This document shows, piece after piece, positions 1 through 64,000 of a stretch of 64,000 bases of DNA (position 1 is its first letter; every line of letters starts with the position of its first letter). A program made the translations under genes and the position numbers. The notes below the pieces were generated by a model. That model saw nothing but the letters and a program-made list of their open reading frames with translations. It searched no databases and was not told the origin of the DNA. The stretch spans positions 25,482,001 through 25,546,000 of the forward strand of contig OZ076420.1 in the NCBI GenBank assembly GCA_964187785.1, given 5' to 3'. The stretch is from Amphiscolops sp. MND2022 (Eukaryota).

Positions 1-1370
1 TTTTCTTGATTTTCCTGTTGCTCACTTCGCCCATCTCACGTTTGACAATCAAAGTGTTTATGAAAGTCTTGAATTTCCTCTTTCTGTTAGACCATACGCA
101 AAGCATACCCCTCAACTTCCATTTCCTTACAAACGATTCCCTCATCCTCCATCGTTTCAGTATTTACTCACCATATTGGTAACCCTCCTTCAAATTTAGG
201 TCCCCTCCTCCGCCTTCTTCACAACAACCCATTACTACTCGACCTTCAAATTCCTATTCACCACAACACTATAAGACTCATATCTTACACTCCTCCTCCA
301 ACAACTCCTATTACTACTCAACCTTCTATCTCCCATATTCATCAAGCTCTTCATCCAATTCCTATTTCTTTCCATAATACCATCACTACTCAACCCCAAC
401 CTCAATCTTCTCAAACATACGTTTTCCAAGTCTTTCGTCTTCTAATCGAAACGGCTCGTACAATGAATACCCATTAACTGTAAACCTCAAATGTAATGAA
501 ATGTTTACTCTTGGACTCCCAATTTGCTAACAAACGCCAAATCAAACAAATTTCTAAGTCACTTGAACCCTCCATTCTTTTCCATTCTCTCGTCAATATG
601 GTTCACTCTGAAGACATTACTCTTGGTAAAATTACCAACTTAGTAAATCACAAGAATTCAATACTCTCTCGGGCACCTTTCAACTGAATCTCCACAACTA
701 CATGCAGAAGATCCTAATATTAAAAATATTAAATCTAAACCTTAAAAGTATTGCTCTTTTTGGCATAAAAACAATCATTTCGTTTCCACCAGTTATCGTA
801 CCCTTAATATGCCTAAGGAATCTAAACCCCAATCAAAGTCAATCACTCCCTCTCTCGATCAACACTTTAGAGCACCAAAAAACAAATATAGGACTCAAAC
901 ACCTCCGTCGTTATTGTAGTCGACGTAATGGTAACCATTGTCAAAAATCGTCCCGAGAATCTCTAGAGAAATATCGTTCCCACTCTCGCTCAAACTCTTG
1001 TTCAAACTTTTATAATAGACACTCTCTTTATAATCTAGCTTCATTATGATCGCAATCGATCTCGCTGTGATCAATACTATAGAAAATCTCCTTCATGAAC
1101 GTATTATCTTTCTCGTCCATAATACAACCCTATATGATTAAATATTGCCCTATGAATATTTTTAAAAATTACCTCGGTTCTCGTGAACGCTCGTCTAGAT
1201 ATAATACCTCATGTTTTAGACAATATAAAGCACCATATCGTTCACCCTCTAAACAACGTACTGATCGTTGTCGAAGTCGATCACACTCACAACCTAACCA
1301 CGCTCTAATTAACCCTACCAACCCACTATTATTCTGACTCAGCAACCCACTTCCGCATTGCTCATTGCTC
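1..1370 (+). pseudogene. gag: gag-like region ending in an Arg/Ser-rich basic tail
   Basis: Lies upstream of the protease. A Pro-rich segment is followed by ORF 496-687 and then RS-rich fragments (RYRSHSRSNS, RSRSHSQP). No canonical zinc knuckle seen. Confidence 0.45.
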
Positions 1371-1374
1371 AATT

Positions 1375-1555
1375 CTAATGTTAGACCTAATTGAACACTT
1401 ACTCCAAACTTGTAGCTCCAATAACCTTGAAATCGCTCCTGAAAAATCGGTTTAGTTTCTCCTTACTCTCAAATTGTTCGGACATGTAATTGGCAACAAC
1501 ACTATAAAACGCATCTCCTCTAACATTGATGGAATAAACAACTTACAAACTCATA
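1375..1555 (+). pseudogene. Displaced reverse transcriptase fragment
   Basis: Translates MLDLIEHLLQTCSSNNLEIAPEKS..LKLFGHVIGNNTIKRISSNIDGI, paralleling 3270-3450 (MLDLCEQLHQSCISNNFKIAPEKAF..VKFLG). Confidence 0.7.
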
Positions 1556-1590
1556 ATTAACCCTCTGCAGAACCTACATTTGAAATAATT

Positions 1591-2034
1591 TTGTATCAGT
1601 TAACCACTTTTCATCATATGACATCTTCCACACTCACAAACAATCATGCTAATTCTATTACTGCTTCTACGTGGTTTGTCGACCTATACAACTTCAAGCC
1701 ACTGGAAGACTCCACTTTATCTTCTAAACTAAAACTTTATTTTCTGCAAGATAGCGGCGCTTTTATTGGTGTTTTGAACTTTCCCACATCCACAAAATCA
1801 GCTGACGAATTTCTCAAAAGTTTGAAATCTACTCCTTCCAAAACCGATTTTAAAACGCTCAGAGTAACAAATAAAGCTGAAGTACCTATAGTTTTCAATA
1901 TCATCCTGACATTACATACTTCTATTCATGGAAGTACTCGCACTATAGTTATCCAGTTTGCAGTAGCAATTATAAATTGGGACTCTTTTGGGCAAATAAT
2001 ATTCTTGGGACTCTTTTCGTTAATAAATATTTAA
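1591..2034 (+). pseudogene. pol: Retroviral-type aspartic protease
   Basis: ORF contains LYFLQDSGAFIGVLN (D-S-G-A active-site motif) at the expected position after gag. Confidence 0.8.
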
Positions 2035-2699
2035 AATTCTCACTTTTGAACAAAATTCACTCACATGAAAAACACCACAAGAATCTCATGTCACACTTAT
2101 TCTTTTGACCGCTCGTAAAGAGAATGATTACCCAAATTTCTCTCACCTCTGCACATAAAAAATTTTCAGAAAAACATATTTAAAACCTACCTCTTCACAA
2201 GTCATCGATTTTCTAATTAAACCCAGTCTTCCTCCAGTTTTCGCAAACTACGAAATTGAAATTATGTTTCTTTCAACGCCACATCCATATTTCAATACCC
2301 GTTTTACCTCTATTTTTAATTTTCTCCAAGAGTATCAAAACGCTAAAACTGAACCTTACAGTTGCTCTGTCATAATTCAGAACTCTTTACTCCGCAATTT
2401 TCTCGCCAGGATAGATTGTCTATTTTGAAATTCCTGTTACCATTATTGAAACACTTCACTATGAAGTTAGTGATGTCAACTCTATCATCAACACTACTTT
2501 TCATTCATATTATCCAGTTCTCTCAGATCCCAAACCTCCATTTTGTCGCTCCTCTTTTCAAAAACCTCTATTTAGGTTACCACCTTACAACCCTCTCAAG
2601 TTATAAACCACCTTCTTCGTTCTTCACCATTTTCACCAGACACTCGACATTTTCTTAATAAATTCAAGTTTCAGTATTCTGATGTCCTTGATGACGAAA

Positions 2700-3560
2700 A
2701 CTAAAAACTCTGCTCCATTTTGGTTAAATATCAACATTGTTATGATCACTTCGTATTGATGTTGGTAAAGTAGCTACACTTTTTCGAATTCGCCTCAAAC
2801 CTAATGCTAAACTTCATACTCAAAGACCCATCAAGGTACACTTCCATTGCAGAAAAAACTTAAAAAATACTCGATGAGTTAGAAACCCACAACATAATTA
2901 GAAAAATTGGTTCTACTCCCCCAGATAAACCCTTCTATGGTACTACTTTTTTGAACACACTCAAAATAATCCCTAAGGGAGATACTCTTAAATGCGTCTC
3001 AGATGTAAGACACTTAAACTCTAACAACGATCAATATTTTGAATCTTGGACTATTGAACTTCTAACTCCTCAAATCGCAGGAGCTAACAGAAATTTAATT
3101 CTGCAATTGATCTCATGTTCGCTTATGCACATGCCTCTTTAGATGAAGAAACTATTACTCTCACCAGTTTTTCATCTGGAGATGAGTTTTGTGCCTTCGC
3201 TCAATGTTTTTACGGTCCTAAAATACTCCCGAATTTTTTCACCAAACAAACGTGTTGCTCATACTGAAACTCCTATGTTAGACTTATGTGAACAGTTACA
3301 CCAGAGTTGTATCTCCAATAACTTTAAAATCGCTCCTGAAAAAGCATTTCATATTCTCCTACCTGTCAAATTCCTCGGACGGACATGGAATTGGCAACAA
3401 CATAATTAAACCCATCTCCGCTAAAATTGATGGAATACATAAATTATAAACTCCCACCTCTAAAACCGAATTATTGCGATTTATTGGAATTTTTAAATTT
3501 TACTCCAAATTTAACAACAAACTCCACATTTCATTGAAACCATTTACACTTTTCTACATG
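2700..3560 (+). pseudogene. pol: Reverse transcriptase (frameshifted, stops)
   Basis: Fragments LNTLKIIPKGDTLKCVSDVRHLNS, DEETITLTSFSSG and KIAPEKAFHILLPVKFLG match Gypsy RT blocks. Confidence 0.85.
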
Positions 3561-3639
3561 AAAGTTTTTCTTTTGAATGATTTCCTGAAGTAGATAACTC
3601 TTTAATGTTAATAAAACTGCCGTCTCAAAAGATACTGAA

Positions 3640-4060
3640 CTCGCAATCCCTAAAGCCACTCATTTTTTATATAATAATGTTGACGCTTCTCTTATTGTTC
3701 TCGTTGCAACATTTTTCCAACCCACCACCGATAACAAACTGCCGTTTATATCTTATAACTCTCGTGTTTTAACAACTCAAAGACAAAAACTTTCTACATA
3801 TGATCGAGCACTTTATGCTATAACTTTCGCCCTTTCTGACTTTGAATTTGTTATTATCGGCTCCAAACTCCCAATGAATATTTTTACAGATAACAACCCT
3901 CTTCTTTTTTCTTCCTCGAACATGATACATGACACCAAGACAATAAAAATGCTCAAATGGTATTAACAAACTTCTCAAATCTTCGGATTATTCACACTGC
4001 AGGTACTAGTCTAACTGTTAGTGATACGCTCAGTCGGGATTTTACAACTATTACAAATAA
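3640..4060 (+). pseudogene. pol: RNase H
   Basis: VDAS; ISYNSRVLTTQRQKLSTYDRALYAITFAL; IFTDN; IIHTAGTSLTVSDTLSR. Confidence 0.85.
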
Positions 4061-4949
4061 AACTTGTCAAATACAACTCACGAAGCTTCCACCACATATT
4101 GACTTTATTTTACTCAATCTTAATAACTCTTCCGAAAAAAATCAACTATTTAGTTAAACATGAAGATGTGTTACACGCAAAAAATTATTCACACCCAAAT
4201 CTAGTTGATTATGGTGAGGCCCAGTTCAGACTCCGCTTTCAAGATAATACTGTCACATACACTCCTCTTGATTCTTTTTCATTTCAATCCGTATGCTCCT
4301 TTTTGACTATATATAATAAACCTATTGAAAACGAAGTCAAAACATTACTCCAAAAAAACACTCTTTCAAATGAAACTGACTCGTATTAAAATGATGACCC
4401 AGTTACTAAAAGGTTTCGTCAACAAATTTCACACCCAACTCAAACGTCACATACTAATAATTCTCGTTTTTTTCTGAACTTCAATACCAACACTTTAATG
4501 ATTATCATCTTCCCGGAGACCTTCTAACAAATTAGACAAATTCTTGAAACCTAAATCCTGACAAATCTCTTCACACTAAAGCCATAACGCAAACTTCTGA
4601 TAAACACACCTCTACTCAATCATTGCCACTTTTTGACCCATCTTTTTTCGCTCATTGTAAAGCTTTTGAAACTCTTCCTCATAATACTTCCACGCAATAC
4701 CTTTTTAACAAAACCCACCCGAACTTAAAGCTCAAAAAGATGTAGCTGTTCTCTCCACTGTTTATACATGGTTAAAAAAACAACAAAACCATACACTTCA
4801 ACTGCAAGTAATAAAGCTAACTCTTTTTTTTACACGTACTACAAAAAATTTCACCGTTTATACAAAAACCGAAATTCACATCTCATCCATTACTGAACAC
4901 CTAACTCCCGTATATTTGAATCTTTGACTACCCAACCCTCTATTAACCA

Positions 4950-6110
4950 AACTCGCATTTGTTTACCATTGAGACACTTCTTTGCTGCTTTTGACAAAAC
5001 TCGTTCACAAGGCTACTCCCGTGAATAACTCTCCAATAAAACGTTTAAGCAATATTTCTATTTTCCACACATACCCATATAGTTTGCTATCTTCATTCAT
5101 GACTGAATTGAATGTCAAACAAACAAACAGTTCCCTATCAAACCAAATAATGTTCTTCTCCTCTACCAGTATACGAAAACGCCCCTCATTTTAATTATCG
5201 AATCTCAATCGACACAAAAGGACCTAAAACCCCTTCTTCACATTATAACTCCTACGTTTTGTTATAGTTGACGCTTTTAGGTATTTTGTAGTTACTAACC
5301 CAGCACCTCATATTTCTTTTAACTTAGCTATTCAAACACTCCTCAATCACTGGATTACTAAGTGTGCCCCCTCAATATCTCGTAACTGATCGAGGTACTG
5401 AATATACTAATCAAGATATGGCATTTCTTTGCTCTCTTTAATAAAACTCCTTCTCCACGTACTCCATTTTCTTCTCAGACAAATGGTTTAGTTGAAGCCC
5501 AGAGTTGTAACCTTGGAACTCATCTACGACTATTTTCACAAAATCATCCAACGAATTGTTCATTCCAAACCCAAGTGTATGCATACGCTCATAATACTAC
5601 TCCTCTTTATCAACCTGAACATTCTCCAAATGAAATTGTTTTTCATACACGCCCTTGTACCCCATTAACTTTTTCTCTTAACTTGATACGTAATTCTTCC
5701 AAAGAATGTATTGCCACAAACGGTGATTCACTTCAACCCCATACAAAACATAATGAAAAAAGTCTCAATCATTCTTTCACTCGCTCATTAAGAAACACTT
5801 TTCGTCATGGCTTTTATCAGCTGAAAAAGCAATGTTAGAAGTGTATTCCAACGTCATATAACTAACAATATAAAGTCACCAAACTCTACATTTGAAACAA
5901 CTCATTTGAATTAACTCCCGATTTGTATATTTAATATTCGCACTAACCTTAAACATCTCAAATTCTCAAATAAACGTAAGCCCCTCCGTCTTGGCCAATA
6001 TAAAATTCTTCAACATCTCCCAGGTGTTTCATTTGAACTCATGGCTCAAGATTACTCTACCTTTCATAATCATCAAAACCATGTTCTACCATATAATCCT
6101 AAAGAATCGG
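4950..6110 (+). pseudogene. pol: Integrase with GPY/F-like C-terminal module
   Basis: ISIDTKGP, VIVDAF, YLVTDRGTEYTN, SQTNGLVEAQ, YAYAHNT, then LGQYKIL...HQNHVLPY. Confidence 0.85.
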
Positions 6111-8189
6111 TAATTGTCCAATTTCTCCGTGAGTACAATTCTACTCCTCCACTTCCTAACAACCCTAACAATCTCACTCGATTCAATACAATCAAGAAAT
6201 ACAATTTGAATCTTTTAACCCAAATACTCCTTTTAAAACCATTGCTCAACCCCAAACCACTTTACCTTCCCCTTATACTTATCAAAACCTCCTCGACTAA
6301 AATCCTCTCAATGATACTCTAGATAATACATTTGACTCCAAATACTCCGATTTTGAAATCTTCAAAGTTCTGTTTATCCACATGTTCTAGTACTCCCTCA
6401 TACTTCTCCCAATTTTATCCGCATGTTGCTGAATCTCCCAACGATCCTTTTGAAGCTACATCTGAACTTCAAACTTTAGCCACTCATATTAGAACTCCTC
6501 ATTCACCCTATAAGTTACGTCCCTTTTCACGAAAAGATAATTATACCTCAAAACCCAATACTAGCTTGCCCCTTAACTCCGTATTTACCCTTTATTTACA
6601 TTAGCTTCGTATAGTCTACTTGCCTTGTCTCTTGTCTTGGCACCTCTTTATGTCTGACTTCTGACCTTCAAAATCTATTGATTAGCCCTTCCTTTATCTA
6701 CCTTCGGCTCATTTTTTCAACTTTCTTCTGTAAATGAAAAAACAAATGAAGAAGCACTTCTAGTCAACAACATTTTGAAATCTCGCACTAAAACACCTGA
6801 AATTTCCGTTTCCATCCTGGATCCTCATGTTCTTTTATCCTCTAGCTCAAAAGACTCTAACTAATCTGTTTCTTCCTCGGTTTCCACAAATACTAATAAC
6901 TCTTTTCAAACCTCTTCTTCAACATTACACCGTCCTCCTCCAAACCCTATACCTATTGTTCCTTCTTTAGACACCCTTTCTGCAAGTACTCTTCAACATA
7001 CCTCCAAAACCACTCATATCCCAAAAGTAACACCCCATAACTCTTCCTACCTCTTTTTGGCACTGAATTTCCCTTAACTCGTTTTGATATATTACCAGCT
7101 CCTTCCCCCCCACCCTCTCCTCTATATTCCTAGTGATGTAGACCAAGCACTCCTCAGAAATATAAATATACCTTACCTCGCAAATCAATCTTAATCCCTA
7201 CTCCAATCAAGGTCGTCGTAGACACTCTCTTTTTGACCCACCGCCTCCGAAACTTTTTGAACACACTCAAATTGAAACTTCGCTTCTACCTCCCAAACAT
7301 TAAATAATCCCTGTTCTTGAATCTTTTGACACTCTTAGTGAATAATACGCCTTAAGCGACATTGACTCTACAACGTTTTCTTTCGTTTATCCTCGTCTTC
7401 CTCTTTTGATGCCGTCTATAAACACACAACTTCTTCTTTAGATAATCTCTTGGAAAGCTCTTCTGAATTCACAATTCGAAAACCTTCGGTGTAACCTTCG
7501 GTAAAATCGTAACTCTACGCCTTCTCTAGCCAGCACTAACTCCTCTTTATTACGAGATCACGCTCAGTCTCTTTCTTCTGATCCTCTTTCATCTCACAAA
7601 AATATCCGAACTTCTGGTGTAGACATTGCTTTTTCACAACGCTCATCCATCTCTTCTTCCAATGCTACCGGAAAACTTTTTTTCCCAATTAACTTCTCTA
7701 AAGCCTAGTTTTCTTTCGTCTGGCAGTCATCTCCAAAACATTGACCTTTCCACCGATCAATACTCTACTCACTCTACACCTAATCGTGTTGATTTTTCTT
7801 CAATTGTAAATGATACTCTTGTTAATCATTCTCGTCAAATTCCTCAAGTTTCATATCTTGCTACTAATAAAATGAATTCTTATGCTCATTAGTCAGACGA
7901 AGTTGTCAAAAACATTTCAAAGACTAGAAACTGCTGTTCTAAATATCAAATTTGAAAAAAAACTAATTTTTAGCTAAACAGCTGAAAACTGATGTTAGTC
8001 CGATTCCTTCTCATACCACTGTTAAATTTAAATCATTACCTTATCCCTTTGTACTACCAACTGTAATCTCTTTGTTAGTGATCATCCTTTGTTTCGTCTT
8101 CTTCACAGTTGTATCACTTCCCTCAATACACTCACAGTTTTAAAACATACCGCCCAATTTTAACCTCTTTCCTCATTAGATCTCATTAT

Positions 8190-10200
8190 CAACATTCTTT
8201 TTTCCTCAAATATTGCTCAAATACTTCGTCCTATCCATTGTTTCTATAGACTTATCGACTATCCTACTTATCTAATCGAACTGAATGATCACCACAATTC
8301 TGACCTTTCAGTTCGTCACTATGACTGTTCCGAACAACATAACCTCCGTTAATTTTGTTTGCCTGAGTACAACCCTGTGCTGAAGCTGCTTCCTATCTCT
8401 AGAAAGCACTCGTGCTATCGCTAATGTTTTTGTCCGCGCTAAAGCCAAACGCCTCAAAGCATGGACCTGCGAAGCCTACGTTGAACGTGAAAAACTTGTT
8501 TGAGCTCAATCCGAATGTTACGCCGTCATTATCGTACTGATTATCATCAGAACACCATGGAAAGTTCTCGTACTTTAGACCCCACAGAATGCAAACATGC
8601 CGTTAGTCATTAATTCCAATCTCAAACTTAATGCTTTTGATTATTTAAACTCTTTCACCTTCTTTGATGATACTCAAAAACAACGCCTCCTTTTTGTACA
8701 ACGTAACTCAACACTTTTCATAATGTTTTCATGGCGATTTTGCTTGGATTGCAAACTATCAACTTGTTTTAAACGCAACTTAAACGCAACTTAAACGCAA
8801 AAAGCTGTTTGTTGGGACAGGCATGAATATCTAATTAAAAAAGACAGTGGGTCTTTAATTGTTAAAGAAATTGAAAGAACCAATGATGATAAAGATAACA
8901 CTTTATTCTATCATGGACACACTTTACCCTGTTTCCGCGATGACGGTTTGTGCAAAGCCACTATTTCAACAGAATTTACCATCGTTTGGCTCCCTGAAGA
9001 AGTTTTTTTAATTCTCTTAATTCTTTCCTTTATTGGACGTATGTCTAAACTCATTATTCGTTATTGTCTAGGAACACTTCAATCACAATAACTCTCACCT
9101 TCCTCTTGAAACACCATATCATAACTGCAAATCTCAATCTCGTTTTTCTCGTTTTGACATCTTACCCGAAAAAAAGCGTTTTGCAATAAACATACACCTT
9201 TATTTACTACCCAATACCCTGATTGCTTTATTACATATAATTAAGGCTTTCAGCTTCACACTAGTAAACGTAATCCTCGTCAATTATCTGGAGATGAACA
9301 ATAAGATAGACTCTCTACTCAACTTGTTTCCGGTGAACTAGTCCATACCTAAAACAAAATCCTTTTTCCTGCTCTAAAATCCTCAAACAATTCTTGCTAC
9401 TAATGACTACGAAGTTCATATTACTGAGATCGAATATTATATTTTTCATGTTATTGAAACTATATCAGTTGCTGAACCTAACACTCTCCTCACTATTTCT
9501 GAAGTTGAACAAACTCCACTCTTAACAATCCTCCCAATGTCTGTTAAAATTCCACAACTTGCTGGTTTTCTCCTAACTCAAAATTGTAGTAACTTGTTTA
9601 ATGTCGAAGGCTCAACTGCCTGGCTCTATGATTGCTCTCATCATCTCTCTCTATATATCTACCATGTCCATTATCTCCTCTTTGTCTTTGCCTCTTTCGC
9701 TAACATCTGTCACTCACGAACTTCCTAACAACGTTTATGACCCAACTACTTTTGAAAAAGTTCCTAATCCTGATCCTACATTACCTGAAATCAAACCTCG
9801 TTTTTTTACTCAAACTACTACAGTATATACTCAACCTCTTTCTTAAACTCTCAAAAACAGTCATTCACCTACTCCTCCAGCCTACAATCTTCAAGTCACA
9901 ATTGATAATTACACCATTCCTCCAAAGAAAATATTAAATTTTTTTTAGAAGATTCTGTTTTTATTGAATCTAGTATACTGCCTTCCACTTTGCACCATCT
10001 TAAAACTCCCTCTCAATCTAATACTATGACTGATGAATTTCTTCGCACTCATCCAAATTTTAAACAAACTTCTTTTCTTTATATATGACTCCTACTACTT
10101 ACAAATTTCGTTTTCCAGGTCGTAATTTTGATCATTTTGTTGCACATACCTCCAAAGAATTTGAACAACTCTCTTTCTAGCAAACTAAACGTATACGCTT
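8190..10200 (+). pseudogene. env: env-like glycoprotein remnant, class III fusion (herpes gB / chuvirus G-like) pattern
   Basis: A hydrophobic leader precedes RHYDCSEQHNLR..VQPC..AKRLKAWTCEAYVEREKLV*AQ..TLDPTECKHAV, then LPCFRDDGLCKATISTEFTIVWLPEE and AGFLLTQNCSNLFNVEGSTAWLYDC. The Cys spacing resembles chuvirus-like G proteins as I recall them. Confidence 0.6.
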
Positions 10201-10399
10201 TTTCCAATTCCAATGTAATTTCTTGAAACCCACTCAACATGATCTTGATACAAACCCTAATGTTATAACCACCTCTCCTTCTGTAAAGAAAACTCGATCA
10301 TCAAACCCATCATCTCTTTTTAGAACAGGAACATTTTCAAAGTTTTATTTTCCAAAGTCACAAATTTACTTCACCTCTCTTTTATTACTTTCGCTATTC

Positions 10400-11420
10400 T
10401 TTAAATCACCTTTATACTATCGGTATCATTCGTAACTATGACATTGTAAAACAATATTATAACATTGCTTCATACCATGATCCCACTCGTCCTCTTTTTG
10501 TTCCTCAAGAAGCCCGGAGTCTTAACGATGACTTTCTACTTGGTACTCATATTCCTAACAGTGTTGATAACTGCGTCCGACGAATGAATGAACTTGTTGA
10601 AACTCCATTTTATGACCCCTCTCGGTCTCTCTGCACACTTCACTTGTACATACACAATACTCCATCGCACAACTGACCTTAATAATTTTTAAACTCTACT
10701 TCTTTGTTCTGAAATAAAAACTAAACAATTTCTTTCCTACCTCCACTAATATCCCAGAAGAAAGTATTATTGCTCTGCTTAAACTAATACTTTCATCCTT
10801 TTCAACAATTGACACTTCTCAAATTCCTAATATCTTTTATTCCACCTCCTACTTCCTCATATGTTCTTCAAACTAAAAATCCTAATGTCTGTATTAACTC
10901 CTTCCAATGTTGACTGTTGAACTTTTCCAAAATTCTCAAACTTCTCCGTCCACATGTCGAAATAGCCTTGATTCTTTTGTTGTTCTCCATCATATATTTG
11001 ATTTCTATAGAACTCATCAAAAACTTCTCCAACTTCATTCAAATGACAACCATACTCTCACCATTTTTACTCTCCACGATAATGACTCTTTAGGATACGT
11101 ATGCCGCAAAAATGGAAGAATTTATCAAACAAATTTTTCCTACCTCCACTAATATCCCAGAGGAAATTATTATTGTTCTGCTTAAACTAATACTTTCATC
11201 CTCTTCAACAATTGACACTTCTCAAATTCCTATTATATCTTTTATTCCACCTCCTACTTCCTCATATGTTCTTCAAACTGTAAATGTAAAGTGTAAACTG
11301 TAAACTTCAAGTGTAAAGTGTCTTTTCCGTGAAACGAGAGCGAACCGTATTCTAGTCAAACAGTGCATCGTGTTCATCGCGGATTGTGATGCACAGTGTA
11401 ATCAGAAATTGCGGATTGTT
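10400..11420 (+). pseudogene. Extra 3' ORF of element A, unknown function (second copy 12030-12900)
   Basis: IGIIRNYDIVKQYYNIASYHDPTRPLFVPQE...RMNELVETPFYDPSRS is repeated as ORF 12018-12281. The C-terminal FIIKCKVYFP..NRILVKQCIVFIADCDAQCNQKLRIV is also found at 47417-47602 (-). Confidence 0.55.
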
Positions 11421-13500
11421 CTCATTGAGCGTACGTAATTAGATAAAAGAGGAAACCAAACATACTTTGGTACACACCGTGAGTAAAAATAACTCCAAAC
11501 GATGCTTCCATTCATGTGTGAAGTGAAAACCAGTCAAAGTACGTAATTGTAGAGATCGTAAAGAACTCATTTACTCTATTTTGATCACTTCTCGTAACGC
11601 CAAAACACACTGTGTAACGAGCAAAACTCGAAACGCGTATCTGAAAAGACAACGCGTTTATATTGGCTGTTAATCGACCTAGCAACATCTTGCTAGTTCG
11701 TTTCGGCATACTTATCGTAATGCTTTCTCAAGAAACCTATACTCCTTGAAACTTCATCTAATCTTCCCATTTTCTCCTAATATTATCTCATTTCTCCGCT
11801 CTAGCTCTTTTCGTCTAATTTGTATAACTTCCTCTAAACACACCTTGTTGGCAAAATCTCCCACAAAATTGTAGCAAAGATATAAATGTATAATTTCGCT
11901 TTTGTAAATCTTTAATAGCTCTGCTCTGTCTTATTTTGTCTCCACTAATTTCTTGTCTTTTCAAAATGTCATTCAAAAAGTAAGTTCTACCACATTTATC
12001 CTACTTATCATTCAAAAATGACACGTTTTAAGTTAAATCAGCTCTATATTATCGGTATCAATCGTGATTATGACAATGTAAAACAATATTACATCATTGA
12101 TTCATACCACGATCCCACTCGTCCTCTTTTTGTTCCTCAAGAAGCTCTTAGTCTTGACGATGACTTTCTACTTCGTACTCAAAACCCTAACAGTGTTGCT
12201 AACTGCTTCCCAAGGATGAATGAACTTGTTGAAACTCCATTTTATGACCCCTCTCGGTCTGTCTCCACACTTCACTTGTAAATAAACAATACTCCATCGC
12301 ACAACTGAACTTCATCATTGCTAAACTCTCCTTCTTCATTCTGAAAAAAAAACTAGACAAATTTTTTTCCTACCTCCACTAATATCCTAGAAGAAATTAA
12401 TATTGCTCTGCTTAAACTAATACTTTCATCCTCTTCAACAATTGACACTTCTCAAATTCCTAATATATCTTTTATTCCACCTCCTACTTCCTCAAATGTT
12501 CTTCAAACTGTAAATCCTAATGTCTGTATTAACTCCTTCCATTGTCCTACTGTTGAACTTTTCCCAAAATTCTCAAACTTCTCAGTCCACTTGTCGAAAT
12601 TGCTCTGATTCTTTTGTTATTCGCAATCACATTTTTGATTTCTATAGAACTCATCAAAAACTTCTCCAACGTCATTCATTCAAATGACAACCAAACTCTC
12701 ACAATGTTTACTCTCCACAATAATGACTCATTACGATACGTCTGCCGCAAAAATGGACCCATTTATCATCAAGTGTAAAGTGTATTTTCCGTGGAACGAG
12801 AGCGAACCGTATTCTATTCAAACAGTGCATCGTGTTCATCGCGGATTGTGATGCACAGTGTAATCAGAAATTGCGGATTGTTATCATTGAGCGTACGTAA
12901 TTAGATAAAAGTGGAAACCAGTCAAATTTCGGTACACACAGTGAGTAAAAAAACTCCAAACGATGCTTCCATTCATGTGTGAAGTGAAAACCAGTCAAAG
13001 TAGGCAATTGTAGAGATCGTAAAGAGGTCATTTACTGTATTTTGATCACTCCGCGTAACTCCAAAACACACTGTGTAACGAGCAAAACTCGAAATGCGTA
13101 TCTGAAAAGACAACGCGTTTATTTTGGCTGTTAATCGAACTAGCAACATCTTGCTAGTTCGTTTCGGCATACTTATTGTAATGCTTTCTCAAGAAACCTA
13201 TACTCCTTGAAACTTCATATATTTGTCCCATTTTCTCCTAATATTATATCACTTCTTCTCATTAGATCTTTTCTTCTATTTTGTATCCTTTTCTCTAAAA
13301 ACACATTCTTGGCAAAATCTCCCACAAAATTGTAACAAAAATATAAATGTACAGTTTCGCTTTAGGAAATCTTTAATAGCTCTGCACTGTTTTATATTGT
13401 CTCCACTAATTTCTTGTCTTTTCAAAATGTCCTTCGAAAAGTAAGTTCTACCACATTTATCCTTTTTATCATTCAAAAATGACACGTTATAATTGACATC
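10400..13500 (+). repeat. ~1.63 kb direct tandem duplication (10400-12030 vs 12030-13500) with an internal ~150 bp duplication (10725-10873 vs 11127-11280)
   Basis: ORF pairs such as 11512-11709 and 12973-13170 are nearly identical and the DNA aligns by eye. Confidence 0.9.
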
Positions 13501-13972
13501 AATAAATCTCAGGTCATTTTCCTCCTTTTTTGACGTCTTTTTGTATAACACTTTTGTTCTTAAGTTTTGTCCCAATTGTCTCGTTTTTCTCACAGAAGAA
13601 GACACTTTTTCAATTTCTCAAAATGTGTAATCTGATTAACACTTTTCCCACAATACAGTTACTTTGTAAAATCCAAAAAACTAATATTTTCCATTTTCCG
13701 ACTAAAGTTTTTTCTTTCAACTTTGACTTCGTTGCAATCATTAGCTCAATCACTAGCTCAATCGCTACTCTATCACTTTCCTCCCTTTTGGAACTTCGAA
13801 TTGAATATTCTTCTTTTTTTAGATACTTCTTTTGAAGTATCCGCTACAAAATTTTGGATCTTAGAGTATTTCATTTCTTTCGCTGCTTCTTTAAAAGCAA
13901 ATTTGAATTTCAAATAATTCTGATCCTTTCAAACTTCTAACTGCTTGTTTCAAGCATCCTTCACTTTCACAC

Positions 13973-14542
13973 TGTAACAGCTGCTGGCCCTTATCTTGCT
14001 CTGAAGCTTGACAAGATTTACGCCCCCGTGATCCGTAGTTTAGTACTGTGGACCGTTACTAAACAAATCCTGGTTGTCGTGTCTTAAAGGACTCTATCTT
14101 TTGGCTGGTGGTTCCTATGTGACCTGAAGGATCTCCTGCGATCCCTTTTTGCACCTAGGTAGATCTTCTGAGACCCGCACAGACTCCCCTCACTGTACCT
14201 TCACGCGCTCCGGCTCTCCAAATATAAGAGTAGCAACTTAGTTGCTCTGACCGTAGCGATAGGATGTGAAGCTTGAGAAGTCGATTAAATAGTCTCTTGG
14301 TCCTAAGACCCAGCTTGGCTATGGCAATCCAGTCGTCAAAAATCACTATCTAGGAGTGGTATATATCTGGTTTAAAATTGTTCAGTAAATATAGAGCAAA
14401 AATCAGTTGAAATATTTTGTATGAATAAATGACATTCAAGTGAATTATTGAAGTTAATGGCTCTGTAAACAAACTATATGGTGGTTTTGGCATGTTGCGT
14501 AGGTGGACAAATATAAATATCCTTAATTTCATCACAGTTACA
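13973..14542 (+). mobile_element. Putative solo LTR (~570 bp)
   Basis: Starts TGTAAC and ends GTTACA, with a TATA-like tataag near 14223 and AATAAA near 14426. No target-site duplication visible. Confidence 0.5.
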
Positions 14543-17274
14543 TTCTAACGAGGTCATATGGGTAAGTAACGAACTTTGCATTTTCGACTCGGTATCACAC
14601 ATGTGAGAGAAAAAATGTGTGATAATGGGCGAAAACCTTGAAACTTAACCGGTGAGTTGGTGTTAGGCACCTGCATACGTGTGCCAAGTTTCAAGGCTGT
14701 ATGGCTAACAGTCTTTAAGAAAACCCATTTGGAGGGGGTTAAAGATTCATGACGATTGAATTTTCTTCAATTTTTCATCTCAGTTTCGAAGCGCTTAAAA
14801 TCTTGTTTCTCAACCACCATCTTCCAAATCGACTGACATTATCTGCCTGCTGATGACTGGCGCCAACATCTACATCTTTCTTACGCCACTGTTTCATCAA
14901 TAATTTTTAACCACAACGCGAAATAACAGTTTAAACTGCCACTCGGCAAAAATAGCAACATTTCCAAAAATAACCAATTCACCAAAAGTGTGTTTTAGTA
15001 ATCACTTTTGAACTTCCTTCTTCATTTCATCATGACATCTCTTTCTTCGTCCACACTTCTTATAATCACATGCAAATTCCCCCTTCTTTTCTTTTTAACC
15101 CGAATCTTTTCTTCTGTATGAGTATTCACTCTACAGGTTTTTATTTAATGCCATTGTTTCTCAAAACTGTAAAAGTTCCAAAGAAATCTCTTTTATAAAG
15201 TACTTTGTGATTTGAAAAATTCGATTTTTCACCTTTTTCACCACTTTCAGTCTTTAAATTTATCCCTCTTCATTTTAACGTACAATTTTCGAGGTATTTT
15301 CTACTTTCTTTTACAAAAATCATCCTATTAAATAACATGTTTTAATCCACACTCCATATTTTCACCGAGCAACTCCTATAAATTTTAAATGACACTCCTC
15401 GATAACTTCAGTTTTAAACACCTCTTCTTCAAATTTCAAGTCCTATAATTACAATAGAAGCTTACTCACCTCACTCAGTGGCTCCCACTCAAATGAATCT
15501 TTTAGACCTCGCTCTTCCAATGCCTAAATATCAAAAAAAATTACCCGCTAAGTATGAACAACTCCTGAATGAATTTTACTTATATTAGAGATTTGTTTTT
15601 GAAATGAATGAACTTTAATTACACCTATTTGCGACTGGAGCTCTTTCAATCATGTCCTCTTTTAGTTTGTACGACATGACGTCAAAGATCAATGCTTAAG
15701 TTGAACTGAAAACTTTGTATCTTCGTCTGTCAGTTGCTTCATATTTGTCAAAACGGCCGCCAATTCTGACCTCTCTTACTGTTACTTTTTTCCATGTCAA
15801 TATCCGTTTTCTATTGTAACTCGTTCTCTTTCAATAACTGTTCCATCGTTACTCGCTTTTTCAAAAACCACTCGCAATATACAAAGATGAAATAATTCAA
15901 AACGATAAAATAATTGAAATACGAAAAACTCCAAAGCAAAAATTCCGAAAGGTATAACCAAAATAAAAATTAATCGAATCCTTACACCTCTTAACTCCAC
16001 GCAAACTACAAAATGATCAGACTTCCACTAGGTTAAAATGTCTCCAGCAAGAAATTGCATATTCGCCCTCACCTCACGTAAGGAAAGAACAATTAAAGGA
16101 AAGAAAAAAACATAAAAGCATGATGTAAAAACAAAAACACAGCTCTAAACTAAAAATCACCTTTTAACACTTCCTCTGGTTCTTCTGAACTTTGAAATTA
16201 ACTCTTTTACTATATTAAACCAAACTCAGACATCTGTTTTGAACTCCATCATTTTTTGTGAATTCCACTACATTCTTTGATTAATCATTTTGGCTTAATT
16301 TTTTTTCGAAACCCGGCCGGATGATATACCTATGATATAATACTTTTTAATCACCCCCCTTGCTGCCCATTGTCTGAATGTCTAGGCTTGTACTCGCTGC
16401 TTTGAATTTCAATGTATTTCATTTGTATTCAATACTCAATACTTATTCTATCTGTAAAGCACTTCTTGATTTATAACTATTCACAACGATAATAAATCTC
16501 TAAACCTCCTACCATCAAGTTGTCACTTCTTCAGGCCTACTAACACTGCAACTATGAAGGAGTCTTTTAATATACTGACCATCTCTGAAATAATCATCGA
16601 ACTTAACAATCCAACAACAATTCAAAGTACTTTACAAGACAGTGAAGAAATTAAAGTGTTTTCAGAATTGATTGAAACAGTTGACGCTGTAATATAATCC
16701 TAAAAAAATGAGCCCGTCAGGTTCCCGCAATTTTTCATGTTTTGTGAAAATTTAGGTTTATGAAGCATAGAAAAGTTTTCGCATATAAAAATTGCGGGCG
16801 AATTCAGATAGTGCAACTTTTTTGGAAAGTGTTTCATATGTTTCAAAAGGCCAACCCGAATACCAAATGATCACAATTGCTAAGAGTGTCCCTTCAATTG
16901 TAATTTTGTCATGCAAAAGTCAGGACGTTTTACGAAGTGTGACTTTGTAGAACAAGAATTGAGGAACTGTATTTCGACAATGGAACAAAATGGAAAAATT
17001 CGTTTCATATTTTTATCCTATCTTGAAGATCACATTTATTGATTTTTTGTCCAATGTTTTCCTGGTTTGCAACTCGGACACTCAGGTTGAGCCTAAGTTT
17101 AGACTTCAGAATTCTAAGCTGCATGATAAAACAAGGTTCAACAAGGCTGAAAATAGAAATGTTTTGTGGAAATCGCTAAGATCAAATATTTGGAAAACTT
17201 CCATTATTTTTATAAGTCCAAAAACCCTCGACATTTTAGAATCTTGAAGGTCCCAAACTAATGTTTTTGCATCA

Positions 17275-17325
17275 GGTGGAATTCGAATTCCCCAGCTATT
17301 CACGCTAACCACTAGGCCAAGTAAC
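17275..17325 (-). ncRNA. tRNA-derived fragment (SINE head or tRNA pseudogene lacking the anticodon arm); copy at 25633-25683
   Basis: Minus strand reads gttacTTGGCCTAGTGGTTAGCGtgaatagctggGGAATTCGAATTCCacc: Pol III A-box and B-box-like motifs spaced too closely for an intact tRNA. Confidence 0.5.
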
Positions 17326-17691
17326 CAGACGGCGGGACAAAGAGGCGAAAATTACAGGTTTATCAAATTTGTCAGTTCGTAGTTTGCGAATATTATGCGT
17401 AGTTTGTGACTAAAGTTTGCGTTTTTTATTGAAAGCACCGACTAAAAACTAGCCCAATTTAAAACTCCTTTGTTGAACGGTTTCTAAAGTTTTCCGAAGC
17501 ACCAAATATAGAATCTTTGTTCCTAACAGCTTGAAAGTTTTCATCAGAATTAATAAAACCTTGTTAGAAGAGATCGGAAAAGCATTTGGCTGTTTGGTTG
17601 AACCACACTCAATTCACTACCAGAGTCAGTGATTTGAACCTTTGAAAAAGAAACATGCAATTGTTTTGTCAATGTTCGCCCAGTGTGTGTG

Positions 17692-18387
17692 TCAAACGCC
17701 ATTTTTTGAAACATTCGGAGACTTGAAAAGTAGTGAAAATGATGGGAAAGTTTCTCGATTGTTTCCGCAAGCGTACTCATAATTGCTCGCAGACCATTGA
17801 TAAGGGTCTGTATTGAAAAAAAGGTCGACTTGTTTTTGCTCCATCCAAGAAATTGTTCTTGTAAGAGCTTCTGAAGGACATTTAGTCAAAATAACATCCG
17901 TGGTATCTGCAAAAACTACATATTCATACTCTTTCCATATATGATAATTCTGCTTCAGGGAGTTCAGCTTTCTGAAGCCTGGAGGTAACTCATTCTTTCT
18001 TTTTGCGAAGCCGTAGTTGCAGTTGAGATTCAAAAACTGGTACCCAAAAATACGTAAAGCGTTTGCTAGATGAACGTGGCAAAAAGTATCCAGGTTGGAA
18101 ACAGTGACCCATAAAAGTCTTTTTACGGAAACACAGTTTTCTTGGGAAACGGTCAAGTTCAACAGCTTGGAAATATGAACCTGGAAATGATTGAACAATC
18201 CAGCTAAATTGTACCTTTTGCAAGCAACTTCGACTCTCTCGAATCTTGGACTGAATGGGGCATCTTTTTGCTGTTTGAGATGGATAACCGGAGCCGAAAT
18301 CTCTTTGAATTTCTTCATCAAATCTCCAATCTCCAGTTCATGTGTCAAGGGTATAGACGGAAGTTGTTCCTCAGAGATTTCGAACAC
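17692..18387 (-). CDS. 231-codon ORF/exon resembling the glycosyltransferase domain of PLOD/lysyl-hydroxylase-like proteins
   Basis: KLNSLKQ..EYEYVVFADTTDVILTKCPSEAL..VDLFFNTDPYQW resembles the PLOD GT pattern K..L..vlFtDsyDVi..gpeel..fsaE..cWP. Gene boundaries and functionality are unknown. Confidence 0.5.
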   Translation of the reverse strand: MFEISEEQLPSIPLTHELEIGDLMKKFKEISAPVIHLKQQKDAPFSPRFERVEVACKRYNLAGLFNHFQVHISKLLNLTVSQENCVSVKRLLWVTVSNLDTFCHVHLANALRIFGYQFLNLNCNYGFAKRKNELPPGFRKLNSLKQNYHIWKEYEYVVFADTTDVILTKCPSEALTRTISWMEQKQVDLFFNTDPYQWSASNYEYACGNNRETFPSFSLLFKSPNVSKNGV

Positions 18388-19049
18388 TTGAAGATGGTTC
18401 CGGGTTATAATATTCTATTTTTGAGCAAAACTTTGTTTTTGTTTTGGAATTTAAAAACAAATTAAACTTCATGGAACCAAAAAGTTTAATCACATGAATG
18501 ATACTTTGGTATAATTTTTGTGCGCAATGTTAGTTTGATTATCCCCTCAAAGTTCCTCGAGAATCATCAAAGTTGCAGTTTATTCAACAAAATTAGTTTG
18601 TTCTATCAAGAGTAACCTAAAAGAACTTCATAAAAAGGGTATCATTTTCAACAGTAATTAATAGACGAGATACTCACTTTTGAATGGAAATCATTTATGA
18701 CTTGTAATGAAATAGAAATTCATGCAATGAAAAAGTCGAGATAACGAATGAAATGTCGGTATGGACTTTTTCGAGATGGACTTTAGGATGATTTTTGTTT
18801 TTTTTTTCTAACAAAAAACATGGTAAAAGTTCTATTTTCTACTCGTTGTTCTTTCAACTATGTAATATTTGTCACTTTTCACATCAACCATCAACCCCAA
18901 TACTCTGTATCAGGTCAGCGTGCTTTGAGACAGTAGATTCAACAAGGATTTTTGATAGGATCGGATGAACGTTTCCTCTCCATGAGTTTTGCAGAGCCAA
19001 CCTGTCGAAAAGTTTTTTTTCTTTTCGAGGTTAAAACCTACTGATCACT

Positions 19050-19680
19050 ATCTGTAAGAGGTTGCACAAAGTTACATAAAGCTCGTCATAAAAAGCCTTT
19101 CCAGCTTTAGACGTGGAAAACATGGTTCCGAAAAGAGCAATCGATGAGTTACCTCATTCTTTGGTTTCTACAACACTTGCCCATCAACAAATCAAAGTAA
19201 GCGGCATATCCGCAAAGGCTCCTGTCTAGTGGCAGTCGAAATGCTCAGATTCGTGAAGGCAGGGATTCCTTTTCTGGACCGTTTGTAAAAATGACATGGT
19301 ATTTTAGCATCTAAGAAAAACCGTATACTTAAGATTTGAAGTTTGATTTCCAGATCAGCAGAGCAATCAAACTAATGACGTGAGACACCTGCTTTCATTC
19401 CCCAATTCAACTGTTTCTCCAGAGATGTGATTAGAATACTTGCGAATTCTACTGATGAGAATAATCTGAGCTTTCTGATTGCCAATTCAAGGTCTCATTT
19501 AAGAACCGAAGTACACACTTTTGTAAAACAGCCCAGTTAGAGAATAGTTTCTTCTCCAGAGCTGCTAAATATCGGAACGATTTACCTGTCGACACAAAAA
19601 CGCAGCGGTTTTCTAAGGCACGACAAAAACTCAAAAGGTATTTTTTCCAACTCTACCTGGATGACGAAGGTAGACCTATT
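19050..19680 (+). mobile_element. 3' fragment of a CR1/L2-like non-LTR retrotransposon ORF2
   Basis: ENSFFSRAAKYRNDLPVDTKTQRFSKARQKLKRYFFQLY matches the LINE C-terminal pattern sFf.R....WN.LP..i.....fk.kLk.yf. Confidence 0.6.
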
Positions 19681-19903
19681 ACCCTATTTACGGCAAAACA
19701 TTGAACATCTTTTCGATTCAAATAAACAGGGGTAGCCCAGAACTCAAAGCAAACCCATATTGATGGTAAATGATTTTCCAATGACGATACATACATTTTT
19801 TTCAATATAAAACATTTTAATGCTTTTTGCTGTCGTCTGCGTAAAATAGCATATTATCTAGCGTGAAGTAGAGTCACGACACGCTCCCAGTCGGTGTTCC
19901 AAC

Positions 19904-20502
19904 TGTGACGAAGGAAGACACAAATTCACCAGAGGACTTGATCACGGAAGGAACCTTTAAAACGTAAGATCTTTAAATTCTACTTACACTACAGCTAAAT
20001 AAGAGTGGAAATTTTCTCGCGTAACAAAATTGACGTAAGGGCGACGTGACGTTCCGCTTAATTGTTTCTGAATTAACGAAACTTCCGGTCTATTAGTTTT
20101 CCGTGACTATTTTTCACTTCCGGTGTAAAATGACAACTAGAAGTCAGAAAAAAAGCAGCAGAGGAAGTAGTCTCTAGAGACGTAGATACTCCCATAACTG
20201 GAAATAATTCTGAGGAAAACCTCATAGCTGGTCCTAGCAAGTCACCCAAAGTGCAACTCGAAGATCTGGACGAAAAAAGACGTCACTTAGGAGAGAGATC
20301 ATGTCTGATCTCTCCAAAATTCTTGCAGAAAATCAAATGGAGATGCTAAAGTTATTAGGCCCAGTTACAAAAGCTCGAAATAATCATCCAGAAATAGAAG
20401 ATCTTGATTCTGAAACAAAAGATGTACCTCCTACTATCACTTCTACACCTGCTAAAAACAAAACGGCTGCACGTAAAAACACACCGACGATCAGTCGTAA
20501 CA
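19904..20502 (+). mobile_element. Solo LTR carrying the MTTRSQ...MSDLSKILAENQ ORF
   Basis: Termini TGTGACG...CGTAACA are imperfect inverted ends, and the ORF from ~20130 runs to the right end. No TSD seen. Confidence 0.6.
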
Positions 20503-22176
20503 AGTAGTTTGCACGCTAACGTTTTTGTAACGTCCACCTACCTGGTGGACCTGTTGGAACCCTGTTAGATGTTGTTCCCCTACTTCAATGTATTTCACCT
20601 AAGTGCCATTTTTGGACCTCGGAAGCATATAGCAAGTTGCAGGAACTTTAGGATTTGTTTTCACAGGCTAGTGGACCGTGTCCGCATTTGCGAGTACCGG
20701 CACGTTGGCTCAGAGCTCTAACATAAGAGCCTTCTTGACGTTTAAAAAGTCCCAAATTTCTCAAACTTCTCCGTCCACTTGTCGAAATTGCTCTGATTCT
20801 TTTGTTATTCGCAATCCAATTTTTATTTCTATAGAACTCATCAAAAACTTCTCCAACGTCATTCAAATGACAACCAAACTCTCACAATGTTTACTCTCCA
20901 CAATAATGACTCATTACGATACGTCTGCCGCAAAAATGGACCCATTTATCATCAAGTGTAAAGTGTATTTTCCGTGAAACGAGAGCGAACCGTATTCTAG
21001 GCAAACAGTGCATCGTGTTCATCGCGGATTGTGATGCACAGTGTAATCAGAAATTGCGGAGTGTTATCATTGAGCGTACGTAATTAGATAAAAGTGGAAA
21101 CCAGTCAAATTTCGGTACACACAGTGAGTAAAAATAACTCCAAACGATGCTTCCATTCATGTGTGAAGTGAAAACCAGTCAAAGTAGGCAATTGTAGAGA
21201 TCGTAAAGAAGTCATTTTTTGTATTTTGATCACTCCGCGCAACTCCAAAACACAAGCAAAACGAGCTTGACGAGCTGTGTAACGAGCAAAACTCGAAATG
21301 CGTATCTGAAAAGACAACGCGTTTATTTTGGCTGTTAATCGAACTAGCAACATCTTGCTAGTTCGTTTCGGCATACTTATCGTAATGCTTTCTCAAGAAA
21401 CCTATACTCCTTGAAACTTCATCTATTTTTCCCATTTCTCCTAATATTATATCACTTCTTCTCATTAGCTCTTTTCTTCTATTTTGTATCCTTTTCTCTA
21501 AAAACACATTCTTGGCAAAATCTCCCACAAAATTGTAACAAAAATATAAATGTACAATTTCGCTTTTGTAAATCTTTAATAGCTCTGCACTGTTTTATAT
21601 TGTCTCCACTAATTTCTTGTCTTTTCAAAATGTCCTCCGAAAAGTAAGTTCTACCACATTTATCCTTTTTATCATTCAAAAATGACACGTTATAATTGAC
21701 ATCAATAAATCTCAGGTCATTTTTCCTCCTTTTTTGACGTCTTTTTGTATAACACTTTTGTTCTTAAGTTTTGCCCTAATTGTCTCGTTTTTCTCACAGA
21801 AGAAGACACTTTTTTAATTTCTCAAAATGTGTAATCTGACTAACACTTTTCCCACAATACAGTTACTTCGTAAAAACCAAAAAATTAATATTTTCCATTT
21901 TCCGACTAAAGTTTTTTCTTTCAACTTTGACTTCGTTGCAATCATTAGCTCAATCACTAGCTCAATCGCTACTCTATCACGTTCCTCCCTTTTGGAACTT
22001 CGAATTTAATATTCTTCCTTTTTTAGATACTTCTTTTGAAGTATCCGCTACAAAATTTTGGATCTTAGAGTATTTCATTTCTTTCGCTGCTTCTTTAAAA
22101 GCAAATTTGAATTTCAAATAATTCTGATCCTTTCAAACTTCTAACTGCTTGTTTCAAGCATCCTTCACTTTCACAC

Positions 22177-22746
22177 CGTAACAGCTGCTGGCTCTTATCT
22201 TGCTCTGAAGCTTGACAAGATTTACGCCCCCGTGATCCGTAGTTTAGTACTGTGGACCGTTACTAAACAAATCCTGGTTTTCGTGTCTTAAAGGACTGTA
22301 TCTTTTGGCTGGTGGTTCCTATGTGACCTGAAGGATCTCCTGCGATCCCTTTTTGCACCTAGGTAGATCTTCTGAGACCCGCACAGACTCCCCTCACTGT
22401 ATCTTCACGCGCTCCGTCTCTCCAAATATAAGAGTAGCCACTTAGTTGCTCTGACCGTAGCGATAGGATGTGAAGCTTGAGAAGTCGATTAATTAGTCTC
22501 TTGGTCCTAAGACCCAGCTTGGCTATGGCAATCCAGTCGTCAAAAATCACTATCTAGGAGTGGTATATATCTGGTTTAAAATTGTTCAGTAAACATAGAG
22601 CAAAAATCAGTTGAAATATTTTGTATAAATAAATGACATTTAAGTGAATTATTGAAGTTAATGGCTCTGTAAACAAACTATATGGTGGTTTTGGCATGTT
22701 GCGTAGGTGGACAATCATAAATATCCTTAATTTCATCGGAGTTACA
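22177..22746 (+). mobile_element. Duplicated copy of the putative solo LTR at 13973
   Basis: Near-identical sequence with ends cGTAAC...GTTACA. Confidence 0.5.
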
Positions 22747-25700
22747 TTCTAACGAGGTCATATGGGCAAGTAACGAACTTTGCATTTTCGACTCGGTATC
22801 ACACATGTGAGAGAAAAAATGTGTGATAATGGGCGAAAACCTTGAAACTTAACCGGTGAGTTGGTGTTAGGCACCTGCATACGTGTGCCAAGTTTCAAGG
22901 CTGTATGGCTAACAGTCTTTGAGAAAACCCATTTGGAGGGGGTTAAAGATTCATGACGATTGAATTTTCTTCAATTTTTCATCTCAGTTTCGAAGCGCTT
23001 AAAATCTTGTTTCTCAACCACCATCTTCCAAATCGACTGACATTATCTGCCTGCTGATGACTGGCGCCAACATCTACATCTTTCTTACGCCTCTGTTTCA
23101 TCAATAACTTTTAACCACAACGCGAAATAACAGTTTAAACTGCCACTCGGCAAAAATAGCAACATTTCCAAAAATAACCAATTCACCAAAAGTGTGTTTT
23201 AGTAATCACTTTTGAACTTCCTTCTTCATTTCATCATGACATCTCTTTCTTCGTCCACACTTCTTATAATCACATGCAAATTCCCCCTTCTTTTCTTTTT
23301 AACCCGAATCTTTTCTTCTGTATGAATATTCACTCTACAGGTTTTTATTTAATGCCATTGTTTCTCAAAACTGTAAAAGTTCCAAAGAAATCTCTTTTAT
23401 AAAGTACTTTGTGATTTGAAAAATTCGATTTTTCACCTTTTTCACCACTTTCAGTCTTTAAATTTATCCCTCTTCATTTTAACGTACAATTTTCGAGGTA
23501 TTTTCTACTTTCTTTTACAAAAATCATCCTATTAATTAACATGTTTTAATCCACACTCCATATTTTCACCGAGCAACTCCTATAAATTTTAAATGACACT
23601 CCTCGATAACTTCAGTTTTAAACACCTCTTCTTCAAATTTCAAGTCCTATAATTACAATAGAAGCTTACTCACCTCACTCAGTGGCTCCCACTCAAATGA
23701 ATCTTTTAGACCTCGCTCTTCCAATGCCTAAATATCAAAAAAATTACCCGCTAAGTATGAACAACTCCTGAATGAATTTTACTTATATTAGAGATTTGTT
23801 TTTGAAATGAATGAACTTTAATTACACCTATTTGCGACTGGAGCTCTTTCAATCATGTCCTCTTTTAGTTTGTACGACATGACGTCAAAGATCAATGCTT
23901 AAGTTGAACTGAAAACTATGTAGCTTCGTCTGTCAGTTGCTTCATATTTGTCAAAACGGCCGCCAATTCTGACCTCTCTTACTGTTACTTTTTTGCATGT
24001 CAATTTCCGTTTTCCATTGTAACTCGTTCTCTTTCAATAACTGTTCCATCGTTACTCGCTTTTTCAAAAGCCACTCGCAATATACAAAGATGAAATAATT
24101 CAAAACGATAAAATAATTGAAATACGAAAATCTCCCAAGCGAAAATTCCGAAAGGTATAACCAAAATAAAAATTAATCGAATCCTTACACCTCTTAACTC
24201 CACGCAAACTACAATTTGATCAGACTTCCACCAGGTTAAAATGTCTCCAGCAAGAAATTGCATATTCGCCCTCACCTCACGTAAGGAAAGAACAATTAAA
24301 GGAAATAAAGGAAAGAAAAATACATAAAAGCATGATGTAAAAACAAAAACACAGCTCCAAACTAAAAATCACCTTTTAACACTTCCTCTGGTTCTTCTGA
24401 ACTTTGAAATTAACTCTTTTACTATAATAAACCAAACTCAGACATCTGTTTTGAACTCCATAATTTTTTGTGAATTCCACTATATTCTTTGATAAATCAT
24501 TTTGGCTTAATTTTTTTTCAAAACCCGGCCGGATGATATACCTATGATATAATACTTTTTAAACACCCCCCTTGCCCATTGTTTGAATGTCTAGGCTTGT
24601 ACTCGCTGCTTTGAATTTTAATGTATTTCATTTGTATTCAATACTCAGTACTTATTCTATCTGTAAAGCACTTCTTGATTTATAACTATTCACAACGATA
24701 ATAAATCTCTAAATCTCCTACCATCAAGTTGTCACTTCTTCAGGCCTACTAACACTGCAACTATGAAGGAGTCTTTTAGTTTACTGACCATCTCTGAAAT
24801 AATCATCGAACTAAACAATCCAACAACAATCTAAAGTACTTTACAAGACAGTGAAGAAATTAAAGTGTTTTCAGAATTGATTGAAACAGTTGACGCTGCA
24901 ATATAATCCTAAGAAAATGAGCCCGTCAGGCTCCCGCAATTTTTCATGTTTTGTGAAAATTTAGGTTTATGAAGCATAGAAAAGTTTTCGCATATAAAAA
25001 TTGCGGGCGAATTCAGATAGTGCAACTTTTTTGGAAAGTGTTTCATATGTTTCAAAAGGCCAACCCGAATACCAAATGATCACAATTGCTAAGAGTGTCC
25101 CTTCAATTGTAATTTTGTCATGCAAAAGTCAGGACGTTTTACGAAGTGTGACTTTGTAGAACAAGAATTGAGGAACTGTATCTCGACAATGGAACAAAAA
25201 GGAAATATTCGTTTCCATATTTTTATCCTATCTTGAAGATCACATTTATTGATTTTTTGTCCATTGTTTTCCTGGTTTGCAACTCGGACACTCAGGTTGA
25301 GCCTAAGTTTAGACTTCAGAATTCTAAGCTGCGTGATAAAACAAGGCTCAACAAGGCTGAAAATAGAAATGTTTTGTGGAAATCGCTAAGATCAAATATT
25401 TGGAAAACTTCCATTATTTTTATAAGTCCAAAAACCCTCGACATTTTAGAATCTTTTCTTAACTGGAAGCATGGAAAAACACAAATTTGAAAAGAAAGCT
25501 TTTGTTGCAAAATTTGCAAAGTTTCGAAAAACTCATAGCTGTTTGGGGACCATACAGGCTCATGAAATGCTTTTTCTCTGTTAAAAATCTGAAAAAACTC
25601 AATGAAGGTCCCAAACTAATGTTTTTGCATCAGGTGGAATTCGAATTCCCCAGCTATTCACGCTAACCACTAGGCCAAGTAACCAGACTTGAGCGGCAAG

Positions 25701-26062
25701 TGGCGGGACAAAGAGGCGAAAATTACAGGTTTATCAAATTTGTCAGTTCGTAGTTTGCGAATATTATGCGTAGTTTGCGACTAAAGTTTGCGTTTTTTAT
25801 AGAAAGCACCGACTAAAAACTAGCCCAATTTAAAACTCCTTTGTTGAACGGTTTCTAAAGTTTTCCGAAGCACCAAATATAGAATCTTTGTTCCTAACAG
25901 CTTGAAAGTTTTCATCAGAATTAATAAAACCTTGTTAGAAGAGATCGGAAAAGCATTTGGCTGTTTGGTTGAACCACACTCAATTCACTACCAGAGTCAG
26001 TGATTTGAACCTTTGAAAAAGAAACACGCAATTGTTTTGTCAATGTTCGCCCAGTGTGTGTG

Positions 26063-26758
26063 TCAAACGCCATTTTTTGAAACATTCGGAGACTTGAAAA
26101 GTAGTGAAAATGATGGGAAAGTTTCTCGATTGTTTCCGTAAGCGTACTCATAATTGCTCGCAGGCCATTGATAAGGGTCTGTATTGAACAAAAGGTCGAC
26201 TTGTTTTTGCTCCATCCAAGAAATTGTTTTTGTAAGAGCTTCTGAAGGACATTTAGTCAAAATAACATCCGTGGTATCTGCAAAAACTACATATTCATAC
26301 TCTTTCCATATATGGTAATTCTGCTTCAGGGAGTTCAGCTTTCTGAAGCCTGGAGGTAACTCATTCTTTCTTTTTGCGAAGCCGTAGTTGTAGTTGAGAT
26401 TCAAAAACTGGTACCCAAAAATACGTAAAGCTTTTGCTAGATGAACGTGGCAAAAAGTATCCAGGTTGGAAACAGTGACCCATAAAAGTCTTTTCACGGG
26501 AACACAGTTTTCTTGGGAAACGGTCAAGTTCAACAGCTTGGAAATATGAACCTGGAAATGATTGAACAATCCAGCTAAATTGTACCTTTTGCAAGCAACT
26601 TCGACTCTCTCGAATCTTGGACTGAATGGGGCATCTTTTTGCTGTTTGAGATGGATAACCGGAGCCGAAATCTCTTTGAATTTCTTCATCAATTCTCCAA
26701 TCTCCAGTTCATGTGTCAAGGGTATAGAAGGAAGTTGTTCCTCAGAGACTTCGAACAC
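26063..26758 (-). CDS. Duplicate of the 231-codon glycosyltransferase-like ORF
   Basis: I counted 12 substitutions versus the first copy; the frame is intact. Confidence 0.5.
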   Translation of the reverse strand: MFEVSEEQLPSIPLTHELEIGELMKKFKEISAPVIHLKQQKDAPFSPRFERVEVACKRYNLAGLFNHFQVHISKLLNLTVSQENCVPVKRLLWVTVSNLDTFCHVHLAKALRIFGYQFLNLNYNYGFAKRKNELPPGFRKLNSLKQNYHIWKEYEYVVFADTTDVILTKCPSEALTKTISWMEQKQVDLLFNTDPYQWPASNYEYAYGNNRETFPSFSLLFKSPNVSKNGV

Positions 26759-27499
26759 TTGAAGATGGTTCCGGGTTATATTATTACATTTTTGTGCAAA
26801 AATTTGTTTTTGTTTTGGAATTTAAAAACAAATTAAACTTCATGAAACCAAAAAATTTAATCACATGAATGATTCTTTGGTATAATTTTTGTGCGCAATG
26901 TTAGTTTGATTATCCCCTCAAAGTTCCTCGAGAATCATCAAAGTTGCAGTTTATTCAGCAAAATTAGTTTGTTCTATCAAGAGTAACCTAAGAGAACTTC
27001 ATAAAAAGGGTATCATTTTCAACAGTAATTAATAGACAAGATACTCACTTTTGAATGGAAATCATTTATGACTTGTAATGAAATAAAAATTCATGCAATG
27101 ATAAAGTCGAGATAATGAATAAAATGTCGGTATCGACTTTTTCGAGAAGGACTTTGGGATGATTTTTGTTTTTTTTCTCACAAAAAACATTGTAAAAGTT
27201 CTATTTTCTACTCGTTGTTCTTTCAACTATGTAATATTTGTCACTTTTCACATCAACCATCAACCCCAATACTCTGTATCAGGTCAGCGTGCATCGAAAC
27301 ATTCTTTTCAACTCCGAAAAAGTTTCAGAGAACTTAGCGGTAGCGGTATTGGATTCCACTTGATTCTACAAAGACAGTAGATTCAACAAGGATTTTTGAT
27401 AGGATCGGATGAACATTTCCTCTCCATGAGTTTTGCAGAGCCAACCTGTCGAAAAGTTTTTTTTTCTTTTTGAGGTTAAAACCTACTGATCACTATCTG

Positions 27500-28130
27500 T
27501 AAGAGGTTGCACAAAGTTACATAAAGCTCGTCATAAAAAGGCTTCCCAGCTCTAGACGTGGAAAACATGGTTCCGAAAAGAGCAATCGATGAGTTACCTC
27601 ATTCTTTGGTTTCTACAACACTTGCCCATCAACAAATCAAAGTAAGCGGCATATCCGCAAAGGCTCCTGTCTAGTGGCAGTCGGAATGCTCAGATTCTTG
27701 AAGGCAGAGATTCCGTTTCTGGACCGTTTGTAAAAATGACATGGTACTTTAGCATCTAAGAAAAACCGTATACTTAAGATTTGAACTTTGATTTTCAGAT
27801 CAGCAGAGCAATCAAATTAATGACGTGAGACACCTGCTTTCATTCCCCAATTCAACTGTTTCTCCAGAGATGTGATTAGAATACTTGCGAATTCTACTGA
27901 TGAGAATAATCTGAGCTATCTGATTGCCAATTCAAGGTCTCATTTAAGAACCGAAGTACACACTTTTGTAAAACAGCCCAGTTAGAGAATAGTTTCTTCT
28001 CCAGAGCTGCTAAATATCGGAACGATTTACCTGTCGACACAAAAACGCAGCGGTTTTCTAAGGCACGACAAAAACTCAAAAGGTATTTTTTCCAACTCTA
28101 CCTGGATGACAAAGTTAGACCTATTACCCT
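27500..28130 (+). mobile_element. Duplicate of the LINE 3' fragment
   Basis: Near-identical to 19050-19680. Confidence 0.6.
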
Positions 28131-28348
28131 ATTTACGGCAAAACAATGAACATCTTTTCGATTCAAATAAACCGGGGTAGCCCAGAACTCAAAGCAAACC
28201 CATATTGATGGTAAATGATTTTCCAATGACGATACATACATTTTTTTCAATATAAAACATTTTAATGCTTTTTGCTGTCGTCGGCGTAAAATAGCATATT
28301 ATCTAGCGTGAAGTAGTGTCACGACACGCTCCCAGTCGGTGTTCCAAC

Positions 28349-28955
28349 TGTCACGAAGGAATACACAAATTCACCAGAGGACTTGATCACGGAAGGAACC
28401 TTTAAAACGTAAGATCTTTAAATTCTACTTACACTACAGCTAAATAAGAGTGGAAAATTTCTCGCGTAACAAAATTGACGTAAGGACGACGTAACGTTCC
28501 GCGTAATTGTTTCTGAATTAACGAAACTTCCGGTCTATTAATTTTCCGTGACTATTTTTCACTTCCGGTTTAAAATGACAACTAGAAGTCAGAAAAAGAA
28601 AGCAGCAGACGAAGTAGTCTCTAAAGACATAGATACTCTCATAACTGGAAATAATTCTGAGGAAAACCTCATAGCTGGTCCCCAAAGTACAAGTCACCCA
28701 AAGTACAACTCGAAGATCTGGACGAAAAAAAGACGTCACTTGGGAGAGAGATCATGTCTGATCTCTCCAAAATTCTTGCCGAAAATCAAATGGAGATGCT
28801 AAAGTTATTAGCCCCAGTTACAAAAGCTCGAAATAATCATCCAGAAATAGAAGATCTTGATTCTGAAACAGAAGATGTACCTCCTACTATCACTTCTACA
28901 CCTGCTAAAAACAAAACGGCTGCACGTAAAAACACACCGACGATCAGTCGTAACA
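28349..28955 (+). mobile_element. Duplicate solo LTR with the MTTRSQ ORF
   Basis: Termini TGTCACG...CGTAACA with the same flanks as the copy at 19904. Confidence 0.6.
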
Positions 28956-30058
28956 AGTAGTTTGCACGCTAACGTTTTGTAACGTCCACCTACCTGGTGG
29001 ACGTGTTGGAACCCTGTTAGATCTTGTTCCCCTACTTCAATGTATTTCAGCTAAGTGCCATTTTTGGACCTCGGAAGCATATAGCAAGTTGCAGGAACCT
29101 TAGGATTTGTTTTCACAGGCTTGTGGGCCGTGTCCGGATTTGAGAGTACCGTCACGTTGCCTCAGAGCTCCAACATAAGAGCCTCCTTGACGTTTAAAAA
29201 GTCCCCCTAGGAGACCTTTTTGGAACAAATACTAGTGTCTGGCGTTGTAGTAAGACAACGGTCTCCTGTTTAAACAACCTAGGCACCGTTCCAGTTCTAG
29301 CATGTACGCTGCTAGCTTGACGTTACATTTTTTGCGTTAAACACTTGCGTTTCGCGTATAAAATGTAAGCTACTTCAAAGACAAAAGTATCTGTGACATC
29401 ACATGTTTTTGTTTCTCTCATATCTCAATCTTGTTTCACATATTCGTTAAACTGTTGATGACGGACATTTTTTCTGATCACTCAAGCAATATGTTGGCTG
29501 GAGACATGCTCCGGAACCGCGTCATTAGCCAGTTCGTATATTAGTTGGTACATTTGCCCTAATTGTTTTAAAATTTCGATTTTGCTCAGCTTTTCCACTT
29601 TAGGTACTTCATATGTTTTTCTTGCTGGAATGGTATCGAAATAGGTTCGTTATATGGTTCCACGTATGGATTCATGAAAGACTACAGATATGAAGAAGTT
29701 TCTTTCTAGTTGTCTGAACATCAGTTTCTTACGGATCGTAAAAATTTGGTAATACCAGACGTTTTGTGCAAGATTCTGGAAGGTCCAGAAAATACTTGAA
29801 TTGAAAAAAAATATGGAGAATTCTGTATGAATATTCGAAGCAATAAGTTTCTTCCGTGAGAGCCCAGGTTGACCCTCACAGTGTTGTTGTAGCAATATCG
29901 TAGCAAGATCGTATCAAACATGGAACTCGCATTACATGATATCGTACACCACAAAACGCTCAAAATCTAAGATTATCGCTTACATAAAATGATAAAGAGT
30001 GGCAATTAATTTCGCAAAAGTTTCATGGTGCCTTCGTCAAAAACATTATATCTTCCAT

Positions 30059-30475
30059 TGTCGCGATTTTGTTCGTCTTCATAAGAGTCGACTGAACTTT
30101 CTCTAGACATTTGTCTACTCCTGTGTAAAACACTTTTAGGTGGCATTTTCTGCTTCGGCGTTCCGTTGTCGTCCACTGGACCTTTGGTCCTCCACGGTGA
30201 AATTACCTGTCCTTGGGCCAGGATGTAGCCCGTTGGACGCTCAGTCCCCTACGGTAAAATTTAATCTCCCTTGCATTTCTAATGCATTCTGTATAGAAGG
30301 AAGCACGGTATCAGCTATTGCAACAGTGATTGCGTTTTGTATCATCTGAGAATTTAAGCTGGTTTTGATGTCGTTAAGTCTCCTAGACATATGGTTTGAC
30401 AATTCTTCGTTTATCATTCTAGTTGTCTCAATAAAAATCTCACTCCCACCAAGTCGTCCCACGGGAATTCAGGCT
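30059..30475 (-). pseudogene. ORF fragment running to the LTR terminus (TRMINEELSNHMSRRLNDIKTSLNSQ...SVDSYEDEQNRD)
   Basis: ORF 30241-30462 continues, past an in-frame stop and a frameshift, to the terminal cgcgaca. Confidence 0.5.
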
Positions 30476-31961
30476 ACCCATCATCAATGCAGCTTGAGAG
30501 GTCTATTGTCATTTTGCGGTGTGTAGTCTGCTTTGGTTGTGCGATTGGAACGTGTCGAGAGCATGCAATTACTTCGATGTCGCTATTGTCAGAAGGACGT
30601 TCGGCCCCTCCACGGACATCGATAATATGTCCACTTCCATCTCTTCTTCCTCTTCTGACGAGAAACAGGCTGGGCTCACGAGAGAAGTTGCCATTCCGTC
30701 AAAAGCGATTTGAATCTCCATTTTAATTCTATATCTTTTGAGAAAGATTTTCTTCGCAATTTTGTGGTTTATGATTGTCGACCGTCTTACACCTTCCAAA
30801 ATGGAATGAATGATTTTCCTCCGAGATACTTGGACTGGCGGTCTTCCCGTTTCCGCGGGAGTTTCTCGGAGGGGAAACGGTTTCTGATCTTTCCTAAATC
30901 TTTACCAAACATTCCATGTATGTAGAATTTACCCGATTTCCCGAAATGATAACTAAGGTAAATTTCATGTTAATAGATCCTTGAAGGACCTTCTAGTTGT
31001 TTGCGTAACTACTTGATAGCAGTGAATAGGTGTAAAAAGTGTTAACTCAAGTTAACTGCCTGTAAATAAATTCACCATCAAAGGCCTTCAGTCCGCACGG
31101 CTACATCAACCGAAATGATGAATGAGGTGTCGCTGATAAAAGAATGATGAAAATTGATGAAAATTGAAAAAAAAATGACGATTTCAGGTAAACTAACACT
31201 AATCAACTAAACAAACAAATCTCTAAGATGAAATAAAGACATGAATTTCACTGGCAGTTTCAATCCATGATGAAAAAGGTCGTTATTAAATAATGATGCT
31301 AAGGGTACAGGAGATGAGCTGTACATAATTGTAAATGGAGGAGCTAATTAATAAGCCAAGACGTCCATGCGTAAGGTAAGTAGTTAACCGTCTTGCGTTT
31401 TGTACTTCGTGTACATAGTCTCTAAGTCTAGTGAGGTCGGAAAGTATAATTAATGTTATCATATTATAATGTATGTTTTGTGTCTGTGATCCAGTATTCT
31501 TCGCCCCTTTTCATTTTCAACACTCGAGTTGATTGTCACCCCAATTTGTAATTCTACCTATCAAAGGATTTTTATTCCTGAGAACTGTACAGCCGAGTAG
31601 ACATACTGATTAGTCACAGATTATCACGAGCCTTCAAAAGGACAGAGTCAACCCCTTGGGAACATTTTCCAGTCCAATATTTTCAAACGACGTTCGGGAC
31701 AACAATTCTCTTTTCCGTCATGGAATTAACATCAGATTGGTTCTTTCATTTTGTCTAATTAAACTTGATCAGGGTTTAGGTTCGACTAATTGTACTTCCT
31801 CCATCGTGAAATGTTTTCAAACTAAGTTGAATGAGTTGAACTTTACTTCCGGAAGATTTTAAAATGCGGCTTGGATGGATTCATTTGCAGGAAGTGAACC
31901 GCGCGAATTTATTCCTTTCCATTTAGGAACTGAATCAAACGGCCAACAGACCTAGACGTCA

Positions 31962-34900
31962 ATGAATAAAGAAAGCATCAGAGATAACAATCTGACCCAA
32001 CGTCCTGATGAGGCTTTAGAGACCAGTAGTCCCACTGCCGTGGGAGGAGCAGCTTCTTCTTCCAAACAGACAATTTCACCTTCTACTACTCCCAGTCTTT
32101 TACCCACTGCCAAAGAAATCATTGAGGAAAGTGGATCACAGGTTTCATCTGAACAAGAGTCCTCTACTAAAAATGTCGCTTCTTTTACTCCTACAGTTTG
32201 TCAACCAACTTCTCGTCCATCGTCTCCGGATTACACTTCATCCTTTGTCAATCCATTTGCATCTGGAAAAAGCAGTTCTGAAGGAAGAGTCCAGGCATAT
32301 TTGACCCGCAAAATTGAGAGTCTTGAAAGAGATTCACTGGAACAAGAGGCCCTGGTAGGGGCGAGCAAGGATGTAAAGGCAAGTGAGAGTGAACCGATCT
32401 TGATGATCCCCTCCACAAGTTTCCAATTGAGCCCGTCTGGACAAGATCCTACAGGACCTAAAGTGTCATTCCTTGGACCAGTGCTTGATGCTAGTTCACA
32501 AAAAGAACCAGAACGTCCTCAGGGCGCAAACAAACGTCCAAGAATTGGGAGTACATCCTATCATGAAAGTCATCCTCCAGCCAAACAAAGAGCTCCACCT
32601 TCATTTCGCACCACGAACACGAAGAGACGAACACAGAAACTAATGTCGCAAAAGGTCAAAAAGACGTTCGGGCTTTTACAGTTAGCAGTGGTGAATTTGC
32701 AGTTGAAACTGGTTCAACAATCGCTCAGGCTTTAGACTTGAAGTCCCGACAGCTTAACAATGAGTCTAGTGACGCTGAGAGTGCGTTTACCACCGTTGGC
32801 CTCCCTGGGGTTCCTAGAGGTCAAAGTCTCAACCCACTAGCAGGGCGCTCATCAAAGAACACTTCAAAACTAATCAGCCTTTCAATTTTCCCAAGGGACA
32901 CCCAGTTATCGCTTTTACTGAGGACCAATTGAGCAGCGTCCTTAAAGTTGTTGCTGATGAAACAGTGAGGGACATGTTAGAGGGCATTATCCAAACGACG
33001 AGGAGGCTCACTTTAGAAGCCTCTGCTTGCGCCAAGACAACTCCAATGTCCTTAGGGGTCGGACAAAACCAAAGTTCGAGAAGCACTACACCGGGTCAGT
33101 TGAGTGACACGAGTGGCGCTATCTTCAGCGATGATGAGTTCTCCAGTATCGGTTATTCTTACGAAAGGCCAGAAACTGAGGAAATAATTGCTCCACCGAA
33201 AACTTCTGAGGGAGCATCCTGCAGCTATACGGACCATCGGGCCGGCACATCAGCTATAGCTGTCGACAGTCCAGTCGCCAAACCCTGAAGGCTGAAGCGA
33301 TTAAAGACCACAGCAAGCTTCCTCGAAATCAGCGCGGAAGGTTCACTTCCAGTTCCCGGGGTACAGGGACTCGCAGGAAGATCACGAGGTTTTGCAAAAT
33401 AATGAAAGAAGCTTATGTCAAGGGGATGAAATGGACCCGAACATTCGTTTCAGGTCCAGTGGACCCAAGGTGGAACCCTTACAAGTTCTAAAGCCAGATT
33501 TGTAAGGCCAACATCTCCATTTTTGGTAAAGGAGAACGGGAAATTTTGCGCCGTCATTCCTCAGAAAGACATTTACGCAAAGTTCAAAGGTGGCGGTACG
33601 AACTTCTTTACAAGGTTGATCCAGTGACCAAGACGGAAATTCATCATATTCGGGGAAGAGATGGTAAATTACTAACACCCTACCGATTTGAATTGGAATT
33701 GCCTCACTTCTTAGACGCTCCGTAAATGAAATTGGCCAAAATCTCCCATTTTATGAGGAATACATGGCTGGGACAGATTACATGTCCTCTTCATCCGATA
33801 ATCGTGCACGGATCCAATTGTCTGTACTGGCCAAGTTCCTTCCTACCCACGGTGACCTTGAAGTTCCGAAAAGCTTCTGGAGTGACGTCGGAGTCATAGT
33901 CAACCACCAAGCCCTATTTACGGACTTTAACTGGGGGAAGGAGCGATTTAGTGTAAGTAATCATAATTAATTCAGTCTATCCGCTTGCGTTCGCTATTAA
34001 GGTGTGTACTCGTAGTACTATTGGGGACTAATCAATCGATTTTGTATTCAGGTCATATTTCACCACATGTTACTTGAACTGATTGAGGAAATTGGATCCC
34101 AGATCAACTCGTCAGGTGAATACGCAGTGGAATTTGCTACAGATGGCGTTTTCCTCCTGTCATTTGCCAGATTCTGACACGATGACCAAATGTGCCGAGT
34201 GTTCCTCAAACGGACTGGGCGGGTACAGGGCCAGACCTAAGCTGAAGAGTGTCTGATCTCGTATATCATGGCAGCCGTCTCGACAAAGCCACGTCTAGTC
34301 AATTGTACTGGAAGTAGTGCTTGACTGAGTGTTATTGTCCCCAGAACTATCCAAGGTAAATAACTCCACTTTGCTGAGCAGGGACTCGTAGTTTCCATGA
34401 GGGTGAGCGGGCCTTTTCATGTGCGGTTTTCTGCCATTGAGCTTAATTTGGGTATACCTTTTTAGGCCATCCGGACAGGTCAACTTGATGCCAGTGGACT
34501 CCCTGCGCTCTGTCAGGAATTGCTAGACAACTGGTCGAAGGTGGTAGGGTACCTTTCAAAGTTTGCCCCACAACAAGAAAAGCAAGGAGTCCGAAACGAG
34601 GTAAGGAGTAATGTCCTCCTATGTCTAAGATAACCTTGTGTCCAATTTAGTTTAAATCCATAACAATTTCAGCCACAGAACCTGGAATGGTCCATAGTCT
34701 ATGGTGACTTCTTTCCTTGTTGATTGGACTTGTTCTGCCGATTGGTCCGCAATTGTAAGTGGTATATCGTGTGTTAAAGTAACTGTTCGTTTTCCTGAGT
34801 TTATAGTTGTATTCTTTAGACACCAGCAGTTTCATTCTTAACTTAAAGATGAGACGTGATCGGGGGTTTCATGTCCACAAGGAGCTCTGTCAGTATTTAC

Positions 34901-35980
34901 ACAAACTTGCCCGCCGGGGCATTCGACCCACTTGCCTGCCTACAGAAGCTGATTACCATGACATTCTCCGAATTTCCATCCCAGATGCAAAAGCCCTCTC
35001 AGTCGGCAATTTTATATCCCGCTTAAAACTAGGACCCCGACTGGACAATTGCTGCAAGCGTAAATCAGAGAAGGAGCGAAAAGAAGCAAAGAACATTCAC
35101 CTGAGCCTCGAAGAAATAAACGCCAACAATCGTGAGGAATTTGGTCGACAAGCGCGTGGGTATATGCTACATCTTTTCGGAGAAGCTACTGGACTCACCA
35201 GATTTACATCAGATATCGTCAAAAGGTTGGGCTCTTTTGACCTAGAAACCCTGTTCGTGGACACAATGGAGCAGCTGCGTATTGCTTTAAAAAACTGTTC
35301 TCTTATTTCCGACTCAGAGGTGTCTTCCAGCCCGAAGAAGAAACTATCTACGTTGAAGGGTACCTTTCCTTCATTGACGAGATGAGACGCACTCATCCTG
35401 AGATGCAGCAACCTAAGTTACTGATAGCCAACGCCATTGACTTCGTGTCCAAGCATTCTGCCTTAAAGTCCCGAGTATATCTGTCAAGGCTTTTCCGTCT
35501 TAGCTGTCTTTGCATTGATGAACCCAGATTTACATTGCACCTGTTAGATTTAGCTCCAGCAAAACTGATGAACCCACAAGTGTGATGTTCGACATTGTTG
35601 CTCCAATTCAGTCCGGAAATGTCGCACGTGGACTGGACACTCTTGTGTCTGATGGTTCTATTGCCCGTTTTCTGAACCTGGAGAAAGCATTTGGGGGTAC
35701 TGGGCTCAGTAGTACCTACTGTCCTTTGGACGGGATCAATCATTTTAATCGAGTTGCAATCCCGGACTGCATAACTTTCCAATCTACTGAACAGCGCAAA
35801 GTCACCATGAGTGTTAGTGCTGATCCTCAGAGCTCTGGTAAGTCGCCGAAGAAGTCCCGAGACAACAAAGCTAGCAAGCTTCAGAACCAATCAGTGTCAA
35901 GAGGGGATCTATTGAGCGAAGTAGCCAGTCTAGTGCTCGTCCCACTACGCTCTAATCGTCCAATATGTTTTTCTACATGA
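31962..35980 (+). pseudogene. Four-exon accessory gene antisense to pol: Ser/Pro-rich N-terminus, BED-like Zn finger, hAT-transposase-like core; decayed
   Basis: Introns 33953-34051 (GTAAGT..ctaat..TTCAG, phase 0), 34601-34672 (GTAAGG..TTTCAG, phase 0) and 34755-34819 (GTAAGT..TTTAG, phase 1) all join the coding frames. Zn-finger remnant [S]QICKANISIFGKGEREILRRHSSERH at ~33490-33570. Confidence 0.75.
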
Positions 35981-36099
35981 TAAACAGCATTTATTTATTC
36001 AGTTTAATAGTCATCTTTATCCATTTGTTGTCTGATGTCTTTCGTAACTTTCAGTTTAGTAGTCAGCCAGGTCCTTAAAAGATAATATTATTGCTCAAG

Positions 36100-37700
36100 A
36101 ACGCGAAAGTAATTTAAATGTCTGACTAGTATCTGTTTTCGTCAGTGAAGTTGGGGGTGGGGTTAGGACGAAGATTAAAATTTCTTCCCCTAGGGCTTTC
36201 GTTGTCTACCATCACACCATTATTTTCATCATCTAATATTTCGGGCACGATAGTATCTCTCCCTCCTCACGATTGTCGATCGTTAATCTCGTGATCTGTA
36301 CCTTCTGAGCGGGTTTCTTGAAGCGAATCAAAACCATCATTTTCGTGAGGCCCGGTGGTCGTAAGGTCCACATCGGTGAAAATTTCGTCTGGCGCTCTGG
36401 CATCATTTTCACGAAGCCCGGTGGACCTAAGGTCCACGTCGGTGAAAATTTCGTCTAGCGCTCTGGCATCACTGGCGAAATCATTAGCAGTGCCTAGGCC
36501 ATCTCGGCTCGTAGGACTTGTGGCTTCTTCAGTGGAATTTGGAAATTCACCAAAATTGGTTTCCCAAGTGATGACGTAGAGGTCGTCCTGCGGAATTTTA
36601 CTTTCGTCATCCGCTTTTAAATTGTCTTTCGGTCTAATATCTGGTAGGACGGTGTTCGATTCAAATTTACGCAGACTGATACGATGTAAAATCTGCGTTT
36701 TGTTTGAGTTCATTTTTCTGACTATATAATTTTTGTTTGGTAAGACCTTTTCTACAATATAGGGTCCTGTCCATCTGTATTCTCGAAACGGGATTTTGGA
36801 TCCTTGGTGGTCAGCGATAGTTTGTAAAATGAAATAATCGTCGTTTTGTCTCAAAGAGGCTGCTTCGGCCTTTCGGTCGTAGTATTATTTGTATTTCAAG
36901 TAAGATTGCATGATGTTTTTCTTTGTGGAATCAAGTAGTATTTGCGTGCGTCTTTGAAATTCTGCCTGCAAAGTCTGTGGTCCTTCGGATTTGGATTAAG
37001 GACCCATTTGTGAACTAATATATTATAGGGAAGTCGTTCATGAAAAATTCTGGATGGTTCGCAGCCCAGGGCAGCGTGCTAAGTTGTATTGTAGTTTAAT
37101 ACCGCTAAAGGCAATTATTTATGCCAATGCCGCTGGTAGTCCCCTGAGGCCATTTTTAAGGCTAGCGTGTGTGCGTACGAGTTTACCAATAGTTTGTGGG
37201 TGTTTTGTAGTAGCGCATTCCACTTGAATTCCCTAAATTTGAGCAATTTCAGCCACAAATTTGGACGTAAAGGCCGTTCCTTTGTCCGTGATCAAAGTGG
37301 TGGGCAAGTAGGTACGTTTCGTCAATATGTCAAAAATGACCTTAGCCGTGTTTGTGGCTGAAGCATCGGTAACTGGGTATGCAAAAAGATATCGCGAAAA
37401 CACGTCCATTGCGGTTATGATGTTTTCGTATCCTCCGTTGGGGGGTAGGTTTGGTAATAAATCGATTTCCCTTGCGTCTTCTGGACCTAAGTCCCATTCA
37501 GGCAGGTTGAGCAATTCAGGTGTGATGGATGAGTTTGGCATTTTTTGTCTTTTATACAACTTTCGCATCCTTGAACCCATTTTTTAACAATTTTTGCAAT
37601 GCCAGGATAGTAATATTTTTTTTCGAATTTCTATGAGCATTTTGGATATTCCTGGGTGCTTATTGACTTTCCCGTGTAAAGATTCAAGTAATTCTGTGAC
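36100..37700 (-). pseudogene. pol: Integrase (HHCC, DDE core, GPY module)
   Basis: LHGKVNKHPGISKM..CKNC; EIDLLPNLP..ITAMDVFSRYLFAYP; LITDKGTAFTS; TTKHPQTIG; WTGPYIVEKVLPNKNYIVRK. The tail has a 66-bp/22-aa direct repeat at ~36355-36480. Confidence 0.92.
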
Positions 37701-38366
37701 TAGATGTTTCGGTAAGAGCACCTGATTGTATTTAATGGATTCTGTTTCATCGAAATACTGTCTGGTGATGATTTCATCCGTGACAGACAGTCGGTCCATT
37801 TGGCGACAGTAATGCTGGTAGCGGGTATCCTGTACTAGGGTGGTTTCTGAGTAGTTTTCTTTCAATATTTTGAGTCGTAATTGCTGTAAAATGATGACGT
37901 TGTTTTGCTCTACTGCTTTGGAGTTCGTGTAGGATAGTTTCTGAAATGCGGAAAGTTTGTGATAATCACTGTTGTGTATAGTAAATTTTTCGAATGAAAT
38001 GTCCGGTAATTGATTTGTTGAGTGATTTCTAGCTTCCTTCTTTCGTTGTAAGATTTGTTCTTCGATTTCATCGTCATCCTCCGTACAGAAGATTTGTTCC
38101 TCTTCTGACACTCCTGCCGATTGGACGTGTAGTTCAATCGGTGTTGTTGGAATATCTTCTCCAATTCTGAGGGTCAGTTTTCCTTTTGGAGCGATTTCTA
38201 GACGGGACAAGTAGTCAGCGGCAGTGTTGTTTTTGCCTGGGATATGGGCAATTGTGAAGTTGAACTGAATGACATAGTCACATGCATTCCATAGTGTCGG
38301 TGGAAGGAGTTTCGTTTGGAAAAATCGTGTGACGGATTTATTGTCGGTAAGTATAATCACCGGTTT
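37700..38366 (-). pseudogene. pol: RNase H C-terminus and connection region, truncated upstream
   Basis: KPVIILTDNKSVTRFFQ..FNFTIAHIPGKNNTAADYLSRLE. Confidence 0.9.
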
Positions 38367-38369
38367 CAG

Positions 38370-39030
38370 TAATGACGACGCAAGCATGACGCATCTAGGA
38401 GTTTAACTACCTGATTTGGGAACGCAGGACTGAAAAGATATGAATCAACTAAGGATTTTCATGAACAAACCCAATTTTCTAGATACCTAGAATTTTTCAG
38501 GTGAGGAACAAATGATGCTAGGAAGGTATAAATATGTAGAATACTAATATGGAGTTCAGTTAATTGTTAGTTTTTCAACCTGAATACTTTAAACGTAAAA
38601 CAAAAGATTTTTCTTCGAAGAATTCACTATTAGCGAAGCCTTTTTTCTAAAAATGACAACTAGAAGTCAGAAAAAGAAAACAGCAGAGGAAGTAGTCTCT
38701 AGAGACGTAGATACTCCCATAACTGGAAATAATTCTGAGGAAAACCTCATAGCTGGTCCTAGCAAGTCACCCAAAGTACATCTCGAAAATCTGGATGAAA
38801 AAAAAAGACGTCACTTAGGAGAGAGATCATGTCTGATCTCTCCAAAATTCTTGCTGAAAATCAAATGGAGATGCTAAAGTTATTAGCCCCAGTTACAAAA
38901 GCTCCAAATATTCATCCAGAAATAGAAGATCTTGATTCTGATACAGAAGATGTGCCTCCTACTATCACTTCTACACCTGTTAAAAACAAAACGACTGCAC
39001 GTAAAAACACACCGACGATCGGTCGTAACA
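38370..39030 (+). mobile_element. Chimeric LTR: different upstream half, same MTTRSQ ORF and same right flank as 19904 and 28349
   Basis: 38650-39030 matches the other copies and ends CGTAACA|agtagtttgcac. 38370-38645 is unrelated and has a tataaata box. Confidence 0.5.
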
Positions 39031-40420
39031 AGTAGTTTGCACGCTAATGTTTTGTAACGTCCACATACCTGGTGGATCTGTTGGAACTTTTAAAAAATTC
39101 GAAGAAACTGTGCGAAACCTAGCAGGTACCTGAAAATCAATTGAGAAAACGAAGAAGGAAGAAAAACACACACGCGCCACCCGACAACCCGAAATAATAG
39201 AGACGATATTCTGAAGAGGGGGAGAGAGAGAGAGAGAGAGAGTCCTCAGGAGACCCTGTGTTGTGCCATTTAACCAGAGAACGTTCGGAGACGGTTCAGA
39301 AGAGAGATGCAGACTTCTCCGAGAACTCAATGTAAAGCTCGAGTTTTCCAGATGTTTTTGCTGTAGTTTCTCATGGTATTTGTACTTAATTATATGTATT
39401 TGGTGATGTATGATCTAGAAGATCTCGATTTTTGATCTTGTTCCCCTACTTCAAGGTATTTCAGCTAAGTGCCATTTTTGGACCTCGGAAGCATATAGCA
39501 AGTTGCAGGAACCTTAGGATTTGTTTTCACAGGCTTGTGGGCCGTGTCCCGACTTTCAGAGTACCGGCACGTTGCCTCAGAGCTCTAACATAAGAGCCTC
39601 CTTGACGTTTAAAAAGTCCCCTTAGGAGACCTTTTTGGAACAAAAACTAGTGTCTGGCGTTGTAGTAAGACAATGGTCTCCTGTTTAAACAACCTAGGCA
39701 CCGTCCCAGTTCTAGCATGTACGCTGCTAGCTTGACGTTACATTTTTTGCGTTAAAAATTTGCGTTTCGCGTATAAAATGTAAGCTACTTCAAAGACAAA
39801 AGTATCTGTGACATCACATGTTTTTGTGTCTCTCATATCTCAATCTTGTTTCACACATTCATTAAATTCTTGATGGCGGACATTTTTTTCTGATTACTCA
39901 AGCAATATTGTGGCTGCAGACATGCTCCGGAACCGCGTCAATGGCAAGTTCGTATTTTAGTTGTTACATTTGCCCTAATTGCTTTAAAATTGGTTAAATG
40001 GTTCCAAAATTATATGGTTCCACGTATGGATTCATGAAAGACTACAGATACGAAGAAATTTCTTTTCTAGTTGTCTGAACATCAGTTTCTTACGGATCGT
40101 AAAAATTTGGTAATACCAGACGTTTTGTGCAAGATTCTGGAAGGTCCAGAAAATACTTGAATTGAAAAAAAATTATGGAGAATTATGTATGAATATTGGA
40201 AGCAATAAGTTTCTTCCGTGAGAGCCCAGGTTGACCCTCACAGTGTTATTGTAGCAATATCGTAGCAAGATCGTATCAATCATGGAACTCGCATTACATG
40301 ATATCGTACACTACAAAACGCTCGAATTCTAAGATGATCGCTTACAATAAATGATAAAGAGTGGCAATTATTTTCGCAAAAGTTTCGTGGTGACTTCGTC
40401 CAAAACATTACATCTTCCAT
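38650..40420 (+). repeat. Third copy of segment 28570-30058
   Basis: Aligns by eye, with a 346-bp insertion and a deletion near 39990-40010. Confidence 0.9.
39088..39433. mobile_element. 346-bp insertion containing a (GA)n tract
   Basis: Replaces cctgtta between ggaac and gatcttg relative to the copy at ~29005-29020. GA repeat at 39222-39242. Confidence 0.55.
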
Positions 40421-40840
40421 TATAAATAATATTGCTCAAAATATGTGAGCTCACCTGAAGTTTCGGTTCAAACATCGGTACTTGGAGATTACTGGTGTGA
40501 TCAATTTGCCTAGTGAAAAGAAAAAGAAGAGACTTAAAGTCGAAAAAGTTTTTTTGAACTGCTGGCGTGCGTTGGGATACTGGGTTCGAACTAAATCATA
40601 CGTTTCGTAGTACGATTTTACTATGATAATACGATCACGCCAGTCGCAGTACGATCCTACTACGACATCACGCCAATCGTAGTACTAACCGTGGCACAAC
40701 CACGGCTGAGACTTTGGTGTGATAGCATCGCTGTCGTTGTACAATCGTCCAATCGATTGAAGAGTTATCCCGGGAAAGAATTGTCTTGAAAGATATTGTA
40801 AAAATACCTACAATTCACTGGTATCAAATGCCAGTATTTT

Positions 40841-41077
40841 TCAACAGAGGTCAAGTAGTTTATTTCTTTTACCGGAACCATCTTTGACGAATCTGCTCTT
40901 CGTTTGTGACTCAATAGAAAATCCTCCGTGAATTGTTGCCATGTAAAGGAAATAAGACGATAAAACGAACAGTAAAATGGGTGTCCACTTTCTATAAAAT
41001 AACTTCATAGCTATATTGTAACTTGATGAACTGCTGTCGAATTCTCCAACTCTTGAATTTCTTGCTAAAAATCTCAA
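40841..41077 (-). CDS. Short ORF with type II membrane-anchor-like N-terminus
   Basis: MKLFYRKWTPILLFVLSSYFLYMATIHGG: basic tail, hydrophobic stretch, polar stem. No other support. Confidence 0.25.
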   Translation of the reverse strand: MRFLARNSRVGEFDSSSSSYNIAMKLFYRKWTPILLFVLSSYFLYMATIHGGFSIESQTKSRFVKDGSGKRNKLLDLC

Positions 41078-42543
41078 AGAATTTTGTCAAGAACTTCAAG
41101 ATTTTTCGCGGTCCAAGATACTATGAAGAGTTTGAGAGGCTACGGGAATTTGCAGAAAGATATTCGCAAAAGTTGCTGGACAATTTGCACTGGGCGTTAA
41201 AACACTGACAAAAACTTTGATTCCAAACCCTAGTTGAGAATAATGCACATGAATAAAATGCAGGCCTGAAAAAACAGAGAAACCAGGGACTCCACATGGA
41301 AAAATTTGTAAAACTTCCCTGCATCTTGGAAAATCTTGTCAAATTTCTCTGCATCTTGAAAAATCTTGGGAGACCTTCCCTGCATTTTGTAGTAATTTGG
41401 AAAAAGATCCACTAAGCCTTGACAAAAACTTTCCAGCAAAAATGCTGATAAAGACAGGCAATCTTTCATTTTTGAGCTCTCAATCTTGATTCTGCCGAAT
41501 TTCAGTTCTCTCAAAAAATGGCTTCATCTCGCAACCTAATATTATAGCTGAAAAAAAACTGAGATTATGCAAACTCATGCTCAAAGCTTTGTTTATTCGA
41601 AGAAGATCTCGTTAGTCTCTAAACATACTCTCACTTTTTTCAACTCGTGTTAATTCTATAAAACGAATATACGAGAATGGGGGCTGCTGGAAACGAAGAT
41701 AAAGAAATAAAAAGCAACAAGTCAATTTGTTTGGGGTCGGTGAAAGTGAAAGTGTTTCTCTGATCGCAAGGACTTTTTCCACTAATTCGAATCCACAACG
41801 ACCCCTGAACCTTCAAACACTCCCAATAGAACCCCCCCCACAACGCACACAATTTAGCAGTCACCCTCATTACCTCATTAAACTTTTCTATTGAGCAGAG
41901 CAAAACAAAAAAGCAAGCACTTTGATTGTTTGGTGGAATGCTCTCAGCTAGGCGGTTATGTGAACAAATTTTTGAGCGCTTTCTCTGGGGTGAGAATTGA
42001 TGGCAAAGATACGACAGCAAAATCGGGTTTACAATATATCAAATTATATTTTTTGAGCAAAGTATATGTGAGGAAAAAGTGAATGCTAAAATTTTATGAA
42101 TGCTGCTTCAATACCACCACAAACTAACTAAACTCAAACTTGACTTCTAAAACTTTGCCTTAACTTTCTACTCAAATTTGAAAATGAAACAGCTCGATTC
42201 CTCTTTTTTTTCTACAAAATGAAAGTCCTTTGTTTCGGTGCGATACAATTGCTGCATTTCTATAAAACTATTTTAGTCGTTAATCAAGTCAGCGCGAACA
42301 AACTTGACTCGAACTTGAGTTCTAAAACTTTGCGTTCGATTTTTAAAGAAGTAATATCAAAAGCAACGAACCACCAAAATTACGATAATAATAACGTTAA
42401 GAACATTAATGATATTAAAGTGTAACTTGTTTTGAATTTCTGACACAGTTGAAAGACCACACTAAAGATAGAGTAAGTAGCAAGGCCCGTAGTTTTGTGT
42501 TCACAAAATTGATGAATCAAAGGTTCATTTATGCGCTTAATTA

Positions 42544-42759
42544 TGGCTGATTATAGGCAAATTAGCCAATTTTAGATGTCTGTTCTTGCTTAGTTGCTTC
42601 TTTGACTCATCAATTACAGACAAAAACAAGACAATTACAGAGTTGATGTTTTTGTACATGAATGTCCATTTCGTTTGCTAGAACAAATCAAAATTCATTA
42701 TAACGCAACTAAGCAAGAACAGACATCTAAAATTGGCTAATTTGCCGTATAATCAGCCA
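42544..42759. mobile_element. MITE with ~55-bp terminal inverted repeats and TA flanks
   Basis: The reverse complement of 42705-42762 equals 42541-42597 except for one extra base. Flanks TA|TGGCTG...CAGCCA|TA. Confidence 0.8.
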
Positions 42760-43612
42760 TAAACACTTAAACTCAGCCTGTTGTCGGTAGAAAAGCTCAT
42801 CGAAGTCTCAGGTTTTCGATCTTTACGAATCTGTGAAGATCCCTCACGGTGATCTCTCACTTACGTGATACTGCATACCTGATAAAGCACACATTGCAAA
42901 TTCTGGGGTTTTTGACGTAATAAGGTGATTTTGGCATTTCTGGACGTTCTTTTTGTTGCAGTCGTCACTTTGGGTACTTCAGGGGTTTGACTGGGTGTAC
43001 ATCGTTTGTTTCTTATGGCTGCCGCGGGTGGGTCTTCCTTTATGTCTCTTTTTTGTCTTCCAAACTGATTTCGGATCTGCCAGATCTGTCATGTCAAAAT
43101 TCGAATTGTTCAAACTTTTCAAACAGTCACAAGGCTGCTGGGCGTTACATGAATAGCAACCGAATAAAGTACAAAGTGGTGGTGATCTTCCGATAACGTC
43201 CTAAATTCAACTGTAACGATACCAGTAGTGTATGTAACGATACCAGTACTAAAGTATGACGTTGGTGACTGTTATGAAATTTCCTAAATTTTCGAATCCA
43301 CTTTTGGACCTGGAATTCGACCATTCGACCATATTATTGCGTTTTTGCGGTTTTCTCTATTTGCAAAATGAAAAAGTAGAAAGCACATAGTACGTTGAAC
43401 CCTGTACGGTAAAGAGCATCATCGGGAAACACTCACGAAAGACTCCTTTAGCAGGTGATAATCACACGTCAAATGCAGTATATTGAAATATTGACACACT
43501 CTAGCAATATTCACACGACACCAAAAAGAATATTCTAAGAGTGTGTCTACTTTTGTAATTATCATCTTTCGGTACAAGAAACCCCCGCTTCTGTGCTGCG
43601 CGGTTAGCCACA

Positions 43613-44365
43613 TGTAACGACAAGCTCTCACCATTGTCGTCATCTCATCATAGAGAAGGAGGAACCTATGGAATGGGTATTTGCCCGGGACAGGCGCCCA
43701 TAGCCAAAGGCACATTTTGCCTCCTGGGTAAAAGTTGTCCCGTCAGGAGGGGGTGATCGTCTCTTAAGGAGCCCCCGCCAGCGTTGTCCAGTCTTTTATT
43801 GCTAACAATAACGGGCATTTCGCTTTGTCTTCGGAACTACCTCTTAGTTAGCCTTTAAAAACATTCCGAAAGGAAGTATAAATGTAAAATTCGCCATTCA
43901 GGGTGACTTGGGGAATAATATCTAAAATTGCTAAGTAGCCATAAACTCACAACAAAATGCAACAATCTCATCGATAACAATTATTTGGCAATGTCCACAT
44001 TCAGCTCGCAAGCTGGGGCACCACAGGCACATATTCGCGAATTAGACGGAAAGACTAATCTTTACGGTTTTCGCTATTTAAGGTAGCATACTGCTGAAAT
44101 CAAGGTTAGCACCTGTGAAAAAGTCTGTTTTCAGAAGTTTTTTGCAGTCTCTGGCCTCTGTTCTGGCGGCTGCCCCTATGGTTTTGCTCGTTCTTGCTCT
44201 TTGCTGTCGAGTTACCTGCTAAGTTTGCAGAAACAGCGAAAAAAGCAATCACATGCTCAGTGCCACGTCAAAGATCGAATTATATATTTTCAGAATTTTC
44301 TGTACACGTCCAAAGTCTAAATTCTAATATCGACCGGATCTGCTGTACCAGAGAGTGCCGTTATA
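43613..44365 (-). repeat. 3' LTR of element C
   Basis: Direct repeat of 51399-52146; similarity starts at TGTAAC. Confidence 0.85.
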
Positions 44366-45558
44366 TCACTACCCGGACTTTATGCATGACGTCCCGGTTA
44401 TGCGAAGTAGCTGGTGTTGAACACATCCCCATATCATCTTATCAATCAATTGGGAGTTCAAACTGATGATCCTGCAAGAGTACAATGGCACTGTCATCTT
44501 TTGCTGTTTGGGCAACACTGAGATATTTGTTTCTTTCCATCTATCGAGCCTGCGTCGTCTAGTGACTGTTGAAATAGAGGTAGCTCTCGAGCTGGACAAC
44601 AAGTACTCAAAAAATCACCTTCAAACAACTCAAAATCATTATTCTTTATATCAATCTAAGAGCATCATTTGGTTGGAACATGTTTTCTGCAATGAGTTCG
44701 AAAAAGATCTTGCTAGCACTGTGATAGATTTTTGCTCTTAAAACTTCTCTTGGATCCCTGAGGCTCAGTGGTGCGGGTTCATTTCAAAAAAGCTTAGCCA
44801 CATTAGTAAAAACTCAGCATGCAGATTAGTTAAAAGTTGTTTTCAGTAAAACGTCATTTCAGCGGAAAAACCACTTGACCACTTGTTAAAAAGAAAACAA
44901 GGAAGACAATTTTTTGTCAATGATTTGGTTTGGTTTGGGCAACACGCACTGTTGTGTAGCTCCATGCCCGTATTCAGTTCGGTAGCTGCTTTTTGCTTTT
45001 AAGGATCGTATCGTATCACAAGATACAAATTGCTTGTGAGAAATAGCACTGCGGGAAAGGTTGATAAATTCCTGCAATCTAGAAATTTCGAGCTCGTGAG
45101 CTCCAAAGCATGAATTATCCCGTTGAGCATTATCGAGAAACTACTGAATTATTTGAAAATGAGTTTTCAGGACTGGAACTTTAGAGTAAACAAACAAAAA
45201 AATATGAAAAAGCGCCAACTAAAATAACTTGCCAAGGACCACTTTTCTGTCCGATCTTGCACTATTGAGATTTTTTTGATATCAAACTTTACTGATAGCA
45301 TTGAATTATTAAACTAAATAATAACTGAAAAATAGTTTTGATGTGAAGTTCTGGTTGCAACCATCAGAGTCAAGTGAAAATTACATAAACTCAGGAATTC
45401 ATTTCAAGTAGTGACAACTTCCACTTCCCTAGGGTAGTCAACTTGGGCTGTGGAGAACCAGGGTGTCTTCGCTCCAATGGGAATCCCTGGACTTTATTCC
45501 TTGAACACCGGTTTTCAATTATTGTTTTTGCTTTCGATGACATTGAGACTAATTAATC

Positions 45559-48554
45559 TCACAGAGGATAGGTGTTCGGAGGGCGGCCACGCCGATGACT
45601 CTTTGGTCGATTCGGCCATGCTGGTAGAAGGGTTTCTGTGACTAAGCGTGGCAGACGACCACGTCTGTGACCAGTGGGTCGAGTTTTGTTTGAACTGCCA
45701 GGCAATCCTGCTATGAAGAACTGCGGGTCAATGTGATAAAGTTGGTGTAGACCACGTTTGGTAGATGTTACTTTCGATTGACTTGGCAGCAACTGAGAAG
45801 TAGATAATAGGGACTTTGTTCCAAAGAAGTGAGAGTTGTTAGCCAAAGTCAACGAACTCGTCAATGAATAATTGTCGAGGCAAGAACTTGATTTTGAGGA
45901 TACTCTTTCTCCCCTGTTTGCAAAAAACGTGGTCGGCAAGTTTGATTTGATTTTGGAAGAATAAAATAGGTCATCCAATGTTGAACGATAGAGGTGTGAT
46001 CTTGCAATGGAGCATTTAGGATTATCAGTGGTAGGTACTTTGTTGCCTTTCGCACGTAACCATTGCCTTCGAGACTGCGAATGACGTCTATTCAACACAT
46101 GCATATGAAATGGATTGTCAAAGATAGGTTGCAAACTATCGTGATTCAACATTGAATTTTTCTCTGCGTGAAAGGAAACATGCCGTTCGTTCGACCGCAA
46201 TTGAACAAACGTGATGGTCGAAGTTTCGAAGTGAGGAGCCCGCCGAGCTCCCACGTTTGAAACAAAGTAGCGGTTGTTTATGTCGACAGGCATGGCATTG
46301 TGTATTTCAGGGTACATAGCTGCTAGGACGAGACGAATGCTGGAACCTATAATTTCGTAATCGGTGGGGAGCGCCAGAACTTCGGAGCCGGGTGCAGTTT
46401 GCAACTGAAGTTCTTCAGGTATACTCTTTTGTTGAGATAATTGGTCAAGTTACTGATGGCGTCTATGATTGCAAGTCAAATGGAGTCGCCAATGAGACCC
46501 ACAACCATCACAATGCGGTTTTCTTGCGGAAGTTTGTCTAAGCTGCTCGTATTGCAGTTGATGAATGAACCTATCGAGCAACTCGAGCTGGTGAAGTATT
46601 GCTTGCCTATCAAGTTGATTTATGACGGTCAATTGTTGCACGAACTCCACTAACAATTCATCACCTAGGTCAGAGACATCAGCGGCTAGATCTAAACGTT
46701 GTTGTCCTTCTTGAACAATTACCTTGAACTCAGTGATGGCATCATGTGATTGTTTGAGTATCTCCAACCGTAAATTTTTGAGAGATTCAGTAGCTCAGTA
46801 GAGCGTCGAACATGTATCACATGATCATTTCTTCGAGTTCCATGGATACTCGGATTGACTTTATTTGGCAATATTGAGCTCAATTGGGTCTTTGGTGGTT
46901 CACGTGTACCCACATGGTAATATGAGCTTGCGTTTGGCTTCAGAAGTGATAGAACGGCCATTTGTTGGTCATGATAATGTTCCATTTTCGTTTCGTCTAG
47001 ACGAGTTTGTAAACACCGTTCAGGTTTGACACGTGTTTCGTCTAGGTTATTCACAGGGACCATTGTCCTGTCTTGCATAAAAGCCAACATGTCATCAGGC
47101 AGCACATTAGTAATGATAACTTGATTTAGGGTGAATAGATTGCTTTCCATAGGCCAATGTACCTTTGTACCAATGGTGAAGTCTGACTTCTCAGATGGAT
47201 TCTGCTCCGACAATTTCGCTGCTCGTCAATGTTACTTTCACGTTTGGTAAAAAAGGGGAATCTTTTAATGAAAGCCTGACTTTTCGTCCAAAAACTGGTC
47301 ATTTTGACAAAATCACTTTTTTGACTGGAAACATTGACTAATTTATGTGGCAGATAGCATAAGTACTCGAAAAGTGAATACTAGTCAAACATTGACTACT
47401 TTACGCTTTATACACGTTACGGAATTGAGCCAATTGTAGGTTGAAATTCTTGACTGGTTTCCACTTTTCTCTGATTACGCTCAATGACCAAAATCCGCAA
47501 ATTCTGATTACACTGTGCATCAAAATATGCGATAAACACATTGCACTGTTTGACTAGAATACGGTTCGGAAAATACACTTTACACTTGATGATAAACTCC
47601 ACTTTTGCGGCATATGTATCGTAATGTTGACCTTGTTTTCTGCAAAATGAGATTTGTCAAAGTAAGTTTGAGGATCAGGAACGTGCTCAGAAGGGGCACA
47701 GCACAATGCACGCTGCTCGTTGGGCTAGAAAATATTGTTTCTGGGCAAAATGATCCAATCGTCTTGAATTATGTATTGCAAGCACACGGTCAGATTGTTC
47801 GTTGATGTCTCTATTCGGAAAATTTCGGTGTTTTGTGGTTGCTCGAAACTGTTATCTTCACAACTGAGATAATTTTTGGTGCTGGTACTACTTGATAGCA
47901 CAAAAGAACACAAAATTGAGGCCCCAAAGCAATCAAAAAGGTTTAATACTGGAACAGTCCTGCAAAATGCTCTTGGCAAGGAGGTCACTCTTCCCCAAAT
48001 CACGTAATTTTGGTTGATTGTGATCCCTCAGCGTCCTTTTTTGATGTTCAAAACGCTGTGTATGCTTCTAGGGTTTTTTGCAAATTAAAGCCCAGAGTGT
48101 CCTTAAGCATTTAAAAGATTCCGATTTGAGCTTCACAAAAATCAAATATCGATGCTTTATTGTTGTCGAAAACTTATGACCACTGCCGGCATTTTTTTGA
48201 ACCGTAGGATTTGCTTCGTTTGCACCCAGGGAGGCCTACTAAGTCCTTTCTGTTGGAATATGAACGTTTTATGTATGTGCCATCTGTACGGCAGAAGTAT
48301 TTGGGTTTAACAGTGTTCGAATTTTGACAGTTTTCAAGGGATTTCGTTAAAGCGCGTCTCTGCATACAGTCAAACAAAGTTCTAGCTGTTGTAGCTTGCC
48401 ACAATTTGTACAGCACGTTGTCAGACACACAGGATAGAGAATGATTCTCCCGAATTGAATATTCGCCTCCAGAAAGAGTCGAAATAGAGTCTTTTTCAAG
48501 GGTTTTTTGAGTTTTCGGACTTTTTTGAAAAACACTCAAGTGGCTCGTACACAC
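45559..48554 (-). pseudogene. Long decayed coding region of element C, unknown protein
   Basis: Chain of minus-strand ORFs (48174-48554, 47725-48003, 47417-47602, 46719-47213, 46450-46767, 45559-46404), several with peptide matches in element D. Confidence 0.65.
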
Positions 48555-51398
48555 GCTGTAAACGTAGGACTGGACTCAAAACTGATTACACAATTCCACG
48601 TATAGCCAGGTACACAGCAAAGAGCACCAATTGGGGCTCGTCGATTGGGCAAGACATCGATCTGTAACAGGCGTTCAGTATCACCGTGTCTCAATTGTCA
48701 CGGTTTGCCACATGCAATCAAAGTCTCTCATCCACCGTGTTTAGCTCGCGAGCTCACTTTGTCAGCAACTCTGCGCCAAATGACATGTGATAACAATGGT
48801 TCAGAGCAATGTAGTCACAATTTTCCAATAAGGTACGCCGATAGCTCCCAAAAATGGTCCAACTCGTCACAATATACAGGATGTCACAACTGTAAGTAAC
48901 AAAATGATGTGGTCCAGTAGGTCAGTTCACTCGATACAGTCCAAAGTTCACACAAAAAGCAAAATATTCACGAATAGGAGTCCACACTGTGAGTTTCCGC
49001 AGGTACCCAGCACGTAATTGTGTGTTTCACAGCCAATTTCCCAATTTTCGTCTCGGTGAAACCTTAAACTTTAATCCTTAAAATGGATGTGCACGCCCAA
49101 AATGATGTGTCAGATGTGTCGAAACTGCTTCCAAGGGTTGTAGCGCGCCGAAAAGTATACAACACTTCAAGACTGATGCACTGATCCAGAAAATGAGTCC
49201 AGAATTGGGATATTGTGCTCCAGTCACCAGTCAGAGGTTTTCTTAGTTTTTTTTTGGTTTTTCGTATTCACTTGAAAAAAAAACGTAAACGGCTAGCGCT
49301 GACGCTACAAACGTAGGATCAACCTCAAAATCTGCCACACAATCTCACGTATGGTGAGATACACGAGAATAAGCGCCGATGTGGGATGGGGTGACTAGGT
49401 AAAGTTACAACACGGTACAGACGTTGTCAACCAAGACCCCGGTCTACGGCGAAGAGCTCTAAATCTCGTTTTTTGGCAACGATACAACAACTGGCACTGG
49501 TTACAATGGTGGGCAGCAATTTGGACCCACCTTTTGCCTAATGTGTTCAGACTATTTCAAAAAAACATCGAAAAAATTTACCTTTTTGCACCTTTTTTTG
49601 TGCAGTACATTTCCGTCAATTTCTCAACAGCTACTGAACCAATCAACACAAAAATTGACAGGCACTGCTTTGTTGCGATTCCGACTAGGTACAGACACTA
49701 TTTCTGAAAAAACGGTGGTTTTTTACACTTTTTTTTACAAATTAGCTAAGAGGGTCACTCTAAGGAATGTTACGGCAGGCAGAATAGAGCTAATGCGTTG
49801 CCTCACTAGCCGTAGCACTGGAAGAATCCCACAATTAGCTGTGCCCGTTAGGTATGAGGCACTGTCGGTCCTGTAGTTTTGGGAAATTTTGGTAGCTTTC
49901 ACGTTTTCTGATATCAAAACCTCAGAGAGTTTTCTCAATTTTGGTAAACGCTAAGCTCGCCAAATTTTCTGGGCAAACGTTAGTTTTGGCGGCGGTTGCG
50001 AAAAAGCAATCGTTTTTCAGGTAGGGTCTTGATATCAATTACCCGACCCTACTTTTGGGACAGTCCGGATTCATGAGAAAATGGGTATTTTAGTGTGTTT
50101 TCCAACTTTTCTGAGCTTTGAAAAGGAATTTTTGACGCAGTTTTCTCCGTTACACGTTGTTTTTACTTTGTAAACAGAAAATGAGAACTCTTGAGATATT
50201 AGCTAACAAAAAAGAGTGAGTGCCCCAAAAGTTTTAATGATGTACTTGACCACTGATGAAACTAGTCAAAAATCAAGGTTTTATAATTTTTTCCCGCCAA
50301 GAAAATGATAAAAACTTGCTCAAACGTTGTTTTCTGTGCCATGAAGTGTGACCCAAACCTGTAGCAGCACAGGGGAGGCGATTACTTTACAATACAACAA
50401 TCCCCCAGTGACAGTTTCTAGTGATTTTTGGCAAAATCACAAAAAGACGGGTTTTGTCCAAACAAACTGCGTCAAAAAAAGCTCAAACGGTTTTTCTGGT
50501 TATCGTAGCATTGTGTATCAAACCTCTCGAAGTCTTGAGCTACTTTTAATTCATTTTTACAACTGCTTTGGTTAATACCCAGAGCGCTTGCGCTCGTACC
50601 AAGGAAAGTGTCAAAAAAGCCAAAAAATGACGTTTTGCAACTTTTGGCCTGAAAATTGCACTTTTTTCACTGAAAACAGAAGCAAAAGCAGACATTGAGT
50701 TGCAACAGGGAACAAATAACATGCCCAAATGATTCCCCATGAAAAAATACGCAATCAAAAAATGTTTTCATACCATACTCCAAAAAACTGAATTTTCCGG
50801 AATGAGGGGTGGTACCTTCGACGTTTTTTTCTCAACACCCAGATCAGTTAGAGAGAAACGGTTTGAACCGTCGGCAACGTCAGCACCTGTTCTATTGTTT
50901 CATCAAATTCCATCTTTCTATGACGTCTGTAGCAGAAATGGGAAAAGAGAATCGGGGACACTCGTTTCAGCTCATCAATCAGTCAGATGGAGTATGGCGC
51001 ATCCATCAGTTCCACGTCTCGTACATAATCGCAAATCAATGAAAACAGCTAAAAAATTCCTGTTAACACCACTATTGTCCACTACGCTTCTAAAAAGAGG
51101 ACCGCTGATGGAAACTTTGCAATTTTAGATGATACCTGTCAACAAATACATTTCACTAAAAAATCATTGGTATTCGGAGAAGTCCCCTGAAAAACGGACA
51201 GAATCACTACCACAGGATACCTGTCGAAACATCAACCTGTAAAAAATGAAGGAAAAACTCTGCGTAATTATCTCCAACCAGAGCTAGGTCGTACTTGGCG
51301 TCAACCAGCAGAGACCCAGTTAAAGGACCCAGACCATTAAGGGAAGCGCTCCAAGACGACACCCTTCCCTCTGTGGTCTCCATAAAATGTTGTCTCTA

Positions 51399-52146
51399 TG
51401 TAACGACAAGCTCACGCAATTGTCGTCATCTCGTCAAAGAGAAAGAGCAACCTATGACATGGGTCTTTGCCAGGACCATCGCCCATACCCATAGGCCCAT
51501 TTTGCCTCCTGGGTAAAAGTTGTCCCGTCAGGAGGGGTAATCGTCTCTTAAGGAGCCCTCGCCAGCTTTGCCCAGTCTTTTATTGCTAACAATAACGGGC
51601 ATTTTGCTTTGTCGTCGGAATCACCGCTTAGTTAGCCTTTAAAAACATTCCGAAAGGAAGTATAAATGTAAAATTCGCCATTCAGGGTGACTTGGGGAAT
51701 AATATCTAAAATTGCTAAGTAGCCATAAACTCACAACAAAATGCAACAATCTCGTCTATTACAAGTATTTGGCAAAGTTCACGTTCAGCTCGCAAGCTGG
51801 GGCACCACGGACACAGATTCGCGAACTAGACGGAAAGACTAATCTTTACGGTTTTTGCTATTTAAAGTAGCATACTGCTGTAATCAAGGTTAGCACCTGT
51901 GAAAGAGTCTATTTTCAGCGCTTTTTCCATCTCTGGCGTCTGTTCTGGCGGTTGCTTTTATGGTTTTGCTCGTTCTTGCTCTTTGTTGTCAAAATACTAG
52001 CCAATTTTGTAGAAACAGCCAAAAGAGCAATCACATGCTCAGTGCCACGTCGAAGATCGAATTAGAATTTTTCAAAAATTTTCCGGTCACGTCCATACTA
52101 AATTCCAATATCGACTGAATCTGTTGTACCAGAGGATGCCGCTACA
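51399..52146 (-). repeat. 5' LTR of element C
   Basis: Direct repeat of 43613-44365 with a PBS-like motif 16 nt inside. Confidence 0.85.
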
Positions 52147-52423
52147 ACACGTCGTGCATTTTTCGACATTTGACTTTCAGATGCCATCATCGATGTGATC
52201 TTGAGTTTTTACGTGCAATTGAAATACACCTTTTTCCTTTGCGTTTCCATCCCTGTTGCTTGAACTTTTCACATGCTGCTCGGAAACATGCCGGCTAATT
52301 TTTTTACAGGGAAAATTCAGCGAGCATGCATGGAAAAATTTCTAAACTTTCCAAGCGGTTTGTAAAATGGTTAAAGCATATCCATGCACTTTGAAAACTT
52401 TTCCACGTAGTTTACAAAACTTC

Positions 52424-53115
52424 TGTAACGGCAAGCGCTAAGCGTTTCTGACATGAAGATAGACTTTAGGAACTGGTACCATTGATATGGTCAAGGACAA
52501 ATCACCATGACACCAGCTCATTTTAGCCTCCGAAGGGTTGCCGGTCCCGAGGAGGGGGAACCGTCTTGAAGGATGCTCTCCGGCCTGAGTACAGTCTGTA
52601 ACTGCTGAGAATACCGGGCATTATGCTTTTTGCTCTTCACAACCACCGTTTAGACAGCCTTTAAAAACCATGCCATTTATAAACTGTTCAAAATTCCAAT
52701 TCCAGGGTGACATGGGAATAAGGTCTAAAATGGTGAATAGTATCTACACTGCCAAAACTAGCGCTGGAACTAGCTAAAACCAGTGACAATTCATGAGAAC
52801 AGGCACGAATATGGCAAACCACACAGCTACAAGCTGGGGCGCAGGGACTCCAAGCATCAAACAAAGATAATTAGGCGAAAAGACACATTTTCCGCTTCTT
52901 GCTACTTTGGGTAGCATATTGCTGAAAACCGGGGTTAGCACCCCAAAACGAGTCTATCTATGAGTTTTCAAATAGCTTATCCGCGATTGCCTCGTCTTCT
53001 GAACAGTTTTTTTGACAGGTACTTTGACCAAAACATGCTCAATTTGCCACGTCAGATTTGAACGGATTTTTGGTCGATTTTTTGAAATTTCGTTGTTCCA
53101 CAGGGATTCGTTACA
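52424..53115 (-). repeat. 3' LTR of element D
   Basis: Direct repeat of 61121-61851; distantly similar to the LTRs of C (cagggtgac.tgggaata, caagctgggg, ggttagcacc). Confidence 0.85.
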
Positions 53116-54067
53116 TCACTCCTCGAGCATTAGACATGACGACATATCTCCACATCATCATTGCAATCCACTGGGAATTCAAAATGATGTTTTGCAAGCT
53201 GAAGGGTCCAGTGGCATTGTCATCTTTCACTGTTTGGGCAACCTTGAGGTCTTGCTTCTTGCCATCTACAGAGCTTGCATCGTCCACAAACTGTTGAAAC
53301 AGAGCTAGCCCTCGAGCTAGAAAACAAGGACTCAAAATTGCACCTTGAAATTGATCAAATCCAAAAAAAGCACCAATTTGTTAGGACAAGTTTTCTGCAC
53401 CATAAATGACTAGGATCTTGCTAGCACTTTTTGGACGTTTAAAATTTCTTTTACGGAGCCCGTGAGCTCCAAGCTTCAAAACGCACGTGGCTCTCATCAG
53501 AAATTTCTTTTCCACGGCAGTAAAATTCCAGTGTGCAGACAGTTGAAGATGTTCTTGATAAAACTTCTAAGCGGAAAAACCACTGTTTAAGAGGAAGACA
53601 AGCTGTTTTTTGATATTTTTTTTGTTGACAGTCCAGCTTATGGCAACGCGCACTGATGTGCATCTCCACACCTGTAACGAGTTCAGTAGCATCTGATAAA
53701 GAGCGCATCAAAAGCAAACTACGAACTGCTCGTATGTGTGAGCAACGGAATGAAGTAGGTATAGATAGACAAAATTCTGCAATTCAGACATCCGGAGCGC
53801 GCGAGCTCCGCATTTTTTGGGTATCACGTTGAAACTTGGAGGAAAAACTGCTGGAAACCTTAGAAAACTTACATAAAAACAAAAAAGCACATTTCGAGCG
53901 AAGCAATACCTGTAGAAATTTTGGGTTACGTTTTGCATTAACAGAATTATTTTAATTCAAACTTCTCTAATAAAACTAGAAACAGAAATGTCGCGACGTA
54001 CGTTCACATGACTAGTATTGAAGTCTTTAGAAATAAAGTTGCAGAAAAAACTGCTCGAAAAAGAACA

Positions 54068-56400
54068 TCACGATACAAGATGTCCATCACCAAACATAGT
54101 GACATCCTCCAGGCGTTGTCCAAAAAAGTCGCTGAGTATAGGCTTGTTGTTATCCTCAACTGGGCCTTCCCGGGTTTTAGTTGACTTCCCAGGCCATAGT
54201 CGTTGAGCACCCTCTTTCACATGAGGATAGCAGGAATTAGACCGAAGATGATGCCCAAAACGTAAAATGCAGAAGGAGAAATTGGGTCTCGGCCACGAAC
54301 TGTGATAGTTGTTCGGAAGGCGGCCACGCCTATGTCCTTTCAGTCGGTGTGACCAAGGTAGTAGAAGGGTTTCCGCTGCTGAGCGTGGTGGAAGACCGCG
54401 ACGACGTCCATCACAAAAAAATGGCTGCACTTTTTGTCATGAGTGTTCAACAGAAGTGCGCTGTGATCGACCACGTCTATGTCCAGCTGGTTGAGTTTTA
54501 CCAGCTGAACCACCAGGCACCCACGTGATAAAGATCGGTGGGTCTGCCAAAATGAAATCCTGCAGACCATGCTAGGCAGAACGTGGCTCTATAGATTCAT
54601 TCAAAAAATCCGGCAGCAACTTCGAAGTTGATAATAGGGACTTTGTTCCCGGGATGTGAGAGTTGCAAATGGGATCCATTGAAGTTTTCGATTAGTGGTT
54701 TTGAAGGAGGTTTGGTGTTGACGCAGTTTTAGGTTCACTCCGGCATTGGTATATAGACTTCTCACTCCGCAAATTGCTGTAGAGCAAGAATTAGGTGTTG
54801 AGGGTACCCTTTCCGGATTCATTGATGAAGTTGAGTGCAATGTTGTTATCAGTTCATTTTCTCGTATCACTTGAGCAGGGATTGATCTCGAGCAATTCAT
54901 AATCGACGGTGTGATGTATGGGTAACCTATCAGCGATGCCCGTGGTTGTAGTGTCCGAAAACATTGGGTCTACCCCCATGCCTTTTGTACGCGGTGTCTT
55001 TGATTATACTTCGGCGTCGTTTGGAATACTGATAGCGGCATTTTTGACGTGTACTGCTGCAATTATCGACTGCAATTGCGCTAGCGATCGAGCTAGCAAT
55101 TTCACTTTGCGTAAATTGCTTCGTGCTAGCACGACTGAGATCTCATCTGCTGCTCTAGAGTCTATAGCTTTGGGTTCAGTACCTGATAAGTCTGAATACT
55201 GGTACCACTGGGGAAGGACCTTTTCGTCGACAACGATACTGAACAAGGACACAAGTTCCTTCTCTGGCTCGGTGAAGCCCGAGTTACCTGTCATTGAGTT
55301 TAGAAAGTCATAGACAACATTGAAACTGCTCTCCAAGGGCCAGTATTTCACATTCAGATCCTCTGATTTCGTTGAACGGTCATGTTTATTAACCATTTGA
55401 GATACATTTTCTGCAATCAAAACTGGTTCATTGTTTGGTAGGGCTGCATTGACACCCTCCCCCCTCTTGCAAAAGGAGTGGAGGCGGTCTAGGACTTTCC
55501 ACAAATTCATTTCAGCTTCAGGTTCAAAGAGCTTCACTAGAACTAGTTTTGTACCCAAAATTAGTCTCAGGGTTTCAGTCAAGATAAATTCTAGCAGTCA
55601 CAGCGTGCTGAAAATTGCTCCACTTGTTTCACGATATGCATCGGGCTGGAAAATTGTGCGCTTGAGCACAATGCTGCGGTAGTGTTGGATAATGTAAACG
55701 AAACAAACAGTCGAGCTGTCTATTGACCTCTCGACCTCAATGAATTTGGGTGTGTTTCATTTACCTAAAAGTGTTCTCTGCAAAGCTGAAGTGATATTCG
55801 GCGCTTTTGCGACTTGCCACTTCACAATAACACCAAATTGGTGTTCTGAAGGGGTCATAAAAGTTTCACACTTGGGAAGTTTGGTCAAATTTTTGTCGTT
55901 AGGAGGTGACTCTTCTCAAAATCTTGTAATTTTCGTTAAGTCGGATCCCTCAGAGTTGTTCATAGATGTTCAAGGACCTGGTCAGGCACTCAACGTATTG
56001 CCTAGAGTTGTTCTTTTCAAAAGCATTGAGTCCGAAGTGCGTCGCAGTCACTTAAACCTCCGATTGAGACTTTATCAGGATCAACTTTCAAAGTACCAGT
56101 CGAAGCAAAATTTATGATCCCTGCCGGGAACTTTTTCGAACCATAGGATTCGCTTTGTTTGCACGCCGGAAGGCCTACCAGGTCCCTTCAATTGGAAAAC
56201 GAAAGGCTTTTGTCTTCGCTTTTCTGATAGTGACCAAGCACAGTCAAAACGAGTTTTATCTGTCGTACTGGGTAGAAAACGACCTCCCGAAGCTGATTAA
56301 CTCCTCCAGCTACAACCTAGAGTCTTTTCACCAATTTTTTGAACTTTTCAATTTTTTGAAAAATACGCAAGTGCCATGTACGAACACTGGAAACGTAGGA
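54068..56400 (-). pseudogene. Long decayed coding region of element D, homologous to that of C
   Basis: One frame with scattered stops runs ~55900-54430 through ORF 55004-55582. Shared peptides with C include DLVGLP.CK.S.SYGSKK, TVC..YIIQ, GTKSLLSTS.LLP and HRRGR. Confidence 0.7.
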
Positions 56401-59400
56401 TCGAGCTCAAAATTAGCCACCCGATCCCAGATATAGCCAGATACACTGCAATAAGCACCAATAGGGGTTCAGACTTTGGATGAGTTTCAGATGCTGTACA
56501 GGCTTTCCGTATCACCGGGTCTCAATTGACATGATTTTGAACACGTTCCATCAAAGATTCTCGTCCAGAGTGTTAAGCTCGCAAGCTCACTTTTTCAGCA
56601 ACGGTGCACCAAGTGTCACTGCTAACAAAAATTGAAAGCAATGTAGTCCCAGCTTTGCAATGAAATTTGTCGATAATTCCCAAAAATGGTCAAATCGTTA
56701 CATTACACTGGATATCACAACCGTAAGTAACAAAATGCTATGATCCAGCAAAGCAGCACACTCGACACTGGCCACAATTCGCACGTCCACCAATGAATTC
56801 ACGAATAGGAGTTCACACTACGGAGTTTTCCACAGGTTTTCAATACGTAGGGCTGTGTTTTACCCCACTTTCACAGTTTTCGTCTGGGGAAACCTTAAGT
56901 CAAAATCACGATATGCAAGTCTCAAAATTACGAGAAACATCCCGACAAAGTGGATTGCAGTCACGCAGCGTAATCTGTTGATTCCCTAGAATGGTCAATC
57001 AGCGTAAGTTAGTCAAGACGGTCTATGCATGGACGGTGTAGTTGAGTCAACGCACGTAATGGAAAATAGTGTAAACTAGTCAAGGCGCGTAGTTAGTGGA
57101 AAGTGGAAGGTAGTCCCAAAATACACTTTTCCGTAATTCAGTCAAATTTTGACTAACTTCCACTTTTTGCAACTATAGCGCTCTGCAGTTTGCATAAAAT
57201 GGAAAATGGTCAAAGTGTGACTAACTTACACCATGTTAATATCCATTCAAAATTCAGTGTTCATTTTAAATCCAATTCATACCACCACATCGTAAAACAG
57301 TCAAGTTAAACAATCATTCATTAATTATTTAGTTATCATTACCAAGCAGTGCAGTACATATTACGTATAAACTGCATTGCGCATGTATTTTATCCATAAA
57401 ATTTACGTGCAGATAATCATATAAGTAGATATAGGATGTTCCTCGAAGCTACTAATTAGTATTATTACCTTAGAGTACTAATTTGATGAAAGTATGTTCG
57501 TTCGTCCGTTTGTATGTTTCTTCATTACACCCTTCTTCGTTTTTGTGGACCTTTAGCCTTAAGTTGACCAGGAAAATTTTAGATCTACCCAAAAATCGTG
57601 TGTTTGAACCTCATTATCTCCTCCTAAACTACTCAAGTCCGACAAACGATTTATAGAGCTTTCGGAAGAGGAGCATCAGGGCTTTCGAAGGAATTTTTAA
57701 ACTGCTGGGCTCGGGGACGCACTAGCTCCAGACTTTGCGCCAGAACTTTACACGCGTCGGGTCTCTGATTGCTTTTCAGAATGTTTCAAAACATGCTGGG
57801 GCCGCTTTGAACCAATGTTGATACCAGTGGGATTAAAGGGCCTAAACAAAACTGGAAAAAGGGAAAAGCTGCATTCAATCTCTTTTGAGTTTTTGGTCCC
57901 AATTTCTGGATTTCAGAGACATCACTTCAATATTCCGTGAAAAGGCGCCGAATGCTATGCAATATCGTCTGAAAAAAAATATTCAAGAGTTTTCTTTACC
58001 ATACACTCAGCTGGTGCGTTTAGAATCTGTACAAACTAAATGTGCCAAAATCGCCACAGTAGTCAAGTTAAGGTAATTACATTGAAAAAAGTCTTTTTGA
58101 TATTCTCTTAGAGAACGAGCTGTATTACCGAAATAAAGAACCAATAGGTTAAAATTGTTTCTTTGAACTGACTTATGTACTGTTGAATTTTGAAAAATTT
58201 TTTCTCGTGTACTTTTGGGTCGTGCTCAGTTGTGACTCACAAAAAAAGATCACAAACAGTACTGGTTATTGTGAATGTAAAAAAAACAAGATAAGCAAAA
58301 AGTTTGCCAAACAACATTTTAACTCAAGGCATCAGTTGTTTTGAAGATTTTTTGGGTTCTACGTACCTGTTCTGACATGTTTGTAAGTATACCGACTACT
58401 TTGTTGAAATTGATATGTCTAATTGTTCAAATTGAAATCAGAAGCAAATGGATTTTTCCGGAAATCAAAATCCTTTTAAGTACTCAGTAAGAATCGTGAA
58501 ATTATGAATTGAACATATTCATCCGCTGTATGCAAATCGAACAGTGTAATTATAAATCGACTTGTGTAGTTATCAGAACAACCTGTTATTACCAGAACTT
58601 ACTGTAACCTCCGCTGGTGTAAACTGGCCAATTTACGAAGCTGTATCAACTAGTTTAATTACTTATCAATGCGTGTAATGAGTGACAAGTGTAAATCCTC
58701 CAAATATATATTCGCGCTCTGATTGGACAAAAATCGAACTAGCAGGATCCTGCTAGTTCGTTGCGGGAAGTGTCTCGTAATGAAATTGGTCGAAATCACT
58801 TCTTTGGGCTGTGGCGAGTTCAAGATCACTCAAGCGGTTGTTACCAACCCTTAAGCACAGAAAATGAGCTTAGAGCAGAGCTCAATTTTTGCTGAGACAT
58901 GCACGAGACGTATACAACAAACTTCGAACTCTCCCAGAATTTACAAAAAACTACAAGTGGCTCGTTTTTATCACTGAAGAATCGAATCGGATTGGGCTCA
59001 AAATTGACCAGGGGAACCTGCACGCACGTAGGATTACGGAATTGAGCCGTGATTTGGAACCGAGGCATCTACACTGCTTCGCCTCGGTAAAGACGTGCGG
59101 TACGCCAATGTATCAGTTGGCGCCAAATTCCACACTTATCATACAATTGCCAAGTACCGGTATGAGTTAGCGACTCGGTTTTCTTGCTAACAGTGCACCA
59201 ACTAGCAAAAATTACGTCAGTTGGCTGGAATTTGTCCCCACTTCTCGGCTAAGATGTTTGGGCAGTTGCAAAAAGTTTCAACAACCTTGCATTTTCGCAC
59301 GTCTTTTTGTGCATTACGTTTTTGCCAATTTTCCGACAAACATTGCTCCAATCGGCACGAAACATGGTAGGCGCTGCCAGTGCGCACCCACAATGCTGGG

Positions 59401-61120
59401 TTCAGTGGTTCGATAGAAGCCGGAAAGCTTAACTGGAATTCCGACCGATTACAGACTCGATCTTACCAAAAATAGTTTTTTTGTTACTTTTTTTCGCAAA
59501 TTGGCCGAAAGGGTCGACACTGGTCACAGGTCACAATACTGCCACAAACCCTCAATTAGCTGTGCCCGTCAGGTATAAGGCACTATCGGTCCTACAGTTT
59601 TGGCTAACTTCGGCAGTGTCAGCTCTTTCTGGTTTCAAAACGTCAAAGAGTTTTTCTCGACATTGATTAGCCCTAGGCTCACCAAATTTTCGGTACTAAC
59701 GTTTGTTTTACTGGTAATTACGAATAAGTAACCACTTTTTTTAGCTTGGTTTGGGAATTAATGACCCGATCGTAACTATTAGACAGTCCGGGTTTGTGGA
59801 AGTTTGATCAAATTTATTGCGTTTTTCCCTGTTTCTCTGCACTGGATAAGAATTTTTACATGCAGTTTTCACCACCACATGGTTTTTTACTATATATAAA
59901 AAAAGAAAATGAAAACGTGTATCTTCCCCATAACACGAAAACACTAAGTGCCCTAGAGGTTTTAATGATGCACACTGGCACTCATGAAACTGGCGGAAAA
60001 TCAAGGTTTTTCGACCTCTCATCACTAAGGAAACGTTACAAACCCTTCTAAATTCTGTTTTTGGTACTCTAGAGTAGGTGCCAAATTGACAGCAGCATAG
60101 GAGAGTTAATTACATCATTATCTGGCACTCTCCCAGTAGCTCTTCGTGGTGGTATTTTTTGCCATTTTTGCCAGAAAACCGGTTTTTTTTCATACAAATT
60201 GCGTCTCAAAAAGAACTTCAACGACCTTTTCAGTAATCATTTCACTATGTAGCAGAAGTCTTGAAGTTTTGAGCTGCTTTCCATCTGTTTTTGCAGCTTC
60301 TGTCGTTGACATCTGGTGCGCTCGAGCTCGAACAAAAAAACCACTGAAAAATCCAAAAAATGACGTTTTCACTATTTTTGCAGCCATAATTAAACTTATC
60401 TCACTGAAAACAGCTGCAAAAGCACCCACAAATTTGCGACAGGGCAAAACTAGCATGAACAAACAATTCCCCGAAAAAATACGCAACTGAAATGTTCTTC
60501 ATATCATACTACAAAAAGCTGATACTTCTGGAGTGTGAGGTTTTTTTCTGAACCCCTAGACCAGATAGACAGAAACGGTTTGGACCGTCGGCAACGTCAG
60601 CAGCACTGGTTCTACTTTTCCAACAAATCCCATTTTTTTTACGTCTGTAGCAGAAATGGGAAAAGAGAGTCTGGAACACTCGTTGCAGCTCATCCATTGG
60701 TCAGATTGAATATGGCGCATGTATCAATTGAATACCTCGTAAATGGCCAAAACCACTGAAGAAAGCTGCAAAACACTTGTTACGTCACGTGTAATGGCTT
60801 TTTAGCAATTCGCCCATTCCTAGCGATTTGCCAAGCGAATACAAAGGTACCCGCTGATGGAAACGTGCAATTTTACACCATACCTGTCAACAAATACGTT
60901 TTTGAAGAACAAACTACAGGTATTCGGAAAAATCCTCGAAATACAGGAAACTACTAGCAAAGAATATCTTATCGTCTAAAAAGAAAGGGGAAACTCTGGG
61001 TAAACATCTCTTGCGAGAGCCAAATCGTTTTTGGCGTCAAACACAAGAGGGCCGAAAATTTTAAAACCATGAAGGAAAGCTTTCCAAGACGATGCCTCTG
61101 TGGTCGCTAAAAAATGAGGT

Positions 61121-61851
61121 TGTAACGGCAAGCGCTAAGCGTTTGGGATGTGACGAGAGAGTGGAGGAACTGTTACCATGGATATGATCCGAGACAAACT
61201 ACCATGACACCAGCTCATTTTAGCATCCCAAGGATTGCCGGTCTGGGCCGTCTTGAAGGATGCTTTCCGGCCTAAGTACAGTCTGTAACTGCTGAGAATA
61301 ACTTGCATTATGCTTTTTGCTCTTCGCAACCACTGTTTAGACAGCCTTTAAAAACAATGCCAATTACAAACAGTGTAAACTTCCAATTCCAGGGTGACAT
61401 GGGAATGAGGTCTAAAATGGTGAATTGTATCTACACTGCCAAAACTAGAGCTGGAACTTGCTAAAACCAGTGAAAATACGTGAGAACAGGCACGAATATA
61501 GCAAACCACACAGGTACAAGCTGGGGTGCAGGGACTCCAAGCACCAAATAAGGATAATTAAGCGGAACAACTCATTTTCCAGTTCTTGCTACATTGGGTA
61601 GCATCAATCTGGAAATGGGTAAAAACAGGGGTTAGCTTCTCAAAAAGAGTCTATCTATAAGTTTTCAAAGCGCTCAGGCTTCTTCACAATCCGTGTTCCC
61701 GCTCGGTTGTCTATGCGGACGGCTGCCTTGTCTTCTGAACTGCTTTTTTGACAGTGACTTCGGCCAAAAAATGCTCAGTTTGCCACGTCAGATTTGCACG
61801 AGGTTTTGGTCGATTTTTTGAAGTTTGGTTGTACCACAGGGTTCTGTTACA
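61121..61851 (-). repeat. 5' LTR of element D
   Basis: Direct repeat of 52424-53115. Confidence 0.85.
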
Positions 61852-62145
61852 ATTTTTTGAAAAGGAAGCAAGAAAACGAAGGCTCCGATTGATCACAAGC
61901 CTGGAACAACTTTGGAAAACTTATTCAACCGTCGCTGTTCATCTTGACACCTAGTGTACTTCGTGAAAAAGTCAATCCAATGGGAACATTAAGAAACATA
62001 CAAAAGATCAAATGAATCAAATAAACAAAAGGAGACAAATTAACACAAAAAAGACAAATACTAAGCATTGAACTTTTTTGTCAAATCATACGAAGTTGCT
62101 TAGGTCAAAACGAGTTCGTAGCTACAGAAGTCTGCGAAACAAAAT

Positions 62146-63290
62146 CAGATTCCACTTCTCAAAAGTATTGAAACTTCAGGTAGAACAGTGACCACGTCTA
62201 AAACACTCCAACTGCAAGGTAGACGGGACGAAAGTGATGATGACAAAAGTGACAAAGTGAAAGTGACAAAAAAGTGATGATTCGCAGAAACTAGAATCGA
62301 AATGCTCACAAAAGCCTTTTATAACTTTTTTTAGTATTTCGGGTTCTGTTTCTAAAACATTCGACACTTTGATGCCCAGCGAGACAAAAAGCAAAGTTTT
62401 CAAACAATTCTAAGGAATCGGTTGGGGATAGTATGGTCAAAATGGGCCTCGACTCTTTTGCTCAATATTGCAATCAGTAAAATGAATAAAGAAAGTTGTC
62501 GATAGCAACAAAACATGTTAGAATTTTTCAAAAAACCTCGTATGAAATTTTCTCTGAAAGTTACCAAAAACAACTCTAAAAGTTCCATTCAAAACGCAGA
62601 AAATAAAAGGCAAAGATCAAAAAGTTCTCGGATTCAAAAGCCAGAGATTTGCAAAATCAGTTTCCACATCTCAAACGTCAGCTAGAGCTGTGCCCATGTC
62701 TGAAGCAGTCCAACTGCAAGGACGACGAGACCAGAAAACTACCACTGTTGGAGATTCTGAAACAACAGGCTCGAAATCAATCGATACTATGATACCAAGC
62801 GAAACAAGAAGCAAGGTTTTCAAACGATTCAAAGGCATAGTTTGAGGATAGGATGTCAAACTAGTCCTTGTCTCGTTTGTTCATTATTGCAATCAGTAAA
62901 ATGAAAAAAGATTTCGATAACCACAAAAACATGTTCGAATGTTTCGAAAATCCTCGTCTGAAATATTCTCTGAAAGTTGCTAAAAAGAGCTTCAAAAATT
63001 CCGTGCAAAACGCAGAAAACATAACACAAAAATCAAACAGTTCTCGGATTCATAAGTCATAGGCCAGAGAATTGAAAAACCAGTATCCAATTCTCAAACC
63101 ACTTAAACGTCATCTAGAACTGTGACCACGTCTGAAGCAAGGACGACCGCAAGAAACTGCAAGAAATTTACTGCGATTGGATAGTCTGAAACAAAAGAAC
63201 TTTTAAAACATCCCGTTTTCACCGTCTGAACAATCAAAAAATTGATGATTCTCATGGAATATGAATCGAAATGCTCACAAAAGCCGATTA
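62146..63290 (+). repeat. Diverged tandem repeats, unit starts 62146, 62658, 63081 (periods 512 and 423 bp)
   Basis: Recurrent cag..tcca..tctcaaa, caactgcaagg, attgcaatcagtaaaatg, caaaacgcagaaaa, gttctcggattca. Confidence 0.8.
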
Positions 63291-64000
63291 TACCATATTT
63301 AGTATGTCATAGTTTGTTACGATTTACATGGTTGAAAAAAGTTTGAAAAACTTTGGAATTTTCAATCAATCTGCTGATTGAAATATTGCGCTCTCAAAGT
63401 AGTTCATTGAACAAACAGTAACAAACTTCAATTTGAAACTGTTTTCAAGTTTCCAAATTCGAAAAGTAATGAAGCACAAGCTGCAAGCAAAACAAAATTT
63501 ATCTACCGAAAAAAATCAAGTTGTACGAATTTGTTTGCCACACTGGCATTGCTGGAATATTTGTTTATGTCATATTTAGGCGTCTGTGCTTACAAAATTT
63601 GAGACTTTGCACCCAAAAACTTGCACAATTTCGCGAGTGATTGTACTTTAATTTCCTTGACGTTGCTTTGAAAACCAGCCAAGTTGTAGAAAAATCTTGA
63701 TAAATACCTAGAAAACTAGTGACGCAGCATGAGAAAATTGAGCATAAGAACTCCTCTAAGCACCTCCCAGAAACCTTATAAAATTGTCTTACAGACTCAA
63801 GCTCTCATTTTTCATAGCATTCATCATATGATCATACTGTCAATAAACGCTATCAAATACATACCTCTTGCCTTGAGTGAAAACCCAAATCCTAATACCT
63901 TGATCTCTATTTTTGAGTTCCTTCAATCTATTTAATTCGGACTCTTTTTTGAGTCCTCCCCATGTAGCCTGAGAGCTACTCCGAACCACTGCCTAAAAAA

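What the first reader, a model, noticed from the sequence alone, without database searches (positions are those of the whole stretch)
8190..10200. Gypsy element with a class III (gB/chuvirus-like) fusion glycoprotein env
Seen: downstream of integrase lies a ~650-codon decayed ORF with a leader and the pattern YDC-x~17-C, C-x10-C (second Cys now TGA), xxxEC, C-x5-LC-x9-W and G-x-xxW/LYDC. Known: class III envs occur in BEL/Pao elements (nematode Tas gB-like, insect chuvirus-G captures), whereas classical Gypsy errantivirus envs are baculovirus F-like. Inference: an independent env capture producing a potentially infectious Gypsy lineage.
Basis: partly seen in the sequence, partly recalled or inferred. 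Interest (0 to 1): 0.7.

Follow-up and report, generated by a model that had tools for sequence, protein, structure and literature searches.

The report
Broken Gypsy element with gB-like envelope
This is a broken, half-deleted copy of a large jumping-gene family whose younger copies keep a well-conserved gene predicted to fold like the membrane-fusion protein of herpes- and chu-like viruses, likely letting the element pass between cells; that combination is already published for many animals, so this is an unusually large new example rather than a new kind.

Summary
The class III call is right; the novelty claim is not. Window 8170-9659 is the decayed 5' half of an env gene in a dead Ty3/Gypsy element. 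The 3' half is deleted, so the '650-codon ORF' is env codons ~1-499 followed by part of a different gene. Young relatives are 18.9-kb elements with 340-bp LTRs: gag-pol, ORF2, env (841-918 aa), ORF4, ORF5. Their env hits Pfam Monjiviricetes_fusion (E 9e-28), its model matches xinmo-/chuvirus G (E 1e-26) and herpes gB (E 1e-11), and it is under strong purifying selection (dN/dS 0.04-0.17). Across seven elements the env and pol trees have the same topology, so env is ancestral to this clade, not freshly captured. gB/chuvirus-type envs in Ty3/Gypsy are published across animals (PMC13524379), and this scan noted them in other genomes. Unusual here: size, a long-stemmed pol clade, conserved accessory ORFs, and a TRAF/MATH gene after env in three sister families. 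Infectivity is untested.

The parts
1..1301 (+). Decayed gag region (the gag-pol frame starts left of the window)
   Evidence: tblastn with the gag-pol of a young copy: hits at 2-109 and 447-1301, and in the left neighbour L037 9311-9999
1357..1552 (+). Stray duplicate of a piece of RT
   Evidence: direct repeats D12/D13; tblastn aa 1490-1554
1579..3619 (+). Decayed protease region and reverse transcriptase
   Evidence: tblastn aa 913-1610, several frames
3598..6145 (+). Decayed RNase H, bridge, integrase zinc finger, core and C-terminus
   Evidence: PF17917 E 8.6e-11; tblastn aa 1604-2455
6961..8160 (+). Decayed ORF2 (Ser/Pro-rich, no ATG in young copies, function unknown)
   Evidence: tblastn E 1.5e-53; dN/dS 0.13-0.45 among young copies
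8170..9659 (+). 5' half of a class III (gB/chuvirus-G-like) env, with stops and frameshifts; start position approximate
   Evidence: tblastn aa 30-499 of the natural env, 8275-9659; 71% DNA match 7999-9649; motifs
9650..9762 (+). Junction of a deletion of about 1.7 kb that removed the 3' half of env and the start of ORF4
   Evidence: DNA match to a young copy stops at 9649 (L024:1851) and resumes at 9840 (L024:3630); protein match resumes at 9763
9763..11104 (+). Decayed ORF4 (conserved accessory gene, no known family)
   Evidence: tblastn E 2e-72; no Pfam hit; dN/dS 0.08-0.21 among young copies
12003..12678 (+). Local duplicate of part of ORF4
   Evidence: repeat D7, spacing 1632; tblastn E 9e-40

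Best explanation
The stretch is the broken 5' half of an envelope gene in a dead copy of a large Ty3/Gypsy LTR element; in young copies of the family the gene is intact and conserved, encodes a protein predicted to be a class III (gB/chuvirus-G-like) membrane fusogen, and likely lets virus-like particles pass from one cell to another, probably soma to germline. Shown: Gypsy-type pol, LTRs, 4-bp target duplications, recent copies, env-pol linkage, purifying selection on env, and env-pol co-divergence. Inferred: that Env is made as a signal-peptide-bearing trimeric surface protein from a subgenomic RNA, inserts its fusion loops into a target membrane and refolds to fuse it, as gB and rhabdovirus G do (established knowledge). 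The element is an env-carrying Ty3/gypsy of the published HSV/gB type, with extra accessory ORFs.
For: Pfam PF24664 E 8.9e-28, also on four sister-family envs. Model pLDDT 77, pTM 0.59. Foldseek viral: top hits xinmovirus, chuvirus and related G proteins, E 1e-26. Foldseek PDB: all listed rows herpesvirus gB, best E 1.3e-11. VIA Z 11.6, rmsd 15 A, 428 aligned to VZV gB; rabies G Z 7.0. Twelve ectodomain cysteines are near-invariant in the 44 long rows. RT-RH is closest to Ty3 RT (E 2.8e-33) against caulimovirus 6e-22 and foamy virus 1e-17. LTR pairs 98.8-99.7% identical in 7 of 7 copies examined (one aligned over 203 bp only); perfect 4-bp TSD in 5 of 7. Env dN/dS 0.04-0.17 over 15 non-independent pairs of 6 copies, against 0.13-0.21 for gag-pol. 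Same 7-taxon topology for pol and env, all 4 splits, UFBoot 100 except one 83. Published precedent.
Against: Whole-chain TM-scores are low (0.2-0.4) with high rmsd, so the fold match is by domain content and order, not a rigid superposition. Sequence searches of the PDB found 0 hits. The family-A membrane anchor is weakly hydrophobic (Kyte-Doolittle peak 1.41, against 1.76-2.83 in six relatives). Purifying selection shows that env is useful to the element, not that particles infect. The soma-to-germline route is an analogy to Drosophila F-type errantiviruses; the eLife paper itself says the entry mechanism of gB-type elements is unknown.
Confidence: 0.8

Rival explanations
1. Independent capture: this pol clade took a Monjiviricetes-type G from an RNA virus on its own, separately from the published gB-type errantiviruses. 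If so it happened at the base of the clade, not recently.
For: RT-RH of the clade sits on a 1.43-substitution stem (SH-aLRT 100, quick tree) apart from 20 other Gypsy proteins; identity drops from 40-50% to about 30% outside it. The nearest structures are negative-strand RNA virus G proteins rather than gB. The eLife paper concludes that several Ty3/gypsy lineages contributed.
Against: The motif C-x10-CG-x1-3-H is found in 16 of 29 envs of this clade. Some read CGMHSH, like the published Insecta_C1 rows and close to the planarian C1a rows (compared by eye), which fits a shared pool as well as a separate capture. No published errantivirus pol or env was in my trees, and the 20 outgroups were mostly unnamed.
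Confidence: 0.3
2. Env is kept for a non-infectious role, such as particle budding, trafficking within a syncytial tissue, or superinfection block.
For: No expression or particle data were available; family A has a long Pro/Ser-rich tail of variable length (841-918 aa ORFs) and a weakly hydrophobic anchor.
Against: The whole ectodomain, with fusion-domain strands, central helix and cysteine skeleton, is kept across elements only 24-29% identical, which is what a working fusogen would need.
Confidence: 0.15
3. A viral glycoprotein fossil or a BEL/Pao env landed by chance next to a Gypsy pol.
For: The window copy alone is too decayed to show LTRs.
Against: Env lies inside LTR pairs in six families. 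21 of 39 env hits have a listed RT hit 4.8-5.9 kb upstream; this is a lower bound, as 53 of the 98 RT hits were given to the script. The same pol-ORF-env order occurs on an unrelated metagenome contig.
Confidence: 0.01

Closest known systems
HSV/gB-type env-carrying Ty3/gypsy 'errantiviruses' (Chary and Hayashi, eLife 2026, PMC13524379; read: abstract, sections 5 part 1, 6, 7, 8, 9 part 1, 14, 22, and parts of supplementary files 1, 2 and 6)
   Same: Ty3/gypsy pol; gag-pol-env order; gB-like class III ectodomain with signal peptide, anchor and conserved cysteines; recent multi-copy insertions; env diverging with pol; furin site not conserved (none in 29 of 29 envs here).
   Different: 18-19 kb in five of six families here; an ORF or 1.5-3.5 kb spacer between pol and env; one or two accessory ORFs after env. 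The paper's first-pass filter for non-insect genomes allowed 1 kb between pol and env and 10 kb in all, though later manual steps looked 3-5 kb further. Position relative to its clades was not testable.
Anakin and other mosquito BEL/Pao elements with chuvirus-like glycoprotein (Dezordi et al. 2020, PMC7642597; seen only as search listing and as cited in PMC13524379)
   Same: Same glycoprotein family (Monjiviricetes/chuvirus-like G).
   Different: The carrier here is Ty3/Gypsy by RT similarity and Pfam domain set, not BEL/Pao.
Burro/GYPSM1 giant gypsy-like elements of planarians (Arkhipova and Yushenova 2019, PMC6431247; passages read)
   Same: Giant gypsy-like element with env homology to mononegavirus fusion glycoproteins and a MATH/TRAF domain as cargo.
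   Different: Burro has env in frame between gag and protease and is about 30 kb; here env is a separate ORF after pol, and TRAF/MATH (sister families C, D, F only) is a separate ORF just before the 3' LTR.
Glycoproteins of Xinmoviridae, Chuviridae and related negative-strand RNA viruses (Pfam PF24664)
   Same: Best profile and predicted-structure matches.
   Different: 13-15% identity over the structural alignment; carried by a reverse-transcribing element. Direction of transfer is unknown.

Membership tests
Ty3/Gypsy (Metaviridae) | Domain order gag, PR, RT, RNase H, integrase | tested here: met
   Retrotrans_gag, RVT_1, RT_RNaseH, Integrase_H2C2, rve, SH3_Tf2-1 in order; protease hits in sister families; same order in the window
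Ty3/Gypsy (Metaviridae) | RT closer to Ty3 than to retro-, caulimo- or spumaviruses | tested here: met
   phmmer against PDB: Ty3 E 2.8e-33, caulimovirus 6e-22, foamy 1e-17, MLV 6e-9; GyDB profiles were not available
Ty3/Gypsy (Metaviridae) | LTR pair, 4-6 bp target duplication, primer-binding site | tested here: met
   Young copies: LTR TG..TA, 4-bp TSD in 5 of 7, TGG-starting PBS-like 12-mer; matching tRNA not found with one guessed pattern; no LTR left in the window copy
HSV/gB-type errantivirus (operational group of PMC13524379) | Ty3/gypsy pol plus env with gB-like fold in one LTR element | tested here: met
HSV/gB-type errantivirus (operational group of PMC13524379) | Placement in an 'ancient errantivirus' pol clade; 'mini' domain in the RNase H-integrase bridge | not tested
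   Published pol sequences could not be brought into the tree; the bridge was not folded
Class III viral fusogen | gB/G-like domain set and order | tested here: met
   PF24664; Foldseek E 1e-11 to gB and 1e-26 to xinmo-/chuvirus G; VIA Z 11.6, rmsd 15, 428 aligned
Class III viral fusogen | Signal peptide and C-terminal membrane anchor | tested here: inconclusive
   N-terminal hydrophobic peak 1.6-1.9 in six of seven; anchor peak 1.76-2.83 in six relatives but 1.41 in family A; long C-terminal helices in the model; anchor deleted in the window copy
Class III viral fusogen | Trimer and membrane-fusion activity | not testable with these tools
   Three ectodomains exceed the complex-folding size limit; fusion needs an experiment
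BEL/Pao (Anakin, Tas) | BEL/Pao-type gag, protease and RT | tested here: not met
   Pfam scan at E up to 1 gave the Gypsy-type set and no Pao-specific family; RT best matches Ty3
Troyka (PMC12440569; abstract, introduction and start of methods read) | CG..CG termini and 3-bp TSD | tested here: not met
   TG..TA termini and 4-bp TSD
Burro-like giant elements | env in frame between gag and protease | tested here: not met
   env is a separate ORF downstream of pol in all six families and in L079

The most novel reading that the evidence does not exclude
A deep-branching, uncatalogued clade of 'complex' enveloped Gypsy elements (12-19 kb) acquired a Monjiviricetes-type class III fusogen on its own long ago, is still spreading between cells as an infectious agent in this animal, and surrounds env with accessory genes, among them a captured TRAF coiled-coil/MATH protein that blunts host innate-immune or death signalling, much as complex retroviruses use accessory genes.
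Probability: 0.2. Interest if true: 0.65.

Novelty: new variant of a known kind. Interest (0 to 1): 0.36.

Why it matters
The pairing of Gypsy pol with a gB-like env is published, so the finding as written adds an example, not a concept. What the locus offers beyond that is a genome with at least six coexisting, recently active env-bearing families whose envs span 27-63% identity and track their pols. That is a natural series for asking how a gB-like fusogen works without gH/gL partners and whether such elements really move between cells, which the eLife paper leaves open. The conserved accessory ORFs and the env-TRAF linkage in sister families suggest that these elements manipulate host signalling; TRAF cargo is otherwise described for planarian Burro, and my two searches listed no other case.

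Tried and rejected
Pfam on the window's own three frames read with X: 0 hits for env, too decayed. Sequence searches of PDB with one env and with the 95-row profile: 0 hits. Sequencing runs: none was listed, so expression is unaddressed. The ESM Atlas gave no result for P0002 or P0132. Viral contigs: no relative confirmed among 5 and 30 pattern matches. Cluster look-ups returned no names for 6 and 10 env proteins, so hosts of the distant relatives are unknown. ORF4 fold: pLDDT 46.6, not searched further; its 30 homologs are all unnamed ENA proteins without Pfam. tRNA for the primer site: 0 matches with one guessed pattern. The careful RT tree did not finish; the quick tree is quoted. The 30-row env tree has long-branch warnings and its deep joins are not relied on. 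Rows left out of the 7-element trees: family G (L118/L119, broken pol and env) and the P0301/P0136 pair (linked only by equal contig length). Host phylum was not established. From recall I guessed an acoel-like host, untested; 'acoel', 'Xenacoelomorpha' and four genus names have 0 occurrences in the text and 7 supplements of PMC13524379, which matters only if the guess is right. Troyka, BEL/Pao and Burro membership were rejected (see Membership tests). The figures of PMC13524379 that define the cysteine-bridge classes could not be seen, so no class is assigned.

Full report
Observation. Window 1-14,000 is strongly C-rich and G-poor on the + strand and holds one decayed LTR-element body. The window's frames alone give no Pfam hit for this region. 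A DNA search of the own genome with 8300-9000 gave 556 candidates, 40 scored; the 39 other copies are 72-74% identical. In 7 of those 19 fetched, the frame is open from its start to the end of the fetched stretch.

Anatomy of the window copy. Mapping proteins of young copies onto the window gives gag remnants (1-1301), PR-RT (1579-3619), RH-IN (3598-6145), ORF2 (6961-8160), env codons 30-499 (8275-9659) and ORF4 (9763-11104), plus a local duplicate of ORF4 (12003-12678). The DNA match to a young copy breaks at 9649 and resumes at 9840, about 1.7 kb further on in the family sequence. The '650-codon ORF' is therefore half an env followed by part of another gene. The copy lacks the anchor and tail and has no detectable LTR. 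Three other old copies keep env sequence beyond codon 500, so the deletion is particular to this copy.

The family. Young copies (family A) are 18.85-18.87 kb with 340-bp LTRs. LTR pairs were found in 7 of 7 copies examined, 98.8-99.7% identical, with TG..TA ends, a PBS-like 12-mer and a perfect 4-bp target duplication in 5 of 7. The layout is gag-pol (one frame of 2590-2650 codons, uninterrupted in 3 of 10 upstream stretches), ORF2 (about 480 codons, no ATG), env (848-925 codons stop to stop in 6 of 9 downstream stretches), ORF4 (about 530) and ORF5 (313). Pol has the Gypsy domain set and its RT-RH is closest to Ty3 among solved structures. RT-RH lies upstream of env in 10 of 10 fetched stretches.

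The env protein. It hits Pfam PF24664 Monjiviricetes_fusion at E 8.9e-28. A profile search of 1.84 billion representatives found 3181 proteins at E up to 0.001 and 342 at 1e-30. A model from 95 rows (pLDDT 77, pTM 0.59) matches xinmovirus, chuvirus and related G proteins best (E 1e-26) and herpesvirus gB in the PDB (E 1.3e-11; VIA Z 11.6, rmsd 15, 428 residues). Whole-chain TM-scores are only 0.2-0.4, as expected for a hinged monomer but a real limit on the match. Twelve cysteines are near-invariant. No furin motif was found in 29 of 29 envs. Pairwise dN/dS over codons 36-725 is 0.04-0.17 among six young copies, lower than gag-pol (0.13-0.21). ORF2 (0.13-0.45), ORF4 (0.08-0.21) and ORF5 (0.27-0.32 in 5 of 6 pairs; 1.04 in one pair with 8 differences) are also constrained. 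Pairs are not independent.

The clade. The genome holds further env families: B (51% identical to A; 50 of 50 scored hits at 98-99%), C and D (27% to A), E and F. One copy each was shown to be LTR-bounded (99.0-99.95% LTR identity; 12.2-19.4 kb). A metagenome contig of very different base composition has the same pol-ORF-env-ORF order. In a quick RT-RH tree these and seven database proteins form one clade on a 1.43 stem against 20 other Gypsy proteins. For the seven elements with both genes, pol (1008 columns) and env (641 columns) give the same unrooted topology, one of 945 possible. Env was thus present at the base of the clade. Families C, D and F carry, inside the LTRs and after env, a coiled-coil plus TRAF/MATH ORF (PF21355 E 8e-22, 2e-22, 3e-6). 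Families A and B carry ORF4 there instead, which has no known family and gave no usable model.

Mechanism. Shown: a recently replicating Ty3/Gypsy family keeps a class III-like glycoprotein under strong constraint. Inferred from class III fusogens in general: surface trimer, fusion-loop insertion and fold-back. Inferred by analogy to Drosophila errantiviruses: particles made in somatic cells enter the germline. No expression or particle evidence could be obtained. I put about 0.8 on the identity plus a fusion role, and less on the soma-to-germline route.

Comparison with what is known. [quoted passage not shown] They also recovered 114 gypsy elements with chuvirus-like glycoproteins using mosquito BEL/Pao baits. 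The motif C-x10-CG-x1-3-H in 16 of 29 envs of this clade (absent from families A and B themselves) resembles, by eye, their Insecta_C1 and planarian C1a rows. Planarian Burro already combines giant size, a mononegavirus-like env and MATH/TRAF (PMC6431247). This scan's notes report the same combination in other genomes and reach the same paper; I had read the paper before seeing them. No note matched this env by sequence.

Verdict. The combination is known, the window copy is a dead fragment, and independent capture is open but would be ancient. The size, the long-stemmed pol clade and the accessory genes make it a variant worth cataloguing. Interest 0.36.

Noticed in passing
L063:2959-3729, L065:2733-3884, L114:3098-4120: Sister env-bearing families C, D and F carry a coiled-coil plus TRAF/MATH ORF between env and the 3' LTR; C and D versions are only 27% identical. 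TRAF cargo is described for Burro but in another layout.
   Followed up: partly
L064:131-5689, residues 378-437: Weak Macro-domain hit (E 0.02, below the curated cut-off) between protease and RT in family D pol.
   Followed up: no
L021:8422-9906, L068:303-1556; window 6961-8160: ORF2 between pol and env has no ATG in most copies, overlaps the env frame by a few codons, and is under purifying selection; how it is translated is unexplained.
   Followed up: partly
L022:3377-4960; window 9763-11104: ORF4 is conserved in families A, B and G (33-42% between families), has no Pfam hit and gave a low-confidence model.
   Followed up: partly
L079:1-15400: A-rich metagenome contig with the same pol clade, a 1032-codon ORF before env and a 617-codon ORF after it, none with Pfam hits: a second host for this lineage.
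   Followed up: partly
L049:8247-10000 and L037:1-213: A second decayed env-bearing copy lies 10-12 kb left of the window, directly before the window's element.
   Followed up: no
window 11288-16663 and 20748-24872: Nested local duplications: 1.46-1.64 kb repeats and an 8.2-kb segmental duplication at 97-98% identity; the 240/252-codon minus-strand ORFs at 17692-18414 and 26063-26821 are a near-identical pair, possibly exons of a host gene.
   Followed up: no
window 36267-38402 (-): Remnants of another Gypsy-like element (RNase H, integrase zinc-finger and C-terminal motifs recognised by eye).
   Followed up: no
family A LTRs, e.g. L024:7800-8139: LTRs end in TA rather than the usual CA, and the primer-site motif matched no tRNA with one guessed pattern.
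   Followed up: partly
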